This document shows, one piece after another, positions 1 through 64,000 of a stretch of 64,000 bases of DNA. The first letter of the stretch is position 1. Each line of letters begins with the position of its first letter. The notes beneath the pieces are model-generated. The model saw only the letters and a program-made list of their open reading frames with translations. It was not told the DNA's origin and made no database searches. This stretch comes from an uncultured bacterium (GTDB lineage Bacteria; Fermentibacterota; Fermentibacteria; Fermentibacterales; JCC-6), in the NCBI GenBank assembly GCA_964624405.1, contig CAZUXA010000010.1, forward strand, positions 5,263 to 69,262. The letters run 5' to 3'. Both the position numbers and the translations under genes were made by a program.

Positions 1-964
1 CCCAGACCGCCATGGTGGGCCCCAGGCTGTATGCGGCAAAGAACAGCCCCAGTACCGGCAGGAAAGGGCCGTTCCAGGCCGTCTTTCCCCGGACGGCCCA
101 GGCAGCCCCGGCCAGAATCGCCAGCCCGGGCCACAGCGCCGCCTCGGGGTGGGCGTGACGGCTTCGAAGCCATCCGGTGGCGTATCCGGTTTGCCAGGGG
201 CTGACAAAGGATGCGGCGTCGGTGCTGGTGATGGTATTCACATCCCATATCCCGGCGTTTTTCATATGGGGAACAAGGAAGGGCGCCAGAAGGCCGTTGC
301 CCAGAAGGGTGTATACAACCAGCACGCCCACATGTCGTCTGCCCTTTGTGAACAGCGCGGTTACACCGACTACCGTCAGGGCCAGGTTCAGAAAGTACCA
401 GTGGTAAAGCGAAGCCAGCCCCTGCAGGGGTATCAGCAGCGCCAGAGGCCAGCGGGGACCCCTGCCTTCCACGATCCGCAGGGCGAACATCAGCCCCGCC
501 AGGGCGAGTCCGGCGCTTTGAAGCTGAAGGTGCCAGAGGTGGCTCTTGAAGTAGGGCAGGGTGATGAAAGCGGCGGCGGCGAAGGCGGCCCCCCAAACAG
601 TGGCGCCCCGGTCTTCCGCCAGTTTTGCCGCGGCGAAACCGGAGAGGGCGAGACTTATCCAGAAAAGAAGATTGTGGATTCGAACCGGGTTACCGGTGGC
701 GAGCCGGAGGGGAAGGGATACCATCCACTGGGTAAGCAGGATGTCGTTTCTGCCCTGCCCGTCCGGAAAGCCGGAGAACTGCGGCGTTTCTACGGGGTTT
801 CGCAGGTTGATAACCGCGTGATGGTTCCAGGCGGTGAGCCAGGTGTTGAACAGGGTGTCCGAGTGGTCGTGGGGGTGGGGGGAGAAAGGCAGCGGCCACA
901 GGACCGCCGCCGAAACCCCGAAACAGAGGAGGAGAAGGGGAAGGATCCCCCTCCGCTCCCTCAT
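1..964 (-). CDS. Polytopic membrane protein, possible GT-C/YfhO-like glycosyltransferase (3' end runs off the window)
   Basis: Absent from the ORF track because it has no stop inside the window. Hand translation of the minus strand from ATG at 962-964 gives MRERRGILPLLLLCFGVSAAVLWPLPFSPHPHDHSDTLFNTWLTAWNHH... The frame stays open to base 1 and contains repeated hydrophobic helices. The start lies 1 nt after the proS stop (966-968). Confidence 0.6.
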   Translation of the reverse strand, partial: MRERRGILPLLLLCFGVSAAVLWPLPFSPHPHDHSDTLFNTWLTAWNHHAVINLRNPVETPQFSGFPDGQGRNDILLTQWMVSLPLRLATGNPVRIHNLLFWISLALSGFAAAKLAEDRGATVWGAAFAAAAFITLPYFKSHLWHLQLQSAGLALAGLMFALRIVEGRGPRWPLALLIPLQGLASLYHWYFLNLALTVVGVTALFTKGRRHVGVLVVYTLLGNGLLAPFLVPHMKNAGIWDVNTITSTDAASFVSPWQTGYATGWLRSRHAHPEAALWPGLAILAGAAWAVRGKTAWNGPFLPVLGLFFAAYSLGPTMAVW

Positions 965-965
965 G

Positions 966-2399
966 TCAGTATGCCCGGGCCAGTATCGCCCTGGTGGCGG
1001 TTTTTCTGCCGGTGATGAAGCATTTTCCCTCTCCCCCCGGCTGTTCCAGCGGAACGCACCGGATGGTGGCGCTGGTTTCCTCCTGGATCCGGGCCTCGTC
1101 TTCTCCGGTTCCGTCCCACCACACCCGGTAGAATCCCGACTGCTCCGGAAGAAGCCTTTTGAACTCGTCGAAGGTTTCCACATCGAAAGTTCGGCTGTCC
1201 CGGAACTCCGTGGCCTCACGAAGCATCTGGTGGTGAATGTCGTCCAGCAGCGGGGCGATTTCATCTGCGAGGGTGTTCAGGGGAAGGGTGAACTTCTCCT
1301 TCCGGTTTCTCTGAGCCAGAGTGGCGTGGCCGGCGTCCAGATCCCGGGGGCCCAGCTCGATTCTGAGGGGCACACCCCTTACTTCCCAGTGGTTGAACTT
1401 GAAGCCGGGGCTCATGTTGTCACGATTGTCCACCATGGCCCTTATCCCGCGTCCCACAAGGCTTTTCGCAATGCTGTCCGCGGTTTCCAGAACCTGGGGA
1501 GCCCTGGGATCCTGCATGCCGATCGGCACTATCACCACCTGAACCGGGGCGATACCCGGAGGAAGCCTCAGGCCGCCGGCATCGCCATGGGCCATGATCA
1601 CAGCCCCCACAAGCCGGGTGCTGACTCCCCAGCTGCTCTGGTGAACATGGCGCCTCTGGTTGTCCCGGTCCAGGAATGTGGTGTCGAAGACCCGGGCGAA
1701 ATTGGTGCCGAGATAGTGGCTGGTGCCGCCCTGAAGAGCCCAGCCGTTACCCATCATGGCCTCAATGGTGTAGGTGTCCACCGCGCCGGCGAATCTCTCC
1801 CTTTCGGTCTTTCTGCCAGGGATCACCGGGACCGCTGCCACATGGTGCATGAAGTCGGTGTAGACCTGAAGCATTCTCATGGTTTCCTCCCGGGCCTCCG
1901 CCTCGGTGGCATGGGCGGTGTGCCCCTCCTGCCACAGAAACTCGGTGGTTCTGAGGAACGCCCTGGGGCGGAGTTCCCAGCGCACCACATTTGCCCACTG
2001 GTTGAGAAGCATGGGAAGGTCGCGGTAGCTGCCGATCCACTTGCTGAACATGTGGTTGATGATGGTTTCGCTGGTGGGGCGCACTACCAGGGGCTCTTCA
2101 AGGAGCTTGCCCCCGGCATGGGTAACCACCGCCAGCTCGGGGGAGAAACCCTCCACATGCTGGGCTTCCCTCTGGATGAAGCTCTGGGGTATGAAAATCG
2201 GGAAGTAGGCGTTTTGGTGCCCGGTTTCCTTGAACCTGCGGTCCAGGTCATTCTGCATCAGCTCCCAGATCGCGTAGCCGTAGGGGCGAATCACCATACA
2301 GCCCCGGACCGGTGCGGAGTCCGCCAGCTCTGCCTCTCTGATAACGTCCTGGTACCACCTGGCGAAGTCTTTTTCAGGGTTTGTGATGTTCTTTGCCAT
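966..2399 (-). CDS. proS: Proline--tRNA ligase, archaeal/eukaryote-like type
   Basis: ORF 966..2474 trimmed to the internal ATG at 2399 (MAKNITNPEKDFARWYQDV). Class II aaRS core is present (FLRTTEFLWQEGHTAH, GGTSHYLG). C-terminal Cys pair (CVPLEQ...GKCFITGRK) and terminal ...ARAY. Confidence 0.9.
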   Translation of the reverse strand: MAKNITNPEKDFARWYQDVIREAELADSAPVRGCMVIRPYGYAIWELMQNDLDRRFKETGHQNAYFPIFIPQSFIQREAQHVEGFSPELAVVTHAGGKLLEEPLVVRPTSETIINHMFSKWIGSYRDLPMLLNQWANVVRWELRPRAFLRTTEFLWQEGHTAHATEAEAREETMRMLQVYTDFMHHVAAVPVIPGRKTERERFAGAVDTYTIEAMMGNGWALQGGTSHYLGTNFARVFDTTFLDRDNQRRHVHQSSWGVSTRLVGAVIMAHGDAGGLRLPPGIAPVQVVIVPIGMQDPRAPQVLETADSIAKSLVGRGIRAMVDNRDNMSPGFKFNHWEVRGVPLRIELGPRDLDAGHATLAQRNRKEKFTLPLNTLADEIAPLLDDIHHQMLREATEFRDSRTFDVETFDEFKRLLPEQSGFYRVWWDGTGEDEARIQEETSATIRCVPLEQPGGEGKCFITGRKTATRAILARAY

Positions 2400-2635
2400 G
2401 GGTTTCCTCGCTTGGTTTTCGGGGGGGTTTGACCCCGCCCTGGTTAGGGGGTAATATATGCCCATGGGGGCCATCGTCTGAGAGTGCGATTAGGTTACTG
2501 ATGAAGGCTTCGCCCCACCGTGTCGCTGGCGCCCCCCAGGGAAGCCTGGCAGACCGGTCGGCCGTGTAAGGCCTTTAACCCTTGCTTGCGAATCATTCGT
2601 CAGCCCTGGCCCCCTCCCATTACATCGGAGGGGTG

Positions 2636-3523
2636 ATGCGCCACAACGGAACAGAGAGGTCCCCTTCGGACCGGCTTGACATCTTCTGGCTGTTCATAAC
2701 CGGCGGTTACGCCGTTCTGATGTCGGCCATTCCATACATTCGCCTGGTTCCCAGGTTTCCCGTTCTGCTTCCCATCTGGGCGGTGTTCGCCCTTCTTTAC
2801 CGGTGGAACCGGCTTCCCCGCTGGAGCCCGATGCTGGTGAGCTTCGCCTTTCTGGGGCTGTGCTACTGGGCGCTTCGATTCACTGTTACAACATGGAGCG
2901 GCGTCTTCAACGGCATGAATGTGGCGGTATTCGAAGAGCGGATTTTCGGCGTTCTGCCTCCGGTATGGCTGCAGGAGAAAATGGGTTGCCCGGGCCATAC
3001 CCGGTGGTTCGACTACTTCTTCGCCGGGCTTCATGCATCGTTCTTTTTCATACCGCTGCTCACCCCGTTTCTGGCGTGGCGCAGAAACGGCGACGCCGGA
3101 ATGCGCCGTGCGGTTACCTCCTTCGCCCTGCTGACCACCATCGGCTATGCCACCTATGTGCTCTGGCCCCTCACGCCTCCCTGGATGCAGACACTGGAAG
3201 GCGGAGTTCCCCCAATCGACCGCTGCATGTTCCGGGCGCTCACCGATTTCATGCCAGGCTTCCTGGTGGGAAACTTCTCCATGAGCCCAAGGGCCGCCAT
3301 GCCCTCGCTTCACGCCGCGGTTCCCATGCTGATGACCCTGGTTCTCATCCGGGAGCTTGGATTCCGGCGAAGCTGGTGGACGCTTGTAATCCTCTCGGGA
3401 ATCAGTTTCGAGATTCTCTACGGCGGCGAGCACTACGCCACGGATGTGGTGGTGGGCTATCTATACGCTCTGGCGGCCTATCTTGCCGTGTTCCTTCCCA
3501 GGCGGTTCCATACCCGGGTTTAA
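2636..3523 (+). CDS. PAP2-superfamily membrane phosphatase/phosphotransferase (PAP2_3, AUR1-like)
   Basis: ORF 2582..3523 trimmed to the ATG at 2636, which is preceded by GGAGGGG. Polytopic. Carries PAP2 C2/C3 motifs PSLHAA and GGEHYATDVVVG. Confidence 0.7.
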   Translation: MRHNGTERSPSDRLDIFWLFITGGYAVLMSAIPYIRLVPRFPVLLPIWAVFALLYRWNRLPRWSPMLVSFAFLGLCYWALRFTVTTWSGVFNGMNVAVFEERIFGVLPPVWLQEKMGCPGHTRWFDYFFAGLHASFFFIPLLTPFLAWRRNGDAGMRRAVTSFALLTTIGYATYVLWPLTPPWMQTLEGGVPPIDRCMFRALTDFMPGFLVGNFSMSPRAAMPSLHAAVPMLMTLVLIRELGFRRSWWTLVILSGISFEILYGGEHYATDVVVGYLYALAAYLAVFLPRRFHTRV

Positions 3524-3569
3524 GTTTGCTATGGTACGGCAGTGTTCCATCAAAAGACTGGGGGGAAGT

Positions 3570-4385
3570 ATGCCAAGGGTTACCGTAAGAAGCCTTGCGG
3601 CCATGAAGGCCCGGCGCGAACCCATTGTTGCCCTCACCGCCTACGACTACCACACGGCCCGAATCGAAGCCGCCGCGGGTGTTCACTGTATTCTTGTGGG
3701 GGATTCGTTTCAAATGGCGGTTCTGGGTGAGGAAACCACCCTGGGCGCCTCCCTCGATGTTCTTCTTTCAGTGGCGGCAGCGGTGAAGAGGGGAGCCCCC
3801 GGGGTTCTGGTGGTGGGGGACATGCCCTTTGGAAGCTATCAGGAGTCCTGCTCGCAGGCGGTCAGGAACGCCGGAAGGTTCCTCTCGGAGGCGGGAATGG
3901 ACGCGGTGAAGCTTGAAGGGGGAAACCCCCGGATGGTTCGCAGGGTTCGGGCCATTGTGGATTCCGGCATACCCGTGATGGGCCATGCCGGCCTTCTTCC
4001 CCAGTCGGTGCGCCTTGACGGCGGCTACCGGGTGGTACGCCGGGAGAACCGGGACGAACTGCTGCGCCAGTGTGAAGCCCTGGTTGAAGCCGGGGTTTTC
4101 GCCCTGGTCATCGAGGGCGTGGATGAGGAGCTTGCCCGGGAGGTTTCGGAAACTGTGCCGGTTCCCGTGATAGGCATAGGGGCAGGGCGTTATGTCGATG
4201 GCCAGATACTTGTGGTCTCAGACATTCTGGGGCTTGACCCCGCCTTCAACCCCAGGTTTCTTCGAAAGTACGCGGATCTTAACGGCGTGATACTCCAGGC
4301 GGTGAAACAGTACTGTCTGGAGGTGGCCGAGGGGCGCTTTCCGGGGCCGGAGAACGCCTTCCGGGAAGAGGGGGGCGAAGCATGA
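3570..4385 (+). CDS. panB: 3-methyl-2-oxobutanoate hydroxymethyltransferase
   Basis: ORF 3444..4385 trimmed to MPRVTVRSLAAMKARREPIVALTAYDY. Motifs ILVGDS, VVGDMPFGSY, VKLEGG and GHAGLLPQS are collinear with PanB. Confidence 0.9.
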   Translation: MPRVTVRSLAAMKARREPIVALTAYDYHTARIEAAAGVHCILVGDSFQMAVLGEETTLGASLDVLLSVAAAVKRGAPGVLVVGDMPFGSYQESCSQAVRNAGRFLSEAGMDAVKLEGGNPRMVRRVRAIVDSGIPVMGHAGLLPQSVRLDGGYRVVRRENRDELLRQCEALVEAGVFALVIEGVDEELAREVSETVPVPVIGIGAGRYVDGQILVVSDILGLDPAFNPRFLRKYADLNGVILQAVKQYCLEVAEGRFPGPENAFREEGGEA

Positions 4386-5596
4386 AAATCCTGGTGGCCG
4401 GCGGAGGCGGAAGGGAACACGCACTGGCATGGGCGCTATGCAGGGACCATCCTCACCGGGTGCTGGTCTGCCCGGGCAACCCGGGTACAGCGGCCTTCGC
4501 GGAGAACATTCCCGGCGACCCCCTTCAGGTCGCCCTGGGCAACCGGGTAGACCTGGTGGTGGTGGGCCCCGAAGCGCCGCTGGCCGCCGGTCTGGGCGAC
4601 AGGCTTCGGGCCTCGGGAATTCCCTGCTTCGGCCCCGGGGCGGATTGCGCCAGACTTGAGAGCAGCAAGTGGTTCGCCAAGGAGGTGATGACCGCCGCCG
4701 GGGTTCCCACCGCCCGGGGCCGGGTGTTCGACCGGATCGAAGAGGCCTTTGCCCATATGGAGGGAAGGCCGATGAACTGGGTCATCAAGTCCGACGGCCT
4801 GGCCGCCGGCAAGGGAGTGATTCTCCCCACGGACATCACCGAGGCCCGAAACGGGCTGGAAAGCCTTTTTGCCATGCCGCCGGGCAGGGTGGTTGTAGAG
4901 GAAAGGCTTTCCGGGCCGGAAGTCAGCGTGATGGCGGTGTGCAGCGGAACGGAAGCGGTGATGCTTCCCCCCAGCCGGGACCACAAGCGGCTGGGCGACG
5001 GTGACACCGGTCCCAACACCGGAGGAATGGGCGCGGTCTGCCCTCCACCGGGGCTGGAAGCGGGTTTCATCGAAGATATGAGGCTCACCGTGTTCCAGCC
5101 GGTGCTCCTGGAACTCCGGCGCCGTGGACTGGACTACAGGGGAGTGTTGTACGCCGGGATGATACTCTCTCCTGACGGGCCCAGGGTGCTCGAGTTCAAT
5201 GTTCGCTTCGGCGACCCCGAAACCCAGTCGGTGCTTCCAATGCTCGCCGGCGACCTGGCCGAGCTTTGCATGGCCGCCGCTGTTGGTACAGGGTTGCGGG
5301 ACATCGAAACCCGGAAGGGAGCTTCCGCCACGGTGGTGCTGGCCTCGGCGGGATATCCCGGGGTGTATGGAAAGGGGGCCCCCATAACTGGTCTGGAGCG
5401 GGTGCGAGGCGCGCTGGTGTTCCATGCGGGAACAGCAATGGCCGGGGGGTTGCCGGTAACAGCCGGAGGCCGTGTTCTCGGGGTGACCGCCCTGGGAAGC
5501 AGCCTTGATGAAGCGGTTGCCAGGAGTTATGAAGCGGTATCCGAGATTGCCTTTGAGGGAATGTACTATCGAAGAGATATAGGGAGGAAGCCATGA
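4382..5596 (+). CDS. purD: Phosphoribosylamine--glycine ligase
   Basis: MKILVAGGGGREHALAWAL N-terminus, ATP-grasp core, EFNVRFGDPE. ATGA overlap with the panB stop. Confidence 0.93.
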   Translation: MKILVAGGGGREHALAWALCRDHPHRVLVCPGNPGTAAFAENIPGDPLQVALGNRVDLVVVGPEAPLAAGLGDRLRASGIPCFGPGADCARLESSKWFAKEVMTAAGVPTARGRVFDRIEEAFAHMEGRPMNWVIKSDGLAAGKGVILPTDITEARNGLESLFAMPPGRVVVEERLSGPEVSVMAVCSGTEAVMLPPSRDHKRLGDGDTGPNTGGMGAVCPPPGLEAGFIEDMRLTVFQPVLLELRRRGLDYRGVLYAGMILSPDGPRVLEFNVRFGDPETQSVLPMLAGDLAELCMAAAVGTGLRDIETRKGASATVVLASAGYPGVYGKGAPITGLERVRGALVFHAGTAMAGGLPVTAGGRVLGVTALGSSLDEAVARSYEAVSEIAFEGMYYRRDIGRKP

Positions 5597-6024
5597 ACAG
5601 CCTTGTGGGAATCGTTATGGGAAGCGAAAGCGACCGGGAAACCATGGAGAAAACCTGCGGGGTTCTGGACGAGTACGGTATTCTCTGGGAAATGAATGTC
5701 ATGAGCGCCCACCGGACTCCGGAGAAGGTGGCGGAGTACTCCCGGAACGCCGCGGACCGGGGGCTGAAGGTGATCATCGCCGCCGCGGGGCTTGCGGCCC
5801 ATCTGGCCGGGGCGGTTGCGGCCAACACGAAGCTTCCCGTCATTGGAGTTCCGGTGCAGGGTGGGCCGCTGAACGGTTTCGACGCCCTGCTGAGCACCGT
5901 GATGATGCCAAAGGGAGTTCCCGTGGCCACTGTGGCAATCGGGTCTCATGGCGCCGCCAACGCCGCACATCTCGCCGCGCGAATCATTGCACTCTTCGAC
6001 CGGGATGTTTCGGAAAGGTTGTGA
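5593..6024 (+). CDS. purE: 5-(carboxyamino)imidazole ribonucleotide mutase
   Basis: VGIVMGSESD, SAHRTP, IIAAAGLAAHLAG and PVIGVPV motifs. ATGA overlap with the purD stop. Confidence 0.93.
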   Translation: MNSLVGIVMGSESDRETMEKTCGVLDEYGILWEMNVMSAHRTPEKVAEYSRNAADRGLKVIIAAAGLAAHLAGAVAANTKLPVIGVPVQGGPLNGFDALLSTVMMPKGVPVATVAIGSHGAANAAHLAARIIALFDRDVSERL

Positions 6025-6028
6025 AAAA

Positions 6029-6619
6029 ATGTCTGCCAGAACAGTTGCCATCGACATAGAGAAGCCCTCTCCGGACGCTGTGAAAATGGCGGTGTCGGTT
6101 CTGACCGGAGGGGGGCTCACCATTTACCCCTCGGATACCGTCTACGGGGTTCTCTGCCCGGCGGCCATGCAGCACTCGGTAAGAAGAGTGGCAAGGCTGA
6201 AGGGGTACACCGAGGAAAGGCCTTTCATCCTTCTGGTTCCATCAATCGAGGACGCCCTGATTTACTCGAAGCCGGTCCCGGGAGCCTTGGAAGCCATGCA
6301 ATCCCACTGGCCCGGCCCGGTGACCCTGATCCTTCCCGCCTCGGACAGGGCGCCCTCGTGGGTCTGCGCTCCGGACGGGTCCGTTGCTCTCCGGGTTCCC
6401 TCAGACCCGCTTTCCATAAAGATACTCGAGTGGGTCATGCCCCTGTTGACCACCAGCGCCAACATCCGCGGGGGGATGGAGCCTTTGGGCCTGGACGAGG
6501 TAAGCCTGAAACTGGCTTCCGGGGTTGACCTGATGCTTGACGGGGGAAAGCTGGCAACCAGGAAAACCAGCACCATGATTCGTGTTACCGAGGAAGGCCT
6601 GGAAGTTATTCGTCCCTAA
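6029..6619 (+). CDS. tsaC: L-threonylcarbamoyladenylate synthase (YrdC/TsaC/Sua5 family)
   Basis: ORF 5948..6619 trimmed to the ATG at 6029 (MSARTVAID). Motifs YPSDTVYG, PGPVTLIL, ALRVPS and TSANIRGG. Confidence 0.85.
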   Translation: MSARTVAIDIEKPSPDAVKMAVSVLTGGGLTIYPSDTVYGVLCPAAMQHSVRRVARLKGYTEERPFILLVPSIEDALIYSKPVPGALEAMQSHWPGPVTLILPASDRAPSWVCAPDGSVALRVPSDPLSIKILEWVMPLLTTSANIRGGMEPLGLDEVSLKLASGVDLMLDGGKLATRKTSTMIRVTEEGLEVIRP

Positions 6620-8712
6620 GCGGTAAGGGCGGTCCATAACACCCTGAGAAGGCTTTTCGGGTGAAGCAGGATGTTGGAGTAGGCCTGGTTCGCCAGGGGA
6701 CAGGCGCATTCCTTCCTTCTGATCGATCTGCGGATCGCCGCCGCCTCCCGTGATTTCCAGATGTCCAGAAAATCCGATTGATCTCCCACGGAACCCATCT
6801 CGCCCCGGTACGCCAGTATGGCGCACGGCCAAACACCGCCGTCGGCGTTGATGTGAACATTGAGCAGGGCCGCGTAGCAGGGTATGACCTGGGTCCGGGT
6901 TCGAAGGTATTCGGTGACGATATCGTAATACACCAGCCTCAGCGCGGTGGTGATTCTGGAAAGGATGTTCATTCCCTTCATGCGGCTTCTCACCGCTCTC
7001 TTGAATACCTCCATGATTTCGCCGTAGCGTTCTCCTTCCGGGGTGATCCCGCTGCCGATGTTGAAGAACTCCTCTCTTTCCTCCGCGACTTCGTTGATGT
7101 AGGTGTCCACCCCCAGGGTTCCGGCGAACTCGATGATTTCCCCGAGCTTGTGAACATTGAAGCGGGAGATCACGGTTCCCACTCCAACATGAAGGTACCT
7201 GCTGGTTTCCCTTAGCTTCTTCAGCCGTTCCAGAGTGTCGATGAGTCTGTGGAAATTGCCGGGAACTCCCCGCAGAAGGTCGTGAGCCTCACCCACGCCG
7301 TCCATGCTGGGTTTGATGGTGAGAACCGTTCCCGGCGCTTCCTCGGCGATTATGCCCAGGATCTCCCGGGTCATGGTTTCAACCCGCTCCGGCGCCAGGG
7401 CATTGGTTGGAATGTGGATCACCGCGGGACGAAGGTGCCTGCAGGCAAGCCTGATGATTTCCGGAAGATCCTGCCTGAGAAAGGGTTCACCACCGGATAC
7501 ATTGAAGAAGTAGGTCCAGCCCACGGAGCGGAACAGGGATTCGATCATCGGCAGGGAAAGCTCGTCCTTCCGGTTTTGGTGGTGCTTCCAGATGAAGCAT
7601 GTGCTGCACCGGGACTGGCAGTTCCGGGTGACGGAGAATGTGACATTGATGGGCTTGGGAGCCCCGGCAAGACCCAGCCTGGCCCACCACGCCCGGGCAA
7701 CGCTGAGGGAGAGGTGAAAGAGCTGGCTTCCGTGGTTCATCTGGACGGGGAAATGCCTGTAAAGAGCCTGATGCACAACGGCGGAAAGGGCGTAAGCGCT
7801 CTCCACCGCCATGAGCAGAAGCCTCTGGCCCAGGGCGATGGCGGTGGCCACCACCATGCCTCCCGGAACGAAACTTGCAACCATCAGCGCCTGCACCGAC
7901 TCCCTCACCCCGAGTCCCCCGGGAATGAACACCATCAGAAGAGAAGCGAGCCAGGCCGCGGGACCGGAGAGAACGCAGAGTATCACCATGGCGTGTGCCG
8001 GGGAGGATTCAGGCACCCCGAAGCCCCGGAACCAGAAGTAAAGCCCCAATCCCCGCAGGGACCAGGACAGAATGTGGCTGCCGATGAACTGCGCCTGATG
8101 CCTGTGGCTGATGTGGGGAAGCTCGTCTACGCTGGTGCCCAGCCTGTGGGCGAACTTTCTGGCGAAAAGCCTTTGAATCCCCGGCGCCATCAGCATGAGA
8201 ACCCCCAGCCCCCCGGAGATCCAGAGGGCGGCGGTAAGCGCCGGTGGAAGCAGCGAAGTGTTTACGAACGGCAGGGATAACAGCGTAAGAAGACCAAGGG
8301 CAGCAAGAAGATATATGTTTTCGAGCACCATGGCGCTGGCCGCCTTGACCGAGCCCGCGCCGTTTCGGTTCAGGAACGCTATTCTGCCCAGCACCATCCA
8401 CACCCGCCCGGGGATGTAGCTGCCCATCTGGGTCAGGAACCAGTTCCGTCGAAGCTGGCCCCGGTCTATTCTGGGAGTTTTCAGGGCGTGAATGATTCTC
8501 TGCCATGCAAGGGGGGCGAAGTAGTAGCCCGCCGCGAGAAAGAGAACGGAAAGCACCAGGTAGAACCAGTCCGCCCTGCCGCCGGCTTCCTCCCAGAAAG
8601 CCGTGAGGCGGGGTTTCCAAACCGGGTAGAGGCTCAATCTGAAATAGACCGCCGCTCCCAGCAGAAGAAGCGGCCCCAGCCATGCTTCCGCTTTCTTCAG
8701 AAGGGGTTTCAC
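6616..8712 (-). CDS. Fusion protein: N-terminal flippase-like (LPG_synthase_TM/UPF0104) membrane domain + C-terminal radical SAM domain with SPASM/twitch-like Cys cluster
   Basis: ORF 6616..9213 trimmed. Codons upstream of 8712 overlap the YfhO gene and look non-protein-like. The GTG at 8710-8712 overlaps the YfhO stop (GTGA). The N-terminal ~325 aa are polytopic with YIPGRVW and PGGLGVRE. The C-terminal part has CQSRCSTC (CX3CX2C, 7597-7620), VSGGEPFL, and a distal cluster IPCY...GGVWPCA...ECACP. Confidence 0.8.
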   Translation of the reverse strand: MKPLLKKAEAWLGPLLLLGAAVYFRLSLYPVWKPRLTAFWEEAGGRADWFYLVLSVLFLAAGYYFAPLAWQRIIHALKTPRIDRGQLRRNWFLTQMGSYIPGRVWMVLGRIAFLNRNGAGSVKAASAMVLENIYLLAALGLLTLLSLPFVNTSLLPPALTAALWISGGLGVLMLMAPGIQRLFARKFAHRLGTSVDELPHISHRHQAQFIGSHILSWSLRGLGLYFWFRGFGVPESSPAHAMVILCVLSGPAAWLASLLMVFIPGGLGVRESVQALMVASFVPGGMVVATAIALGQRLLLMAVESAYALSAVVHQALYRHFPVQMNHGSQLFHLSLSVARAWWARLGLAGAPKPINVTFSVTRNCQSRCSTCFIWKHHQNRKDELSLPMIESLFRSVGWTYFFNVSGGEPFLRQDLPEIIRLACRHLRPAVIHIPTNALAPERVETMTREILGIIAEEAPGTVLTIKPSMDGVGEAHDLLRGVPGNFHRLIDTLERLKKLRETSRYLHVGVGTVISRFNVHKLGEIIEFAGTLGVDTYINEVAEEREEFFNIGSGITPEGERYGEIMEVFKRAVRSRMKGMNILSRITTALRLVYYDIVTEYLRTRTQVIPCYAALLNVHINADGGVWPCAILAYRGEMGSVGDQSDFLDIWKSREAAAIRRSIRRKECACPLANQAYSNILLHPKSLLRVLWTALTA

Positions 8713-10970
8713 GGGATTCTTCGCTTTTTGCCGGGAATCAGAAGCAGTGCCAGCGCCAGCAGCACCGCTGCAATCGAAACCCGCAACCCCAGCGTCACAT
8801 CGGAGGTGTCGTAGTGGAACCGCACGGTGTTGTCGCCCGGAGGAAGGATCACCGCCCTCATCCATCCGTTTGCCAGATGGATGTCCGCCGGCAAGCCGTT
8901 GACATCTGCCCTCCAGCTGGGATACCAGGAATCCGCCAGAACCAGCACGGAAGCGGTAGCGGACCCGGTTCGAACCACAACCTCGGTGGGGTTGTCCAGA
9001 GTTATCTCCGCGGTGCCGGAGCAGGCCGGCGGAACGGTTTCCAGCGGGGAGTCTATGATGGAAACGGTCATGGGATTCAAACCCCGGGCCAGAGCCTGAA
9101 ACCCCTGCTCGCCGGTGCCGCTTACGGGCTGGGCCGGGATGAACGCCCTGGGCATGGGGTTGATCGGGAGGTCTGGGGTTCCTTCCGAAAGCGCGGGATG
9201 AATGTCCCTCCATGAAAAAGTGCCCTCGGGCAGCCGGAAGGCGCTGATACCGAATGAGTACAGCACTTCCGGCGTGGCGCTTCCGAGAAGAGGGGCCATT
9301 CTGTCGGTTATCGCAGGCTTCGCGGCATGGTAGCCGGTGACGGAGCGGACACCCAGGGGAACCAGTTCGTTGCCCCCGGGAAACACCCTTCCCGGGCCGG
9401 CGGTCTCGACCAGATTCCGGTCAGGCGGGAACATGCTGTCCAGTGATGTGTGATGGAGATAGACCTGAAAGCTTCTGTTGAAGGGGATCAACTCGAGGGC
9501 GGTTATCGCCGTCACCGCCAGAGCGGCGTGAATGGCCCGGAGGTTGTGTTTCCACGCCAGGAACAGCGCAAGCAGAACCCCGGAGGAAGACAGAAGGGCT
9601 CTGAACAGATCCTTCTCCAGAAGCGAAACCCGGTGGCGGACCATGAATTCGAATCCGGCGCCGCCGGGCACACCCATCCTGGTCCACCATGAAGATTGAA
9701 GGGCTCTGCCGAGGGGTTCGGCGGATATCAGCATGAGCAGAAACAGCGCCACCGGCGCCCCGAAGGTTAGTACCATCCTTTTCGACGGCTTCCCGCGGAA
9801 CAGAACATCAAAACCGGGGCCTGAGGCTAACGCCACCGATGTCGCGGTGATGAAAGCCGCCATGTGGGGAGCCCTTATCTTTCTGAAAACGGGTATGACA
9901 TCGTAGAGTATTCTGAACAGAGGAGTGTAGCCCCCCCATGAGACCACCGCGCCCAGAACCGCAAGGGACAGCAGCGCTCCCCGGACTTTTTTGTCTTTTC
10001 CCGAAGCGAACCCCGCCAGTGCCAGCAGGAACACCGCCACGCCGGTAAACTCACTGCTGAGCCGAAGCCCCAGCCTGCCGAAATACACCGGAACTCCCGA
10101 GATTGAGCTGTCCGGGAAGCCGTGCCTGAGGCCGAAGGCGGAGGGGAGGATCATTGCGAAGGTTTCCTCCGGGGGCATGGAGTAGCTGGCGGCGGTGGCG
10201 GGATCCAGCCCGTCACCCCTGGTGGAATGCCGGCTGAAGAGGTATCCGGGGTAGAGCTGAACCGCGGATACCGCCACTCCCAGGGCCATTATGGCCCCCA
10301 AGCCGGAGATCTTCCACCACCATTGCCGGATAGAGCCCAGGTGCCAGAGGGCGAAGACCGATGCCGCCACCCCGGAGTAAAGCAGCATCTGTGGATGGCT
10401 GGAGAGCCCCTGCATTCCCACCGCCAGCCCGCCGACTCCAAGCCATTTTGCCCGGCGGGTCTGGTTGAACCGGTTCACTCCGTAGAGAAGCAGGGGAAGA
10501 AACGCCCAACTGATGACCTTGCTGCCGTGACCGGCGTAGAACAGCGTGTTGGCCCACGCTCCCAGGGCGTAGGCAGTTGCCCCGACAAGCCTTCCTCCTC
10601 TGGAGACCCCGATGGAACCCATGAAGAGCCAGGTGAAGAAGCCCGCCAGGAAAAGGTGCGCGGGAAAGAGGAAACGGATCGCCGCCTCTGAACCGAAGAG
10701 AATCATGGGAAGACCCCGGAGGGGGTAGAAGACCGGAGCGCTGAAGGATGCGTAGAAGGGAACGCCGCAGTAAATGTAGGGGTTCCAGTGGGGAAGCTGG
10801 CCCTGTCTCAGGGAAGCCTCGATGAAGGAGAAGAACGGATATCCCTGGTGGATTGTGTCGCTCATTTCACCACCGGGAAGCCGGAGCGATGTGAATATCG
10901 GCCAGTAGACCAGCACCGAAAGAAGCGTTACAAAGCCCAGAATTGCCGCGGTTTCACTGGGTTTCTTCAT
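8709..10970 (-). CDS. YfhO-family GT-C-type membrane glycosyltransferase
   Basis: 753-aa ORF. N-terminus DTIHQGYPFFSF...LPHWNPYIYCGVPFYASF. Many hydrophobic helices, then a soluble C-terminal region and a terminal TM helix (IAAVLLALALLLIP). The ATG at 10970 overlaps the upstream gene by 17 nt. Confidence 0.75.
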   Translation of the reverse strand: MKKPSETAAILGFVTLLSVLVYWPIFTSLRLPGGEMSDTIHQGYPFFSFIEASLRQGQLPHWNPYIYCGVPFYASFSAPVFYPLRGLPMILFGSEAAIRFLFPAHLFLAGFFTWLFMGSIGVSRGGRLVGATAYALGAWANTLFYAGHGSKVISWAFLPLLLYGVNRFNQTRRAKWLGVGGLAVGMQGLSSHPQMLLYSGVAASVFALWHLGSIRQWWWKISGLGAIMALGVAVSAVQLYPGYLFSRHSTRGDGLDPATAASYSMPPEETFAMILPSAFGLRHGFPDSSISGVPVYFGRLGLRLSSEFTGVAVFLLALAGFASGKDKKVRGALLSLAVLGAVVSWGGYTPLFRILYDVIPVFRKIRAPHMAAFITATSVALASGPGFDVLFRGKPSKRMVLTFGAPVALFLLMLISAEPLGRALQSSWWTRMGVPGGAGFEFMVRHRVSLLEKDLFRALLSSSGVLLALFLAWKHNLRAIHAALAVTAITALELIPFNRSFQVYLHHTSLDSMFPPDRNLVETAGPGRVFPGGNELVPLGVRSVTGYHAAKPAITDRMAPLLGSATPEVLYSFGISAFRLPEGTFSWRDIHPALSEGTPDLPINPMPRAFIPAQPVSGTGEQGFQALARGLNPMTVSIIDSPLETVPPACSGTAEITLDNPTEVVVRTGSATASVLVLADSWYPSWRADVNGLPADIHLANGWMRAVILPPGDNTVRFHYDTSDVTLGLRVSIAAVLLALALLLIPGKKRRIP

Positions 10971-11877
10971 GGTTCACTTCCTTCCCGGCTCTCTTCAGGG
11001 TTCCGGCGGTAACCATGGCAAGGGCTATCTCCCATATTGTCATGATTATGCGCTGCCCTCCCGCGGCGGCCACCGCCGGGGCGAGAAACTCGACGGGCAA
11101 CGCAATCAGCGCCGCGGCAGCTTCCCTGACTCCCAGCCCGCCGGGCACCAGAACCACAATATACGCCGCCAGCCAGGAAAGGGGCGCTGCGGCAAGGCAT
11201 CTCATCAGCCCCGCCTCGTTGAGGCCCATACCCCGGAACCAGGCCCAGAGGGCCACACCCCTGATGATCCATGTGGCAGTGTAGAAAAGCGTCACCTTCG
11301 CGGAATGCTTCAGCGGAACCGGTTTGAAGGTGATCCCCCTGGCCCGGAACACCATCCTCTGCAGGGGGTTCAGCAGCGGCAGAAGGGCCACCGCGACACC
11401 AGCCGCGGTGACAGACCATCGGATGGCGGGGCTGGAGGTGATGCCCGGGTGAAAAACGCTTACGCCGAAGGCCACTATTCCCACCGCGGCGGTGCTGAAG
11501 AGCAGTTCCAGCATCAGGGTCGAAGCGGCCCTGGCCATGGTGTAGCCCCTTGCCTTCAGAAGGGCAACCCTCCCCGCGAAAAGCCAGACCTTGCCCGGTA
11601 TGAAACGCCCGAGCTGACTGCTGAACCAGACCGCGTACAGCTCCCTTCGCCCCAGGGTGACTCCCCTTTGCCTGCAGACCATTACCCACCCCTCAGGTGA
11701 CAGGGCAAGGCCGACAAGAAGCACCAGCGACGAAATGATCAGAAGCGGCGGATTGAGTTCCCAGGGGAACTCCCGGGCGCTTTCAAGCCATTCCCCGCCC
11801 TTCAGCCAGACATGGCGTCCCACCAGAAGAAGAAGAAGCAGAAAAGCAATCCTTATCCAGAATACCGGCTTTTTCAA
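10954..11877 (-). CDS. Flippase-like membrane protein (LPG_synthase_TM/UPF0104 family)
   Basis: 307-aa polytopic ORF with FIPGKVW and VPGGLGVRE motifs. The TTG start at 11877 overlaps the epimerase stop (TTGA). Confidence 0.75.
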   Translation of the reverse strand: MKKPVFWIRIAFLLLLLLVGRHVWLKGGEWLESAREFPWELNPPLLIISSLVLLVGLALSPEGWVMVCRQRGVTLGRRELYAVWFSSQLGRFIPGKVWLFAGRVALLKARGYTMARAASTLMLELLFSTAAVGIVAFGVSVFHPGITSSPAIRWSVTAAGVAVALLPLLNPLQRMVFRARGITFKPVPLKHSAKVTLFYTATWIIRGVALWAWFRGMGLNEAGLMRCLAAAPLSWLAAYIVVLVPGGLGVREAAAALIALPVEFLAPAVAAAGGQRIIMTIWEIALAMVTAGTLKRAGKEVNHEETQ

Positions 11878-12758
11878 AGCAGCCCCTTTCCGCGGTACCA
11901 GGAGACCGCCTCTTCAGCCGCCTCGCGGAAGGGATGGCGGGCGGTGAAACCGGCTCCGGCGGCCTTCTTCACGGAAACGAACCTGTCGGTTCCGAAGAGG
12001 CGCAGCCGGCTTCCGGACAGCGGTTTCGGGCAAAGGGGCCCAAGGGAAAGGGCCGCCCTGAAAAGACAGCGGGGTACCGGGAGCACGAACACTCCTCTTT
12101 CCATGGCCGCCGCCACGGTTTTCGCCACATGTTTCATGGATAGAACCTGAGGCCCTCCGATGTTGAAGACTCCCCCTGCGAGAATCCCTCCCGGTAGGGC
12201 GGCGGCCACACCCCGGCATACATCCCGGATGTGGGTTGGTCTGGTTCTTCCGCCTTCCCTGCCCACCACCGGAAACCAGCCCCGGGCCACCTGCCGAAAG
12301 AGGGCGAGCTTGTGCCGGTCTCCGGCTCCGAATACGAAGTCGGGCCGGAGTATGGTCAGCCTGTCAGCGGGAAGGCCCAGAACCTGAAGCCGGTGCTCGC
12401 CCTGGGCCTTGGTCTGCTCGTACACGCCCCCGGGATTCGGGGGTGAATCTTCCCTGCCGTCGGGCAGAAGCCCGCACACACCCGGAGTGCTGATGTGAAT
12501 CATTGAAATGCGGTGGTCAAGACACTGTCTTCCGAGAAGTTCCGGAAGAAGCGCGTTTGCCTCCAGCACTGCTTCCGCTGAAACTCCCGGTGCCGCCAGC
12601 CTTCCCGCGGCGTTGACAACCGCGTCAGCGTCTTCCGGGACGGTAACCGCCCCCCCGGATCTTCCAGGGTGCGAAACCACCAGGTGGCCCAGCCCGGTCA
12701 GGTGATCCTGAACGGCTTTGCCTATGAATCCTCCGGTTCCGGTGACGAAAACCCTCAT
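11874..12758 (-). CDS. NAD-dependent epimerase/dehydratase (extended SDR)
   Basis: ORF 11874..12920 trimmed to MRVFVTGTGGFIGKAV (ATG at 12758, ATGA overlap with the GT4 stop). Rossmann GTGGFIG and catalytic YEQTK. Confidence 0.8.
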   Translation of the reverse strand: MRVFVTGTGGFIGKAVQDHLTGLGHLVVSHPGRSGGAVTVPEDADAVVNAAGRLAAPGVSAEAVLEANALLPELLGRQCLDHRISMIHISTPGVCGLLPDGREDSPPNPGGVYEQTKAQGEHRLQVLGLPADRLTILRPDFVFGAGDRHKLALFRQVARGWFPVVGREGGRTRPTHIRDVCRGVAAALPGGILAGGVFNIGGPQVLSMKHVAKTVAAAMERGVFVLPVPRCLFRAALSLGPLCPKPLSGSRLRLFGTDRFVSVKKAAGAGFTARHPFREAAEEAVSWYRGKGLL

Positions 12759-13849
12759 TGAAGCCCTTCCAGCAAACTCCCGGCATACAGCTCCCATGAA
12801 AACCTTGCTGCGTGGCGGGCCACCCTCTCGCTCAGGCCGGGGTTCGACAGCAGCGAACCGCAACGGATGACGGCGTCCGCCAGGGATTCCGGATCGGGAA
12901 CGGCGACCTCGCCGGTGCAACCGGGTTTCACGGTTTCCGCCAGACCTCCCACATCAGTGACCACCATTGGCTTCCGGAAAGCAAGGGCTATCTGCGCGAC
13001 TCCGCTCTGGGTGGCGGTAACATACGGAAGAACCACGATGTCCGCGGCCTGGAAGTACAGGCCCACCCTGGAGTCGGGAACGAACTCCCTGTGCCGGATG
13101 AATCGGTTTCCCAGCGGAGCGCTGAGAGCTTCGAGTTCGTCCTCCCGACCGTAGTTCTCACCCACCGCCAGTAGAACATGGTTCTCCGGAAGTGATTCCA
13201 TCGCCTTTATCAGCAGATCAAGCCCCTTGTACTTCCTGACCAGCCCGAAGAAAAGAAGAACCACCCGATCTTCGTCCAAGCCCAGCATTTCCCGGGCTTC
13301 AGCCCTGGATGAAGCCCCGGGCCGGTACTGGTCGTAAATGGGGTGGAAGAGGTCGACCACCTTTTTCCCCCACCTTCGGGCTCTCTCCCCGTCATCCTTT
13401 CCATGGACAACGATGATTTGCGCTCTTTTCTCCATGAACCGACGGGTGAGGATTCCGGACAGGGGAAACCCTTCATGGGGTGTCAGATTGTGGCAGACCG
13501 CCGCGGTCGGAAGCCCGTCGGGCAGTGAGGCCGAAAGGCAGGGGGCGAAAAAGGGGTGCCACCATTGAACAACTGCGGCGTCGCATTTCAGCGATGAAAC
13601 CGCCCGTTTCGTCGCTGGCCAGGACAGAAACGCGGTTGGATGGAGAAGACGAAGGCTTTCAGGGGCAGATGGCGCACCCGGGGGCTCATACTGGGTTTTT
13701 CCGGGAAAGAGCAGCCCGGGGTAGAGGGTGCGGAAGTTGACCCGGCGCACACTGTGACCGCCCCTTTCGAAGGTTTCCGCAAGCCGGCTGTTGAACTGGG
13801 CTATTCCCCCCCGGAAAGGTGGAAACGGACCCAGAAGGCAGATCTTCAT
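12755..13849 (-). CDS. Glycosyltransferase family 4 (GT-B fold)
   Basis: MKICLLGPFPPFRGGIAQF N-terminus. C-terminal sugar-donor motif SGVAQIALAFRKPMVVTDVGGLAETV. ATGA overlap with the GT2 stop. Confidence 0.8.
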   Translation of the reverse strand: MKICLLGPFPPFRGGIAQFNSRLAETFERGGHSVRRVNFRTLYPGLLFPGKTQYEPPGAPSAPESLRLLHPTAFLSWPATKRAVSSLKCDAAVVQWWHPFFAPCLSASLPDGLPTAAVCHNLTPHEGFPLSGILTRRFMEKRAQIIVVHGKDDGERARRWGKKVVDLFHPIYDQYRPGASSRAEAREMLGLDEDRVVLLFFGLVRKYKGLDLLIKAMESLPENHVLLAVGENYGREDELEALSAPLGNRFIRHREFVPDSRVGLYFQAADIVVLPYVTATQSGVAQIALAFRKPMVVTDVGGLAETVKPGCTGEVAVPDPESLADAVIRCGSLLSNPGLSERVARHAARFSWELYAGSLLEGLQ

Positions 13850-14802
13850 TCAGTTCTTTCGACGGGGTTCGCCGGCCTGTTGACGCTGAAACGGAGGATC
13901 ATCTCGCCCAGAAGGCCCATGGATATGAACTGGAACCCGGCCAGCATCAGGAGCACCCCGAAAAGGAGCAGGGGCCTGTTGCCTATGGCGTCTCCGGAAA
14001 ACCACAGGAAAGACAGGTAGGCGTTGATGGCGAAACCCGACAGGGTGAGTATTGTGCCGATCCCTCCGAAGAAATGCAGGGGGCGAAAGGAGTAACGGTT
14101 GAGAAACAGAACGGTAAGCAGATCGCTGTAGCCCCGGAAATATCTGGCCCATCCGTATTTGCTTTTTCCGTAGAGCCTGGGCCGGTGGTTCACCGGAACC
14201 TCGCCGACCCTGAAACCGTTCATGGCCGCCAGCACTGGAGTGTACCTGTGCATCTCACCGTAGAGGTCAAGGGTTGTCGCGGCGTCTTTTCTGTACACCT
14301 TCAGGCCGCAGTTGAAATCGTGAAGGTTGATACCGGTGGCCCGCCTAACCACGGAGTTGAAAAAACGCGAGGGAACCGTTTTGTCCGCCGGATCTCTTCT
14401 CACCTTTTTCCAACCGCTGACCAGGTGGTAGCCGTTCTCCTGGGCGTAGGCCACCATTCCCGGTATCTCTCCCGGGTCATCCTGCAGGTCGGCGTCGAGG
14501 GTTACCAGCCAGTCCCCCCGGGCTTCCCGGATACCCGCCGCCAGAGCCGCCGCCTTGCCCTGATTTTTGCCGAACCGCAGCCCAGTGAGTGGGTATTGGG
14601 CTGCAAGGCTTACGATCGTGTTCCAGGTTTGGTCGGTACTGCCGTCGTCTACGATGATCGCGTCCCACCTGAAGCCCCGGAGGGCTTCGCTTATCTCAAG
14701 CATCAGCTCCCGCAGGCTCAGTTCCTCGTTCAGTGCCGGTATCACCAGTGTCAGGGCTGCTTCAGCCTTCAAAACGCTCAAGCGATGGTATCCCTTCTTC
14801 AA
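13846..14802 (-). CDS. Polyprenyl-phosphate glycosyltransferase, GT2 (GtrB/ArnC/DPM1-like)
   Basis: LVIPALNEE, IIVDDGSTD and LDADLQDDP motifs, plus a C-terminal TM pair (FFGGIGTILTLSGFAI, LLFGVLLMLAGFQFISMG). The start is uncertain: TTG at 14802, or an in-frame TTG at 14772 that shortens the overlap with lpxH to 11 nt. Confidence 0.8.
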   Translation of the reverse strand: MKKGYHRLSVLKAEAALTLVIPALNEELSLRELMLEISEALRGFRWDAIIVDDGSTDQTWNTIVSLAAQYPLTGLRFGKNQGKAAALAAGIREARGDWLVTLDADLQDDPGEIPGMVAYAQENGYHLVSGWKKVRRDPADKTVPSRFFNSVVRRATGINLHDFNCGLKVYRKDAATTLDLYGEMHRYTPVLAAMNGFRVGEVPVNHRPRLYGKSKYGWARYFRGYSDLLTVLFLNRYSFRPLHFFGGIGTILTLSGFAINAYLSFLWFSGDAIGNRPLLLFGVLLMLAGFQFISMGLLGEMILRFSVNRPANPVERTE

Positions 14803-15481
14803 CTTTCAAGTATGTGAATGAGCTTATCCAGTCGCCAAGCGAAACATGAACACCGCCGGGCATGGAAGCCACCCTGGGAACATGGGTGTGCCCTGTGACC
14901 ACCAGGTCCGCGGTTTGAAGCTGCTTCCCGGCCCAGGCCTCCAGATGCGCCGGAATGGTGCGAACCTGTTTCCGAAGGATTTTCCGGCTGGTGTCGCTGA
15001 AGAGCATCGCGAACCATGTGGCGGTGGTGGGATGCAGCAGGGAGAACAGCCGGCGCGAAACCCGGGCCTTCAGAATCGGTTTCAGGGCCCTGTAGCCCCA
15101 ATCCCCGGGACCGAGGCCGTCGCCGTGGGCGAGAACCGCGGCGAGGCCGTCGAAACTGGCCCTGAACGGGGTTTCGCGGTGTATCTGAAACCCCGTTTCC
15201 CGGCAAAACAGCCGGCCCACCCACCAGTCGTGGTTGCCGGGAATGAAGTGCATGGTCCATCCTGATTCGGACAGCCGTCGGAACCCGTGAAGTACGGTTC
15301 CGTACCCGCCGGGACAAACCCCCCGGTATTCGAACCAGTAATCGAAGAGATCACCCAGAAGCCAGAGGTTCATTGGCTTCCTGTCCGCCAGGTTCACCAG
15401 GAAGCGAAGAAGAGTTGCCCTTCCCGGGTGTTCATCCCATTCCGGGAACAGGTGGGCATCGCTTAGGAGGATGTGGGTCAT
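14762..15481 (-). CDS. lpxH: UDP-2,3-diacylglucosamine diphosphatase
   Basis: ORF 14762..15511 trimmed to MTHILLSDAHL (ATG at 15481, ATGA overlap with the upstream stop). Metallophosphoesterase motifs SDAHL, LGDLFDYW, GNHDWW and GHTH are collinear with E. coli LpxH. Confidence 0.75.
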   Translation of the reverse strand: MTHILLSDAHLFPEWDEHPGRATLLRFLVNLADRKPMNLWLLGDLFDYWFEYRGVCPGGYGTVLHGFRRLSESGWTMHFIPGNHDWWVGRLFCRETGFQIHRETPFRASFDGLAAVLAHGDGLGPGDWGYRALKPILKARVSRRLFSLLHPTTATWFAMLFSDTSRKILRKQVRTIPAHLEAWAGKQLQTADLVVTGHTHVPRVASMPGGVHVSLGDWISSFTYLKVEEGIPSLERFEG

Positions 15482-15972
15482 CGGGAGTCCCGGAGAACCC
15501 TCTGGGCGCACCCCATGCCGGTTGCTCGGAAAACCGTACCCCCGGGCAGAACCAGAACCGCCAGGGGAAGCATTTCCACATCCATGAAAGCCAGAAGGCT
15601 GTCGTCGCCAAGGTAGACCGCCAGGGGCAGGCCAAGCCTGTTCATCCGGCGCTGGGCCGCGTTTCTGGTGACGGGGTCGAACTGAACCGGAACGGGCAGC
15701 ACGGCTTCACCGGCCAAAGCCGCCATGAACAACAGATCCGGGTCGTTATGGTCGCAGTTTTCCAGAGGAATCCAGAGGTAGAGCAGAATACCCTGAAGGG
15801 CTTCGGTTTCCAGGGGGATGAAGCCTGCGGAATCGGGCCGATGCAGCGTGCCGGGAAGCTCCAGAACCGGGTCGGGTTCGGCTTCGGTGACAACCTGGTG
15901 ATCAGGCTCTCCGCATCCGGAGAGGGACAGGACAATCCCGGCGGGCAGCAGAAGGCGCCGGAGGATTCTCAA
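15478..15972 (-). CDS. Lipoprotein with thioredoxin-like (TlpA-like) fold pattern but no CXXC
   Basis: Part of ORF 15478..16230. TTG at 15970-15972 overlaps the upstream stop (TTGA), with GGAGAA upstream. Lipobox LSLSGC. LLYLWIPLENCDHN occupies the position where redoxins carry WxxWCxxC. Confidence 0.55.
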   Translation of the reverse strand: MRILRRLLLPAGIVLSLSGCGEPDHQVVTEAEPDPVLELPGTLHRPDSAGFIPLETEALQGILLYLWIPLENCDHNDPDLLFMAALAGEAVLPVPVQFDPVTRNAAQRRMNRLGLPLAVYLGDDSLLAFMDVEMLPLAVLVLPGGTVFRATGMGCAQRVLRDSR

Positions 15973-16223
15973 GGGTTTTCTCCGGGGATCACGGTGAATG
16001 ACTCGTGGCCCGCAAAGTAGGCAGAACCCGAAACAGTGACGAGCAGGGTGTCGGTTCCGGTGACCAGAAGGCTTTCCGGGGCCAGAAAGTGCCTGCCGGG
16101 GCCAAGAACAACTGCCAGAGCCTCTATCTCGCTTTGGGAGTCGATGGTGGACGCCGGCGCGGAAAACAGCAGGGGCATAACGCAACAGATGGCCGCTGAC
16201 GAGAGGAGAATCACCTTTTTCAC
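15969..16223 (-). CDS. Small secreted protein (signal peptide), first gene of the operon
   Basis: 84-aa ORF with a GTG start and GGAGG 10 nt upstream. N-terminus MKKVILLSSAAICCVMPLLFSAPAS looks like a Sec signal peptide. Confidence 0.5.
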   Translation of the reverse strand: MKKVILLSSAAICCVMPLLFSAPASTIDSQSEIEALAVVLGPGRHFLAPESLLVTGTDTLLVTVSGSAYFAGHESFTVIPGENP

Positions 16224-16366
16224 CGTTCAAAAACCTCCGCGTACGGGTGCAGCCATGTGTTCATCCCGGGAAAACTATGAATCCCGGCTCCATTCCGCAA
16301 TAGCGCACGACTTGATTCCCGGCGGGCCGATGAATAGCTTTGATACCTCCCTGGAAAAGGAATGCC

Positions 16367-18643
16367 ATGAAAGTCCCCGATCTTTTTGAAAGCCTGGAAA
16401 CTCCCGACACCCCCGCCGCCGAACCAATCGACCAGGGGTTCACGCCTTCTGAACCCCAACTGTCTCCCAACGCCTTGCGGGTTCTGTCCAGGCGCTATCT
16501 TCAGCGCTCTCAGGATGGGGGAATTCTGGAAACTCCGGGAGAGTTGTTCAGAAGGGTGGCCGGAGCCGCCGCAGTGGCGGAAGCCCGTTGGGGCGCCGAT
16601 GTATCGCATTGGACCCGGGTTTTCTACGGGATGATGGCCAGAAGGGAGTTCCTTCCCAACTCACCAACGCTGATCAACGCCGGCGGCGCCATGGGCCAGC
16701 TTTCCGCCTGCTTCGTGCTTCCGGTTGAAGACAGCATGGAAAGCATTTTCACCGCGGTGAAGAACACCGCGCTGATCCACAAGAGCGGAGGAGGAACCGG
16801 CTTTTCCTTCAGCCGAATCAGGCCCGCCGATGATGTGGTGCACACCACCAGGGGAGTTTCCAGCGGCCCAATATCCTTCATGTCGGTTTTCGACAGGGCC
16901 ACCGACACCGTGAAGCAGGGGGGGGTGAGGCGGGGCGCCAACATGGCTGTTCTCAGGGTGGATCACCCGGACATCATGAGTTTCATCAATGTGAAGAGGG
17001 ACATGTCCCTGCTGAACAACTTCAACCTATCGGTGGCCCTGACCGATTCCTTCATGCTTGCTCTGGAACAGGACGGGGATTACGGCCTTGTAAATCCCAG
17101 AACCGGGGAGATCACCGGAGTGCTGAGCGCGTCTGAGGTTTTCAACGCCCTTGTGGATTCCGCCTGGGCCAGCGGGGAACCGGGCATCATTTTCATCGAC
17201 CGGATCAACCGGGCAAATCCCACCCCCAACGTGGGAGATATCGAGGCTACCAATCCCTGCGGCGAACAGCCCCTGCTTCCCTACGAGGCCTGTAATCTGG
17301 GTTCCGTCAATCTGAGCCTCATGGCGGTTTCCGGGGGGAAGTCGGTGAACTGGACCCTGCTCGAGAAAACGGTTCGTAATGGAATCAGGTTCCTTGACGA
17401 TGTCATCGATGTAAACCGCTATCCCCTGCCGGAGATAGCCGCCATGGTGGCGGGAAACAGGAAGGTGGGCCTCGGGGTAATGGGCTTCGCCGAACTCCTG
17501 TTCAGGATGGGGGTTCCCTACGACAGCGAGGAAGCCCTGGCACTGGCCGAGGAGATCATGAGCTTCATAGCGGACAAGGCCGGCAGCGAAAGCGCTGAAC
17601 TCGCCAGGGTAAGGGGCCCGTTTCCCAACTTCAAGGGCAGCCTTTACCACACCGGCGGCATGCCTCCCAGAAGAAACGCCACGGTGACCACCATCGCCCC
17701 CACCGGCTCCATCAGCATCATCGCCGGCTGTTCCAGCGGAATAGAGCCGGTTTTCGCCCTTGCTTTCACCAGGAAGAACCTTCTGGACCAGGGGGAAGAG
17801 ATGAGGGATGTTGTCTCCTGCTTCTCCGAAACCGCGGTTGAACAGGGGTTCCATTCCGAGGAACTCATGGCCCTTCTGGCGGAGAGGGGCAGCGTTCGGG
17901 GCATGGATGGCGTGCCGGAGGAAGTGAAAAGGGTTTTCGTCACCTCCCACGACATCGCTCCGGAATGGCACGTAAGAATGCAGGCGGCGTTCCAGAAGTT
18001 CACCGACAACGCTGTGAGCAAAACCGTCAATCTGCCCCGAAGCGCCACCAGAGAGGATGTTGCCCGGGTGTTCCAAATGGCGGACCGGCTGGGCTGCAAG
18101 GGGGTAACGATCTACCGGGACGGAAGCCGTGACCGTCAGGTGCTGAACCTGGAAAGAAAGGAGCCGGCCCGGGAATCATCCTCCGAACCCCGTTATCGGC
18201 CCGAGTTCGTGACCGGGGTCACCAGAAGAATGAAGACTGGATGCGGAGACCTTTTCGTAACCATCAACTCGGATGAACAGGGCCCGGTGGAGGTGTTCGG
18301 CCGTCTGGGCAAGGCGGGAGGATGCGCTTCAAGCCAGGGCGAAGCCCTTTGCAGGATAATCAGCATCGCGCTTCAGAACAATGTTTCTCCCCGGGATATT
18401 GTTCGGGAGCTCAAGGGCATCAGCTGCAACCGGCCTGCATGGCAATCCGGTGAGAAGGTGCACAGCTGCGCCGACGCCATCGCCCGCACCCTTGAAACCA
18501 GGGGGACCGGGGAAGGGGACGGCGGGGAAGAGCCTGTTCAGGGGAGTCACACCGGAGCCTGTCCCCAGTGCGGGGGAAGCCTCAGGCATGAATCCGGTTG
18601 CGTATCCTGCTCCCAGGAATGCGGTTACAACGAATGTGGATGA
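16367..18643 (+). CDS. nrdJ: Adenosylcobalamin-dependent ribonucleotide reductase (class II)
   Basis: ORF 16340..18643 trimmed to the ATG at 16367 (MKVPDLF). Motifs LPNSPTLINAG, SACFVL, HKSGGGTGFSFS and ATNPCGEQPLLPYEACNLGSVNL. C-terminal Zn ribbon CPQCGG...CVSCSQECG. Confidence 0.92.
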   Translation: MKVPDLFESLETPDTPAAEPIDQGFTPSEPQLSPNALRVLSRRYLQRSQDGGILETPGELFRRVAGAAAVAEARWGADVSHWTRVFYGMMARREFLPNSPTLINAGGAMGQLSACFVLPVEDSMESIFTAVKNTALIHKSGGGTGFSFSRIRPADDVVHTTRGVSSGPISFMSVFDRATDTVKQGGVRRGANMAVLRVDHPDIMSFINVKRDMSLLNNFNLSVALTDSFMLALEQDGDYGLVNPRTGEITGVLSASEVFNALVDSAWASGEPGIIFIDRINRANPTPNVGDIEATNPCGEQPLLPYEACNLGSVNLSLMAVSGGKSVNWTLLEKTVRNGIRFLDDVIDVNRYPLPEIAAMVAGNRKVGLGVMGFAELLFRMGVPYDSEEALALAEEIMSFIADKAGSESAELARVRGPFPNFKGSLYHTGGMPPRRNATVTTIAPTGSISIIAGCSSGIEPVFALAFTRKNLLDQGEEMRDVVSCFSETAVEQGFHSEELMALLAERGSVRGMDGVPEEVKRVFVTSHDIAPEWHVRMQAAFQKFTDNAVSKTVNLPRSATREDVARVFQMADRLGCKGVTIYRDGSRDRQVLNLERKEPARESSSEPRYRPEFVTGVTRRMKTGCGDLFVTINSDEQGPVEVFGRLGKAGGCASSQGEALCRIISIALQNNVSPRDIVRELKGISCNRPAWQSGEKVHSCADAIARTLETRGTGEGDGGEEPVQGSHTGACPQCGGSLRHESGCVSCSQECGYNECG

Positions 18644-18652
18644 TGATCCGGG

Positions 18653-18877
18653 TCAGGCTTCGCCGCCTGCCAGTTCTTCAAGGGCTGTACCCAGGGCCTG
18701 GTGAACCTTCGTCATCAGTTCGGGGGACAGTGTTATCCCTTTTTTCGTTGGTTTCCATTCCCCGTCCTCGGACATGTAATAGGTTCTTACTTCGATGTAC
18801 TGACGGCCCTTGAACTCGGTGGCGTTCACCCTGACCAGGTCTTCGCCCTTTTCGATGTCCGCGTAATTCTTGTCCAT
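18653..18877 (-). CDS. PC4/p15-like single-stranded DNA-binding protein (YdbC-like)
   Basis: ORF 18653..18904 trimmed to MDKNYADIEK. RVNATEFKGRQYIEVRTYY...WKPTKKGITL matches the PC4-fold pattern. Confidence 0.6.
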   Translation of the reverse strand: MDKNYADIEKGEDLVRVNATEFKGRQYIEVRTYYMSEDGEWKPTKKGITLSPELMTKVHQALGTALEELAGGEA

Positions 18878-18933
18878 GAATGCTGTCCTTTCAGGTTTCC
18901 GCAAGCCGGTACACTTTGCGGATTACCTGCGTC

Positions 18934-18962
18934 TCGTCAAGGGCGGGCCGGATTGGTAGAAT
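18934..18962 (+). promoter_or_regulatory. Candidate sigma70-type promoter for the PAS sensor gene
   Basis: TCGTCA (18934-18939), 17-bp spacer, then TAGAAT (18957-18962) preceded by TGg (extended -10-like). About 70 nt upstream of the ATG at 19031. Confidence 0.3.
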
Positions 18963-19030
18963 TCAAGCAATCCTTTCAAGGGAGGTGCGGGATCGTAGCC
19001 AAACGGTTTCCGGAGGTCAACCCGGAACTG

Positions 19031-21343
19031 ATGATTGATGGAGTCGACTGCTGCGTTATCGTAATCGACCCGGATATGCGGCTGAAGTACATGAACGCCG
19101 CCGCGGAAGCTCTTGCCAATCCAAAGAAGCCCTCTGTGAAGCAGGAAACCACATGTCATGGACGGCTTTTCGGCCTTGGCAAGCCATGCCCCGGCTGTCC
19201 CGCCGCAGGTGCGCTTTCTTCCGGCCATGCGGTTGCCGGGGAGATTGCGTTCGGCAATCGGGTTTTCAAGGTCAACGCGATCCCCGACACCGAATCGGGC
19301 CTTCTGGTGTGCTGCAACAGGGAAACCACCGAAACCGCCGCCCTCCTCGCCAGGCTGAGGGAGGGTGACAGGCAGTATTCAAGGGTTATCAACGGGATTC
19401 CCATGGGCGTCATGATCGGTGAGATCATTTCGGACAGGAAGGGCAAGCCGGTGGACTATGTGATTACCCATGTCAACCCGGCTTTCGAAGACCACACCGG
19501 TGTTCCCGGGGATAGAGTTCTGAACCGTAGAATTACAGGAATTTTTCCCGGAATGTCCAACCTTGGGATAGACCTGTTCGCAAATGTGGTGATAACCGGC
19601 GAGCCGGTGGAGAGATTCGGTTTCTCCACCGTGATTCAGCGGTACATGAATTTTTTCGTGTTCTGCCTTGAGCCTGGAAAGTTCGCCTGCATTCTGAACG
19701 ATCTGACCCGGAAGAAGGCGGTGGAGGAAAGGCTTCGGCTTGTGGAGAGCGCCGTGGAAGCCAGCACCGATGAGATCTACTTTCTGAACGATGACGGATA
19801 CTTCATTTATGGGAACGCCTCCGTGGCGGAAAACCTGGGAATCAACCGTAATGAACTGAAGAACACCCATATCTCCGGGCTGAACCCCTCGGCCACCCGG
19901 GAGTGGTGGAGTGACTTCATGGAGCAGCTGAAAATCAGGGGGCACTTTCAGATCGAGTCATTCCACCGCAGAGCGGACGGCTCACTGCATCCCGTTGAGC
20001 TCAGCAGCACCCTGGTAGAAAACCACCGATCGCTGATCGTCAGCACCATCGCCCGGGACAGCACGGTTCAGACCGAGGAACTCACCGCATTGAGCCGGAA
20101 TCGCAACAGCCTGGAGAACGCCCTTTCGACCGCATCCCTTGCGTTCTGGACCTATCTTCCCGGTTCGGGCAAATTCAGTTCGGACGGCAGGTGGGCGGCC
20201 CTGACCGACCAGGGAACCCTTCCCCTCTCGGGCGACGGGGAACAGCAGCTTTTCTCCGCGATACACCGCTGTGACCGCAGAAGACTTCGGGTGGAACTGA
20301 CTTCCAGCCCTTATGAAAGCGGCACCAGTATCTGCAGGCTTGCCTTCGAGGATGACTCCCGCTGGGTGAGGATCAAATGGCGCCGCTCCAGCGACAAGGA
20401 CGGGCTGAAGGTCACAGCGGTCTGCGAAGACATATCCTCGGAGAAGCTTCTGGGCCTTGCCGGCTCCGGAAGCGATTCTACCGCCATGGATGTACTCCTC
20501 GCATACGCACGGGAGACGCACTCCAGGCTGAAACACGCTCTGGGCGCATGTGAGGACGGTGACCTTGAAGCTGCTCATCGCCTTCTCTCTGACATGGCTT
20601 CGGACATGGAGTTCATCACCGCCGACGGCGAAATCTGCGAAAATGTGGTTTACCTCGAGGGGTTCCTCAGGGAGATTGCTTCAACCGTAGGCGGTCTTCT
20701 CGGTCCGGAAAGCGTCTTCTCGGTTGATGTTCCCTCGGTAGCCGCGGTTCGCTGCGATCCTGAACTGCTGGAGCGCTTTTTTCTCAGGCTGGGCGGTTTC
20801 GCCGGCCATTCCATGCCTGAGGGAACCTCAATGAGGGTCTGGGTCCTGTCCGGAGGCGGTGCCTGCGGCTTGATGAGGATAACCATCGACCTTGACTGTC
20901 CCCGCAGGATCACCGGCATCAGCTCCGGCCACCCTGCCCTGCTGGAGGCATACGCCGCCATCAGGGCCATGCGGGGCAAAGTGTTCGGGGAGAAAACGGA
21001 AAACGGCCTGCGGATCACCGTGACCCTGCCTTCGGCGGTGCTGGAACCATCGGGCAGGGTTGTAGTGGCCACCGACGATGCGGTTGAAGGCCGGACCGTG
21101 GCCACGGTTCTCAGACAGATGAGCCTCAGTGTGGTGGATTGCCGCAGCGGAACGGAAGCCATGGAGAATCTTAAACCAGGTGACGCCCTGATAATCTCAT
21201 CGAGACTTAAAGACTTTCCCTCGGACATGCCGGTGAGAACCCTGGTTCTCGGTTCAGGTTATCAGGGCCCCGCGGCGAACCTTGCCCGTTCCTGGACAAT
21301 AACAAGCCTCAGAGCCGCCATCCGACGGATGCTGCTGCGTTGA
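19031..21343 (+). CDS. Multi-PAS sensor protein with degenerate kinase-like and pseudo-receiver C-terminal modules
   Basis: ORF 18701..21343 trimmed to the first ATG beyond the antisense PC4 gene (MIDGVDCCVIVID). Several PAS-like repeats. First PAS carries CHGRLFGLGKPCPGCP. The C-terminus VVVATDDAVEGR...GDALIISS resembles a receiver domain but has Ser at the acceptor position. Confidence 0.7.
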   Translation: MIDGVDCCVIVIDPDMRLKYMNAAAEALANPKKPSVKQETTCHGRLFGLGKPCPGCPAAGALSSGHAVAGEIAFGNRVFKVNAIPDTESGLLVCCNRETTETAALLARLREGDRQYSRVINGIPMGVMIGEIISDRKGKPVDYVITHVNPAFEDHTGVPGDRVLNRRITGIFPGMSNLGIDLFANVVITGEPVERFGFSTVIQRYMNFFVFCLEPGKFACILNDLTRKKAVEERLRLVESAVEASTDEIYFLNDDGYFIYGNASVAENLGINRNELKNTHISGLNPSATREWWSDFMEQLKIRGHFQIESFHRRADGSLHPVELSSTLVENHRSLIVSTIARDSTVQTEELTALSRNRNSLENALSTASLAFWTYLPGSGKFSSDGRWAALTDQGTLPLSGDGEQQLFSAIHRCDRRRLRVELTSSPYESGTSICRLAFEDDSRWVRIKWRRSSDKDGLKVTAVCEDISSEKLLGLAGSGSDSTAMDVLLAYARETHSRLKHALGACEDGDLEAAHRLLSDMASDMEFITADGEICENVVYLEGFLREIASTVGGLLGPESVFSVDVPSVAAVRCDPELLERFFLRLGGFAGHSMPEGTSMRVWVLSGGGACGLMRITIDLDCPRRITGISSGHPALLEAYAAIRAMRGKVFGEKTENGLRITVTLPSAVLEPSGRVVVATDDAVEGRTVATVLRQMSLSVVDCRSGTEAMENLKPGDALIISSRLKDFPSDMPVRTLVLGSGYQGPAANLARSWTITSLRAAIRRMLLR

Positions 21344-21357
21344 CAATCGCCTGAATC

Positions 21358-23550
21358 CTATTTGAAAATGCCATGAAAATCCACTTTTTCACTGGCAAGC
21401 ACCAGGGCTGTGGTGGGAAGCCCTTCCGTGCCTTTCAGAAGACCCTCGTAGTACCCGCTGTAGGTTTCGGCGTTTTCGTCGGGTTCCGGCGCCCGGAGCC
21501 CAATCAGAACCAGACGGGCATCGCCGCTGCTTTCCCTGATGGTGTGAAGGGGGTTGCCGGAGGTGGAGCGAACAAGCCTGTAGCCGGCATTCAGCCTTGA
21601 GCTTTGGAGAAACGCGTCCAGGTGTTTTTCAACGCCTTCCCGCTCCTTGTCGCTTTGAAACACCATGTTGATCATCAGGCGGGCGTTCTTCCAGTCAGGG
21701 CTTTTCCGAATCAGGTGGGACAGTGCCAGCATGAAACCCGCGTTGCTTCCCTTGCCCCTCCACCACACATCGATCCTTTCGTCTGTTACCGATTCGGACG
21801 GAGCCTGCCCTTCCCGAACGATGACCAGGTTGCGCTGCCTTTTGGCCGCCTGAATGATGAACCGGGCGTATTCCACGAACCGGGTTTTGTCCTCGGTTTC
21901 ACCGATGAGGATGGTGTTGGGGACCAGGGGTCCGAAGCCATAGGTGTTTATCAGGTTCCGACCGCCTTCGAAGGGATCCCCGGCGACGACGGTTTTAACA
22001 AGTGAGTGAATCCTCTCCCGCTTGAGATAATCCCGAAGGGAGGTCTCGGCGGCTCGAACCCTTTCGTCGGAGGATCCTTCGGGAAGAACCATGGCAAGGG
22101 TGACCAGACAGGTATCCTGTGAGATGGCCTCGGCCAGGTCCACCAGGTAGAACCGCTGGGTTGGCGGGCCGCTGAGCACCAGCAGATTTGGCTTCCATGA
22201 TCGTTCGTCGGCTTCCTTCTCCGTCAGCTTGTACAGCGAATACCGGGTCAGAAGCATCAGGAGCCCGTAACGCATGTCGCCCCAGCGGGCCTTTACCCTC
22301 CGGCGTTTGACCAGGAAGTAGATGGACCCGCAGACCAGCGCCGCGATGATGGTCGCGCCGGCATTGATCATGAGCATGGCCATGGCGCACATCAGGGAGC
22401 CCAGCAGGGACAGACCCCACCACACCCTGAACTGCGGCCGCCATGACGGGCTGGCGATGATGGTTTCCATTCCCGCGGAGAAGTTGAGGAAACCGTATGA
22501 GGTAAGGAAGAACATCGAAAGAACCGGGGCGATCAGGTTGAGATCCCCGGCAAGAATTCCAACCAGCGCGATACAGAACACCAGCGCCGTGGCCAGCCTG
22601 GGGTCGTTGCCCTTTCCGAACCCTCTGCCCAGAAACCGGGGGGCGACACCGTCTCTGGCCAGGGCCTGCAGTGTGCGGGGTGCGCCCAGGAGGGCGCCCA
22701 TGGCGCTGGAAAGCGAGGCGCCCCAGACGCCGAGCAGTACAAGGTTTCCGTAACGGGCCACATCCTGCATGATCAGCGGCCTGGTGAGAAGCAGAGAGGT
22801 GTCGGAAATCCTGGAGTTCAGGAATACCGGTATGGCCAGGTACACCAGCAACCCGCTGATCACCGCCGCCAGGGTTCCCACGGGAAGAGCCTTGGCGGGG
22901 TTCTTCAGGTCGCCGGACATGGCGATTCCCGCCTTGATGCCGGTCACAGCCGGAAAGAACACCGCGAAAACCGCCCAGAAGCCCAGCCTGACCGGCACCT
23001 GGGTCAGACTTGACGGATCCGGAGAAGGGAGATGTGAGCCGGCGAAGAATGAGATCAGTGACAACCCGATGGCGGTCATGATGATGAACTGGGACTTCAG
23101 GGCAAGGTCGGCGGATGTGTAGGCGAGAACCGAGAGAAGCAGAAGAGTCGCGACCCCGACCACAACCGGGGAAAGCATGGGGAAGACACTGGTCACCGCC
23201 TCGGAGAAACCGGCGATGTAGAACGAAACCCCCAGAGCCTGGGCAAGAAAGAGGGGCAGTCCGATGGCGGCGCCGGGCTCCAGACCCAGGGATCTGGAGA
23301 TCATGAAGTAGGCGCCGCCGCCGGCCACCTTCATGTTGGTGGCCAGGGCAGAAAGGGAGAAGCCGGTCAGAAGGGTGATAAGGTTGGCTGCGAGAACGAT
23401 GAGAATCGTCCGGGTTAACCCTACATTGCCCAGCACCCATCCGAACCGAAGGTACATGACCACGCCGAATATGGTGAGAACGCTGGGTGTGTAGACCCCC
23501 TTGAACCAGCCGAAACCATAGCCTTTTCCGGGATTCTCTTTCATCACCAC
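21358..23550 (-). CDS. Cation-chloride cotransporter family protein (SLC12/APC superfamily)
   Basis: 730 aa. N-terminus FGWFKGVYTPSVLTIFGVVMYLRFGWVLGNVG. Polytopic core followed by a ~300-aa cytoplasmic C-terminal domain. The start could instead be the ATG at 23544. Confidence 0.75.
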   Translation of the reverse strand: MVMKENPGKGYGFGWFKGVYTPSVLTIFGVVMYLRFGWVLGNVGLTRTILIVLAANLITLLTGFSLSALATNMKVAGGGAYFMISRSLGLEPGAAIGLPLFLAQALGVSFYIAGFSEAVTSVFPMLSPVVVGVATLLLLSVLAYTSADLALKSQFIIMTAIGLSLISFFAGSHLPSPDPSSLTQVPVRLGFWAVFAVFFPAVTGIKAGIAMSGDLKNPAKALPVGTLAAVISGLLVYLAIPVFLNSRISDTSLLLTRPLIMQDVARYGNLVLLGVWGASLSSAMGALLGAPRTLQALARDGVAPRFLGRGFGKGNDPRLATALVFCIALVGILAGDLNLIAPVLSMFFLTSYGFLNFSAGMETIIASPSWRPQFRVWWGLSLLGSLMCAMAMLMINAGATIIAALVCGSIYFLVKRRRVKARWGDMRYGLLMLLTRYSLYKLTEKEADERSWKPNLLVLSGPPTQRFYLVDLAEAISQDTCLVTLAMVLPEGSSDERVRAAETSLRDYLKRERIHSLVKTVVAGDPFEGGRNLINTYGFGPLVPNTILIGETEDKTRFVEYARFIIQAAKRQRNLVIVREGQAPSESVTDERIDVWWRGKGSNAGFMLALSHLIRKSPDWKNARLMINMVFQSDKEREGVEKHLDAFLQSSRLNAGYRLVRSTSGNPLHTIRESSGDARLVLIGLRAPEPDENAETYSGYYEGLLKGTEGLPTTALVLASEKVDFHGIFK

Positions 23551-23560
23551 GCAACCTCAG

Positions 23561-23944
23561 TCACTCCAGGCTGAATCCGCAGGGAAGAAGGCTTCCAAGA
23601 AGGAAGCGTGTCGGCTCTCCCCCGGCGCCGGACACGAGAACTTCGAAGTCATCGCCGCAGAACTCCCTCAGAACCTGCCTGCAAGCCCCGCAGGGGATGG
23701 GAAAGCCGTCCGGCGAGTAAATCAGAACTCTGCGAAAGGATTTTGCTCCCGAAGCCACAGCAGCGGCCAGGGCCGTCCGTTCCGCGCATACGGAAAGGCC
23801 CAGGGACGCGTTTTCCACATTCACGCCCCCATGGAGCTTTCCGGTTTCATCCTCCAGCACCGCGGTCACACGGAAACGGGAGTAGGGGCAGTGGCAGTTT
23901 GGAACCAGCTCTCTGGCCCGGTTCATAAGTTCATCGGTACTCAT
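23561..23944 (-). CDS. cdd: Cytidine deaminase
   Basis: ORF 23561..24136 trimmed to MSTDELMNRAREL (ATG at 23944, 14-nt overlap with the deoB end). Zn motifs CAERTAL and PCGACRQ. Confidence 0.88.
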   Translation of the reverse strand: MSTDELMNRARELVPNCHCPYSRFRVTAVLEDETGKLHGGVNVENASLGLSVCAERTALAAAVASGAKSFRRVLIYSPDGFPIPCGACRQVLREFCGDDFEVLVSGAGGEPTRFLLGSLLPCGFSLE

Positions 23945-25109
23945 GGTCACAACCTGTTCTGTGAAGAAAACTGCGTCCGGGAAACCCTTCGTCGAGGTTG
24001 AAGAACTCCGCCAAAGTGCATGCAATGTCCGAAAGAGTGCTTCGAACCCCCAGTGCCCTTCCCGGGCACCCCGGCGAAAAGACAAGCAGGGGAACATACT
24101 CCCGGGAGTGGTCGGTGCTGGGGGTTGTGGGGTCATTGCCGTGGTCGGCGGTTATGATGAGAATGTCCCCCGGGTTCAGAGGCGACAAAATCGAGGGGAT
24201 CGCGGCATCCACCTCCCTGAGACCCAGAATGAAGCCGTCGGGGTCGTTTCTGTGACCCCACCTGGTATCGAAATCCACCAGGTTCGCGAAGATCAGGCCC
24301 CGACGGGTTTCACGGATTTGGGAGAGAAGGACGGATATTCCCTCGGTGTTGGACTCCACATGGGTGGTGCTGATGTTCCGGTGGGCGAAGAGATCGTCGA
24401 GCTTTCCAACGCCAGTGACCGGGATGGCCCTCTCTGCAAGGCGGTCAAGCAGTGTTGGTCCGCTGGGAGGCAGCGAGAAATCCTTGCGAAACGGGGTTCT
24501 GTCGAAAAAACCGGGGCTTCCGGTGAAGGGCCGGGCGATGACTCTGGAAACCCCCAGCCCGTCGGTGAGAAGTTCTCTGGCGATGACGCAGCATTCGTAA
24601 AGCTCACGCAGGGGAACAACATCCTGGTGGGCGGCGATCTGAAAGACGCTGTCGGCGGAGGTGTAGACTATCAGGCTTCCGGTGGCCATGTGTTCCCGCC
24701 CCAGGCGTTCGATGATTTCAGTGCCGCTTTCCGCGGTGTTGCCCAGCCAGCCCCGGCGGCAGCGGGAGGACAGATCCTCGAGAAACCCCGGCGGAAAGCC
24801 TTCGGGGAATGTGGGGAACGGAGTTTCAAGAACAACTCCCATCATCTCCCAGTGGCCTGTGGTGCTGTCTTTTCCGGGGGACATGACCGCGGATTTGCCC
24901 CAGGAAGCCGAAGGGAATGGCACGGGTTTCACTCCGGGAATGTGGTGAAGATTTCCCAGGCCCATCTTCCCGAGTTCAGGGAGGCTGAGCCCTCCGCCGT
25001 GCCTGGCGGTGTTTCCCAGGGTGTCGCTTCCCTGGTCGCCGTACGCTCCGGCGTCGGGCATTTCTCCAACGCCGACGCCGTCCAGAACCAGAACTACAGC
25101 CTTGTTCAC
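23931..25109 (-). CDS. deoB: Phosphopentomutase
   Basis: MNKAVVLVLDGVGVGEMPDA N-terminus and DHGNDPT motif. 392 aa. Confidence 0.9.
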   Translation of the reverse strand: MNKAVVLVLDGVGVGEMPDAGAYGDQGSDTLGNTARHGGGLSLPELGKMGLGNLHHIPGVKPVPFPSASWGKSAVMSPGKDSTTGHWEMMGVVLETPFPTFPEGFPPGFLEDLSSRCRRGWLGNTAESGTEIIERLGREHMATGSLIVYTSADSVFQIAAHQDVVPLRELYECCVIARELLTDGLGVSRVIARPFTGSPGFFDRTPFRKDFSLPPSGPTLLDRLAERAIPVTGVGKLDDLFAHRNISTTHVESNTEGISVLLSQIRETRRGLIFANLVDFDTRWGHRNDPDGFILGLREVDAAIPSILSPLNPGDILIITADHGNDPTTPSTDHSREYVPLLVFSPGCPGRALGVRSTLSDIACTLAEFFNLDEGFPGRSFLHRTGCDHEYR

Positions 25110-25162
25110 ACCGTTCTTTCGTCGAAGTTCAAACGGAAGTTGCTCATACCTTCATCATCATA

Positions 25163-25209
25163 AGCAAAAACGAATCCCCCGGGCAGGCCCGAAAGCATGG
25201 GCGCCGGCC
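25163..25209 (-). terminator. Weak candidate intrinsic terminator after the NFACT gene
   Basis: Minus-strand sequence CCGGCGCCCatgctttcGGGCctgcCCGG forms an imperfect stem, followed by GGGATTCGTTTTTGCTT. The T-run is not immediately adjacent to the stem. Confidence 0.25.
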
Positions 25210-25215
25210 ACGGGG

Positions 25216-26703
25216 TTACTTCACCGTTGAGAACAGGGTTGTTTCCCTGGTGTAGGTTACGAAGCCCTGTGGGGCTCCCCTTACCCTTCGCACGTACTTT
25301 ACCAGGGTGCAGTCCACCGGCAGGATGCCCTTGCGACCCGCGTGTCTGGCGGCGATGTCCGCCGCCTGCTGGAGAATCGCTTCCGGCGGGTTGTCCCGCC
25401 TGCCGTCCCGCTTCAGGATCACATGGGGGCCCGGGGTTCCCCGGGCATGAAGCCAGAAGTCGTCTCGTGAGGCTTTCCCGAAGGTGAGTTCAGCGTTTTC
25501 TCTGGCGTTTCTGCCCACAAGAACCCGCCAGCCCCCGGCAAGGATGTATTCTCTGGGCTGCCTGGGCTCACCCCTTTTCCGGGTTTTTCCAAGGAGTTCC
25601 TCGACGGTTTCCCGGGGTATTTCGGAAAGATTATCAACCAGTTCCTGAATCTCCCCGAGCCTGTGTTCAATGTCGAGAACACGCTGTGCTATCCGCTCCC
25701 TCTCCCGGTTCACCCCAGCCGCCTTGCGAAAGTAGCGGGCGGCGTTTTCCGGGGGATTCAGGGCTTTTTTCAGAGGTATCTCCGCTACCCCGCCGCTGTA
25801 GTCCGGCAGCAGCGCCGTCTCCATGCCCCGCTTCAGGCTTTGCTTACCGGTGAGGATCAGGTTTCCCCAGGTTCTGAAGGTCTCGGGCTTCTGAAGGTTT
25901 TCAAGGGCCAGACGGGATGCGGAGAGCTTCCTGTTCAGTTCCCGCTGCTCTCTGTTCAGCCGTGTCTCCAGCTCTCGAAGAGCAGCCGGAGGTTCCTCGA
26001 CTGAGGATTCCGCCGCCGGACCTGGAGTCGGGATCCATGAGGGAAGCCTTTCCTCGAGAAGATCCGCCGCCAGAGCCGCCAGAACTCCGGTGACATCGCC
26101 GCCGGTTTCTCTGGATCTTTCAAGGATGGCTCCCGCGCCAACGGGGCCCACACCCTCAAGAAGCCCGTACAGATCCCTGGGACCGGGGTCGGGGGGAAGC
26201 TTCGCGGTATGCCACAGTTCCGGTGGAAGCCCGGAGGGTGGAGGCGGGACGTAGACTCCGCCCGGTGAAACGGTTCTGTACCGGTTTCGCTGGGAACCGA
26301 TCCGCCGCAGGCAGGCGATGATTCTTTGATCCGGCTCCCTTGTGAGGATCATGTTGGCGTTTCTGCCGGTGAGCTCAAAGTAGAATGCGCATGGGCCCCG
26401 GTCGTACACCGAGTTCCTCTCGAACCCCAGAACGAGAACCCGGTCCAGACCGGCCTGGACTGCCCGGGTAACCACGGCGCCCTTCAGGTGGTGTTCCCAT
26501 GAGGGGTTCTTCGGCGGTATTCGAACCGCGCTCCTGGAAACGAAAAGCCCGGGGGCTTCCGGGCGTCCGTCGAGAACCAGCAGGAAACCGCCGAAATCCA
26601 GGGACATCACCCTTTCGTGCTCCATGAAGACACCCCTGCAGGTAAGGCCGGTGACCCTTGCCCGGACTTCCGGCATAACTCCCCGAAGATGAATGCCTTC
26701 CAT
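25216..26703 (-). CDS. rqcH: NFACT-family protein (RqcH/FbpA-like ribosome quality control factor)
   Basis: ORF 25216..26763 trimmed to the ATG at 26703 (MEGIHLRG). Central coiled-coil region. C-terminal NFACT-R/DUF814 pattern GGWRVLVGRNARENAELTF...FWLHARGTPGPHVIL. Confidence 0.65.
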   Translation of the reverse strand: MEGIHLRGVMPEVRARVTGLTCRGVFMEHERVMSLDFGGFLLVLDGRPEAPGLFVSRSAVRIPPKNPSWEHHLKGAVVTRAVQAGLDRVLVLGFERNSVYDRGPCAFYFELTGRNANMILTREPDQRIIACLRRIGSQRNRYRTVSPGGVYVPPPPSGLPPELWHTAKLPPDPGPRDLYGLLEGVGPVGAGAILERSRETGGDVTGVLAALAADLLEERLPSWIPTPGPAAESSVEEPPAALRELETRLNREQRELNRKLSASRLALENLQKPETFRTWGNLILTGKQSLKRGMETALLPDYSGGVAEIPLKKALNPPENAARYFRKAAGVNRERERIAQRVLDIEHRLGEIQELVDNLSEIPRETVEELLGKTRKRGEPRQPREYILAGGWRVLVGRNARENAELTFGKASRDDFWLHARGTPGPHVILKRDGRRDNPPEAILQQAADIAARHAGRKGILPVDCTLVKYVRRVRGAPQGFVTYTRETTLFSTVK

Positions 26704-26789
26704 GGTGTGTTTCTTCCCTTCGGGTTGACGGCCTGATGGGTGAAAATAATAAGTACGGTCCAAAGGCGCCCTTTCGTTGGGAGATGAAG

Positions 26790-27659
26790 ATGGAATCCAT
26801 GACCGGTTTCGGCAGCGCGAAAGCCATTCTGAACGGCTTTACTGTAACCGCTTCAGCCCGTTCGGTGAACCACCGGGGGTTGAACATCGTGTTGAGGTTC
26901 CCCAGGGAGGCGGCAATGCTGGAACAGGGCGCTCATGAACTCGCCCGGGAGATGTTCCATCGGGGCCGGATAGACATCGCGGTCGCAATCGATGCGGAAT
27001 CCGGCCCGGGAAGTCCTGCGGAAGTGGATATCGAAAGGGCCGGAGCACTGGTAAGGGCTCTGGGCGAACTTTCCGGCATGTTCAACCTCGAACCGGGAAC
27101 AACCGCGTTCGGCCTTCTCACCGCCCCGGGAGTTCTCAGGCTTCCCGATCCATGCCGCAGCGGCGAATTCCAGGGGGTTGTCCGGGATGTGGTAAGGAGG
27201 GCTCTCACCGACCTTCGGGATTCCAGAGCCCGTGAGGGGCAGTCGCTCATCCTGGTGTTCCGCCGGGCCCTCTCCTCGATTCAGGACCGGGTGGCCCCCA
27301 TATCGGATGGACAGGGGGAAAGGGTTCAGGCGGCGTTCGGGAAGGCCAGAAGAAGAGTCGCGGAACTGCTGGCGGATACCGGCGTGGATGAAACCAGGCT
27401 GGCCCAGGAAATCGCCATAATGGCGGACAGGCTGGATGTGTCCGAAGAATGCGCCAGGCTTTCCCACCATGCCCGTGAGGCGATGGACATTCTTGGAGAA
27501 CCGGTTTGCGGAATGAAACTTGGTTTTCTGATCCAGGAGATGCACCGGGAACTGAACACCATGGGTTCCAAGGTGACGGATTCGGAAACAGTACATGCGG
27601 TCATAGCCATGAAGGAGCTGGTGGGGAACATGAAGGAGCAGGCGGCAAATGTGCAGTAG
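26790..27659 (+). CDS. yicC: YicC-family stress-induced protein/endoribonuclease
   Basis: ORF 26736..27659 trimmed to MESMTGFG, with GGGAG 6 nt upstream. C-terminal DVSEECARL...FLIQEMHRELNTMGSK matches YicC. Confidence 0.85.
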   Translation: MESMTGFGSAKAILNGFTVTASARSVNHRGLNIVLRFPREAAMLEQGAHELAREMFHRGRIDIAVAIDAESGPGSPAEVDIERAGALVRALGELSGMFNLEPGTTAFGLLTAPGVLRLPDPCRSGEFQGVVRDVVRRALTDLRDSRAREGQSLILVFRRALSSIQDRVAPISDGQGERVQAAFGKARRRVAELLADTGVDETRLAQEIAIMADRLDVSEECARLSHHAREAMDILGEPVCGMKLGFLIQEMHRELNTMGSKVTDSETVHAVIAMKELVGNMKEQAANVQ

Positions 27660-28914
27660 GGGCCTTCTGATGGTGATAGCGGGCCCCTCCGGCGCCGGTA
27701 AAACCACCCTTGCCCGGCACCTTGTAGACACATTTCCCGAAGCCCGCTTCTCGGTGTCATGCACAACCAGAGCCCCCAGGGGAGTCGAACGGGACGGTGT
27801 GGATTACCGGTTCGTGACTCAGCGGGAATTCCACGACATGGAGGTGTCCGGCTTTTTCCTCGAGTGGGCCCGGGTTCACGGCCACCTCTACGGAACCTCA
27901 CTGGACTGGGTAAGGGGAGAGATGTCGAAGGGGCGGTCGGTCATCCTGGACATCGATGTTCAGGGGGCGGTTCAGGTGAAGAAAAGGCTTCCGTCGGCGG
28001 TACTGGTCTTCCTGCTTCCGCCGGATGAGAAGACCCTTGCCGGGCGGCTGTCCGGCAGGGCGACAGATGACCGTGAAACCATGGGCAAAAGGCTGGCCGC
28101 CGCAGGGGGAGAGGTGGCTCTGCTCGGCGCGTTCGACTACTTCATCGCGAACGACGACCTCTCCGAAGCACGGAGCAGAATCGAAGCGATACACCGGGCG
28201 GAGCGGATGCGGCTGTTCGCAGGCTCGTGGCCCGGTGAGGCCTATCCCTATCACCCCGGTCTTTTCACACCTGAATCTTCATGGAAGGGGAAGAGGGTCG
28301 TGGTCTGCTCCGGCCCCACCCGGGAACCGCTGGATGAAGTAAGGTTCATTTCCAACGGCTCCAGCGGCCTGATGGGGCTTTCCCTTGTACACGCCTTTCT
28401 TGACGCCGGGGCGGATGTGACCATGATCAGCGGTCCCTGTCGTTACGATTTTCCTCCGGGGTCCGTTGCCCTTCACCGGGTTGAAACCGCGGAGGAGATG
28501 CTGGGGGAGCTGCGCAGGCTGGTTCCCGAATCTGATTTTCTGGCAATGGCCGCGGCGGTCAGTGATTTTCGGCCCCTGCGCAGGCAGAGGGGCAAAACCA
28601 GCCGGAACGGCGTGTTCCAGCCGGAATTCGAGCCCACCCCGGATCTGCTGGAAACTCTTGGAGCGAAGTGTCCTGTGCTTTCCTTTTCCCTGGAGTACGG
28701 TGACGGTTCAAGGGACAGGGCTCTGGAGAAAATGCGCAGAAAAGGCTCCTTCGCCACCTTCATCAACAGGGGGGACAACCCCGGCGAGGGAATGGAGAGT
28801 GAGACCAACAGCGGTGAACTGGTGTTCGCGTGTGGAGCTTCCGCACTGGTTGCCGGCGGTTCCAAGCGTTTTGTGGCCAAGGTTATAGTCAAACTCGTGG
28901 GAGATAGGTTGTGA
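27649..28914 (+). CDS. Fusion protein: guanylate kinase + phosphopantothenate--cysteine ligase (CoaB) domain
   Basis: Single 421-codon ORF. The N-terminal half has GPSGAGKTT, CTTRAPRGVERDGVDYRF and LDIDVQG. The C-terminal half, from ~28285, has GKRVVVCSGPTREPLDEVRFISNGSSGLMG and AAAVSDFRP. Confidence 0.8.
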   Translation: MCSRGLLMVIAGPSGAGKTTLARHLVDTFPEARFSVSCTTRAPRGVERDGVDYRFVTQREFHDMEVSGFFLEWARVHGHLYGTSLDWVRGEMSKGRSVILDIDVQGAVQVKKRLPSAVLVFLLPPDEKTLAGRLSGRATDDRETMGKRLAAAGGEVALLGAFDYFIANDDLSEARSRIEAIHRAERMRLFAGSWPGEAYPYHPGLFTPESSWKGKRVVVCSGPTREPLDEVRFISNGSSGLMGLSLVHAFLDAGADVTMISGPCRYDFPPGSVALHRVETAEEMLGELRRLVPESDFLAMAAAVSDFRPLRRQRGKTSRNGVFQPEFEPTPDLLETLGAKCPVLSFSLEYGDGSRDRALEKMRRKGSFATFINRGDNPGEGMESETNSGELVFACGASALVAGGSKRFVAKVIVKLVGDRL

Positions 28915-29600
28915 ATCCTTCCGATCCCTTCTGGAGAAGCGTGGCCAGTTTCGGACTGACCGAGGTGGCCCTGCCCGGGGATCCCGGTGATGAACCGTCC
29001 GGTTCAGCCCGGGCCGGCGTCTCCTCCCTTGAAGCTCTTCGGGATCAGACAGACGGTTGCACCAGGTGCAGGCTTGCCGGGGGAAGGAAAAGGCTGGTTT
29101 TCGGCGAAGGCAACCCGGATTCGGGAATACTGTTCGTTGGCGAGGGTCCCGGTGCCACTGAGGACGAGACTGGGCTGCCCTTTGTTGGCAGGGCCGGCGA
29201 GCTTCTAAACCGGATACTGGCTTCCGTGTCGCTGGACAGAAACAGTGTGTTTATCGCCAATGTGGTGAAGTGCAGGCCTCCCGGGAACAGAACCCCGGCC
29301 CCGGACGAGGTCGGGGCCTGCCTCGAAATCCTGATGAAACAGGTGGAGATCATCCGGCCGGAGATAATCGTTGCCCTTGGCGCCAGCGCCGCAGGGGCTC
29401 TTCTGGGAACCCGCCGGGGCATAGGCGCTCTCAGGGGTTCAATTCACAGGTTCATGGGAATTGATGTTATGGTAACCTACCATCCCGCGGCTCTGCTGCG
29501 AAGCCCGGCCCTGAAAAGGCCGGTATGGGAGGATATGAAAAAGCTTCAGATCATCATGGGAGAGAAGGGTCTTCCCCGGAGCGCCTCAGTTGTCGGATAA
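28911..29600 (+). CDS. Uracil-DNA glycosylase, family 4
   Basis: GTG start overlapping the upstream stop (GTGA). Motifs CTRCRL, GEGPGATEDETGLPFVGRAG, VKCRPPGNR and TYHPAALLR. Confidence 0.88.
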   Translation: MNPSDPFWRSVASFGLTEVALPGDPGDEPSGSARAGVSSLEALRDQTDGCTRCRLAGGRKRLVFGEGNPDSGILFVGEGPGATEDETGLPFVGRAGELLNRILASVSLDRNSVFIANVVKCRPPGNRTPAPDEVGACLEILMKQVEIIRPEIIVALGASAAGALLGTRRGIGALRGSIHRFMGIDVMVTYHPAALLRSPALKRPVWEDMKKLQIIMGEKGLPRSASVVG

Positions 29601-30936
29601 CCGCCCCCCCCACAGCCCGGAAGCGGAGAGGGGAGTTCTCGGGGGTGTGCTGCTTGACCCGGACATAGCCGTTGAGGTTTTCACGGTTCTGGTCGAGGAG
29701 GATTTCTACGATCCCAGAAACAGGAAGATATTCTCCACCCTCCGGGTCCTCTACGACCGGGGCGAACCGGTTGATCTGGTAACTGTCATTAACGAGTTCC
29801 AGAACCGTGGAGGCTTCGACGACACCGGTGGCATGGACTACATAACCGACCTCACCAACGATGTGGCCTACATGGCCAATGTGCTGGCCTACAGCGCTAT
29901 AGTGAAGGAAAAATCCCAGCTCAGACAGCTTGTCAGGGTGTCCAATGAAACGGTGAGACGGGTCATGTCCGGCGATGGAAGCTCAACCGATCTTCTGGAC
30001 CAGGCGGAACAGCGGATATTCAGCATTGCCGGCAACATGACCGAGCAGGATTTTCGCAGGGTGGGCGATATCGCCCCGGCGGCCATGGAAAGCCTGAGAC
30101 GGATGGGGGATTCCAAGGGGGGGGTTACCGGGCTCTCCACCGGGCTTGATCCCCTGGACAAGCTTACCACCGGGTTCCATGGCGGTGAACTGATCATTCT
30201 CGCCGCCAGGCCCGGAGTGGGTAAAACCAGCCTGGCCCTGAACATGGCCAGGCACATAGCCGGGCAGGGCAAGGGGTGCGTGGCTTTTTTCAGCCTCGAG
30301 ATGTCCGATGAGATGCTGGTCAGAAGGCTCATCAGCATCATGAGCGGAATCGGCATTCAGCCCATCATCGAGGGAACGCTGCGCCCGGAGAACTGGTCGG
30401 AGCTGGAGCAGACCTCAAGGGCACTGGGAGATCTGCCCATTCATATCAACGAGAAAACCGAACTCACGTCCGCCGAGCTTCGGGCAAAGGTCAGAAGGCT
30501 TCACAGAAGAGAGAAGGTGGCGGCGGTTTTCGTGGACTACCTTCAGCTGATGAAAGGGGCCGACGACCAGGAGAACCACCAGTTGAAAGTGGCGATGAAC
30601 TCCGGAGCCCTCAAGGCACTCGCCAAGGAGATCAGGGTCCCGGTGATCACCCTCTCCCAGTTCAGCAGGAACGCCACGAAACGGGAGGGCACTCCCCGGC
30701 TCAGCGACCTGAGGGACAGCGGCGCCATCGAGCAGGACGCCGACCTTGTGATGTTTCTGCACGATGAAAGGGCGGATACCGGCCAGACAGATGGCGAAGG
30801 CGCAGGCGACCGCTACAGGAACATCGACCTGCTGGTGGCCAAGCAGAGGAACGGCCCCCGGGGAAAGGTCAGGCTTGTGTTCACCACCGCCACCACCAGA
30901 TTCGACCCGGCCCACCAGGATGAAAGGTATTTCTGA
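29590..30936 (+). CDS. dnaB: Replicative DNA helicase
   Basis: PHSPEAERGVLGGVLLD N-terminus, Walker A ARPGVGKTS, and SQFSRN/DLRDSGAIEQDAD motifs. TTG start at 29590. Confidence 0.92.
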   Translation: MSDNRPPHSPEAERGVLGGVLLDPDIAVEVFTVLVEEDFYDPRNRKIFSTLRVLYDRGEPVDLVTVINEFQNRGGFDDTGGMDYITDLTNDVAYMANVLAYSAIVKEKSQLRQLVRVSNETVRRVMSGDGSSTDLLDQAEQRIFSIAGNMTEQDFRRVGDIAPAAMESLRRMGDSKGGVTGLSTGLDPLDKLTTGFHGGELIILAARPGVGKTSLALNMARHIAGQGKGCVAFFSLEMSDEMLVRRLISIMSGIGIQPIIEGTLRPENWSELEQTSRALGDLPIHINEKTELTSAELRAKVRRLHRREKVAAVFVDYLQLMKGADDQENHQLKVAMNSGALKALAKEIRVPVITLSQFSRNATKREGTPRLSDLRDSGAIEQDADLVMFLHDERADTGQTDGEGAGDRYRNIDLLVAKQRNGPRGKVRLVFTTATTRFDPAHQDERYF

Positions 30937-32306
30937 TGCCCAGACCCCGGACAGTGTTCGTCTGCTCCGAATGCGGAGGCGAGACTCACGGCTGGAGTGG
31001 AAAATGTCCGCACTGCCTGAGCTGGAACACCATGGTGGAGGAAAGCAGGACAATTCCATCCTTCAGCCCCCCGCTGTTGCCCGAAGAAGCCCATCCTGAA
31101 GCCCTCTGTGATGTACCTGAGGAGGGGGGGGGCACCCGGCTGTCAACCGGGCTCGCTGAGTTTGACAGGGTGCTGGGCGGCGGCGCTTACGCGGGAAGCG
31201 TGATTCTCCTCGGAGGGGAGCCCGGCATAGGAAAAAGCACCCTGATCCTTCAGGCCGCGATGAACATGGCCGCGGAGGGAATACCGGTGCTCTACGCCAC
31301 CGGCGAGGAATCCGCCTCGCAGGTGGCGGGAAGAGCCGGAAGAATAGGCGCCTCGCCCCGTGGGCTGGCGATTCTTCCAGCGTCCAGGCTGGATACTGTG
31401 TCGAACCATTCGGAATCGGGAAACTACCGGGTTCTGGTGGTGGATTCGGTGCAGACCCTTTACTCCCCCGGGCTTCAGAGCGCTCCGGGGTCTGTGTCTC
31501 AGGTGAGACACTGCGCGTCATCCCTGGTGGCCCTGGCGAAGCCCAGGGGGATCACAGCCTTCGTGGTGGGACATGTGACCAAGGATGGAAACCTGGCGGG
31601 CCCGAAGGTTCTGGAACACCTGGTAGACACGGTGGTCTACTTCGAGGGTGACGCCTCGTGCCAGTACCGGCTTCTCCGGGCGGTGAAGAACCGTTTCGGA
31701 GGCACGAATGAACTCGGGGTTTTCGAAATGGGTTCCCGGGGTCTTTCCGGAGTTGCAAACGCGTCGGGGCTTTTCCTTCGCAGGGAGAGCGACACCGTGC
31801 CGGGTTCGGTGCCGGCGGCGGTGCTTCAGGGTTCGAGGCCGTTTCTTGTGGAGGTGCAGGCCCTCACAAGCCCTTCCCGTTACGGCTACCCCCAGAGAAA
31901 GGCGTCGGGTTTCGACGGCGCCAGACTTTCCATGCTTCTGGCGGTGCTTGGCCGGAGGTGCGGAATAGACCTTGATAATCATGATGTTTATGTGAATGTT
32001 GCCGGAGGATTCATTCTCGGCGACCCCGGCGCCGACCTTGCCGTCTGTCTCGCGGTGGCTTCCAGCCATCTTGGAAGACCGGCAAAGAACGGTGTCGCGG
32101 TTTGCGGTGAAGTGGGTCTCGGCGGAGAGGTACGGCCTGTGGCCGGTTACGCGAGAAGATACGCCGAGGCGGTCAACCTGGGTTTTTCCACCCTGGCGGG
32201 TGCCCGGGAGGACACGGAGGCCGAAGGAAACCGGGCTCCGGGTTTTGTGCGTCTGTCCGCTGCCATGACGGATCTTCTTGATGAAAAGGGAGAAGAATGT
32301 TTCTGA
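30936..32306 (+). CDS. radA: DNA repair protein RadA
   Basis: N-terminal Zn ribbon CSECGG...CPHC, Walker A GGEPGIGKST, AVKNRFGGTNE, and a Lon-like C-terminus. 1-nt TGATG overlap with dnaB. Confidence 0.92.
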   Translation: MPRPRTVFVCSECGGETHGWSGKCPHCLSWNTMVEESRTIPSFSPPLLPEEAHPEALCDVPEEGGGTRLSTGLAEFDRVLGGGAYAGSVILLGGEPGIGKSTLILQAAMNMAAEGIPVLYATGEESASQVAGRAGRIGASPRGLAILPASRLDTVSNHSESGNYRVLVVDSVQTLYSPGLQSAPGSVSQVRHCASSLVALAKPRGITAFVVGHVTKDGNLAGPKVLEHLVDTVVYFEGDASCQYRLLRAVKNRFGGTNELGVFEMGSRGLSGVANASGLFLRRESDTVPGSVPAAVLQGSRPFLVEVQALTSPSRYGYPQRKASGFDGARLSMLLAVLGRRCGIDLDNHDVYVNVAGGFILGDPGADLAVCLAVASSHLGRPAKNGVAVCGEVGLGGEVRPVAGYARRYAEAVNLGFSTLAGAREDTEAEGNRAPGFVRLSAAMTDLLDEKGEECF

Positions 32307-33340
32307 GAAAGAACGGATGGGAGAGCAGGCTTCTTTTCGTGCTTGTTCTGGGCCTTGCCGGAACACTGGCCACCGAAAGCCCCTTTGCTTCTTCGGAGAG
32401 CTTCTGGATGGGATTCGCGGGGATTGCCATCGGGGCATTCGCCCTGATTCTGGAAAGGCTTGTGACAAGCCTCAGGGCAGATGGATTCGTGTACATAACA
32501 GCGGGTACATTTCTCGGCCTGATAATCGGTCTGCTGGTGATGCTGGTGCTCCATGTCGGAGAAATCCGGCTCAAGGCCGGAGGGGCGGACCTTCTGGTTC
32601 TGGTTCCCTTCGCCCTTGCCTATGTCTTTTCCCGGGCCGCGCTTACCAAGGGCAGAAAGCTGAATCTTCTGAAAGTGGAAGAGGAGAGGGGAACCAACCT
32701 GTTCATGCCGGTGCTGGTGGACATCAGCGCCGCCATCGACGGCCGGGTGGCGGACCTGGCCCTGGCGGGAATTCTTCCCGGCCCCTTCACCATTCCGTCT
32801 TCGGTGAAAACCGGTCTGGAAGCACTTCAGAAAGCCAGGAACACCGTTTCCAGAGGGCGTTCGAGAAGAGGAACGGAAACCCTGCAGAGGCTGGAGGAAG
32901 CGGTGGGGAAGTCCGGCGGGCTTGTTGAATACCGGGATTTCGGCGAGGGGGAGAGAGAGAAGCACAGAATGCTGGAATGGCTTCGCCAGACCGGCGTGGC
33001 TCTGCTCAGCTCCGACGCGGACCTTCTGGATACCGCTGAGAGGGAGGGCATCCATGTCATCCGCCTCGAAGAGGTGGGAGCCGCCGGCAGAGCGGTGGTG
33101 CTTCCCGGCGAGAAGCTCACGGTGAGAATTCAGAAAAGGGGCAGGGGTGCCGGACAGGGTGTGGGCTTCCTTTCCGACGGCACGATGGTTGTGGTGGACG
33201 ACGGCGCCAGTCAGATGGGGGGCGATGTAACCGTCACAGCCCATACCACCTTCAGGGCTTCGGGAGGAACCATGGTTTTCGCCTCGGCGGAGAAGACGGA
33301 AGAGGAGTTCCCTGAAAACGGAGACGAGGCTCAGGCCTGA
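32297..33340 (+). CDS. PIN/TRAM domain membrane protein (YacL-like)
   Basis: N-terminal TM helices, a central PIN-like region (VLVDISAAIDGRV), and a C-terminal TRAM-like GEKLTVRIQKRGRGAGQGVGFLSDGTMVVVDD. Confidence 0.7.
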   Translation: MFLRKNGWESRLLFVLVLGLAGTLATESPFASSESFWMGFAGIAIGAFALILERLVTSLRADGFVYITAGTFLGLIIGLLVMLVLHVGEIRLKAGGADLLVLVPFALAYVFSRAALTKGRKLNLLKVEEERGTNLFMPVLVDISAAIDGRVADLALAGILPGPFTIPSSVKTGLEALQKARNTVSRGRSRRGTETLQRLEEAVGKSGGLVEYRDFGEGEREKHRMLEWLRQTGVALLSSDADLLDTAEREGIHVIRLEEVGAAGRAVVLPGEKLTVRIQKRGRGAGQGVGFLSDGTMVVVDDGASQMGGDVTVTAHTTFRASGGTMVFASAEKTEEEFPENGDEAQA

Positions 33341-34455
33341 TGGATTCCTGCGCCCGCTGGGCCGCGGTGATAACCGCTGCCGGTTACGGGCAGCGGTACG
33401 GCGCCGGGGTGCCGAAGCAGTTCTCCCTGTTGCGGGGAAAGCCGGTTCTTCAGTGGTCCGTTGATGTTCTTTCGGCGCTGATGCCGGTTACGGTTACGGT
33501 TCCGCCGGGCTTTCCCTGGCGGGAGTACTGGTCCCCGCCGTCGGGGGTTACCGTCATCGAAGGCGGAGCCCGAAGGCAGGATTCGGTTCTCGCGGCCCTC
33601 CGTTCACTTCCCGGCCCCCGGTTCGTGCTGGTCCACGACGGCGCAAGGCCGGCCATAAGCCCCGGGATAGCGTCCAGGGTGATGAGGGCCACCGAGGAGC
33701 ACGGCGCTGCGGTTCCGGGGATAAGGGTTCGGGACACTTTGAAAAAGGTCCGGAACAGCTTCATCAGCGCTTCAGTGGATCGGGATGACCTCTGGACGAT
33801 CCAGACCCCCCAGGGTTTTCGGTACGATCAATTGCTGACAGCGCTGGACATGGCTCCGGATGTAACCGATGAGAGTTCCGCGGTGGAGTTCACCGGCGCC
33901 AGGGTCGCGGTGGTTCCCGGAGATCCACGAAATCAGAAGCTGACTGAACCCGATGACATACTCCTTTTCCGCCCGGGGCCGGAGTACTCCTTCGGCCAGG
34001 GGCTTGATTTTCACCCCTTCAGCGATGAGCGCCCCATGATCGCCGCCGGGTGCAGACTCGGCAAGACCGGAGGCCCCGCAGGGCATTCGGACGGTGACGC
34101 GGTTCTTCACTCCGCGGCGGACGCCCTGCTGGCCGCGGCTTCACTGGGAGACATCGGAGTGTTCCACCCTCCGTCGGATCCCGCCTGGAAAGACGCGGAC
34201 AGCGCCTTGATTCTGGCCGGCTGCATGGAACGGGTTCGAAGGGCGGGATGGAGCCTTCGAAGGCTTGATCTGACCCTCATTGGAAACCGCCCCAGGGTGG
34301 CGGAACACCGCGAGGAGATGATAGAGAGGGTTGCGGCAATTCTGGATGTCCCGCCGCAGAAGGTGTGGATCAAGGGCACAACCACCAACACCCTTGGTGA
34401 TCTTGGCCGGGGAGGCGGGTTCGGCTGTCTGGCCCTGGCGGTGTTGGAATCATGA
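33340..34455 (+). CDS. ispDF: Bifunctional 2-C-methyl-D-erythritol 4-phosphate cytidylyltransferase / MEcPP synthase
   Basis: IspD N-terminal half (VITAAGYGQRYG, VLVHDGARP). IspF C-terminal half (GQGLDFHPF, GHSDGDAVLHSAADALL, TTTNTLG). Confidence 0.9.
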   Translation: MDSCARWAAVITAAGYGQRYGAGVPKQFSLLRGKPVLQWSVDVLSALMPVTVTVPPGFPWREYWSPPSGVTVIEGGARRQDSVLAALRSLPGPRFVLVHDGARPAISPGIASRVMRATEEHGAAVPGIRVRDTLKKVRNSFISASVDRDDLWTIQTPQGFRYDQLLTALDMAPDVTDESSAVEFTGARVAVVPGDPRNQKLTEPDDILLFRPGPEYSFGQGLDFHPFSDERPMIAAGCRLGKTGGPAGHSDGDAVLHSAADALLAAASLGDIGVFHPPSDPAWKDADSALILAGCMERVRRAGWSLRRLDLTLIGNRPRVAEHREEMIERVAAILDVPPQKVWIKGTTTNTLGDLGRGGGFGCLALAVLES

Positions 34456-35861
34456 TCCCAGGCGCATTGAAGGTTCTCTTCGCCGCCTCGGAAGTGTATC
34501 CCCTGGCCAGCACCGGAGGGCTTGCGTCGGTGGTGGCGGAGCTTCCCGGAGCGCTGATCGGAGAAGGTCTGGATGTTCGGGTGATAATCCCCTACTATGG
34601 AGACCTGTCTGGACGGAAGGGAATCCGCTGGGTCGGATCAGGGAAAACATACCTTGGTGAGGATTTCGGGATAGCGCGGACAAAACTTCTGAACGGAGTA
34701 TGGGTCTATCTTGTTGCCAGAGACGAGGATTTCTCTCGAAAGGGGTTCTACGGCCCCACACCGGACACCGCGTGGCCCGACAACTGTCGAAGGTTCGCCT
34801 TCTTCTCCCGGGCTGTGGAGGCCTCTCCGGCGATCACCGGGTTCAAACCCGATGTTTTTCACTGTCACGACTGGCAGACCGGCCTTCTGCCGGTCTACCT
34901 TCACCGGGCCGGAATCCCTTCGGTGTTCACCATTCACAACCTAGCCTTTCAGGGCAGGTTCGGGCCGGAGAGCTGGCCCGCCTCGGGGTTGCCCGATGAG
35001 TTCTTCCGCCCGGACAGGCTTGAGTTCTGGGGAGACTGGAACATGATGAAGGGCGGCATTCTGTTTGCCGGCGCGGTAACCACCGTCAGCCCCAGCTACG
35101 CCCGGGAGATCCGCACTCCAAGGTTCGGCTTCGGGCTTGAATCGGTGCTTGAGCATGAAAAACGGAAGCTTCACGGCATTCTCAACGGAATCGATCACGA
35201 TTGCTGGAATCCCGAAACCGATTCAGTCATCCCGGCGACCTTCGGACCCGGGAGCATGGCGGGCAGAAAAAGATGCCGTAGAGAGCTTGCCCGCGAGATG
35301 GGGTTGCCCGAAGGGGGTGGGCCCCTGGTGGGAATGGTCACCAGGCTCACGGCCCAGAAAGGCGTCGACCTGGTGCTTGAAGCCCTGCCCGGGCTGGTGG
35401 GCAGAGGCATGAGGCTGGCTGTGCTGGGAACAGGCGAGGCGGAATGGGAAAGGGCGTTCAGGGCCGCCGCGGCCCGTTATCCCGACACCGTTTCAGTAAG
35501 AATCGAGTATTGCGACAGCCTTGCCAGAAGAATTTTTGCCGGCTCGGATGTGTTCCTCATGCCCTCGATGTTCGAACCCTGTGGAATATCACAGATGATC
35601 GCCATGAGGTATGGTTCTGTTCCCCTGGTGAGAAGAACCGGGGGTTTGGGAGATACGGTGTCCGGAGAGACAGGGTTTCTTTTCGAAGCCTCCGGTGATT
35701 TTCCCCGGGCACTTGACGCCGTGTCGGAGCTGTGGCAATCCGGCCCCTCCCGTTGGACCCGGAAGAGAAAACTATGCATGAAGACCGATAACTCATGGAA
35801 GAACAGGACAGCGGGTTATCTGAAGCTTTACCGGAGGGCGAAAGAGAGTATGCTGCCATGA
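34452..35861 (+). CDS. glgA: Glycogen synthase
   Basis: KVLFAASEVYPLASTGGLASVV N-terminus, HCHDWQTGL, and MPSMFEPCGISQM. ATGA overlap with ispDF. Confidence 0.9.
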   Translation: MIPGALKVLFAASEVYPLASTGGLASVVAELPGALIGEGLDVRVIIPYYGDLSGRKGIRWVGSGKTYLGEDFGIARTKLLNGVWVYLVARDEDFSRKGFYGPTPDTAWPDNCRRFAFFSRAVEASPAITGFKPDVFHCHDWQTGLLPVYLHRAGIPSVFTIHNLAFQGRFGPESWPASGLPDEFFRPDRLEFWGDWNMMKGGILFAGAVTTVSPSYAREIRTPRFGFGLESVLEHEKRKLHGILNGIDHDCWNPETDSVIPATFGPGSMAGRKRCRRELAREMGLPEGGGPLVGMVTRLTAQKGVDLVLEALPGLVGRGMRLAVLGTGEAEWERAFRAAAARYPDTVSVRIEYCDSLARRIFAGSDVFLMPSMFEPCGISQMIAMRYGSVPLVRRTGGLGDTVSGETGFLFEASGDFPRALDAVSELWQSGPSRWTRKRKLCMKTDNSWKNRTAGYLKLYRRAKESMLP

Positions 35862-36472
35862 AGCATTCAGCCGGAGCGCCGGTTCTTCAGTTCGCCCGCC
35901 CCTCCGAGGCCCACCGGATGCTTGTGACGGTGAGCCCCGTGGGCGCCATGGCGGTCACCGCGATGATCATCACAGCCGGGGGGCTCCTTGCCGGCGCGAT
36001 GACCTCCCTTTTGTCATGGGAGCTGCCGGTATTCATTCTTTTCGAAAGGGCTTTGCTGGCATCCCTTGGAGGCGCTGCCGCCTGGGGTCTGGCCAGGGCG
36101 TCGGGGAGCAGGGTTCCCCTGGTTCCCGGGATGCAGTCGGCGTTCATGTCCATGACGGTTTGGGTTCTGGGAGTATCGGTGCTTATGTTGCTTTCCCGGG
36201 CATTCGGAATATCTTCCGGGTTCAGCTGGAGCGCCGGAGAACTGGCGGGACCGCTGGCGGGAACCCGGGCAGGGTTGTTCCTGCTTCTGGTTCTGGTTAA
36301 TCTGGACATTGTGTCCATCGCTACGGTTTTCGTCTGGGGAAAGGGGCTTTCCTCGGTATGGGGAACCAGCCCTTCGTTCGGAATCAGGATGGCTTGGGCG
36401 GTATATCTGTTTGCCGTGGTTTTGCAGGCGGTTCCCATTCTTTTCCATATCGAAGCCGGGAAGGTTGGCTGA
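35858..36472 (+). CDS. Hypothetical polytopic membrane protein
   Basis: ORF 35795..36472 trimmed to the ATG at 35858 (ATGA overlap with the glgA stop). Several hydrophobic helices. No motif I recognise. Confidence 0.55.
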   Translation: MKHSAGAPVLQFARPSEAHRMLVTVSPVGAMAVTAMIITAGGLLAGAMTSLLSWELPVFILFERALLASLGGAAAWGLARASGSRVPLVPGMQSAFMSMTVWVLGVSVLMLLSRAFGISSGFSWSAGELAGPLAGTRAGLFLLLVLVNLDIVSIATVFVWGKGLSSVWGTSPSFGIRMAWAVYLFAVVLQAVPILFHIEAGKVG

Positions 36473-37764
36473 TGATGATTTTCACCGTGGCTCTGATACT
36501 GTATGCCGCTTCCGATGTTTCAGGAACCATGGATCTTTCCGGGTGGGTTGCCCACACCCTGACAAACTCTCCAACCATTGCCGAGGCTGAAGCAACGCTT
36601 TCCGTAGCAGGCGCCGGGCTAAGGTCTTCCGGTGCCTTCAGGCTGCCGGTTCTTTCCTTCACCGCCACCTCCGGGTACTCCTGGTCCTCCTATCTGCCCG
36701 AGGGAGGGGAACCGATAAGAACCGAATCCGAGAGCTATTCCGCCGCACTCGGGCTTTCACAAGAGATAATCGGTTCGGGGGGACGCAACTGGCTTCTCCT
36801 TCGGGGGGAACGGGCGGGATTCCAGGCCGCGGAAGCGGACTACCGGGCAGCGGTTCTCGACCTCGTGATGAGTGTTGTCGAAGCGTACTACGCGGCAGTT
36901 GAAGCGGAGGGTCTGCTGGCCACCTCGGCCCAGGCCCTGGAAAGAAGCGCAAGCCAGCTGGAGAGGGCCGAAGCTCTCTATCAGGTGGGAGGGCTGACAA
37001 CCCTTGAGCTTCTTCAGCTTCAGGTTCAGGAGAGCCGCAACAGGCTCTCCCTTACCAGGAGCAGGCAGAACCTTCGCACGGCCTACACGAACCTGTACCG
37101 GATTGCCGGGCTGTCCTCTGGAACCTCCGGCCTCTCCGTTGACACCCTGGCGGTTCTGCGTCCCATACCCCCGGATCGGATGGCGGAGCTTGCCCGCTCT
37201 CTTGATGACAACCCCACTCTTGAAGCGGCAAGATTCCGCGCCCGCCAGTCGTCCATAAGGGCCAGGGCCCAGGAGAGGTCTTACTGGCCCAGCCTGAGCG
37301 CCACCGCATCCTGGAACTGGAGCGACAACAGCCTGGATGGCTTGAAAGACATGTCCGACAACGATTCATGGTCCGTGGGCCTCAGGCTCAACTGGACCAT
37401 ATTCGACGGCTACTCCAGAGAAGCCGCGGTTCAATCCGCAAGGGCCTCGGCCCTGAGGACCGACGCGGGTCTTGCGGGGCTGGAAATCAGCCTGGCCGCC
37501 ATGCTGCAGACATCCTACGACAACATGCTGACATCCTACGAGAGCTACACACTCAGCGAACTTGTTCTGCACCAGGCACAGGAGCAGTACAGACTTTCGA
37601 GGCTTACCTATGATATGGGGGGGCTTTCCCTGCTTGAACTGCTGGATGCCCAGCAAATGCTCACAGAGGCCCAGGCCGGGGTGGTAAGTTCCAGGGTCGC
37701 CTGTCTGGTGCAGGAAGCAAGGGTCTACGTTCTGGCCGGACGATTGCCCAGGCTTGGTGAATAA
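36472..37764 (+). CDS. TolC-family outer membrane efflux protein
   Basis: ORF 36358..37764 trimmed to MMIFTVALILYAAS (signal peptide; 1-nt overlap with the upstream stop). Two internally repeated OEP-like halves (LSGWVAHTLTNSPTIAEAEA...; LDDNPTLEAARFRA...). Confidence 0.75.
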   Translation: MMIFTVALILYAASDVSGTMDLSGWVAHTLTNSPTIAEAEATLSVAGAGLRSSGAFRLPVLSFTATSGYSWSSYLPEGGEPIRTESESYSAALGLSQEIIGSGGRNWLLLRGERAGFQAAEADYRAAVLDLVMSVVEAYYAAVEAEGLLATSAQALERSASQLERAEALYQVGGLTTLELLQLQVQESRNRLSLTRSRQNLRTAYTNLYRIAGLSSGTSGLSVDTLAVLRPIPPDRMAELARSLDDNPTLEAARFRARQSSIRARAQERSYWPSLSATASWNWSDNSLDGLKDMSDNDSWSVGLRLNWTIFDGYSREAAVQSARASALRTDAGLAGLEISLAAMLQTSYDNMLTSYESYTLSELVLHQAQEQYRLSRLTYDMGGLSLLELLDAQQMLTEAQAGVVSSRVACLVQEARVYVLAGRLPRLGE

Positions 37765-37848
37765 CCGCAGTTAAGGAGCCGGCCGCAAGGAATTGCATGA
37801 GTTGTTGAGAATACATTGAGGCGAACCAAAGGAAACGGAGTAACTCGA

Positions 37849-38793
37849 ATGGGAAGACTGGCGTTTCTCTTTCCCGGTCAGGCATCCCAGAAAGTGGGCA
37901 TGCAGCAGCATCTCATGGACTTCCCCGAATCCAGGGAGTTTCTTGAGAAAACCTACGCCCTCAGTGGCGTGCATAATCTGTTCCAGGTGATGAGCCAGGG
38001 GCCTGAAGAAGCCCTCACCCGCACAGACAACGCCCAGCCTGCGATTACCATGGTAAGCCTGGCCACACTCAAGGTGCTTCAGGTTGCGGGCATAAGGTTC
38101 GAGGGCGCCGCCGGTCACAGTCTTGGTGAGTATTCCGCTCTGGTGGCTGCGGGGGTTCTGCTGCCTGATACCGCGGTAAAACTCACCCGACTTCGGGGAG
38201 AGCTGATGCAAAGGTGCGCCGATATCCATCCCGGAGGTATGCTGGCGGTGCTGGGGCTGGATTTGGAGAGCGTTACCAGGGCTGTAGAGCAGGCTTCGGA
38301 AACGGGTCCGGTTGGGGTTGCCAACATGAACTCCCCGGGTCAGGTGGTGATCTCCGGCGCCCGGGAAGCCCTTGAAAGGGCCGGGGAGATATGCAGGGAA
38401 CTCGGTGCAAAGCGTGTGATTCCGCTGCAGGTATCCGGCGCCTGGCACAGCCCCCTGATGGCCGATGCGGCCAGAGACCTCAAGAACGCCCTGAAGGAAG
38501 CCGCGTTCTACGACCCCGGGATACCGGTGGTGGCAAATGTTACCGCGGGATACATTCCCAGCGGAGACAAGGCCAGGGAACTGCTGTCCAGGCAGGTCAC
38601 ATCCCCGGTTCTCTGGGCGGCTTCCATGAAGCTGATGATCGAAAACGGTTTCGACACCTTCGTGGAAGTCGGGCCCGGTGCGGTTCTTCAGGGTCTTCTG
38701 GGAAAGACTCCCGATGTCAGGGTTTATGGAACCCAGGATTCGGCCTCGTTGGCCAGAACCCTGTCGGAACTCGGGGGACGCACCAGGGGATAA
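37849..38793 (+). CDS. fabD: Malonyl CoA-acyl carrier protein transacylase
   Basis: ORF 37816..38793 trimmed to MGRLAFLFPGQASQ, with GGAG 8 nt upstream. Active-site GHSLGEYSAL. Confidence 0.92.
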   Translation: MGRLAFLFPGQASQKVGMQQHLMDFPESREFLEKTYALSGVHNLFQVMSQGPEEALTRTDNAQPAITMVSLATLKVLQVAGIRFEGAAGHSLGEYSALVAAGVLLPDTAVKLTRLRGELMQRCADIHPGGMLAVLGLDLESVTRAVEQASETGPVGVANMNSPGQVVISGAREALERAGEICRELGAKRVIPLQVSGAWHSPLMADAARDLKNALKEAAFYDPGIPVVANVTAGYIPSGDKARELLSRQVTSPVLWAASMKLMIENGFDTFVEVGPGAVLQGLLGKTPDVRVYGTQDSASLARTLSELGGRTRG

Positions 38794-38799
38794 GGCGAT

Positions 38800-40155
38800 T
38801 CATTTCCCCCGATTGAGCATTTCCCGCAGAACCCTGTTGTGGGCGGCGAAGGCCAGGGGTGGAGCTTCGTTCGGGGGCATCCACATCACTTCCGAGGCGT
38901 CATCCCCGGGAACCGGTTCACCTTCAAGGCCTTCCGCACGGAAAACGAAGAGGGCCACGCCCCCGTAGGCCGTGCAGTCACTGTCCGAGCCCTCGAGCAC
39001 CATCGAGGTCGCCTTCAGGCCGGTTTCTTCCATCAATTCCCGCCGGGCGCACTCTTCCGGTGATTCGCCCAGATCCATGAATCCACCGGGAAGACAGAGT
39101 TCTCCCCTGCCGGGGGCGAACGCCCGTCTTACCAGCAGGATTCTGCCCTCAGGGTCACCGGCGACTATCATCACCGCCGGTAGCGGGTTTCTGTAGAAAA
39201 CAAGGCCGCAGGCCGGGCAGTTTCTATGGCCTGCGGTCCCCAGCAGGCCTTCTCCGCAGGCGGGGCAGAAACGGGGCTCCGCGTAGAAGCCTGTGGTGTT
39301 TCGAGGTTTGGGGCCTGGACCCATGCCGGGCAGATGGCCAATAAGGTACCCTCCGTTTCTGAGAAAGCCGTCGCGAATCGCTGCCCGCAGGTACCTCAGG
39401 GCACCATCCACCGATTCCGCCACACCGTGCCCTCCGGCCATCAGCGCCGCGCAGGCTGATGCAAGGGTGCATCCCGTGCCGTGAACCTTCCCCGGGACGA
39501 GCCGTTTTCCCGGGAACAGCCTTGCTCCGTCCCGGGTAACCAGAACATCGCAGGGTTCTCCCGGAAGATGGCCCCCCTTGATGAGCACGGCACCGGCGCC
39601 CCGGTCCACGAGAAGCCTGCCGGCGGTCTCCATTTCCTCCCTGTTTCGCACCCCTTTTCCGGTCAGCGCCTCAGCCTCGTCAAGATTGGGTGTCAGAAGC
39701 CCGGCCCCGGGAACGAGAAGCTTGAGAATCGATTCGGAAAGCCCTCTCCGGGAAAGGCTGTCACCGCTGCCGGAGACCAGTACCGGGTCGACCACCAGGG
39801 GGGCCGGTGAGATCCGGCTGCGATAGATATCGGCGGTAACCTCCACCGCTTCCACTCCGCCGAGCATGCCGGTCTTCATTCCGTGCAGCGGCCCGTCGTC
39901 GCAGAGAACCAGCATCTGGTCATGAAGCTGCCGGGGAGTGACCGGGCTCCAGGAGTGAACCCTTCCGGAATCCTGCACTGTTAACGCGGTTATCGCGAAA
40001 CAGCCGTGGGCGCCCATGGCCGCCACAGCCTTGGCGTCTGCGAACAGGCCGGCTCCGCCGCTGGGGTCGGTTCCCCCAACCAGAAGCACCTGAGGTCTGC
40101 CGCCCCCCCTCGCCAAACATGCGGTGTCTGTGTTAGTTTTACAGTATGCGTTCAT
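38800..40155 (-). CDS. thiD: Fusion protein: hydroxymethylpyrimidine/phosphomethylpyrimidine kinase (ThiD) + Zn ribbon + Nudix hydrolase
   Basis: ThiD part has GGTDPSGGAG and VHGTGCTLASA. Zn ribbon CPACG...CPACG at 39211-39267. Nudix box GGFMDLGESPEECARRELMEETG at 39019-39087. Start uncertain: the ATG at 40155 overlaps the divergent tamA start, and an in-frame GTG at 40089 is an alternative. Confidence 0.8.
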   Translation of the reverse strand: MNAYCKTNTDTACLARGGGRPQVLLVGGTDPSGGAGLFADAKAVAAMGAHGCFAITALTVQDSGRVHSWSPVTPRQLHDQMLVLCDDGPLHGMKTGMLGGVEAVEVTADIYRSRISPAPLVVDPVLVSGSGDSLSRRGLSESILKLLVPGAGLLTPNLDEAEALTGKGVRNREEMETAGRLLVDRGAGAVLIKGGHLPGEPCDVLVTRDGARLFPGKRLVPGKVHGTGCTLASACAALMAGGHGVAESVDGALRYLRAAIRDGFLRNGGYLIGHLPGMGPGPKPRNTTGFYAEPRFCPACGEGLLGTAGHRNCPACGLVFYRNPLPAVMIVAGDPEGRILLVRRAFAPGRGELCLPGGFMDLGESPEECARRELMEETGLKATSMVLEGSDSDCTAYGGVALFVFRAEGLEGEPVPGDDASEVMWMPPNEAPPLAFAAHNRVLREMLNRGK

Positions 40156-41927
40156 TTCTTCCGATTCTTGTCATTTGGTTGTTGCCGGCGGTGGTGTCGG
40201 CAACCATGGGTCCGAGTATAGATTCGGTGTACATTTCAGGCAATGCGCCTCTGGACGAGAGAGCTCTTCTGGCGGGCACCGGGCTGGAAACCGGAGCATC
40301 AGTGTACGGGCTTTCAAGGGTTCTGGTGGGGAACGGGGTTCTATCGAACCTTAGAAACCACGGCTACCTCGACGCCGAAGTCGAGGTGCTCTGGCCGGAA
40401 TGGGACTCCCGTACCAATACGGTGGGTGTTCATGTGGAACCCGGGCGCAGATCCCTGCTCGGCGATGTACTGATCACTGGTTCCACGGCGTTCGACGAGA
40501 AAACGATCAGGGGGTTTCTTGCGCTCTCCCGTGGAGATCCGATAGCCCCCCGGGACACTCTTGATTTCAGAAGAACCATAAGGGCCGCCTTCGGCCGAAG
40601 GGGAATGATAAGGGCCGACGCCCGGATCGAGCTGCTGGAGTTCGACGACCCCGAGAGCGGCCAGCCTTACGGAAGCCGGGCTCTGGTCTGTGAGATCGTC
40701 GAAGGTCCCAGGTTCGTGATGGGGGAAGTGCGTGTTACCGGGCTGGAATCGGTAAGGAGTATCGTTGTCACCAGGGAGATAAGCCTTCAGCCCGGGGACT
40801 CGCTGAACATGGATTTGCTTCGGGAATCCCTCACCCGGATCTACACGCTGCGGCTGTTCAACGATGTCCGCTACAGATACCACCCCAGGGAAGATGAAGC
40901 GGTGATGGACCTGGAAGTGGCGGTTCATGAAAGACCGTACCACATCATCGACCTTGCCAGCGGCTACATTTCCCCTTCGGCGGTCTTCTGGGGCGGCTAC
41001 TGGATACACCCCAACATATGGGGGAACAATCAGAGGCTCACCATAGGCTCAACCTGGACCCACTACTTTGCCAGCGGCCAGGAGGGCGACCTGCTCGAGC
41101 CCTCTCTCTCCTATGAGGAGCCCTGGTTTCTTTCCACCCGCTGGTCGGCGAAGCTCACGGGAAGCTACACCTACCTGCAGAGAAGTTTCCAGGAGGAGAG
41201 GAGCTACGGCGCGGGGGTCAGGTTTTCCCGGCTGCTCTCGCCCAGTATCCGGTTCACCTTCGGGTACGGGCTGGACAGGATCCGATTTGAAACCACCACC
41301 GAAGACACGGTGATTTCCCAGGACTGGACAACCACCGGAAGCCTCACCGCTTCAGTGGTGAATGACACCCGCGCCCCGGTGATGGACCCTGCCCGGGGGC
41401 GCTGGCTGATGCTGGGAGGGAAGCTTTCCGGCGGTCTTCTTGGGGGTCTGGACTATTACCGGATGGAAACCGAAGCCCGGCTCTTCGTTCCAGTGGGAAG
41501 CAATCTGGTGCTGGCGGGCAGACTGGCGGCGGGAACGGTTCAGGGCTACAACGGCTCGGTGACCATTCCCCCAACGGACAGGTTCTATCTGGGTGGCGCG
41601 GGCTCCGTCAGGGGCTACGCGTATCACGCCCTCGGACCCGACGACGGGGATGGCAACCCTTTGGGGGGTAACACCATGTTGCTTGGCAACTTCGAAGCCA
41701 GGCTCAGGGTTTGGAAGTTCATGGGAATTGCGGCGTTTCTGGATTCCGGAGGCATCTGGAACAACCTGGATGAGGTTTCCACATCCGATGCGGGGCTTGG
41801 TACCGGCATGGGCCTGAGGGTTTCCACTCCGTTCAGCCCAATCCGGTTCGACTACGGTTTCGCGCCCACGTGGCGCGACGGTTTCAAGAGGGGAAGGTTC
41901 TACTTTGCCATCGGCCAGACCTTCTGA
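40146..41927 (+). CDS. tamA: Omp85-family outer membrane protein, TamA-like
   Basis: Signal peptide MRSFLPILVIWLLPAVVSA, POTRA-like repeats, and a C-terminal barrel ending RGRFYFAIGQTF. Followed directly by a TamB-like gene. 593 aa, a TamA-like size. Confidence 0.8.
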   Translation: MRSFLPILVIWLLPAVVSATMGPSIDSVYISGNAPLDERALLAGTGLETGASVYGLSRVLVGNGVLSNLRNHGYLDAEVEVLWPEWDSRTNTVGVHVEPGRRSLLGDVLITGSTAFDEKTIRGFLALSRGDPIAPRDTLDFRRTIRAAFGRRGMIRADARIELLEFDDPESGQPYGSRALVCEIVEGPRFVMGEVRVTGLESVRSIVVTREISLQPGDSLNMDLLRESLTRIYTLRLFNDVRYRYHPREDEAVMDLEVAVHERPYHIIDLASGYISPSAVFWGGYWIHPNIWGNNQRLTIGSTWTHYFASGQEGDLLEPSLSYEEPWFLSTRWSAKLTGSYTYLQRSFQEERSYGAGVRFSRLLSPSIRFTFGYGLDRIRFETTTEDTVISQDWTTTGSLTASVVNDTRAPVMDPARGRWLMLGGKLSGGLLGGLDYYRMETEARLFVPVGSNLVLAGRLAAGTVQGYNGSVTIPPTDRFYLGGAGSVRGYAYHALGPDDGDGNPLGGNTMLLGNFEARLRVWKFMGIAAFLDSGGIWNNLDEVSTSDAGLGTGMGLRVSTPFSPIRFDYGFAPTWRDGFKRGRFYFAIGQTF

Positions 41928-44900
41928 GATAAAAGCCAGGCGTTCCCGGGCACTGCTTGTTCCCGGCATTGCCGCCGGCGTCTTGGTGGTTCTCTATCTG
42001 CTTCTTCTCAGCGGAAACCTTGCCTGGGCGGTCAAACTGGGTGTGAATCTCTTTGCCAACCAGGGGGACTTGACGGTCGATGTCTACGGGTTTGCCTCGG
42101 GGGTTTTCTTCGGAACCAGGGCGGATTCAGTGGTTGTGCGGGACTCCGGCGGCCTGAGGGTAGTGGTCAGCGGAATACGGGTGCGGGGAAGCCTCTACGG
42201 ATACGCAGCGGGAACCGGACTCGGCTCGATCCATGCGGATTCACTGGGAATCGTGATTCCCTCCCCGGATCCCGACCGGGAAGCCGAACCCGATCCTGAC
42301 ATGGGTCCCCTGTTTGACAGTATTCTGAAGGGGTTCGTCACCAGCGCCGACACCCTTCGCATTCTCCGGGGAAGCATCATAGACCACAACGGAACGCTTT
42401 TGCTGGACTCCATGCGGATTTCCGCGGGGGTTTCGCCCGCGCCTTCAGCGGGCCTGGAGGTTCACTCCGTCGGTGCATTTCTTCCGGAGTTCGGCCCGAT
42501 ATCCGGTTCCGGAACCATTCTGCTGAATCGGGAACGGGTAACCCTTCAGGGCTTTTCTGTGGTTGTTCCCATGGCGGAGTTGAACCTCGGCGGAGTGCTT
42601 GAAGCCGACAGCTCCCTGGCGCTTCAGGGAACGGGAAGGTTCTCCACGGAGTCCATTCCCGGCGCTCCGCCGGCCCGGGGTCTTCTCACCCTTACCGTAT
42701 TGGGCACCACCGGCAACCCGCAGGGGGTCGTGGCCATTTCCGAAGGATCGATCCATTTCATGGACAGGGATGTAAGCTTCAGCGCGGATTCACTTTCCGG
42801 CAGCATGGCCGGGGCCGGCCTGGGAGCGCTTGATTTTCTTACCCAGGGCCTTAGTGGCAACATTTCCGGCGACGTCGTATTCGAGGGTCCACAGTGGAAC
42901 GGCACTGTCGGTCTGGTGTTCACAGGTGTCGATCCATCGTCCTGGGACGCCGATGCCCCGTCCGGGTTTTTAACCGGCAACCTCTCCATTCACGCTCAGG
43001 GAACAGGCGAGGAGCTTTCCTCCGGCAACCTCGTGCTTGTGCTCCAGGGCAGTTCCCTGGATGGTTACCCAATTGATGCCCTGCGGCTTAACGCAGCGGT
43101 TGACCCTTCCAGGGTTTCCGGAACCCTTTCCCTTGCCGCACTGGGCGCCCAGCTCAACTCCACATGGTCACTGGCCCTGGGGAATGGGTATCGGCCGGTT
43201 TCATGGAGCGGCACCGCAGAACTCAGCATTCCGGATGCCCGAAGGGTTATGCAAACCCTGGATCCCGGTTCGCCACTTTCGGGGGTGAATGGTGTTTCTG
43301 TGGCTCTGACCGGCCGGGGAACCCCTGAACGGTTTCAGGTGTCCTGTGATGCCGGGGTCAGGAGTTTCGGGATTGACGGGATAAGCACATCCGGGGTTTA
43401 CCTTCGGGGGGATGCCGCGGTGAACCTTGCCTCAGGGAACGGGGTGAGGGTTGATTTCAACGGAACAACGGGCCTCGGCCACCTGGAGGCCGGGGAGGCC
43501 GCGCTGTCCGGCGTGGCGTTGAACGGAAACTTGAGGCTGGGTATACCCGCCCGGGGCGCTCCCTCCATCAGGTTCACTGGAACGGTTTCCGCGGACACGG
43601 CGGCAATGGCTGAAATCGTAGCCCTGGAACCCCTGGCGGATGTGGATTTCTCCATGGCCGGCGGGCTTCCCTCCGGCTCGGTGGCGCTTCGTGCCCACAG
43701 CATTCTCACGCCCGGCGGTTCGATGGCTCTGGATATCCGGGGGGAATCACGGAACGGAATAGTGAACCTGGATTCCATCCACATTCGGCACGAGCGGGGC
43801 CTGGCGGTCTCCGCCGGGGTTTCCGCCGACCTCACCGGAGAGAGTTTGTCCATGTCACTGGATTCCATCAGGATCACTATGAACAAGCTCAGGCTTGTCC
43901 GGGCGGGAGGGGCGGAAGCAAGCCTTTTCGCTGATGGAACCCTGGAAGTAGACACCCTCTGGATCGACCCTCCCGCCGGTTATGTTAGCGGCAGCGGCTC
44001 TGTCGCCGCCGATGGAGCCATTCAGGCCAGCTTCGACATCAGGGCGGTTGATATCGCGTCCCTGGGTTTTGCCCTGGGGCTGGATCTTCCGGTTTCCGGG
44101 GTGCTGAGCGCCTTTGTCGAGGCTTCGGGCATGCCGGGAACCGACCTCGAAGCCCGGTTGAGCCTGAGCCTCGACGATCCCACCTACGGCCCGTGGACCC
44201 AGGGAGACAGCATCACCGTCAACGCGGACCTTACCCGGGGCGTTCTCACCGTTGACGGAATCTGGATCTGGAGCGACAACATTCGAAGCGGAGTGCGATT
44301 CTCCATGGACAGCCTCTGGATCGGCACCTCCATTGATTTCGCCCCGGAAAGGCTGGCATGGCTGGAAGCCGAACTGAGCGGAGTGGGAGACTGGCTTCTT
44401 TACATTCTGCCCTTTCCGGTCATGACCAGCGGCGCAAGCATCAGTTCCAGGATCGAGTACAACAGGGATCTCGAGTACATATCCGCCGGCGTGGCAGGCC
44501 ATTTCCAGAGGCTTTTTCTCGCCGGGGCCCAGATGGAGTTTCCAATGTCTTCCGTGTACTTCTCCTACCCTGATACAAGGGCTTCCGACGAGTACAACGC
44601 ATCGTTCAGGATCACCAGCGGCCAGGGCAGGGAACCGGATCTCACCGCGGAGTTCAGGGCCAGGGTGAGGGAGAATCTTCCGTTCCGGACCGGCGATCTC
44701 CCACTGGAAGTCGAGGGATACTCCTTCCTGGCCACCCTGAACGGCTGGGAGGCCATAATCAACGGAGTGGGCTGGATTTCCATGAGCGGAAACCTTTCCG
44801 CAACCGAGAACGACCTGACCCGACGGCCGATGCTCAGGGGCAAGATCAGGCTGGACCAGGGTGTAATCGCCCTTGCGAGCCAGCAGGGCGGCGCCGGCGC

Positions 44901-45684
44901 CGGAGAATCACAGAACCCGGAGATTCCCCTTGACCTTTACATAGTCGTTCAGGCGGAGCGGGGTCTCTGGCTCAGAAGCAGCTACATGAACATCGAGCTT
45001 GCGGCGGACATCACGGTTCTCACCCAGGAGAGGAGGCCGGTTTTCACCGGCAGCATCAGTGTTGTGCGGGGAACCCTGAACGTTCTAAACAAGGACTTCC
45101 GAATAACCCACGGAACCATCGAGATAGTGCAGGGTACCCCTCCCGGCCTGATGATGAACATAACCGCGGAATCAAGGGTGCGCAGTTCCATGAGCAGGGA
45201 GATGTACACCATCACCGTCAATGTGACCGGCGACCCTGAAAACCCGGAAATCGCCTTGTCGGGAACCGGTGTCGCAAGGGACCTGACCAGCGAGGACATT
45301 GTCACCCTGCTCACCCTGGGAATGACCTACGGCGAGATGCAGCAGATGGATACCGGCGCCCTGGAGACCGAGCTGGAAAGCATCACCCAGAGCGTTCTTG
45401 GAAGCATGATCGCCAGAAACATCAGGGAGGGCATGGGTCTGGACGCCCTGTCCATAAGCCCGGACCTGCTGGCTGACTCCACGGGCCTCACGGTGGAGGT
45501 GGGCAAGTATGTTCTTCCGGATCTTTATGTGAGCTACACCGACGACATTTTCAGCCCCAGACCCGGAACCATCAGCGCCCAGTACTTCTTCAGCCGGGAC
45601 ATCTACCTCGAGGGAAGCAGCAAGACAACCATCAGCGGCAGCCAGGAACCCACCATAGAGCTCCACTACACCATCAGGTACTAA
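41905..45684 (+). CDS. tamB: Translocation and assembly module protein TamB (DUF490 C-terminus)
   Basis: 1259 aa. N-terminal anchor LLVPGIAAGVLVVLYLLLL, a long beta-rich repetitive body, and C-terminus GKYVLPDLYVSYTDD...IELHYTIRY. The TTG start at 41905 is tentative. Confidence 0.8.
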   Translation: MPSARPSEIKARRSRALLVPGIAAGVLVVLYLLLLSGNLAWAVKLGVNLFANQGDLTVDVYGFASGVFFGTRADSVVVRDSGGLRVVVSGIRVRGSLYGYAAGTGLGSIHADSLGIVIPSPDPDREAEPDPDMGPLFDSILKGFVTSADTLRILRGSIIDHNGTLLLDSMRISAGVSPAPSAGLEVHSVGAFLPEFGPISGSGTILLNRERVTLQGFSVVVPMAELNLGGVLEADSSLALQGTGRFSTESIPGAPPARGLLTLTVLGTTGNPQGVVAISEGSIHFMDRDVSFSADSLSGSMAGAGLGALDFLTQGLSGNISGDVVFEGPQWNGTVGLVFTGVDPSSWDADAPSGFLTGNLSIHAQGTGEELSSGNLVLVLQGSSLDGYPIDALRLNAAVDPSRVSGTLSLAALGAQLNSTWSLALGNGYRPVSWSGTAELSIPDARRVMQTLDPGSPLSGVNGVSVALTGRGTPERFQVSCDAGVRSFGIDGISTSGVYLRGDAAVNLASGNGVRVDFNGTTGLGHLEAGEAALSGVALNGNLRLGIPARGAPSIRFTGTVSADTAAMAEIVALEPLADVDFSMAGGLPSGSVALRAHSILTPGGSMALDIRGESRNGIVNLDSIHIRHERGLAVSAGVSADLTGESLSMSLDSIRITMNKLRLVRAGGAEASLFADGTLEVDTLWIDPPAGYVSGSGSVAADGAIQASFDIRAVDIASLGFALGLDLPVSGVLSAFVEASGMPGTDLEARLSLSLDDPTYGPWTQGDSITVNADLTRGVLTVDGIWIWSDNIRSGVRFSMDSLWIGTSIDFAPERLAWLEAELSGVGDWLLYILPFPVMTSGASISSRIEYNRDLEYISAGVAGHFQRLFLAGAQMEFPMSSVYFSYPDTRASDEYNASFRITSGQGREPDLTAEFRARVRENLPFRTGDLPLEVEGYSFLATLNGWEAIINGVGWISMSGNLSATENDLTRRPMLRGKIRLDQGVIALASQQGGAGAGESQNPEIPLDLYIVVQAERGLWLRSSYMNIELAADITVLTQERRPVFTGSISVVRGTLNVLNKDFRITHGTIEIVQGTPPGLMMNITAESRVRSSMSREMYTITVNVTGDPENPEIALSGTGVARDLTSEDIVTLLTLGMTYGEMQQMDTGALETELESITQSVLGSMIARNIREGMGLDALSISPDLLADSTGLTVEVGKYVLPDLYVSYTDDIFSPRPGTISAQYFFSRDIYLEGSSKTTISGSQEPTIELHYTIRY

Positions 45685-47084
45685 ATCCCGTAGACCAGCC
45701 TCAACATCGCCCGGGTGTCGGTAAAGCTGGAATCCTGCGAGTTGCCGGCGTTGCCGGCGCTGGTGTACCCTGCCGATCCGAACACCGTGAAGTGGCCGGA
45801 AAGCCGGTAGCTGAGATTGACCTCGATGTCCCTGGTGGTTTCAATGATTCCGGAAGGCCAGGGCTCTCCGGTGGTTACAGTGTCTCCGAAACCGTCGTAA
45901 ACCGTTCCTTCCCCGTGCCGGGTGAGGCTGCCCCGGATCTCGGCAAGCAGGGGCCACATTCCGGCGGTGCCGAGGGAAAGGGTAATCCTGTCCGCGTCGG
46001 GGCCCAGTTCCGACCCTATTATTCGGTCGTTGTGCAGGAAGATGTTTCTGGGGAGTTTCTGGCTGTAGACATACTTCTGAATCGCTGTGTACTCCAGGGC
46101 CGCCGCCAGGCCGGAACCGGGGTGAACCCAGTTGAGCCCTGCTGTACCGCCCATTTTGTGTGGCCTGTTGTATTTGGTCTGGTATTGGAAGTCGTCGATG
46201 AGCCACTCCACATAAGCCGCAAGGTTCCGGTGCGGCATCCATACAGCGTCGAGCCCCATGAAGAGGTTGTCGTCATCGGCTTCGTTCCACTGCACGGCGT
46301 ACCAGAACAGGATGGGGTTGGTGTATGCGAAGTTCACGGTTTCGGTGGTGTAGAAGGCCCCCTCAAAAACCCCTACCCGAAGGTTTTCCCGCAGACGCAT
46401 GTCAAGCCGGTGGGCGCTGAACCAGCTTCCGGAATCCGGCTCGATGGTGGAGGTGAAGCCGGTGAAGCTCACATTGTCCGAAAATTGCAGTGTGGCCCGG
46501 ATCAGGTCAAGCGGGGGGGAGTTGTCGCTGACCAGAAGATTTGTGAATCTGCCGGGTCCCCATTGCTGGGAGAAGCGCCCCAGCCTGAGGGAGACCTTTT
46601 CCGTTGTGTAATCAATCCACCCCCAGTCCGGATACAGATGCCTTCCCGGTTCCCCGTTCGGGTGAATGTGATAAGTGGAGAAGCCTCCTGGAGGAACATC
46701 GTCGCTGCCGGTCCAGATGGAAAACTGGTGGTCGAAGGTGAGCCTGTCCGTGACGGAGCCGCCGACCCGGAACTTCACTCCGGCGGCGGTTTCGATGTTT
46801 CCGCCCACATACTCCCCCTGAAGCGCCGCTTCCATTCCCCAAGCCGTATTCTCACCCACGAAGCGCCGGGAGGGACGGGCGTCACGGCGACGGATCTCTC
46901 CGGCGATTCCTGCGAAGGCTCCCCCGGCTGTGTAGTCCTGCGACCAGGGAAGTATGGCGGGGTAGAGTTCTTCGCCGGCAACCTCCAGATGCCGAAGCCA
47001 CAGGTTCAAGGGTTCTTCAAGGGGGAGTCCGACGGCGTCAAGGGATGCTCCGACTGCCAGCGCGAAGATGATTCCGGTTTTCAA
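45681..47084 (-). CDS. Outer-membrane beta-barrel protein, capsule assembly Wzi-like
   Basis: Signal peptide MKTGIIFALAVGASL. VSLRLGRFSQQWGPGRFTNLLVSDNSPPLDLIR resembles the Wzi signature. Alternating beta-strand pattern through to the C-terminus. Confidence 0.55.
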   Translation of the reverse strand: MKTGIIFALAVGASLDAVGLPLEEPLNLWLRHLEVAGEELYPAILPWSQDYTAGGAFAGIAGEIRRRDARPSRRFVGENTAWGMEAALQGEYVGGNIETAAGVKFRVGGSVTDRLTFDHQFSIWTGSDDVPPGGFSTYHIHPNGEPGRHLYPDWGWIDYTTEKVSLRLGRFSQQWGPGRFTNLLVSDNSPPLDLIRATLQFSDNVSFTGFTSTIEPDSGSWFSAHRLDMRLRENLRVGVFEGAFYTTETVNFAYTNPILFWYAVQWNEADDDNLFMGLDAVWMPHRNLAAYVEWLIDDFQYQTKYNRPHKMGGTAGLNWVHPGSGLAAALEYTAIQKYVYSQKLPRNIFLHNDRIIGSELGPDADRITLSLGTAGMWPLLAEIRGSLTRHGEGTVYDGFGDTVTTGEPWPSGIIETTRDIEVNLSYRLSGHFTVFGSAGYTSAGNAGNSQDSSFTDTRAMLRLVYGI

Positions 47085-48292
47085 AGTGCTATCCTCTCAA
47101 GAAGAAAGACCGTTTCAACATGATCCGAATGTGGAAACATGTCCACCGGGGAGGCCTTTTTCAAGTCGAACCCACCCTCCAGAAGTATCATCATGTCCCG
47201 GGCGGCGGTGAAGGGGTTGCAGCTCACATAGACTATCCTGGAAGACGAAAGCTTATGAAGCATTCTCATCACCCTGATCCCCGCACCGGCCCTGGGGGGG
47301 TCCAGGATTACGGTGTCGTACCTCCTGCGGCTGGAGAGGGCTTTGGAAAGGTATGTGCTGTCCCGTTCCTGGAGAGCCCGAAAACCCCTCACACCGTTTA
47401 ACGAAGCGGCTTCATTCGCTGCCCCCGAGGCGTTCCCGTTGATCTCGACGCTGTCCACGGAGGCTCCCCTGGCTGCCAGGGGAACTCCGAAGACACCCAC
47501 TCCGCCGTAGAGGTCAAGTATTCTTTCTCCCCGGGCCGACTCAAGAACGGTTGAAAGCAGTTTCTCCGCCGCCCGGGTGTTCACCTGAAAAAAACCTCCG
47601 AAGGGAATCGGGAAAACCCAGTCAAGAAGCTTCTCCTGAAGGGGGGCGCCCCGGGGTGTCACCCCCTCTCCCCATACGGCTCCCCAGGTGTCGGGAATCG
47701 AATGCGCCTCGCCCTGTATCTCCACGGTGGTGCCGCGGGAGTACAGGGAGCATCGGATGGAAACGGACTCGACACCGAAGGGAATCTCGGATTCGCACAG
47801 GCTTTTCAGAACATTTCTGCCCTCCGGAGCCAGAGCGGGACAGTCCGTAACGGAAATCGGGTTTCCCCGGAAGGCGTGAAAGCATGGTTTTCCCTGAACC
47901 GCGAGAAAGGTTGCCCTGTTCCGGAAACCAGCTGTTTGCGGGGAGGGAAGAGCGTCTTCCACCGATGCTTCGGGAAAACCCCTCAAAGCCTTTTCAACCC
48001 AGGTTTTCTTCCATTTCAGCTGATGGCCGTAGTCAAGGTGTTGAAGCGGGCAGCCTCCGCACCGGCTGTGCATGGGGCAGTAGGGCTCCACCCTTTCAGG
48101 GGCCGGTTCAATAACTTCGACAAGCTCCGCCTCCACATGGCTTTTCCTCTCCGAGACGGTCTTCGCCAGCACCTTCTCCCCGGGAAGGGCGCCCCTGATG
48201 AATACCGCCGGGCCGTCCGGAGGCCTTGCGATACCCCCGACCCTGTTACCCAGGGAGACCACGGTGAGAACCCTGCTTTCCTCAGTATTCAT
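47081..48292 (-). CDS. 23S rRNA (uracil-5-)-methyltransferase, RlmD/TrmA family
   Basis: ORF 47081..48430 trimmed to MNTEESRVLTV (ATG at 48292, 11-nt overlap with the tgt end). TRAM-like N-terminus, Fe-S Cys cluster CPMHSRCGGCPLQHL, LDLYGGVG, DPPRAG and VSCNP. Confidence 0.85.
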   Translation of the reverse strand: MNTEESRVLTVVSLGNRVGGIARPPDGPAVFIRGALPGEKVLAKTVSERKSHVEAELVEVIEPAPERVEPYCPMHSRCGGCPLQHLDYGHQLKWKKTWVEKALRGFPEASVEDALPSPQTAGFRNRATFLAVQGKPCFHAFRGNPISVTDCPALAPEGRNVLKSLCESEIPFGVESVSIRCSLYSRGTTVEIQGEAHSIPDTWGAVWGEGVTPRGAPLQEKLLDWVFPIPFGGFFQVNTRAAEKLLSTVLESARGERILDLYGGVGVFGVPLAARGASVDSVEINGNASGAANEAASLNGVRGFRALQERDSTYLSKALSSRRRYDTVILDPPRAGAGIRVMRMLHKLSSSRIVYVSCNPFTAARDMMILLEGGFDLKKASPVDMFPHSDHVETVFLLERIAL

Positions 48293-49394
48293 CGGGGTTG
48301 AAGGTTTCCCGCCTTTGATGCCAGTCCCTCCGCCACTGGCAGAACGAGCCCGAATGGATTTGACCGCGGATTTCCGCCATGAGTTCAGAGAAGAAGTGCA
48401 GATTGTGAAGGGTGGCCAGAATCGGGGCAAGCCATTCCCGGGAGATGAAGAGGTGCCTCAGGTACGACCGTGTGTGGTTCTCGCACACCCAGCAGCGGCA
48501 GTCCCTCTGAACAGGTGTGTAATCCTGCCTGAACCTGGCGTTCCTGAGATTCAGTCTTCCTCCGGGAACGAAGAAGCAGGCGCCCCTGGCATTTCTGGTT
48601 GGAATGACACAGTCGAACATGTCAACGCCCATGGCGGTGAAGTCCACCAGGTCTTCCGGCTTTCCCACTCCCATCAGGTATCTTGGCCTGTGTTCAGGAA
48701 GCAGGTCGACGCAGCTTTCAACCGCGAACTCCATCCGGGGCCTGTCTTCTCCCACCGCCACTCCTCCGATTGCGTATCCGTCGAAGTCCATGGCAACCAG
48801 TTCCTCGGCGCACTGCCGGCGAAGGTCGCGAAATGCGCCGCCCTGCACAATGCCGAAGAGAACGCCGGAGCCCCGGGAGTGGATTCTGGCAGCCCTTTCC
48901 GCCCAGCGAAGGGTAAGCTTGACCGATTCCTCGGTACGCTCCCTGCCGCTGGGTTGCTCGAGGCATTCGTCGAGAACCATCATCACATCGCTTCCCAGCA
49001 TTCTCTGAAAGTCAAGCACTCCCTCCGGTGTGAGGGTGTGGGTTGACCCGTCGATATGGGACTGGAAACGATAACCCTCCTCGGTGACCTTTCGAAGGGA
49101 TGAGAGGCTGTACAGCTGAAACCCTCCGGAATCGGTGAGGATGCACCGGTCCCAGTTCATGAAGCGGTGGAGCCCTCCGGCCCGTTCAATCACATCCCTT
49201 CCCGGGCGCAGGTACAGGTGATAGGTGTTGCAGAGGATCATTTTGAAGCCCATTTGAACCAGGTCGCTGTTTCTGGTGGTTTTCACCGTAGCCTGGGTTC
49301 CCACCGGCATGAAGGCCGGAGTCTCCACAATGCCATGGGGCAGAATAAGTTTGCCCGTCCGGGCCCCTTCGCTACAGGCTGTCAGGCTGAACAT
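48282..49394 (-). CDS. tgt: Queuine tRNA-ribosyltransferase
   Basis: ORF 48282..49571 trimmed to MFSLTACSEGARTGKLILPHGIVETPAFMPVGT. Motifs LTDSGGFQ and Zn site CRCWVCENHTRSYLRHL. Confidence 0.9.
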   Translation of the reverse strand: MFSLTACSEGARTGKLILPHGIVETPAFMPVGTQATVKTTRNSDLVQMGFKMILCNTYHLYLRPGRDVIERAGGLHRFMNWDRCILTDSGGFQLYSLSSLRKVTEEGYRFQSHIDGSTHTLTPEGVLDFQRMLGSDVMMVLDECLEQPSGRERTEESVKLTLRWAERAARIHSRGSGVLFGIVQGGAFRDLRRQCAEELVAMDFDGYAIGGVAVGEDRPRMEFAVESCVDLLPEHRPRYLMGVGKPEDLVDFTAMGVDMFDCVIPTRNARGACFFVPGGRLNLRNARFRQDYTPVQRDCRCWVCENHTRSYLRHLFISREWLAPILATLHNLHFFSELMAEIRGQIHSGSFCQWRRDWHQRRETFNPDEY

Positions 49395-50337
49395 CGGGCG
49401 GGTCATCGGGGGCGGGTGTTTCCTCTGTTTCCGAAGTCGTCTCTTCAATGGGTTCAGGTTCCGGTTCGAGTTCCGGCTCAGGTTCCGGTTCGAGTTCCGG
49501 TTCAGATTCGAGTTCAGGTTCCGGCTCCTGTACGGTGGTGTCAGGAAGAGATGGTATGAAAACCGGTTCATCCGGCAGCGAATCCCTGTCGGAAGCGGGC
49601 AGCAGATCCTCGAATGTAATCCGCGACGAGTCAGCCAGGACCAGAATAGAGTGTTCCGGATTCAGGCGTCTTACCTCTTCCAGCTGGTTCTGCAGGTCCT
49701 CGTGCATCGAGTTCCGGTAATACAGGCTGGCCAGGCGCACATGGTACTCCAGCTCTTCCGGGTGCAGGGCGGAAAGCTCAAGATAGGCCGCCAGGAGTTC
49801 CCGGTCGCTCCTGCTCAGTTCCGTGATGTCGTGATCGGCGGTTCCGACCCTCTCCTCCTCGATGACCAGCGGGTTGGCCAGGATGAACATTACCGCCGAA
49901 ACCACTATGGCGCTGGCGGTGTATGCCCTGACCCAGTTTTTGGCCACTGCTCTTCCTCTTATGATGATGTCTCTGGGTCTTGGGTCGAGCTGTAGCTCCA
50001 GCTCCCGGAAATCGGCACCGGAAACCCTTTCGGGTACCGAAAGACCGCCCCGGAAACAGCTCAGATAGCCAAGAAGCCCCAGAAGGAGCATGGGCGGGGT
50101 AATGCCGATCCGGAGAATTTTCATCCCATAGGTTCTTTCACCGTGGATGGAGATTCCCAGGGCTGTAGCCGGACTCTGTCTTGAGGTGTTTTCCACTCCG
50201 GCGGTAAGACCCAGGGCCATCATGTAGAAGAAGGGAATGCCAAGGTACCACCTGGACCAGAGGAGAGCCAGCAGGGATGCTCCGAGTATGGTCCAGGAGA
50301 GAATGAGAAGGGTTTCAAGCCCCGCGAGGGCTATCAC
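49372..50337 (-). CDS. Membrane protein with TPR-like segment and C-terminal acidic Glu-Pro repeat
   Basis: 321-aa ORF with a GTG start. N-terminal TM helices. ELLAAYLELSALHPEELEYHVRLASLYY is TPR-like. Tail reads EPEPELESEPELEPEPEPELEPEPEPIEE. Confidence 0.6.
   Translation of the reverse strand: MIALAGLETLLILSWTILGASLLALLWSRWYLGIPFFYMMALGLTAGVENTSRQSPATALGISIHGERTYGMKILRIGITPPMLLLGLLGYLSCFRGGLSVPERVSGADFRELELQLDPRPRDIIIRGRAVAKNWVRAYTASAIVVSAVMFILANPLVIEEERVGTADHDITELSRSDRELLAAYLELSALHPEELEYHVRLASLYYRNSMHEDLQNQLEEVRRLNPEHSILVLADSSRITFEDLLPASDRDSLPDEPVFIPSLPDTTVQEPEPELESEPELEPEPEPELEPEPEPIEETTSETEETPAPDDPPDVQPDSL
49451..49528. repeat. Imperfect 24-bp tandem repeat (about 3 units) encoding the EP-rich tail
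   Basis: Unit 1 ggttcaggttccggttcgagttcc (49451-49474). Unit 2 ggctcaggttccggttcgagttcc (49475-49498, 1 mismatch). Unit 3 ggttcagattcgagttcaggttcc (49499-49522, diverged). Confidence 0.85.
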
Positions 50338-50386
50338 CCTTCCGGCGCTCGGTCTCTGTCTTCCGCTTTTTATGCCGGTCTTCCCT

Positions 50387-51415
50387 TCAGTGAATCAGCA
50401 TTGCGTCGCCGTAACTGTAGAATCTGTAACCCAGCCTGATGGCGTCACGGTAGGCGCCCATGACTCTTTCCAGACCTGCGAAGGCGGCTACCAGAGCAAT
50501 CAGCGAACTTCCCGGCAGGTGGAAATTCGTTATCAGCGCGTCCATGTTTCTGAAGCCGTGGGGGGGGAATATGAACAGAGAAGTCTCTCCCGACACGCTC
50601 CGGGTTTCCCGGAGGTCTATGGTTTCCAGAACTCTGGCGGCGGTGGTGCCCACCGCCACGATCCTCCCCCGGCGCTTTCTGGTTTCCCTGAGAACATGAA
50701 GGGTTTCCGCTGGTACGGAAAACTCCTCGGGATCCAGCTTGTTGTCCCTCAGCATTTCCCTCCTCAGGGGCTCGAAGGTGCCGGGGCCAACATTGAGTGT
50801 CAGGAAGCAGTTCGTGACCCCCCTTGACTCCAGGTCCAGAAGCATTTCGCGAGTAAAGTGCAGACCCGCCGTGGGAGCCGCTACAGCCCCTTCGTGTTTT
50901 GCGTAGACCGTCTGGTATCTTTGTGAGTCCTGTTGGTCCGGAGTTCTTTTAATGTATGGCGGAAGCGGAACCCGACCCAGCCTGGACAGCAGTGTATCCG
51001 CATCGGACTCCGGTTCGAAGCGAACCATCGCTCTTCCGTCTCCGAGACCGACGACCACTTTTCCGGAAAGGCCTTCGCCGAACTCCAAATCTGTTCCGGC
51101 TTTGCAGTGCTTTCCGGGTCGAAGGAGAACCTTCCACTCCGAAGCGCCAGTTCTTGCAAGCAGAAAAACCTCGACGGAACCGCCGGTCTCCTTCCGTCTG
51201 CCGTCGAGTCTGGCGGGGATTACCTTCGTGTCGTTCAGAACGAGGCAGTCTCCGGGACGGAGGATATCGACCAGATCGCTGAAAGCGCCGTCACTGGTCC
51301 CGCCGGCTTGCCGGGGAAGAACCATCATTCTCGAGGTCCCCCTCTGAGCGGGGGGTCTCTGGGCGATGAGTTCCACGGGAAGGTGGAAGTTCAGATGCGT
51401 CCGGGTTATTTCCAG
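50387..51415 (-). CDS. queA: S-adenosylmethionine:tRNA ribosyltransferase-isomerase
   Basis: Track ORF 50387..51376 (GTG) begins inside the conserved LPxELIAQxP motif. I extend it to an in-frame CTG at 51413-51415, preceded by GGGGGA. Motifs VLNDTKVIPARL, PLPPYIKR, GAVAAPTAGLHFT and FHLPGSSL. Confidence 0.85.
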   Translation of the reverse strand: MEITRTHLNFHLPVELIAQRPPAQRGTSRMMVLPRQAGGTSDGAFSDLVDILRPGDCLVLNDTKVIPARLDGRRKETGGSVEVFLLARTGASEWKVLLRPGKHCKAGTDLEFGEGLSGKVVVGLGDGRAMVRFEPESDADTLLSRLGRVPLPPYIKRTPDQQDSQRYQTVYAKHEGAVAAPTAGLHFTREMLLDLESRGVTNCFLTLNVGPGTFEPLRREMLRDNKLDPEEFSVPAETLHVLRETRKRRGRIVAVGTTAARVLETIDLRETRSVSGETSLFIFPPHGFRNMDALITNFHLPGSSLIALVAAFAGLERVMGAYRDAIRLGYRFYSYGDAMLIH

Positions 51416-51431
51416 TTTGGTTCCCCCGTTA

Positions 51432-54071
51432 TCATGATGAGCTGAACCTCAGCACAAATCGGGTTCCACTGTTTCTGGAGGAGAAAACGGCGATGGTGCC
51501 TCCCATTGCCTCGGTGAGATTCTTCGCCAGCGGCATGTCAAGGCCGGAAACCGAGCGCACACCAGTGGCGGGTTTTTCACCACTTTTTCGGAAGAGGTCG
51601 GGGATGTCCGATGCGGGGATTCCCCTGCCGCTGTTCTTTACCTCGACGGTCCAGAAGTCGTTGCCGGACGCCAGGGAAACACCGATGACGCCACCGGGCT
51701 CGGTATGCTCAAGAGCGGTTCTCAGAATGCAGTTAAGGGTCAGGGATAGCCAGGCTGGATCGAAACAGGCGATAAACGCCTCTCCCGGAGTTTCAAGGTT
51801 GAGGTGTATTCCCCGGACTCCGGGGCTTTTCCTGTGTTCCGAGAGAACATCGGATACTGTATCGCAGGGGTCGGACCACTTCATGTCCGGCCTGCCTCCG
51901 TAGGCGGATGCCCTCAGCCAGCCGGTGAGGTTGGATGTTGTGGAAGCGATGGACGCCACAGACTCCCTGATCAGGTCCATGGTTTCCGTCCGGTCTGCGC
52001 TGACGGGATCCGCCAGTTGCTCCAGAGCGGATGTCAGAGAAGCGGCGGAGGCGCTCAGGGTGTGTTCCAGGCCAAGGATGGCCGATTCCGCCAGTTCATC
52101 GGAAACGGTGCCGGAGCGTGGTTCAGCTCTGCCGGTCCGGTGTGAGGAGTCCATGGAGGAGAGAATCTCCACCGCGGCCTCAAGAAGCATCAGCGACTTC
52201 CCATGGAATCCGTCCTGCACCGATGTGGCCAAAAGAAGCGCTCCGGTGACTATCTCACCCCGCATGATCGGCGCCGCTATCTCGCTGTCCGAATCCGGAA
52301 ACACAGCGGACATCCGCACATCGTTCATCGGGTCTGCGAGGAAAGCGCTTTTTCCATGAACGCATACCCAGGTCAGTATGCTGTCGCTTCCCAGGGAATA
52401 CCCGGGGAGGGAGCCCTGAATGCCGAAACTGGAAACCGGCAGAAGCATGGAGCCGTCCGAACTCAGTTCCGCCTTCACCACCTTTTCCGCGGAGCAAATG
52501 CCGGCTATCTCCCTCAGAATGCTCTCTGTGCCATCCCTGCCCATTCTGACCAGGCCGATGAGCCGGGATACCTGCTCCATCAATGCCCGGGTCTTCCCGC
52601 TCTCCCCGGCGTGCCCGGAATCCTCCATGCACTTCTGTGTGAACCGAAGGGCCATCTTTCCGCATGGCATCATACCCTTGCGGCGCAATCCTCCCAGAGC
52701 GATCATCATTGCTTCGCCGCCGGATGTGAATGAATGGAACACCCGCCACTCTCCATGGGCTTCATCCCATTCTGTTCCCTGGACACCAGCGGGCGAGTTC
52801 TCCAGAAGCGTCGTGGTGTCACCGGAGGTGAATGTCTGTTCGGGAAGAATCATCGCCAGGCTTTGCGCGCCGGTGAACGCTCTGAGTATGCTGATGAGGG
52901 ATGTGGGGTTGCAGGGATCGGCGAAGGAAGCGGCGAGAATGTCATCGGCCTTGCTGCCGATGAGGCAGTCTTTCTCCGAATCCCCTGCCCGTGAGAGGAA
53001 AACAACGGAGTTGCCTCCCTCCGCCAGGGGGAAGACCCGGACTTCCATGATAAGGTTGTCATCCGGGGATTCGGTCTGCAGACCCAGGGAGTATCGGTTC
53101 GGGGCGTAGTAACCCCTCACCCTCTTGTCATGGTTTGCCTTTGCCTCCTCCCGATACTCCTCGGCCACCCACTTCCAGAAATAGGTGCCTTCAACCTCTG
53201 TTTCCCCGTGGATTTCACCGGCCAGGCTTCTGGCCGCGGCGTTGAGTTTCGTGATGATCCCGGTTTTGTCCAGCATCAGGGCCGGAGACGGGTTTTCCTC
53301 GATGATGGTTTCCAGCAGTGCGTCGGTAACACCCCCGGAGGCCACCAGGGCCAGGGAGGGGGTCGAAAGGTCGCAGATTATCAGGCCTCCCGGGGCGGGA
53401 GCGGTTTCCATTGAGATGATCCAGTTCTCCCTGTCGCCTTTTGTGGAGGTGCTTATCAGAAAATCGTCCACCCTTCCCACGGTCCTGCATCTGTTCAAAC
53501 CGGCTTGAATCGTTGGTCGCGAACCGGGATCGAACCTGGATTGCAGGGTTTTTCCGCCGGAATCGAACTCCTCACCAGCCTGGCTTGAAGCTGCGACCAG
53601 CCTTCCCGAAGGAGTGCAGAGAAGGGTTCTGCGTTTTCCCCGAATGGAATCCAGTAGAGCTGATGCCTGCTGCTCCGAAATCAACTCCGCGAACAGAAAG
53701 AAATCCTCCACGCTCAAGTGAATGATGTTTACATCCAGCAGCCTGCCGCCGATGAAGCACGGCCATCTTCCCGGCGGTGTTCCAGCGAACAGGGTGCTGA
53801 ACTCCGATTTATTTGTACCGCAATGGGATGCAAGGCTATCAAACGAATCGGAAGCCGACACGCAGCCTTCTGCCCGGGAGACCAGCGCCCACGACACCGA
53901 ATCGGGAAGGGCAACGGGAGTTGCAGAGGAAGGGAGTCCTTTCATATCTTCATCCAAACGCGGAAGAGGGAGTACACTGTCTAACATGGGTAATTCTATT
54001 AGATTCGGGAGAGAAAATGGAAGGTTCGTCATTGAAGTATTCGGCATATTGCAGTTTTGATATGAAGGCAA
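51432..54071 (-). CDS. Multi-domain PAS/GAF sensor histidine kinase-like protein
   Basis: 879-aa ORF. PAS- and GAF-like segments. H-box-like LGLEHTLSAS. HATPase-like C-terminus (VEVKNSGRGIP, GLDMPLAKNLTEAMGGTIAVFS). The true start is probably internal (ATG at 53987 or 53945), because 54017-54071 overlaps the divergent EIIA-like gene. Confidence 0.7.
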   Translation of the reverse strand: MPSYQNCNMPNTSMTNLPFSLPNLIELPMLDSVLPLPRLDEDMKGLPSSATPVALPDSVSWALVSRAEGCVSASDSFDSLASHCGTNKSEFSTLFAGTPPGRWPCFIGGRLLDVNIIHLSVEDFFLFAELISEQQASALLDSIRGKRRTLLCTPSGRLVAASSQAGEEFDSGGKTLQSRFDPGSRPTIQAGLNRCRTVGRVDDFLISTSTKGDRENWIISMETAPAPGGLIICDLSTPSLALVASGGVTDALLETIIEENPSPALMLDKTGIITKLNAAARSLAGEIHGETEVEGTYFWKWVAEEYREEAKANHDKRVRGYYAPNRYSLGLQTESPDDNLIMEVRVFPLAEGGNSVVFLSRAGDSEKDCLIGSKADDILAASFADPCNPTSLISILRAFTGAQSLAMILPEQTFTSGDTTTLLENSPAGVQGTEWDEAHGEWRVFHSFTSGGEAMMIALGGLRRKGMMPCGKMALRFTQKCMEDSGHAGESGKTRALMEQVSRLIGLVRMGRDGTESILREIAGICSAEKVVKAELSSDGSMLLPVSSFGIQGSLPGYSLGSDSILTWVCVHGKSAFLADPMNDVRMSAVFPDSDSEIAAPIMRGEIVTGALLLATSVQDGFHGKSLMLLEAAVEILSSMDSSHRTGRAEPRSGTVSDELAESAILGLEHTLSASAASLTSALEQLADPVSADRTETMDLIRESVASIASTTSNLTGWLRASAYGGRPDMKWSDPCDTVSDVLSEHRKSPGVRGIHLNLETPGEAFIACFDPAWLSLTLNCILRTALEHTEPGGVIGVSLASGNDFWTVEVKNSGRGIPASDIPDLFRKSGEKPATGVRSVSGLDMPLAKNLTEAMGGTIAVFSSRNSGTRFVLRFSSS

Positions 54072-54467
54072 AGTCCAGAAACGACGCTCTGGCCGAGCTG
54101 CTCGAGGTAATCCCCCTCAACTCGAATTCCAGAAAACTCATACACGGCGCCTTGGAAATGAGGGAACAGGCCGGGCCGACCACCATTCTTCCCAGAATCG
54201 CCATCCCCCACTGCAGAAGCATTCTCGTGGATGAACTGACTGCTGTGGTGGGCAGAAGTGCCCCGGGAATCCCCTGGCCCGACGAAACGGTGAGCATAAT
54301 GGTTCTTTTCATATCGCCGGTCAAACTCGACGGCCCCCACGAACACCTGGCCTTCATCAGCCATATCGCCTCCCGTATCAAGAAATCACCTGATGCCGTG
54401 ATCAACGCGACCAGCCCGGAATCCCTTCTGGAACTGCTGGGAATGGAACCCATCATTGGAGGTGTTG

Positions 54468-54478
<11 letters not shown>
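54017..54478 (+). CDS. ptsN: PTS EIIA(Ntr)-type (PTS_EIIA_2) regulatory protein
   Basis: ORF 53813..54478 trimmed to the ATG at 54017, with GGGAGAG upstream. LEMREQAGPTTILPRIAIPHCRS contains the EIIA-2 phospho-His context. Confidence 0.6.
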
Positions 54479-57943
<3,465 letters not shown>

Positions 57944-57949
57944 AGCGGG

Positions 57950-57978
57950 TTGACAAACTCGTATCTGTATGTTATGCT
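57950..57978 (+). promoter_or_regulatory. Candidate sigma70-type promoter upstream of carD
   Basis: TTGACA (57950-57955), 17-bp spacer, TATGCT (57973-57978). About 35 nt upstream of the TTG start at 58014. Confidence 0.45.
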
Positions 57979-58013
57979 TGCCGCTACCAAGTCAGAAGCT
58001 TTGGAGGCGCCCT

Positions 58014-58526
58014 TTGCTTACGAATTTTGATCTTCATGATAAGGTTGTTCACCCGCTTCACGGCGCGGGGGTGGTGACGGAAATCTGCCGGAAGGACATT
58101 TCCGGAGACATGGTTGACTGCATCGTCATCAGGCTGGTGGCTGGCAGGGCCGGCATTCTTCTTCCCTTTGACTGTGTCGAGGAATCGGGACTCAGACGGG
58201 TCTGCACAAACGAGGCCATGGATGAAGCCCTGACCGTTCTTGGAAACACCGCTGAAGACCTGCCCAGAGACTGGAGAAGACGCATCGAGGTTCTTCGGGA
58301 AAGGGTCCACTCCGGAGACCCCAGAATGATTGCCTCTGCCGTGAGAGATGTTCTGGCCCGCTCGTCGATCAGCAAGATGAATCCCTCGGAGAAGAGGGTT
58401 TTCACCGAAGCCATCGGTGTTCTGGCAGGAGAATTGTCCCTGGTGAACAACATCGAGTTTCAGGGTGCGAGGCAGATGATTGAAACCCGGGTCACAGGGG
58501 TTCGCAAGAAGAAGAAGCAGGCCTGA
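58014..58526 (+). CDS. carD: CarD/CdnL-family RNA polymerase-binding transcription factor
   Basis: ORF 57969..58526 trimmed to an in-frame TTG at 58014, with GGAGG 6 nt upstream. FDLHDKVVHPLHGAGVV... and the C-terminal helical part match the CarD_CdnL_TRCF pattern. Confidence 0.8.
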   Translation: MLTNFDLHDKVVHPLHGAGVVTEICRKDISGDMVDCIVIRLVAGRAGILLPFDCVEESGLRRVCTNEAMDEALTVLGNTAEDLPRDWRRRIEVLRERVHSGDPRMIASAVRDVLARSSISKMNPSEKRVFTEAIGVLAGELSLVNNIEFQGARQMIETRVTGVRKKKKQA

Positions 58527-58532
58527 TTTTCC

Positions 58533-59804
58533 TTGACCGCCCAGGAAAGAAGCAACGCCGACCCGATCGAAAGTGTGATTCTGGTCACAGTTGGGTTTCG
58601 GGGAAGGGAAAATCCCGGACACGACGCTGAAATGGTGAGCCTTATCGACACCGCAGGCGGCAGAGTTCACTCCATAATACATCAGAATCTGGTAAAACCG
58701 GACCCCGGGTCATTCGTTGGCAGGGGCAAAGCCCTGGAAATCGCCGGAAACGCCGAATCATCATGTGTTTCGACCGTCGTTTTCGACCACAATCTCACGC
58801 CTGGCCAAGTCGCCAGGCTTGAGCGAATCACGAACTGCAAGGTAATCGACAGAACTGAGCTGATACTGGCGATTTTCGCCAGAAATGCCCGGACTGTACA
58901 GGCGAGGCTTCAGATAGAACTCGCTCAGTTGAGGTACACGCTTCCCCGGCTTTCCGGGATGTGGCACCACTTTTCCCGGCTCGGGGCCGGCATCGGCACC
59001 AGGGGCCCCGGTGAAACCCAGCTGGAGGTTGACCGCCGCAGGGCGAGAACAAGAATAGCCGGGCTCGAATCCCGGCTTGCTTCGCTGGAAACCGGCGCCA
59101 GGCTCAGAAGATCAGCCAGGGCGGACATGTTCAAGGTTTCCCTGGTGGGTTACACCAATGCCGGCAAGAGCTCTCTGCTGAACGCCCTTTGCGGCGCTTC
59201 CGCCCTGGTGGAGAACAGGCTTTTCGCAACCCTGGACACAACCTCCCGCAGGCTTCCGCTTCCCGGTTCCGGTTCCGTTCTGCTTTCGGACACCGTCGGT
59301 TTCATAGACAGGCTTCCGGAAACTCTGATGACCAGCTTCAGAAGCACCCTCGATGTGGTGCGGGAAGCGGATCTTCTTCTGATGGTGGCCGACGGAGGCT
59401 GTCCGGAAAGGGAGGAGAGGCTCGCGGTGGTCACCGGAACACTTGAAAGAATCGGAGCCGGTGAGATCCCCAGAATCACAGTCTGGAGCAAGTGTGACCT
59501 CTGGGCTCACAGGCCTGTCAGCGGGGTTTCAGTTTCTTCCGTTACCGGAGAGGGTCTTGGGGAGCTGCTGGAAAAAGTTTCCTCGTTCTGGAAGAATACA
59601 CTGGACTGGTACTCGGTTTCATTGGATATTCCCAACGGAGGAGTAGAGAACTGGATAAGAAAGAACTGCCTCGTGGAGAGTACGGTCAGAACCGATTCCG
59701 GGGGGCTTCTCATATACTGCGCGCCATTAAGGGGTAGCGGTGAGCTGATTTCCAGGGTGGAGTCCTCGGCGGGAAACATATTGGCTGTGACGGAAAGACC
59801 ATGA
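58533..59804 (+). CDS. hflX: GTPase HflX
   Basis: IFARNARTVQARLQIELAQLRY, GPGETQLEVDRR, G1 GYTNAGKSSL and DTVGF. TTG start. Confidence 0.9.
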   Translation: MTAQERSNADPIESVILVTVGFRGRENPGHDAEMVSLIDTAGGRVHSIIHQNLVKPDPGSFVGRGKALEIAGNAESSCVSTVVFDHNLTPGQVARLERITNCKVIDRTELILAIFARNARTVQARLQIELAQLRYTLPRLSGMWHHFSRLGAGIGTRGPGETQLEVDRRRARTRIAGLESRLASLETGARLRRSARADMFKVSLVGYTNAGKSSLLNALCGASALVENRLFATLDTTSRRLPLPGSGSVLLSDTVGFIDRLPETLMTSFRSTLDVVREADLLLMVADGGCPEREERLAVVTGTLERIGAGEIPRITVWSKCDLWAHRPVSGVSVSSVTGEGLGELLEKVSSFWKNTLDWYSVSLDIPNGGVENWIRKNCLVESTVRTDSGGLLIYCAPLRGSGELISRVESSAGNILAVTERP

Positions 59805-60238
59805 AGGAAACAGATCAGATAAGCTCTCTAACCGCAGCTCTGGCTCGAAGGGTCACTTCCCTGTCCGAGCTGCACGCCAGGGGGGTTGTAACCGGAGAGC
59901 TTCTGGGCAAACAGCTTCTGAAGCTGTTGTGCAGCCCGGATGCCAGAAAACTGAGCCAGCACTCCATTGAACCGGACTCCAAGGCGCTCAGGATTCTATA
60001 TCGGCTGGAACACCCCGAAGGATGGCGAAGAAAATCGGGTCTCAACCGGGACGAAAGACTGGCAGATTTATTGGTTGATCTCGAGGCGATAACCGGTTCC
60101 GACATCTCTCCTGAAGATAAGCTTCAAAGCATGCTGTCAATCGCGTGCCTTCCATTTTTCAAGGGATTTGTAAATCCCCGGGGTTCCCCCGGCGGCAAGG
60201 AATCCAAACCCTCAAGCCGTGTCAGCGTTCTGGACTGA
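59801..60238 (+). CDS. Hypothetical protein
   Basis: 145-aa ORF with an ATGA overlap with the hflX stop. No motif I recognise. Confidence 0.5.
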   Translation: MKETDQISSLTAALARRVTSLSELHARGVVTGELLGKQLLKLLCSPDARKLSQHSIEPDSKALRILYRLEHPEGWRRKSGLNRDERLADLLVDLEAITGSDISPEDKLQSMLSIACLPFFKGFVNPRGSPGGKESKPSSRVSVLD

Positions 60239-60240
60239 GA

Positions 60241-61221
60241 GTGCCACCCTCCCCGGCAACCAGACAGCGTCTTGTAACCCTTGCCGGGTTTGTTTTCGTC
60301 GGGGCCTCCCTTTACTTCCTGTGTCTGTCCATGGCCAGGGGAATCCGGGAGAGCGGTGGCATCGGAAACCTGCTCAACTTGAACCTCGGGCTGTTTCTCC
60401 TCTCCTTCGCCGTGCTCCAGATTCACCTCATCACCTGCGGATGGTCGTGGCGGAGTGTCGCCCGGCTCACCGGCGGCAGGCTCGGGTTTTGGAAGTCGTA
60501 TTCCATTCATTTTCTTGCTCAGGTGGGAAAGTACATCCCCGGCAAGGTTTGGGCCGCCATTGGCAAGTACGCTCTTTCCTGCGACTCCGGCATGACAAAA
60601 ACACAGACCGGCCATGCCCTGATTCTTGAGACGGTGTTCATCGTCTTCGGCTGTCTTCTGACGGCGATGCCCCTGGTTCCTTCAGCGGCCCGTGCCGCGG
60701 GAATGAACGGCATGGGAGCCGTGGGTCTTGCGGTACTGCTGGGGCTGGTCACGATTTCCGCGGCGCATCCGGCGGTTTTCGGTTTTTTTCTCGGTATCGC
60801 CTCCCGATTAACCGGAAAAAAAATGGATTTCCAGAGGACGGCGTTTCCCAGGGTTCTTCAAATCATTCCGGTCTACCTCGTTGTGTTCGTTACTCTGGGG
60901 ATCGGGTTCTGGCTTCTGGCACTCAGTTTCGGCCTCAGGATTCCCGTCTTTCCCGGAGTGTTCCTGTACCCCACCGCAATGGGTATCAGCTATCTGGTTG
61001 TCTTTGCTCCGGGAGGGCTTGGTGTGCGGGAACTGGTTCTGGTCTGGCTGATTCGAATGGTGGCCCCCGGGGCTGAACCCGGAATGGCGGAACTCGTGGC
61101 CCTGGCCGGCAGGTTGTGGGTAACGATCGGGGAAGTCATGGCTTTCATGATCTCGCTCTCCCTCTACGGAACAAGCACCGGCAATATCATACGGATGTTC
61201 TCAAGGCGGGGAACTACCTGA
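60241..61221 (+). CDS. Flippase-like membrane protein (LPG_synthase_TM/UPF0104 family), third copy in the window
   Basis: ORF 60145..61221 trimmed to an in-frame GTG at 60241, just after the upstream stop. Motifs YIPGKVW and APGGLGVRE. Polytopic. Confidence 0.7.
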   Translation: MPPSPATRQRLVTLAGFVFVGASLYFLCLSMARGIRESGGIGNLLNLNLGLFLLSFAVLQIHLITCGWSWRSVARLTGGRLGFWKSYSIHFLAQVGKYIPGKVWAAIGKYALSCDSGMTKTQTGHALILETVFIVFGCLLTAMPLVPSAARAAGMNGMGAVGLAVLLGLVTISAAHPAVFGFFLGIASRLTGKKMDFQRTAFPRVLQIIPVYLVVFVTLGIGFWLLALSFGLRIPVFPGVFLYPTAMGISYLVVFAPGGLGVRELVLVWLIRMVAPGAEPGMAELVALAGRLWVTIGEVMAFMISLSLYGTSTGNIIRMFSRRGTT

Positions 61222-62512
61222 TTCTAACACCCTGAGCGGTCACCGGGGGCAGTGAGTCGGTTCCGGTTCTGTACAACCGGCTTCCCACCTCAACGACATT
61301 GGCGAGAATTTCGTAAGCGCTTCCGGATATCAGGCAGTTCGAAAGCCGTCCGGCGACTGCGCCATCCGCTATGGACCAGGCGGTTCCGCAATCGAGGATC
61401 ATCCCCCCTCCCGCCGCGTCGCTTCCCTCGGCGCTGAGGATTCCCGAAACAAGCACTCCGTTCTGCATTCGTGAGATCATTTCCCCGAGGGAACCATCAG
61501 CGCCGGCATTCACCACAATGTTGGTACAGACCGGCATGGTGTGCCCCCCCAGGTTTTTGCCGGCGTTTCCCGTGGAAGGCATTCCCGCCTCGGTTCCACT
61601 GGCGAGATCGAAGACGAATCCGGTGAAGACCCCTTTTCTGAAAAGAGCCTTGTTTGATGTGGGAACTCCCTCGGAATCAAAAGGCGCGGAACTGGCGCCG
61701 GATTCCTGAAGGGGGACTTCCCTCACGGTCAGCAGAGGTGACAGAACCGTTTCTCCAAGCTTTCCCGCCAATCGGGACGCTCCATCAAGCAGAACCCTGC
61801 CGCTGACCCCGGTTCTTACCGCCTGAAGCAGAACACCCAGCGCGGGAGCGGCGAAAATCACGGTTTTCCTGCCGACCATGGAATCCGGCCGGGCTCCGGC
61901 ATACTGCAGCCCCGGGAAAAGCCAGGAAAGAGCTTCCGAGCTTGTGGGGAGGGAAGCGCACTCGAAGTGGGAGGATTGCCGGAACAGCCCTTCCTCCGTT
62001 GCGGAGCTTACCGTGGCGTCCACCCTCACCCGGTTTCTGACATACTCTCCCGAACAGCCGTTGGTGTTCATGATACCCACGGTATCCGTACCCCAAACCA
62101 CCCGCGAGACGATGAGGGTCCCTGAAAATGCTTTCTCCGCCTGATCCGAAAGGGAATGGACGAAGTCGAGGACCTTCCCGGTTTCAGGCAGTTCGCCATC
62201 ATTTCTGAAATGTTCCGTGGACGGTGATTCCGCTGGCAGCTCCCAGTTGAAATCCGGGCCCGATCTGGATGAGCCTATGGCTTTTTCCGCCAGGGGCGCC
62301 GGACGGGAATCCCCCTCGCTCCCGGCGGTTCCCAGCTTTCCATTCCTGCTGATTCGAACGCTGTAGGAGGTCGTCGAACCGGAACCGAACACCGGAGAGC
62401 CCGAACCGGCCATCAGGCTGCTGCGATGTCGGCACAGCCAGTTGACTTCCGCGCATGATGAGATTTCCCGAAGTGTTTCCAGAATTTTAGCTGCGTTTTC
62501 CGCGGTTTTCAT
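61214..62512 (-). CDS. pmbA: TldD/PmbA-family metallopeptidase subunit (PmbA-like)
   Basis: ORF 61214..62596 trimmed to MKTAENAAKILE (ATG at 62512, 2 nt after the tldD stop). Family-typical Gly-rich C-terminal half. No HExxxH motif, as expected for PmbA. Confidence 0.75.
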   Translation of the reverse strand: MKTAENAAKILETLREISSCAEVNWLCRHRSSLMAGSGSPVFGSGSTTSYSVRISRNGKLGTAGSEGDSRPAPLAEKAIGSSRSGPDFNWELPAESPSTEHFRNDGELPETGKVLDFVHSLSDQAEKAFSGTLIVSRVVWGTDTVGIMNTNGCSGEYVRNRVRVDATVSSATEEGLFRQSSHFECASLPTSSEALSWLFPGLQYAGARPDSMVGRKTVIFAAPALGVLLQAVRTGVSGRVLLDGASRLAGKLGETVLSPLLTVREVPLQESGASSAPFDSEGVPTSNKALFRKGVFTGFVFDLASGTEAGMPSTGNAGKNLGGHTMPVCTNIVVNAGADGSLGEMISRMQNGVLVSGILSAEGSDAAGGGMILDCGTAWSIADGAVAGRLSNCLISGSAYEILANVVEVGSRLYRTGTDSLPPVTAQGVRIR

Positions 62513-62514
62513 CC

Positions 62515-63870
62515 TCAACCGATCCTGATTCCTGAAACGAGAATGTGCGGTCCGCCATAACTGACGGGTATCGCCTTTTCCCCGGCCCTGCCGCAACCAC
62601 CCAGGTTTCCGAAGAGTTGGAGATCGTTCCCCACGCTCTGTATGGTTTTCAGTGTGTGGAAAACATCCCCGGTGATAACAACCGGACCCAGGAGCATGCG
62701 GGTTTTACCCCTGTTAACCGTCCATCCGCTTTCGGCGATCAGGCTGAATCGTTCCATGTCCGTGGCGCCGCCGAGGCATCCTTTCAGATACACCCCCCTT
62801 TCAAGTTCGGACAACAGATCCTCAAGGGTTCCCTCTCCGGGTTCAAGCAGGGTGCACCTCATTCTGGCCATGGGAAAGCTGCCCACTCCCCATGCTCTGG
62901 CGTTTCCAGCCGGCGCCGCGCCGGATGCGGCAGCGGTTGAGAGGGTGTGAAGGCGGTTTTCCACCACGCCCCTGGAAATCAGGGTGGTTCTTGCGCCCCT
63001 GGTTCCCTCGTCATCCCAGCTGCAGCTTCCGGGCATGTGGAAATGAGTGGGATCGTCAACGATGGTGAGGCATTCTGCGCCAACCCGCCGCCCGGGCTTC
63101 ACCAGTGCTGAAAGCGAGGGACACCCGCCGGGAACATCGGACTCCGCCAGATGTCCGAAAGCTTCGTGTACCAGCATTCCAGCCAGTTCAGGGCCCAGTA
63201 CCGCCGGGGTATCTCCCGGGGTCGGGCTGCAGGGCGTCGCCCTGAGGTTCAGATCTTCAGTGATCTCACGGACGATGTCTTCCCTGTGCCGAAGGTGTTC
63301 AAGCCCACCCCTGAAGCCCAGGCTTCTGGAAGCGGTGACCCCGCCGGACAGCGCCGCCTGCATTCGAAGACCGCAGAGTTCCTCCACTTCCCGCACACTT
63401 GTTCCAGCGGAGTTGACCACGACCCTGTCTCTTAGAACCTCGCTGTAGTCAACCCGGGCGGAAGCGGTGGAGTTGCTCATTCCCAGAAGCTCGCAGTAGT
63501 GCCTGCACAGAAAAGCCTTGTCCCGCAGGGGAGCCTGAGTGAAAGGATCAAGAGAACCCGGAGAAAATGTGTTCCTCTCCGGCGATCCAACGGAAAAGGC
63601 GGTATCCCCCTTCCCGGTGGAAATAGCGGCTCCCGCGGCCCTGTCCACCAATGACTGGATTCCCCCCAATCCCGAAGCCCAGGAATAGCCCCATTTGCCC
63701 GATACCAGCGCGCGAACCGTAACTCCCTCCCGGACCACTGGTCCAACGCTCCATCCCCGTCTTCCGACCTGGGAGAGTTCCAGAGATTCGATTCTTTCAA
63801 GCCTAATCTCGACGAAATCCGCTTCCGACCCCTGGGCGGCCTTCTCAGCCCTTTCCCTGATATGCTGCAA
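62515..63870 (-). CDS. tldD: TldD-family metallopeptidase
   Basis: TTG start at 63870 with GGAGG 6 nt upstream. Contains the HEAFGH (HExxxH) motif and a TldD-like C-terminus. Confidence 0.82.
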   Translation of the reverse strand: MQHIRERAEKAAQGSEADFVEIRLERIESLELSQVGRRGWSVGPVVREGVTVRALVSGKWGYSWASGLGGIQSLVDRAAGAAISTGKGDTAFSVGSPERNTFSPGSLDPFTQAPLRDKAFLCRHYCELLGMSNSTASARVDYSEVLRDRVVVNSAGTSVREVEELCGLRMQAALSGGVTASRSLGFRGGLEHLRHREDIVREITEDLNLRATPCSPTPGDTPAVLGPELAGMLVHEAFGHLAESDVPGGCPSLSALVKPGRRVGAECLTIVDDPTHFHMPGSCSWDDEGTRGARTTLISRGVVENRLHTLSTAAASGAAPAGNARAWGVGSFPMARMRCTLLEPGEGTLEDLLSELERGVYLKGCLGGATDMERFSLIAESGWTVNRGKTRMLLGPVVITGDVFHTLKTIQSVGNDLQLFGNLGGCGRAGEKAIPVSYGGPHILVSGIRIG

Positions 63871-63885
63871 TGGTTTCCTCCAGTA

Positions 63886-64000
63886 TCAATGTGGTATGAA
63901 AAGCCCTTCCCTTGCCAGTGAGTCGAGAACTTCGCCCACGGAAGCCGCCAGATCCCCCGGCGGTGACAGGGAAAGGCATCGGTTGATGCAGTCCATGGCC
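63886..64000 (-). CDS. C-terminal fragment of an upstream minus-strand gene (5' part outside the window)
   Basis: Hand translation gives ...AMDCINRCLSLSPPGDLAASVGEVLDSLAREGLFIPH followed by a TGA at 63886-63888, 15 nt before the tldD start. Only 37 codons are visible. Confidence 0.3.
   Translation of the reverse strand, partial: AMDCINRCLSLSPPGDLAASVGEVLDSLAREGLFIPH

Follow-up and report, generated by a model that had tools for sequence, protein, structure and literature searches.

Flippase activity within the UPF0104 family has been demonstrated experimentally for MprF only (PMC5898192; preprint 10.1101/2022.03.11.483950), a protein in which the enzyme domain makes a modified lipid and the N-terminal domain translocates that lipid (PMC5898192). 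Fusions of enzymes to UPF0104 domains have precedents in MprF and AglD (PMC5898192; 10.1101/2022.03.11.483950), and a survey of the family, which counts 148 architectures, mentions some ten types of partner in its text, with radical SAM not among them (10.1101/2022.03.11.483950). Operons that combine GT4, deacetylase and UPF0104 genes produce modified glycolipids (GlcN-PG; PMC12713373), while in the three-component systems auxiliary epimerases work on polyprenyl-phosphate sugars ahead of their export (PMC11127046). So far, only two radical SAM enzymes, Cds and HpnJ, have been linked to the chemistry of lipid head groups, and their proposed substrates are lipid-bound hexoses (PMC13459092).

In the gene described here, a radical SAM enzyme is fused to an MprF-type flippase-like membrane domain; the gene is real and is conserved in the uncultured phylum Fermentibacterota. 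The literature searched gave no description of this UPF0104–radical SAM architecture or of its enzyme family, and the fusion is absent from both the UPF0104/PplT architecture survey (10.1101/2022.03.11.483950) and a 2026 review on radical SAM enzymes that modify lipids. This agrees with the first-pass annotation of this DNA, which did not recognise the architecture as characterised.

ORF scanning and translation of the window (the whole 64-kb stretch of DNA that was analysed) placed the gene on the minus strand at 8712..6616, with a product of 698 aa. The uninterrupted ORF of 699 codons and the coordinates given in the first-pass annotation proved correct for this strand (698 aa and the stop of the frame read); the plus-strand translation of 6616-8712 is packed with stops. 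The stop-to-stop frame runs from 9213 to 6616 and yields 865 aa if counted from its ATG, and the first 167 codons of that longer frame overlap the upstream gene (10970..8709). We took the GTG at 8712 as the start because the homologues are 694–711 aa long and because this codon overlaps the TGA of the upstream gene (GTGA). ORF, Pfam, orthologue and AF2 data divide the product into a UPF0104/LPG_synthase_TM (PplT) membrane domain, a linker helix, a radical SAM core and a twitch-like Cys domain. In a Pfam hmmscan both halves exceeded the gathering scores, with LPG_synthase_TM (PF03706) at residues 45–293 (60.0 bits, cut-off 33.4), Radical_SAM (PF04055) at 360–529 (43.7 bits, cut-off 29.5) and SPASM (PF13186) at 612–671 (31.6 bits, cut-off 21.5). 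All motifs quoted earlier for this protein (YIPGRVW, PGGLGVRE, CQSRCSTC, VSGGEPFL and the distal Cys cluster) were found in the translation, and the AlphaFold-type model that had been proposed was built (AF2, pLDDT 86.4, pTM 0.79).

Full-length orthologues with 50–84% identity occur in Fermentibacterota, the fusion ORF being present in about 60 species-level genomes of the phylum and about 90 protein clusters. Since the same uninterrupted ORF with a conserved junction recurs in these independently assembled genomes, the fusion is a true join and no assembly artefact, which contradicts the possibility of a chimera or frameshift raised in the first-pass annotation.

The polytopic UPF0104 domain at the N-terminus (residues 1 to about 320; 7753..8712, minus strand) matches PF03706 over model positions 29–289 of 302 and carries the invariant motifs YIPG.VW and PGG.G.RE, seen here as SYIPGRVW at about residues 98–105 and IPGGLGVRE at 263–271. 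Across 20 fusion orthologues the invariant residues are P101, G102, W105, G109 and R110 in the first region and P264, G266, G268 and E271 in the second. Two stand-alone flippase-like genes of the window (11877..10954 on the minus strand, 45.6 bits; 60145..61221 on the plus strand, 41.6 bits) also pass PF03706, and all three UPF0104 paralogues share (Y/F)IPG(R/K)VW and PGGLGVRE without variation, so that the two signatures are indeed common to the fusion and both of these genes, as had been claimed. In the AF2 model residues 3–320 are all-helical, and hydrophobic segments are detected in the sequence, with a membrane-crossing count that is ambiguous from hydropathy around both motif regions. 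Foldseek related the domain weakly to Pseudomonas aeruginosa MprF (9goe, E 1.9e-4, rank 44), and its sequence profile had no match among PDB chains, the solved MprF structures included. The N-terminus, the loops 71–93 and 179–205 and the segment following the transmembrane part are rich in K/R; by the positive-inside rule, the N-terminus and the segment entering the radical SAM domain would be cytoplasmic. Lipid flipping by the fused domain may be suggested by analogy.

The radical SAM half has the features of its superfamily, namely a CX3CX2C motif, a GGE-type motif, the PF04055 score and a partial TIM-barrel fold in the AF2 model. The CX3CX2C motif binds the [4Fe-4S] cluster that cleaves SAM; its ligands, read from the sequence, are C365, C369 and C372 (7597..7620, minus strand), which are invariant in 39 homologues, both fused and stand-alone, as are S406, G407, G408, E409 and P410 of VSGGEPFL (405–412). 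The C-terminus (residues 612–671; 6700..6879, minus strand) had been described as SPASM/twitch-like, and the second part of this description fits better. PF13186 passes over a twitch-like or partial SPASM region, C612-X12-G-X4-C630 ... C669-X-C671, in the context IPC612Y...GGVWPC630A...EC669AC671P, but the seven-Cys SPASM motif (CX9-15GX4C ... CX2CX5CX3C ... C) is unmatched, C612, C630, C669 and C671 being the only invariant C-terminal cysteines in the 39 homologues (four of seven). Because just these four are invariant, a number that would suffice to ligate one cluster fully, the domain is expected from its sequence to carry one auxiliary [4Fe-4S] cluster, as in twitch domains, versus two in a full SPASM domain.

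Fold matches of the AF2 model included SkfB, DesII, anSME, BlsE, PqqE, viperin and MoaA (E 1e-8 to 1e-4), with DesII, BlsE, BtrN and AbmM among its sugar-modifying twitch/SPASM neighbours. The target-normalised TM-scores of 0.45–0.65 (BtrN 0.62) are generic for SPASM/twitch proteins and single out no reaction type. Among the NCBIfam matches listed for the fusion, no curated family model reached its cut-off. An identity with the lipid-chain enzymes Tes or GDGT-MAS was rejected because the Tes model NF045702 gave 46 bits versus a cut-off of 450, and GDGT-MAS (7tol) gave 27.7 bits, both over the generic core only (residues 358–444). The HpnJ/calditol synthase type was rejected as well, as TIGR03961, the best archaeal-type model, scored 63.9 bits versus 306 and no Hpn model was among the best 25 matches, Cds being judged by family models.

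Alignment to stand-alone homologues, which start with "MN..." at the exact column of M325, points to the ATG of this residue at the domain junction (7738..7740, minus strand) as the likely retained start codon of a radical SAM gene that was once separate. For example, an unfused Fermentibacteraceae orthologue (L065) starts with (GTG)-N-H-L-K-Q, compared with M325-N-H-G-S-Q in the fusion, and two Fermentibacterales genomes have the same operon with an unfused radical SAM enzyme starting "MNH" and a single UPF0104. The N-terminal helix of the stand-alone proteins aligns with the linker to the membrane domain. The fusion therefore seems dispensable for the radical SAM chemistry, since the family outside Fermentibacterota has no UPF0104 neighbour and the two Fermentibacterales genomes encode the unfused enzyme. 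The defining trait of the enzyme is not the fusion, the radical SAM half belonging to a broad and mostly stand-alone family.

In every case among the approximately 60 genomes, the fusion is the last gene of a seven-gene operon, whose order (LpxH-like phosphoesterase, ArnC-like GT2, GT4, SDR, stand-alone UPF0104, YfhO-like GT-C, fusion) is kept throughout these species-level genomes, with 36–80% identity for each protein. The operon is tightly packed and co-directional, because neighbouring genes overlap by 4–41 nt, with GTGA or ATGA at three junctions. Its first conserved gene (14762..15511; this and all further operon genes on the minus strand) encodes an LpxH-like metallophosphoesterase (PF00149) that scores 83.8 and 81.3 bits with the LpxH models (cut-offs 134 and 190), and its position is conserved in Fermentibacterota. 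The second product (13846..14802, start codon uncertain; PF00535) is a polyprenyl-phosphate glycosyltransferase of the ArnC/GtrB type, which matches the ArnC structures 9bhc/8vxh over its full length (156 bits, E 1e-44) and GtrB 5ekp with 92 bits; as its NF007986 score (168.7 bits) is under the equivalog cut-off of 529, it belongs to the ArnC type without being ArnC. The GT4 (GT-B) glycosyltransferase (12755..13849; PF13692, PF00534) has its best NCBIfam matches, all under cut-off, with MshA (76 bits) and GlcNAc-PG synthase (48 bits, cut-off 480). The ATG of the SDR gene overlaps the GT4 stop (ATGA); this NAD-dependent epimerase/RmlD-like reductase of 294 aa (11874..12758; PF01370, PF04321) begins with MRVFVTGTGG and has generic SDR epimerases and dehydratases as PDB matches.

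The stand-alone UPF0104 protein of the operon (10954..11877; 307 aa, PF03706 45.6 bits) is the closest paralogue of the fused domain (phmmer 101 bits, E 1.2e-30, 32% identity). The gene preceding the fusion (8709..10970) encodes a polytopic protein of 753 aa, predicted from its AF2 model (pLDDT 83, pTM 0.86) to be a GT-C fold transferase: GT-C enzymes make up all of its best 25 PDB fold matches (AftD, ArnT, PglB, Emb, AftA, STT3, PMT, ALG3 and DPY19). It is a divergent YfhO-like member whose first loop contains an invariant Asp, D38 (G33, G34, S37, D38 and T39 being invariant in its orthologues). The window copy has no Pfam match above cut-off (YfhO C-terminus, 14.5 bits), and 14 of 29 orthologues match PF09586 YfhO (best E 1.7e-8). 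The seven-gene operon has no GtrA, SMR or MATE gene and has two UPF0104 modules instead, which, by analogy, may fill the flippase role. The analogy to the hopanoid proteins HpnL, HpnH and HpnJ drawn in the first-pass annotation found no support, as no hopanoid gene was present among the approximately 44 window ORFs scanned, no Hpn family occurred among the best 25 NCBIfam matches of the fusion, and the stand-alone UPF0104 protein had no NCBIfam match.

Beyond the phylum, the radical SAM half represents a wide unnamed family with relatives in 538 species genomes of bacteria and DPANN archaea, most members being stand-alone, about 390 aa long and devoid of transmembrane segments. The whole family is associated with glycan genes. 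Stand-alone homologues with about 50% identity form GT2–rSAM–GT4 triplets in Myxococcota, Bradymonadia and deltaproteobacteria, with GT2s that are 44–45% and GT4s that are 38–39% identical to the window proteins; in DPANN archaea and Christensenella they also lie near GT2/GT4 genes. Family operons outside the window contain GDP-mannose 4,6-dehydratase, SDRs, DegT aminotransferase, methyltransferases and a GT2–GtrA fusion, and in a Riflebacteria locus the radical SAM gene is directly preceded by one for a polysaccharide deacetylase. The most constant family neighbour outside Fermentibacterota is GT4 (13 of about 20 stand-alone loci). A second, distant UPF0104 fusion lineage (P0111, 38% identity) also has a GT-C gene homologue as neighbour, here following the fusion, and other family members are fused to GT2, to a GT4-like domain (P0249), to WecG/TagA or to a PTPS_related membrane domain.

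We suggest, at a little below an even chance, that the fusion forms the final cistron of a three-component envelope glycosylation operon found throughout Fermentibacterota, in which a remodelled lipid-linked sugar is exported by the fused domain in an MprF-like manner. The substrate, cytoplasmic topology, flipping by the N-domain and specific chemistry that we infer for the fusion would then be as follows. At the cytoplasmic face, the ArnC-like GT2 would put a sugar on polyprenyl phosphate. The GT4 would possibly lengthen this lipid-linked sugar. The radical SAM domain, with its SAM-cleaving and auxiliary clusters, would lie in the cytoplasm on an interfacial helix, take an H atom from the lipid-linked sugar and remodel it. 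Most likely, oxidation would give a keto-sugar to be reduced by the operon SDR, with epimerisation or deoxygenation as the net effect, which would make the pair a counterpart of DprE1/DprE2 or AprD4/AprD3 that needs neither oxygen nor quinone. The attached UPF0104 domain would pass the product to the periplasmic leaflet, as in MprF, and the YfhO-like GT-C would transfer the sugar to an envelope acceptor. The case for a membrane-bound substrate is strengthened by the presence in the operon of an ArnC homologue and a GT-C transferase, both handling polyprenyl-phosphate sugars.

Since GT4 and not GT2 is the most constant partner of the family, the radical SAM substrate could also be the product or acceptor of GT4, which might be a glycoglycerolipid or else a soluble intermediate. 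A rather doubtful but still sizeable possibility is a glycolipid head-group pathway, in which GT4 would glycosylate a membrane glycerolipid (phosphatidylglycerol, GpgS-like), the radical SAM domain would rearrange the sugar head group, e.g., by contracting its ring into a cyclitol in the way suggested for HpnJ and calditol synthase, and the fused UPF0104 would flip the lipid as MprF does, the second UPF0104, GT2 and GT-C serving a parallel decoration step. In favour of this pathway are the frequency of GT4 as a neighbour of the radical SAM family, the GT4-like–rSAM fusion P0249, the Riflebacteria deacetylase gene, the known GT4, deacetylase and UPF0104 operons yielding GlcN-PG (PMC12713373) and the lipid-bound hexoses proposed for Cds and HpnJ (PMC13459092); two UPF0104 modules per operon would suit two lipid cargos. 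However, the fusion has no Cds/HpnJ-type family membership (63.9 vs 306 bits for TIGR03961, HpnJ not among the best 25), its GT4 reaches just 48 bits with the GlcNAc-PG synthase model, and the strictly conserved pair of ArnC-like GT2 and GT-C points to a polyprenyl-phosphate sugar as the central intermediate.

It is unlikely that the radical SAM domain acts on a soluble precursor (nucleotide sugar or cyclitol) like BtrN, DesII and AprD4, the N-domain being an anchor or scaffold or flipping an unrelated lipid. The size and solubility of most family members, the nucleotide-sugar enzymes in their operons (GDP-mannose 4,6-dehydratase, SDRs, DegT aminotransferase), the unfused form within the same phylum and the soluble substrates of the structural neighbours DesII, BlsE and BtrN would all suit such a role. 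Against it are the independent fusions to membrane or lipid-carrier partners (UPF0104 in two lineages, GT2, WecG/TagA, PTPS_related), the N-terminal helix that stand-alone proteins keep as the equivalent of the fusion linker, and the preserved family motifs of the N-domain, which would be unexpected for a mere anchor.

Modification of lipid hydrocarbon chains (C–C coupling or cyclisation, as in Tes, GDGT-MAS, Grs and Mss), with the N-domain delivering the lipid, is very improbable. It could be suggested by the lipid-handling nature of the fused membrane domain and by the weak core matches to Tes and GDGT-MAS, but the former is about ten-fold under its cut-off, the family sits in glycosyltransferase and sugar-modification operons rather than in lipid-synthesis operons, and its stand-alone members are not membrane proteins. 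Hardly any weight is left for an ORF artefact (frameshift, lost stop codon or chimeric assembly of two genes) or a RiPP maturase fused by chance, for although the apparent former start codon M325, the unfused versions of the enzyme and the SPASM domains typical of peptide maturases might hint at these, the uninterrupted ORF of 694–711 aa with its conserved junction recurs in genomes of many separate studies, put together with various assemblers, inspection of the gene contexts brought neither a precursor peptide nor a RiPP gene to notice, and a peptide-modifying SPASM maturase was rejected as the examined contexts are all glycan-biosynthesis operons and the SPASM cysteines number four of seven.

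Among the known systems, MprF resembles the fusion in having an N-terminal PF03706 polytopic domain followed by a cytoplasmic enzyme domain in one polypeptide, with a probable in/in topology. The fusion itself is not MprF, since it has no DUF2156 (PF09924) and only PF04055 and PF13186 follow its membrane domain; with radical SAM/twitch in place of the DUF2156 aminoacyl-transferase, tRNA-dependent chemistry is not expected. The context also differs (glycosylation versus phospholipid aminoacylation), as does the sequence, for which no profile match to the solved MprF structures was obtained.

HpnJ and Cds differ from the fusion in not being fused to membrane domains, and family-model tests gave no sequence kinship. 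BtrN, DesII, AprD4, BlsE, AbmM and HygY are similar in combining a radical SAM core with a C-terminal Cys domain, a single auxiliary cluster being predicted here as in BtrN. The pairing of the radical SAM enzyme with an SDR in the fusion operon recalls AprD4/AprD3, and in homologous operons it is accompanied by aminotransferase or amine-dehydrogenase genes in a way that recalls BtrN/BtrS. These sugar/cyclitol twitch/SPASM enzymes are, however, only 12–18% identical to the fusion domain, and those of known substrate act on soluble molecules.

In the AglD GT2–UPF0104 fusions and the GpgSDF/HexSDF operons, UPF0104, the predicted flippase for lipid-linked sugars or glycolipids there, is likewise coupled by fusion or operon to enzymes of lipid-bound sugars, with GT-C-like transferases, GT4 and deacetylases as neighbours (PMC5898192; PMC12713373). 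These systems lack a radical SAM enzyme, and the partner in the fusion would modify the sugar rather than attach it.

The three-component systems comprise GtrA/GtrB/GtrC, ArnC/ArnD/ArnEF/ArnT, CsbB/GtcA/YfhO, the pentofuranose systems of Kelly et al. 2024 and the mycobacterial conversion of DPR to DPA by DprE1/DprE2. The fusion operon differs from them in its flippase candidates (two UPF0104 versus GtrA, SMR or MATE), in its radical SAM auxiliary enzyme, a type not reported there, and in the extra conserved GT4 and LpxH-like phosphoesterase. It shares with them a polyprenyl-phosphate GT2, a candidate flippase and a GT-C in one operon, and auxiliary enzymes that change the lipid-linked sugar ahead of export have precedents in the deformylase ArnD, the SDR ORF13 and the oxidase DprE1 together with the SDR reductase DprE2 (PMC11127046), an SDR being present in the fusion operon too.

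The uninterrupted ORF that the first-pass annotation had reported at 6616-8712 is confirmed, and its coding strand is the minus strand; the plus-strand translation of the same coordinates is full of stops. On the minus strand this frame is open from stop to stop (9213 to 6616), and its first 167 codons (8713-9213, -) sit within the upstream gene 10970..8709 in another frame. Most likely, this upstream stretch is an open-frame artefact of high GC content and not an N-terminal extension, since the homologues are 694-711 aa long. The product of 698 aa, which is in line with this range, starts from the GTG at 8712, sharing GTGA with the TGA of the upstream gene.

Both halves of the protein are recognised by the Pfam models, as three domains exceed their gathering scores: LPG_synthase_TM at residues 45-293 (60.0 bits vs. 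33.4), Radical_SAM at residues 360-529 (43.7 bits vs. 29.5), and SPASM at residues 612-671 (31.6 bits vs. 21.5). This fusion is a member of both the radical SAM superfamily and UPF0104. All the motifs quoted in the first-pass annotation occur in the translation where it had placed them, and the two stand-alone flippase-like genes that it had noticed exist at 11877..10954 (-) and 60145..61221 (+). The signatures (Y/F)IPG(R/K)VW and PGGLGVRE are indeed common to the fusion and these two genes, being identical across the three UPF0104 paralogues of the window. The paralogue at 60145-61221 (+) encodes 358 aa with a long N-terminal extension, scores 41.6 bits with LPG_synthase_TM, and is flanked by an HflX-type GTPase gene and a PmbA/TldD pair, with no glycosylation genes nearby.

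In the radical SAM half, seven cysteines (C365, C369, C372, C612, C630, C669, and C671) are invariant in an alignment of 39 homologues, of which 25 are fused and 14 stand-alone. The SAM cluster site consists of the first three, and the other four produce the C-terminal pattern C-X12-G-X4-C ... C-X-C. The CX2CX5CX3C block of the full SPASM domain is absent from the fusion; since four cysteines would suffice for one auxiliary [4Fe-4S] cluster, its C-terminal domain is probably twitch-like. The SPASM/twitch-like assignment made earlier would hold in its twitch-like part and fails for a full SPASM domain, of which only four of the seven cysteines are present. Many polar residues are also invariant in these 39 homologues (H433, K467, D471, H477, D478, R481, E541, R546, E548, R592, Y595, Y596, Q608, N618, H620, N675, Q676, and Y678).

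The AlphaFold model of the fusion (pLDDT 86.4, pTM 0.79) has SkfB, DesII, SuiB, anSME, CteB, BlsE, PqqE, viperin, MoaA, EpeE, BtrN, and AbmM as PDB neighbours of its radical SAM half, with target-normalised TM-scores of 0.45-0.65 and identity of 12-21%. These matches are generic for SPASM/twitch enzymes, and the modelled fold sets the enzyme class, not the reaction. For the membrane half, P. aeruginosa MprF is among the fold matches, at rank 44. The best NCBIfam scores are all below the cut-offs (TIGR03961, 63.9 bits vs. 306; TIGR04053, 58 vs. 395), and the Tes model gives 46 bits vs. 450. With family scores so far under the cut-offs and no Hpn model among the 25 best NCBIfam matches of the fusion, the hopanoid analogy (HpnL/HpnH/HpnJ) drawn in the first-pass annotation finds no support, and both the hopanoid (HpnL/HpnJ) and the tetraether (Tes) readings were dropped.

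The fusion is the last gene of a tightly packed minus-strand operon, in which adjacent genes overlap by 4-41 nt. It is preceded, in order of transcription, by the genes for an LpxH-like metallophosphoesterase (15511..14762, -; 83.8 bits, under the LpxH cut-off of 134), a GT2 (14802..13846, -), a GT4 (13849..12755, -), an SDR of the epimerase/RmlD type (12758..11874, -), a stand-alone UPF0104 protein (11877..10954, -), and a 753-aa membrane protein (10970..8709, -), and itself occupies 8712..6616 (-). Judged by its sequence, the GT2 is a polyprenyl-phosphate glycosyltransferase, because it is a full-length homologue of ArnC and GtrB (156 bits to 9bhc/8vxh, 92 bits to GtrB). All Pfam matches of the 753-aa protein are under the cut-off in the window copy, and a YfhO match is found in 14 of its 29 orthologues. 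Its model (pLDDT 83, pTM 0.86) has only GT-C glycosyltransferases among the best 25 PDB fold matches (AftD, ArnT, PglB, EmbA/B/C, AftA, STT3, PMT, ALG3, and DPY19), and in its first loop the protein carries D38 as part of an invariant GG-x-x-SDT motif. Neither the fusion nor this GT-C protein nor the stand-alone UPF0104 reached a curated family in the NCBIfam search, and PDB sequence-profile searches with the N-domain of the fusion and with the GT-C protein gave no match; fold comparison alone succeeded.

A tblastn search with the seven operon proteins against 80 loci showed that the gene order is constant throughout Fermentibacterota. In the Aegiribacteria and Fermentibacter branches, the operon is preceded by genes for an ECF sigma factor and a zf-HC2 anti-sigma factor and by two small ORFs (loci L006, 1110-1890, and L007, 1353-2160), which hints at envelope-stress control in these branches. 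The branch of the window is without the sigma/anti-sigma genes and has a 250-aa ORF at 16230..15478 with no Pfam match. A Y1 (IS200/IS605-type) transposase gene directly follows the fusion in Aegiribacteria sp. MLS_C (L006, 12215-13225). About 3 kb from the operon end, the window carries a PAP2_3 membrane phosphatase gene (2582-3523, +), whose position beside panB, purD, purE, and the Sua5/YciO gene is kept in the three neighbourhoods for which genes were called (L005, L006, and L007); this could reflect a lipid-phosphate role or mere synteny. The organism is diderm, with an outer membrane, since the window encodes a TamA (Omp85/POTRA) and TamB pair (40146-45684, +). The remaining window is of a housekeeping nature (class II RNR, DnaB, RadA-like protein, IspDF fusion, glycogen synthase, IMPDH, and QueA).

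To the extent covered by a homologue search of 5.8 billion proteins, the fusion forms about 90 full-length clusters with the same three domains and 50-84% identity, and their named sources are all Candidatus Fermentibacteria, Aegiribacteria, or Sabulitectum. By similarity, the organism of the window is close to Fermentibacteraceae MAGs, with amino-acid identity of about 80%. With one genome taken per GTDB species, a relative is encoded in 538 genomes; about 60 of the best 80 loci, which were inspected, match the whole protein, and all of these are named Fermentibacterota or “uncultured bacterium” bins. Since the fusion recurs at whole length in many independent assemblies, it is real, as first proposed, and a frameshift or a chimeric join is excluded. 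At 50% clustering, it makes up about one representative among 338 clusters with E <= 1e-30. A second, far more distant UPF0104-radical SAM fusion (protein P0111, 38% identity) lies on a metagenomic contig (L008, 743-4182), where a GT-C homologue (27% identity) comes after the fusion and not before it as in the window; thus, the link between the fusion and GT-C is seen again with another gene order. The fused form is dispensable and specific to its lineage.

Two Fermentibacterales genomes (L065 and L069) have the same operon with the radical SAM enzyme as a separate ORF of 379-381 aa located directly after the GT-C gene (L065, 10118-11257; L069, 7987-9132), and with one UPF0104 gene only. This unfused state may be either ancestral or the result of a secondary loss of the fused domain. 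The junction of the fusion reads M325-N-H-G-S-Q, with the ATG at 7740-7738 (-). The unfused L065 protein begins with (GTG)N-H-L-K-Q, and the stand-alone homologues of other phyla begin with “MN...” at the alignment column of M325. Because these starts share one column, M325 looks like a fossil start codon of a formerly separate radical SAM gene. Internal initiation at M325, yielding a free radical SAM enzyme, is possible, and inspection upstream of this ATG revealed no convincing Shine-Dalgarno sequence. Among the window paralogues, the nearest to the fused N-domain is the stand-alone UPF0104 of the operon (101 bits, 32% identity).

The broader result is that the fusion reveals an orphan, glycan-associated radical SAM family. 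Stand-alone homologues with identity of about 50% are found in Myxococcota, Bradymonadia, deltaproteobacteria, Planctomycetota, Clostridia/Christensenellaceae, Synergistota, Riflebacteria, and DPANN archaea. The commonest neighbour of the family among the inspected loci is a GT4. In four loci (L080, L082, L085, and L088) the order GT2-radical SAM-GT4 occurs, the GT2 being 44-45% and the GT4 38-39% identical to the window proteins, and a GT2 with 45-46% identity is located nearby in L071 (Nanoarchaeia), L072 (unclassified archaeal), and L075 (Christensenella). The operons of stand-alone homologues also encode GDP-mannose 4,6-dehydratase, SDRs, a GT2-GtrA fusion, class I methyltransferases, DegT aminotransferase, a Glu/Leu/Phe/Val-type dehydrogenase, polysaccharide deacetylase, an RGP-type enzyme, and pyruvyl transferase. 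Moreover, five more distant members are themselves fused, with 31-46% identity over the matched radical SAM part; in four of them, this part spans the entire domain. Their partners are a GT2 (P0251), a GT4-like domain (P0249, Sandaracinaceae), WecG/TagA (P0252), a PTPS_related GT-C-like membrane domain (P0187), and an FAD-binding reductase domain (P0138), the latter suggesting a built-in electron donor. Rare as they are, these fusions all indicate that the family works together with glycosyltransferases, and several of these rely on a lipid carrier.

We suppose that the operon represents a periplasmic glycosylation system composed of a polyprenyl-phosphate-sugar synthase, a flippase, and a GT-C transferase. 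The radical SAM domain, held at the cytoplasmic face, would abstract hydrogen from the sugar part of a lipid-linked intermediate; the SDR would complete the sugar conversion, the fused UPF0104 domain would export the product, and the GT-C enzyme would pass it to an envelope acceptor. The cytoplasmic location is suggested by the K/R-rich N-terminus, loops 71-93 and 179-205, and the post-TM segment, on which the topology rests, the hydropathy and positive-inside count being ambiguous on membrane crossings near the two motif regions. It is also expected because Fe-S/SAM chemistry requires the cytoplasm.

The proposed order of events is drawn from the parts of three-component operons and from the precedents for UPF0104 in enzyme fusions and operons. 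In three-component systems (Gtr, Arn, CsbB/YfhO, and pentofuranose), auxiliary enzymes alter the lipid-bound sugar before export, for example, the SDR ORF13 and homologues of DprE1/DprE2, and, in mycobacteria, the oxidase DprE1 together with the SDR reductase DprE2 (PMC11127046). UPF0104 proteins are predicted flippases of lipid-linked sugars or glycolipids and are fused to the cargo-making enzyme in MprF and AglD (PMC5898192; preprint 10.1101/2022.03.11.483950), and in gpgSDF they share an operon with a GT4 and a deacetylase (PMC12713373). As the preferred chemistry, we infer an oxidation followed by a reduction, resulting in net epimerisation or deoxygenation, because the operon has a conserved SDR, in place of which homologous operons encode a keto-consuming aminotransferase or amine dehydrogenase, and because a fermentative anaerobe would have to replace the DprE1-type oxidase with an enzyme that requires neither oxygen nor quinones.

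The constant partnership with GT4 favours another scenario, in which the product of the GT4 may be a glycoglycerolipid and the radical SAM domain would act on its head group, the fusion being a strict MprF analogue; radical SAM action on a lipid head group has been proposed for HpnJ and calditol synthase (PMC13459092). This scenario is opposed by the strict conservation of the ArnC-like GT2 and GT-C pair and by the family tests, in which the fusion did not reach the cut-offs. Alternatively, the substrate may be a soluble sugar, with the enzyme only anchored by the fusion, as the majority of the family is soluble and stand-alone and unfused orthologues exist; this is opposed by the recurrence of fusions to membrane or lipid-carrier enzymes and by the maintenance of the N-domain motifs. 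If the substrate were a soluble sugar, the finding would shrink to a lineage-specific anchoring of an ordinary sugar-modifying enzyme. Tes-like lipid-chain chemistry, a peptide maturase, and an assembly artefact are poorly supported.

Returning to the action on a lipid-linked sugar, one can tentatively suggest, as a possible and rather doubtful joint reading, that the family is an unrecognised radical SAM class acting by radical chemistry, at the membrane surface, on sugars bound to a lipid carrier, that it is an anaerobic, cofactor-independent counterpart of the DprE1-type oxidases, and that in Fermentibacterota the enzyme is joined to its own exporter. At 50% identity, the proposed class would comprise about 340 clusters; its relatives occur in over 500 species, which range from Fermentibacterota and Myxococcota as far as DPANN archaea.

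In the open-access literature, we found no description of the radical SAM-UPF0104 architecture, which the first-pass annotation had not recognised as characterised either, and no report of a radical SAM step in three-component glycosylation or on polyprenyl-phosphate sugars. If the joint reading above is true, the fusion would provide the first such step in a periplasmic three-component system and a second MprF-like “make-and-flip” machine, with unrelated chemistry. The best evidence to date that UPF0104 moves the lipid made by its partner comes from enzyme-flippase fusions like MprF; a second UPF0104-enzyme fusion with unrelated chemistry would test this and would also open a natural way to the substrate of the orphan radical SAM family. 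Confirmation would mean that strict anaerobes, DPANN archaea among them, diversify their envelope glycans by one more type of reaction, and would provide parts for glycoengineering as well as concrete information on the cell surface of Fermentibacterota, which to our knowledge have no cultured member.

As compared to known systems, the fusion is not MprF, from which it differs by being without the DUF2156 domain; it differs from full SPASM proteins in its cysteine set, and, as far as the tests performed show, it does not belong to the HpnJ, Cds-type, or Tes families. In organisation, however, it is like MprF and AglD, and its operon is like the Arn, Gtr, YfhO, and DPA-type systems.

Follow-up and report, generated by a model that had tools for sequence, protein, structure and literature searches.

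A nine-gene operon of Candidatus Fermentibacterota that may encode a transmembrane glycosylation pathway with radical SAM sugar tailoring

Results

Layout of the operon and its surroundings

The window analysed here, a stretch of 64,000 nucleotides, stems from the uncultivated phylum Ca. Fermentibacterota. Nine open reading frames, g1 to g9, run along its minus strand between positions 6616 and 16223, and an ORF check found all of them open at their assigned coordinates. From g1 to g9, neighbouring genes overlap between start and stop by 4, 4, 11-41, 4, 4, 4, 17 and 4 nt. The shared sequences are TTGA (g1/g2, 15969-15972), ATGA (g2/g3, 15478-15481), an overlap of 11-41 nt (g3/g4, 14762-14802), ATGA (g4/g5, 13846-13849), ATGA (g5/g6, 12755-12758), TTGA (g6/g7, 11874-11877), 17 nt (g7/g8, 10954-10970) and GTGA (g8/g9, 8709-8712), so that the nine coupled genes described in an initial annotation of this DNA were confirmed at every junction. 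The size of the g3/g4 overlap depends on the start of g4, which is uncertain and may be the in-frame TTG at 14802, 14781 or 14772; if translation began at GTG 14745, part of the first strand of the GT2 domain would be lost. Terminator-like sites are not enriched within the g1-g9 run (9 found, 11.9 expected). The stop codon of g9 overlaps the end of a convergent Sua5/YciO-family gene by 4 nt. Elsewhere in this compact genome, overlaps of 4 nt are likewise normal (4382-4385, 5593-5596, 28911-28914, 34452-34455 and 47081-47084), and the coupling of the operon therefore represents typical packing and not a peculiarity of the cluster.

A divergent intergenic region of 143 bp (16224-16366), presumed to be the promoter region, separates g1 from a class II ribonucleotide reductase gene with its ATG near 16367. 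The sequence GGAGG lies 9 nt 5' of the GTG start of g1, and a promoter scan that included the 143 bp detected no sigma-70-like promoter. In most other Fermentibacterota, this upstream arrangement is replaced by an ECF sigma/anti-sigma pair, which we found upstream of the cluster in at least 29 loci. Its position at the head of the cluster points to envelope-stress control in most of the phylum. Elsewhere, the window encodes a TolC-like OEP, Omp85/TamA, TamB and a Wzi-like protein, and the phylum has been described as diderm with LPS (PMC5030696), in agreement with the diderm host assumed initially.

The genes at the head of the operon

The first gene, g1 (15969-16223), encodes 84 amino acids; its one hydrophobic segment (residues 4-22) is a signal or anchor at the N-terminus. 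The profile search gave no family match in Pfam or NCBIfam, and its homologues are confined to the closest relatives (L009-L015), which makes g1 the least conserved member. The product of g2 (15478-15972) is a predicted lipoprotein of 164 amino acids with an LSGC lipobox (MRILRRLLLPAGIVLSLSGC). It has no match in Pfam, NCBIfam or PDB, and it is kept at the cluster head across the phylum with 30-65% identity.

The metallophosphoesterase g3 (14762-15481) is calcineurin-like and belongs to the LpxH family. Solved LpxH structures align with it end to end (E about 1e-14), and the metal-binding motifs D8/H10, GD44, GNHD, H119 and GHTH are invariant. Its assignment as LpxH thus holds at the level of the family, but the scores stay under the NCBIfam equivalog cut-offs (83.7 bits for NF003743 with a cut-off of 134; 81.5 bits for TIGR01854 with a cut-off of 190). 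Judged from these matches, g3 is probably a UDP-2,3-diacylglucosamine diphosphatase.

Glycosyltransferases and the SDR

Pfam cut-offs were exceeded by the GT2, GT4, SDR, both PF03706 and the Radical_SAM plus SPASM assignments. The GT2 protein g4 (13846-14802) is a predicted polyprenyl-phosphate sugar synthase of the ArnC/GtrB type. It matches PF00535 (E 3e-30). Among solved structures, those of ArnC align along the whole protein (residues 17-306, E 1e-44) and score ahead of GtrB (3e-25) and DPMS. Two C-terminal transmembrane helices are predicted at residues 248-266 and 278-296, as had been proposed. The score against the ArnC model NF007986, 169 bits, is under its equivalog cut-off, and the PgfS model gave 108 bits.

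The GT4 protein g5 (12755-13849) has a GT-B fold without a membrane segment and matches Glyco_trans_1_4 and Glycos_transf_1. It is weakly similar to MshA, GlcNAc-PG synthase and WaaG. The classical three-component scheme of GT2, flippase and GT-C does not explain the role of a GT4 enzyme. The extended SDR g6 (11874-12758; PF01370 and PF04321, with TGTGGFIG and YEQTK motifs in the translation) is predicted to be a keto-sugar reductase or epimerase. Its best solved relatives, all weak, are NDUFA9-like membrane-peripheral SDRs and sugar epimerases or dehydratases.

The AF2 model of g8 (8709-10970; pLDDT 83.5, pTM 0.86) shows a transmembrane core, a beta-rich extracytoplasmic domain at about residues 500-720 and a terminal transmembrane helix. 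Its top Foldseek matches in the PDB are GT-C enzymes only (AftD, PglB, ArnT, EmbC, STT3, AftA and Pmt), and residue D38 in the first extracytoplasmic loop is invariant. The GT-C fold is therefore clear in the model, but the match to YfhO (PF09586) is sub-threshold in the window protein (E 0.011, 14.5 bits with a cut-off of 28.5). PF09586 is matched by 15 of the 38 g8 orthologues, at best with 1.7e-8, and we describe g8 as only distantly YfhO-like.

PF03706 membrane domains and the radical SAM domain

As noted before, the operon encodes two flippase-like proteins, and PF03706 (LPG_synthase_TM, UPF0104 or "PplT") was found above threshold twice. The polytopic membrane protein g7 (10954-11877) is a stand-alone PF03706 protein with at least six hydrophobic segments (45.6 bits, cut-off 33.4) and a candidate flippase. 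The second domain (60 bits) forms the N-terminal half of g9 (residues 1-345, 7678-8712), where the model is helical through residue 345. Both are paralogous with 30% identity (E 5e-30).

The C-terminal half of g9 (residues 354-698, 6616-7653) is a radical SAM domain (PF04055 and PF13186) with a CX3CX2C motif and a twitch-like auxiliary cluster of four cysteines; C365, C369 and C372 as well as C612, C630, C669 and C671 are invariant. Its Foldseek matches are DesII, SkfB, BlsE, CteB, SuiB, anSME and viperin, so that sugar-modifying enzymes (DesII and BlsE) appear among its fold neighbours together with peptide maturases (SkfB, CteB, SuiB and PqqE). The best sequence match among solved structures is GDGT-MAS (E 3e-5), a lipid-modifying enzyme that couples lipid tails. 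The fusion of flippase and radical SAM domains is real but derived, since a deep-branching Fermentibacterales genome encodes the radical SAM protein unfused. A deep-branching lineage has only one PplT.

Conservation inside and outside the phylum

Of 38 Fermentibacterota loci, each from a species representative and with enough flank, 34 show g2 to g9 in unchanged order. This result of a test named beforehand is stronger evidence than the overlaps that g2-g9 form a unit. The unrelated flanking genes (nrdJ on one side, Sua5-purE-purD-panB-PAP2 on the other) are equally syntenic, and within-phylum synteny alone is thus a weak argument for functional linkage.

Outside the phylum, we compared 22 loci. 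Orthologues of the g9 radical SAM domain with 48-55% identity occur in DPANN archaea, Clostridia, Synergistota, Planctomycetota and Myxococcota. They adjoin a g5-like GT4 (30-40% identity) in 16 of the 22 loci and a g4-like GT2 (45-50% identity) in nine. Genes for an SDR, a Methyltransf_11 protein and a MOP/Wzx flippase appear nearby repeatedly, the flippase in six loci; a g6-like SDR is adjacent in about 10 of 25 loci and thus not always. In Clostridia (L075) and Pyramidobacter (L081), an unfused PplT gene directly precedes and overlaps the radical SAM gene. Archaeal loci hold PMT_2 and STT3 GT-C enzymes, and pyruvyltransferase, gPRT-HAD and UDP-Glc dehydrogenase genes were found as well. More distant radical SAM relatives are fused to a GT2 (four representatives), to a GT4 or to a PTPS_related membrane domain, which is probably GT-C-related. 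An LpxH homologue beside the radical SAM/GT2/GT4 module was found in none of the 22 loci, archaea and monoderm Clostridia included.

Discussion

Enzymes of the ArnC/GtrB type transfer a sugar from a nucleotide donor to polyprenyl phosphate on the cytoplasmic face of the cytoplasmic membrane; on its outer face, such lipid-linked donors serve GT-C enzymes of the YfhO lineage. By homology and modelled fold, g4 is shown to be a membrane GT2 of the former type and g8 a GT-C of the latter lineage; likewise, the PF03706 domains of g7 and g9 are shown to be of the MprF flippase type. With the ArnC match of g4, the fold of g8 and two PF03706 domains, the proposed logic of GT2, flippase-like protein and GT-C holds. 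We therefore favour, with somewhat better than even confidence, the view that the operon specifies a transmembrane glycosylation pathway of several components, with radical SAM sugar tailoring and an envelope acceptor. Judged from sequence, a sugar would most likely be placed on a lipid carrier, altered by the radical SAM domain, flipped across the inner membrane and transferred to a cell-surface target.

In this pathway, the PplT domain of g9 would tether the radical SAM domain to the membrane on its cytoplasmic side. Such a location is consistent with MprF, whose catalytic domain, at the C-terminus, also lies in the cytoplasm. The radical SAM domain may abstract hydrogen from a sugar on its lipid carrier, or from a lipid-linked glycoside that g5 has built, and so give a keto-sugar; the step could be a dehydrogenation, for which BtrN and DesII are models, or a diol dehydration like that of AprD4. 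This reaction type is a guess, given the peptide maturases among the fold neighbours and GDGT-MAS as best sequence match. Reduction by g6 could then yield a net epimerised or deoxygenated sugar. The PplT domains would stand in for a GtrA, Wzx or MATE flippase: through them the product, and possibly a lipid acceptor as well, would reach the periplasmic leaflet. For PF03706 proteins, flipping has been demonstrated or suggested with phospholipid-type lipids only, and we know of none shown to flip a polyprenyl-phosphate sugar. Finally, g8 would move the sugar onto an acceptor in the envelope.

The initial annotation read the cluster as modifying lipid A, LPS or another envelope glycolipid in the periplasm. 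If it were coupled to lipid A synthesis through LpxH, the pathway would be Arn- or Rgt-like, with g8 placing the tailored sugar on lipid A or core. An LpxH-family g3 is kept at the cluster head in nearly all Fermentibacterota, g4 is nearer to ArnC than to GtrB, the host is a diderm reported to have LPS with outer membrane biogenesis genes in the window, and the conserved neighbourhood includes a PAP2_3 phosphatase gene (2582-3523). However, g8 is of the YfhO lineage and not ArnT/PMT_2, the 64-kb window holds no further lpx or waa gene, and the closest outgroup homologues of g3 are solitary housekeeping-type genes adjoining enolase. The coupling hangs on g3 as its single link, and the core recurs without LpxH in archaea and monoderm Clostridia, so its chemistry is not specific to lipid A; to our knowledge, neither archaea nor monoderms have lipid A. 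We regard this weak lipid A reading as unlikely, and on sequence grounds g3 is most likely the ordinary LpxH of the phylum, co-transcribed with the cluster and not a defining part of its chemistry. YfhO-family enzymes also glycosylate Ser/Thr-rich regions of extracytoplasmic proteins (PMC12041528), which makes LPS one of several possible acceptors. Periplasmic O-glycosylation of secreted proteins, lipoproteins or OMPs by g8, in the manner of streptococcal PgtC2 and PgfM1, would fit the Pgf operon, which has the same composition of GT2, SDR epimerase and YfhO-type enzyme (PMC12041528), as well as the PgfS score of g4, the exported proteins at the operon head and the STT3/AglB and PMT_2 enzymes of the archaeal relatives. 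We consider it quite improbable, as g1 and g2 lack a Ser/Thr-rich disordered tract, no acceptor candidate is evident and g8 is very distant from characterised YfhO proteins.

A membrane glycolipid would be made if g5 glycosylated a phospholipid or diacylglycerol like GpgS, with the SDR and radical SAM proteins modifying head group or tails, PplT flipping the product and the GT2/GT-C pair extending it on the outer leaflet. The operon gpgSDF, which combines a GT4 with a UPF0104 flippase, makes GlcN-PG (PMC12713373). The 48-bit score of g5 with the GlcNAc-PG synthase model, the role of PF03706 domains in phospholipid translocation and the resemblance of the radical SAM domain to GDGT-MAS point in the same direction, and two PplT domains would suit two lipids to flip. 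Against this, the GpgS model gave g5 only 48 bits, far under the 480-bit cut-off, the flippase partner outside the phylum is mostly Wzx/MOP, which is typical of polyprenyl-linked glycans, and the deep-branching lineage has a single PplT; the whole scheme appears very improbable to us. The general 4-nt overlaps, the equally syntenic flanks and the frequent role of SPASM/twitch enzymes in peptide maturation could also suggest a housekeeping run of a compact genome without common function, which a RiPP maturase or cofactor enzyme adjoins by chance. This is scarcely credible, since in archaea and in distant phyla the radical SAM gene turns up again and again near genes for GT2, GT4, flippase and GT-C proteins, fusions tie it to GT2, GT4, PplT and a GT-C-like domain, and no small ORF for a conserved precursor peptide was seen beside it.

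The overall scheme of the favoured transmembrane glycosylation pathway is already known, while this set of parts is undescribed. In one three-component system, an SDR epimerase sets the identity of the sugar (PMC11127046), and the GlcN-PG operon with its GT4 and UPF0104 flippase is a further precedent (PMC12713373). The ECF pair upstream of the cluster has a parallel in Bacillus subtilis, where sigma factors control csbB/yfhO (PMC8035078). Moreover, we propose by analogy that g9 and g6 may act as an oxygen-independent counterpart of DprE1/DprE2, or in parallel to AprD4/AprD3.

Organization and conservation of the operon

The nine minus-strand genes between positions 6616 and 16223, here called g1 (first) to g9 (last), are all open reading frames that follow each other without interruption, and consecutive genes overlap by 4-41 nt, which confirms the coupled run described in the initial annotation. 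In this order they encode a protein of 84 aa carrying a signal or anchor segment (g1, 15969-16223), a lipoprotein with an LSGC lipobox (g2, 15478-15972), an LpxH-family protein (g3, 14762-15481), an ArnC/GtrB-type GT2 (g4, 13846-14802), a soluble GT4 (g5, 12755-13849), an extended SDR (g6, 11874-12758), a PF03706 membrane protein (g7, 10954-11877), a predicted GT-C fold enzyme (g8, 8709-10970) and a PF03706::radical SAM fusion (g9, 6616-8712). From g1 to g9, the start/stop overlaps measure 4, 4, 41 (20 or 11 with alternative TTG starts), 4, 4, 4, 17 and 4 nt. Since overlaps of 4 nt are frequent across the whole window, the coupling of g1-g9 is ordinary operon packing and carries no special signal.

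A GGAGG is located 9 nt 5' of the GTG of g1, and across a gap of 143 bp from this gene lies a divergent gene for a class II ribonucleotide reductase. Terminator-like hairpins are not in excess within the nine-ORF run, no sigma-70 promoter is recognisable, and a search for riboswitches, sRNAs and tRNAs in and around the operon found none. At the other end lies a convergent Sua5/YciO-family gene (5948-6619, plus strand), the last 4 nt of which (6616-6619) overlap the stop of g9; this leaves no space for an intergenic terminator.

Using a radical SAM domain scan of one genome per GTDB species, we obtained 270 related loci, the best 80 of which were fetched. Orthologues of g8, g9 and g3 were found almost only in Candidatus Fermentibacterota (Hyd24-12; Fermentibacteraceae, Sabulitectum and Aegiribacteria). 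Conservation of the gene order in relatives, which the initial annotation had proposed as a check, is evident, as g2-g9 are ordered in 34 of the 38 Fermentibacterota loci whose upstream flank measures 8.5 kb or more. The flanks, with nrdJ on one side and Sua5-purE-purD-panB-PAP2 on the other, are equally syntenic, and hence the order within the phylum alone says little about function. Rearrangements are rare. In L031 (Aegiribacteria, DAOWFD010000182.1), g6-g9 are intact, g2-g5 are absent upstream and the opposite strand carries a g5-like gene, and in L028 approximately 2 kb are inserted between g4 and g5. These rearrangements suggest that g6-g9 can act as a sub-module.

At least 29 Fermentibacterota loci, from Aegiribacteria, Sabulitectum and others, have a co-directional gene pair directly upstream that encodes an ECF sigma factor with its zf-HC2 anti-sigma factor (L002, 2446-3683; L016-L066, at about 200-1500 of each locus). 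The pair is often joined by a 141-aa protein. The window and its nearest relatives (L009-L015) have no ECF pair, and g1 occupies that place. We detected no relationship between g1 and the 141-aa protein at the same position in Aegiribacteria. Homologues of g1 occur in the closest relatives only, while g2 is kept across the phylum, and neither protein gave a family, PDB or paralogue match.

The phylum-wide syntenic neighbourhood also includes, on the panB-purD-purE-Sua5 side, a PAP2_3 phosphatase gene (2582-3523, plus strand). PAP2 enzymes take lipid phosphates as substrates, among them undecaprenyl pyrophosphate and lipid A, and the gene is possibly tied to the operon. Elsewhere in the window, one ORF (27649-28914, plus strand) carries both a guanylate kinase domain (residues 7-181) and, C-terminal to it, a DFP/CoaB-type domain (212-389), apparently an unusual fusion. 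Bifunctional ORFs also encode a phosphomethylpyrimidine kinase with a NUDIX domain (38800-40155, minus strand) and IspD-IspF (33340-34455, plus strand), the latter fusion being already known.

The glycosyltransferases and the SDR

The GT2 g4 matches PF00535 (E 3e-30) and aligns with solved ArnC structures over residues 17-306 (E 1e-44) as well as with GtrB (3e-25), and it has two C-terminal TM helices (248-266 and 278-296). It scores 108 bits against the PgfS model and remains under the ArnC equivalog cut-off NF007986 (169 vs 529 bits). We rejected membership of ArnC or ArnT, as the scores are far under the cut-offs and the operon has no Arn partners. In one relative (L001, identical to L014; contig_7224 of MFD03899.bin.2.31), the GT2 gene at 5171-6125 matches g4 across two frames and its called product has 203 aa and no Pfam match. 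This apparent frameshift may be an assembly error or mark a pseudogene. The SDR g6 contains the TGxxGxxG and YxxxK motifs; its best structural relatives, all of them weak, are NDUFA9-like membrane-peripheral SDRs and sugar epimerases or dehydratases.

The assignment of g8 to YfhO was upheld with regard to the fold and the layout, whereas the window protein itself stays below the threshold of the family. It scores 14.5 bits against PF09586 (YfhO), where the gathering cut-off is 28.5 bits (E 0.011), and the match covers the C-terminal 60 residues only. PF09586 is matched at E <0.01 by 15 of 38 g8 orthologues (best 1.7e-8) and is listed in the precomputed Pfam annotation of many of them. As g8 gave no match to solved structures by sequence, a fold search was required. 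When 38 orthologues were used to build an AlphaFold model (pLDDT 83.5), only GT-C enzymes appeared at the top of its PDB fold search (AftD, PglB, ArnT, Emb, STT3, AftA and Pmt). In the model, a TM core of helices extends to about residue 495, the beta-rich outer domain spans roughly 500-720, and a last TM helix is placed at 723-744. This is a YfhO-like architecture, and D38, in the first extracytoplasmic loop, is invariant across the 38 orthologues. The model thus predicts that g8 is a GT-C fold glycosyltransferase with an acidic residue in this loop, and the profile scores indicate a distant relative of YfhO rather than a clear member of PF09586.

PF03706 domains at the putative flippase position

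Against PF03706, the MprF-flippase-type membrane domain also known as LPG_synthase_TM, PplT or UPF0104, g7 scores 45.6 bits (model positions 5-296 of 302) and g9 scores 60 bits (positions 29-289), both over the cut-off of 33.4. At 30% identity, the domain of g7 is a paralogue of the one that forms the N-terminal half of g9. A third PF03706 gene (60145-61221, plus strand; E 1e-10) is situated downstream of an HflX-like GTPase gene, at a distance of about 44 kb from the operon; its product is about 29% identical to both g7 and the N-terminal half of g9 and brings the number of PplT domains in the window to three. A survey of PplT proteins found that most prokaryotes carry one PplT gene, and a radical SAM fusion is not among the common architectures reported there (bioRxiv 10.1101/2022.03.11.483950).

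The operon contains no GtrA, MATE or Wzx gene and has two PF03706 domains instead. In orthologous cassettes elsewhere, the flippase position is occupied by a MOP/Wzx or a PplT protein. To our knowledge, no PF03706 protein is known to flip a polyprenyl-phosphate sugar. The PplT domains of g7 and g9 are candidate flippases.

The radical SAM domain and its relatives outside the phylum

The flippase::radical SAM fusion noted initially proved to be genuine, with PF03706 at residues 1-345 of g9 followed by a radical SAM domain (PF04055, 43.7 bits; PF13186, 31.6 bits). C365, C369 and C372 (CX3CX2C) and C612, C630, C669 and C671 are invariant in 32 sequences; since there are only four auxiliary cysteines, one twitch-like cluster fits, rather than a full SPASM domain. 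The fold neighbours of the domain are DesII, SkfB, BlsE, CteB, SuiB, anSME, PqqE and viperin. We scored both g9 and the stand-alone orthologues against named radical SAM families (Tes/GDGT-MAS, AhbD, NirJ, PqqE, MftC, sactipeptide maturases and others), and none reached its cut-off; the best equivalog was TIGR03961 with 63.9 vs 306 bits. In most Fermentibacterota, this domain forms one protein with PplT. In the deep-branching Fermentibacterales locus L007 (JAFGKQ010000141.1), the cluster is the same but the radical SAM protein encoded after the GT-C gene (7987-9132; 381 aa) is unfused, which indicates that the fusion arose later within the phylum.

Two lipid-related readings of the cluster were considered and rejected. 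For a tetraether or Tes-type lipid coupler, the sole support is a weak sequence match (E 3e-5 to 7tol, 46 vs 450 bits), and the radical SAM genes are accompanied by glycosyltransferase genes instead of genes for lipid synthesis; we retained this reading solely within the alternative that the product is a glycolipid. A hopanoid-type cluster, by analogy with HpnA/B/L/H/J, is at odds with the scores of HpnA and HpnB (25-27 bits vs cut-offs >360) and with the window, which holds no cyclase gene.

The most informative result is the conservation outside the phylum. There, the radical SAM orthologues are stand-alone proteins of about 385 aa with 48-55% identity, found in DPANN archaea, Christensenellaceae and other Clostridia, Pyramidobacter (Synergistota), Planctomycetota, Myxococcota/Bradymonadia and deltaproteobacterial MAGs. 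A g4-like GT2 (45-50% identity) adjoins the radical SAM gene in 9 of the 22 outside loci, and a g5-like GT4 (27-40% identity) is present in 16 of them. SDR epimerase-family, Methyltransf_11 and MOP/Wzx-type flippase genes are recurrent neighbours, PF03706 genes overlap the radical SAM start in two loci (L075 and L081), and another is found in L076. Further neighbours encode polysaccharide pyruvyltransferase, gPRT-HAD ribofuranosyltransferase and UDP-glucose dehydrogenase. The large membrane proteins beside the radical SAM orthologues outside the phylum gave no match to the YfhO profile; Pfam recognised GT-C enzymes (PMT_2 and STT3) among them in the archaeal loci only and assigned none of the bacterial ones. 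A homologue of g3 or g8 was found in none of the 22 outside loci.

A profile search of 1.84 billion cluster representatives yielded 1,705 matches at E <=1e-30, and at least 150 clusters (50% identity level) from bacteria and DPANN archaea score >216 bits. More distant members carry radical SAM fusions with a GT2 (four representatives), with a GT4-type domain or with a PTPS_related membrane domain, which we take to be a member of the GT-C clan. Gene order and fusions therefore tie the radical SAM family independently to every enzyme type of the operon except LpxH. Individual distant relatives show additional features: an intein (Intein_splicing/HINT) is inserted in the radical SAM enzyme P0477, and P0369 has a C-terminal FAD-binding reductase domain.

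The LpxH-family gene and the envelope

The identification of g3 as LpxH stood with respect to family, motifs and full-length alignment, but the protein falls below both NCBIfam equivalog cut-offs (TIGR01854, 81.5 vs 190 bits; NF003743, 83.7 vs 134 bits). Its alignment to solved LpxH enzymes covers the whole length (E ~1e-14; residues 4-227 on 4-228 of 8s7f), the lid insertion included. The metal-binding motifs (DxH, GD, GNxD, HGD and GHTH) are invariant in 23 sequences, and GNRD is replaced by GNHD throughout the g3 clade, including outgroups annotated as LpxH. The 64-kb window contains no other lpx gene. A single orthologous group is visible in the phylum, and annotation pipelines call the g3 orthologues LpxH. 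The closest outgroup homologues (38-43% identity, e.g. in Ca. Edwardsbacteria) are single genes by enolase and divIC, outside glycosylation clusters. The simplest reading of these comparisons is that g3 is the ordinary LpxH of the lineage, which would have become the first enzyme gene of the operon in Fermentibacterota.

The window also carries a block of outer-membrane genes (36358-47084), which is direct evidence of a diderm envelope. It encodes a TolC-like OEP (36358-37764), an Omp85/TamA-like protein (40146-41927), a TamB-like protein of 1259 aa (41905-45684) and a Wzi-like protein (45681-47084, minus strand). The phylum has been described from genomes as diderm with LPS (PMC5030696).

A proposed pathway and its possible acceptors

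By homology or fold, a GT2 of the polyprenyl-phosphate type, MprF-flippase-type domains and a GT-C enzyme are all present, and the radical SAM domain, which depends on the cytoplasm, follows PplT in the same way as the cytoplasmic synthase domain of MprF. The three-component logic of GT2, flippase and GT-C put forward in the initial annotation is supported, with the ArnC match of g4 and the predicted GT-C fold of g8. We propose that g4 would form a polyprenyl-phosphate sugar. The membrane-tethered radical SAM domain would convert this product, or that of the GT4, into a keto-sugar, from which the SDR g6 would produce an epimer or deoxy sugar. PplT would flip the resulting product, and g8 may perform the transfer step beyond the cytoplasmic membrane.

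The radical SAM sugar enzymes DesII, BlsE and BtrN are chemical models for such a reaction, and AprD4/AprD3 is a radical SAM and SDR pair that passes via a keto-sugar. Since the carriers of the radical SAM gene are mostly anaerobes, we infer that it would fit an oxygen-independent substitute for a flavin oxidase. In pentofuranose three-component systems, the identity of the sugar is set by an SDR epimerase, and DprE1/DprE2 are the mycobacterial precedent (PMC11127046). The pairing of a GT4 with a UPF0104 flippase has been described for gpgSDF (PMC12713373).

LPS or lipid A, envelope proteins and a glycolipid are possible acceptors. The YfhO-family enzymes PgtC2 and PgfM1 are protein O-glycosyltransferases (PMC12041528). 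Modification of lipid A/LPS, which had been suggested initially, is one of several possibilities and is weakened by the occurrence of the core module in archaea and monoderms. In its widest form, our proposal is that g9-type proteins are a widespread class of membrane-associated radical SAM enzymes acting on polyprenyl-phosphate sugars, that they form with the SDR an oxygen-independent epimerase or deoxygenase, the anaerobic counterpart of DprE1/DprE2, and that Fermentibacterota have recruited PF03706 domains, otherwise seen as phospholipid flippases, to flip polyprenyl-phosphate sugars for a YfhO-type GT-C, by which LPS or some other molecule of the outer envelope would be decorated. We regard this combined reading as doubtful.

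Significance

Extracytoplasmic glycosylation by GT2, flippase and GT-C shapes surface antigens, phage receptors and stress resistance, and we know of few tailoring enzymes for these systems. Fermentibacterota are abundant in anaerobic digesters and uncultivated, and the operon offers a foothold on their envelope. The chief source of interest is the physical and genomic coupling of radical SAM enzymes to glycosyltransferases and flippases: gene order and fusions wire a large family to GT2, GT4, flippase and GT-C in anaerobic bacteria and archaea. In the literature, our searches retrieved no relevant paper that connects radical SAM with YfhO, GtrB, GT-C or polyprenyl. The family is a testable candidate for oxygen-independent chemistry on lipid-linked sugars, and the MprF-type PplT domain may have a possible second role in flipping a carrier-lipid sugar. 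Should the operon be a surface-glycan cassette of the generic kind that includes an accessory enzyme, its value would lie mainly in a better annotation of about 1,700 related radical SAM clusters.

Comparison with known systems

Our whole case is built on genomic evidence, from which the overall architecture appears to be that of a transmembrane glycosylation system with several components, as already known from CsbB-GtcA-YfhO and GtrA-GtrB-GtrC (PMC8035078). New are the YfhO-lineage GT-C in a diderm candidate phylum, which extends this lineage to diderm bacteria, PF03706/PplT at the flippase position, the conserved twitch-type radical SAM enzyme, fused to PplT in most Fermentibacterota, and the LpxH-family gene heading the operon. 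The operon shares with these systems a clustered GT2 predicted to make a polyprenyl-phosphate sugar, a YfhO-lineage GT-C, a small polytopic membrane protein as candidate flippase and, given the ECF pair upstream in most Fermentibacterota, predicted stress sigma-factor control. However, its host is a diderm of a candidate phylum in which teichoic acids are not expected as acceptor, its flippase candidate is PF03706/PplT and not GtrA, it adds a GT4, an SDR, a radical SAM enzyme and an LpxH-family gene, and the YfhO similarity of g8 is below threshold. The Pgf system of S. mutans (PgfS-PgfM1-PgfE-PgfM2) and GtrB-PgtC2 of S. pyogenes (PMC12041528) likewise combine a GT2, an SDR epimerase and a YfhO-type GT-C in one operon. 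Pgf lacks a radical SAM enzyme, a PF03706 protein and a GT4, and its epimerase works on a UDP-sugar; the acceptors of both systems are proteins, which for the g1-g9 operon are one of several possible acceptors.

The Arn system (ArnC-ArnD-ArnE/F-ArnT), which modifies lipid A, also belongs to diderm hosts, and ArnC is the nearest relative of g4 among solved structures. ArnD modifies the lipid-linked sugar at the membrane ahead of flipping, as would be the case in our proposal, but the operon has no equivalent of ArnA, ArnB, ArnD, ArnE or ArnF and g8 is not ArnT/PMT_2-like. In GpgSDF, which makes GlcN-phosphatidylglycerol, and in MprF/PplT (PMC12713373; bioRxiv 10.1101/2022.03.11.483950), PF03706 is encoded with or fused to the enzyme making the lipid that it presumably translocates, and GpgSDF has a GT4 in the same operon. 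In contrast to these, the operon has a GT2/GT-C pair and two PplT domains, with a third PplT 44 kb away.

The twitch/SPASM enzymes DesII, BlsE, BtrN and AprD4/AprD3 share with the g9 domain the fold and CX3CX2C with one auxiliary cluster. Their identity to it is only 13-18%, their substrates are soluble nucleotide sugars or aminoglycosides, and none of them is membrane-tethered or lies within a GT-C glycosylation cassette. With the pentofuranose three-component systems and mycobacterial DprE1/DprE2 (PMC11127046), the operon would share a lipid-linked donor, a flippase, a GT-C and an auxiliary SDR epimerase that chooses the sugar, while the predicted donor synthase of the operon is a GT2 and not PRPP-dependent, and its candidate flippase is PplT rather than MATE. 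DprE1 (an oxidase) and DprE2 (an SDR reductase) are the model for a two-enzyme epimerisation of a polyprenyl-phosphate sugar via a keto-intermediate, in which the proposed oxidising partner of the operon would be a radical SAM enzyme instead of a flavoenzyme.
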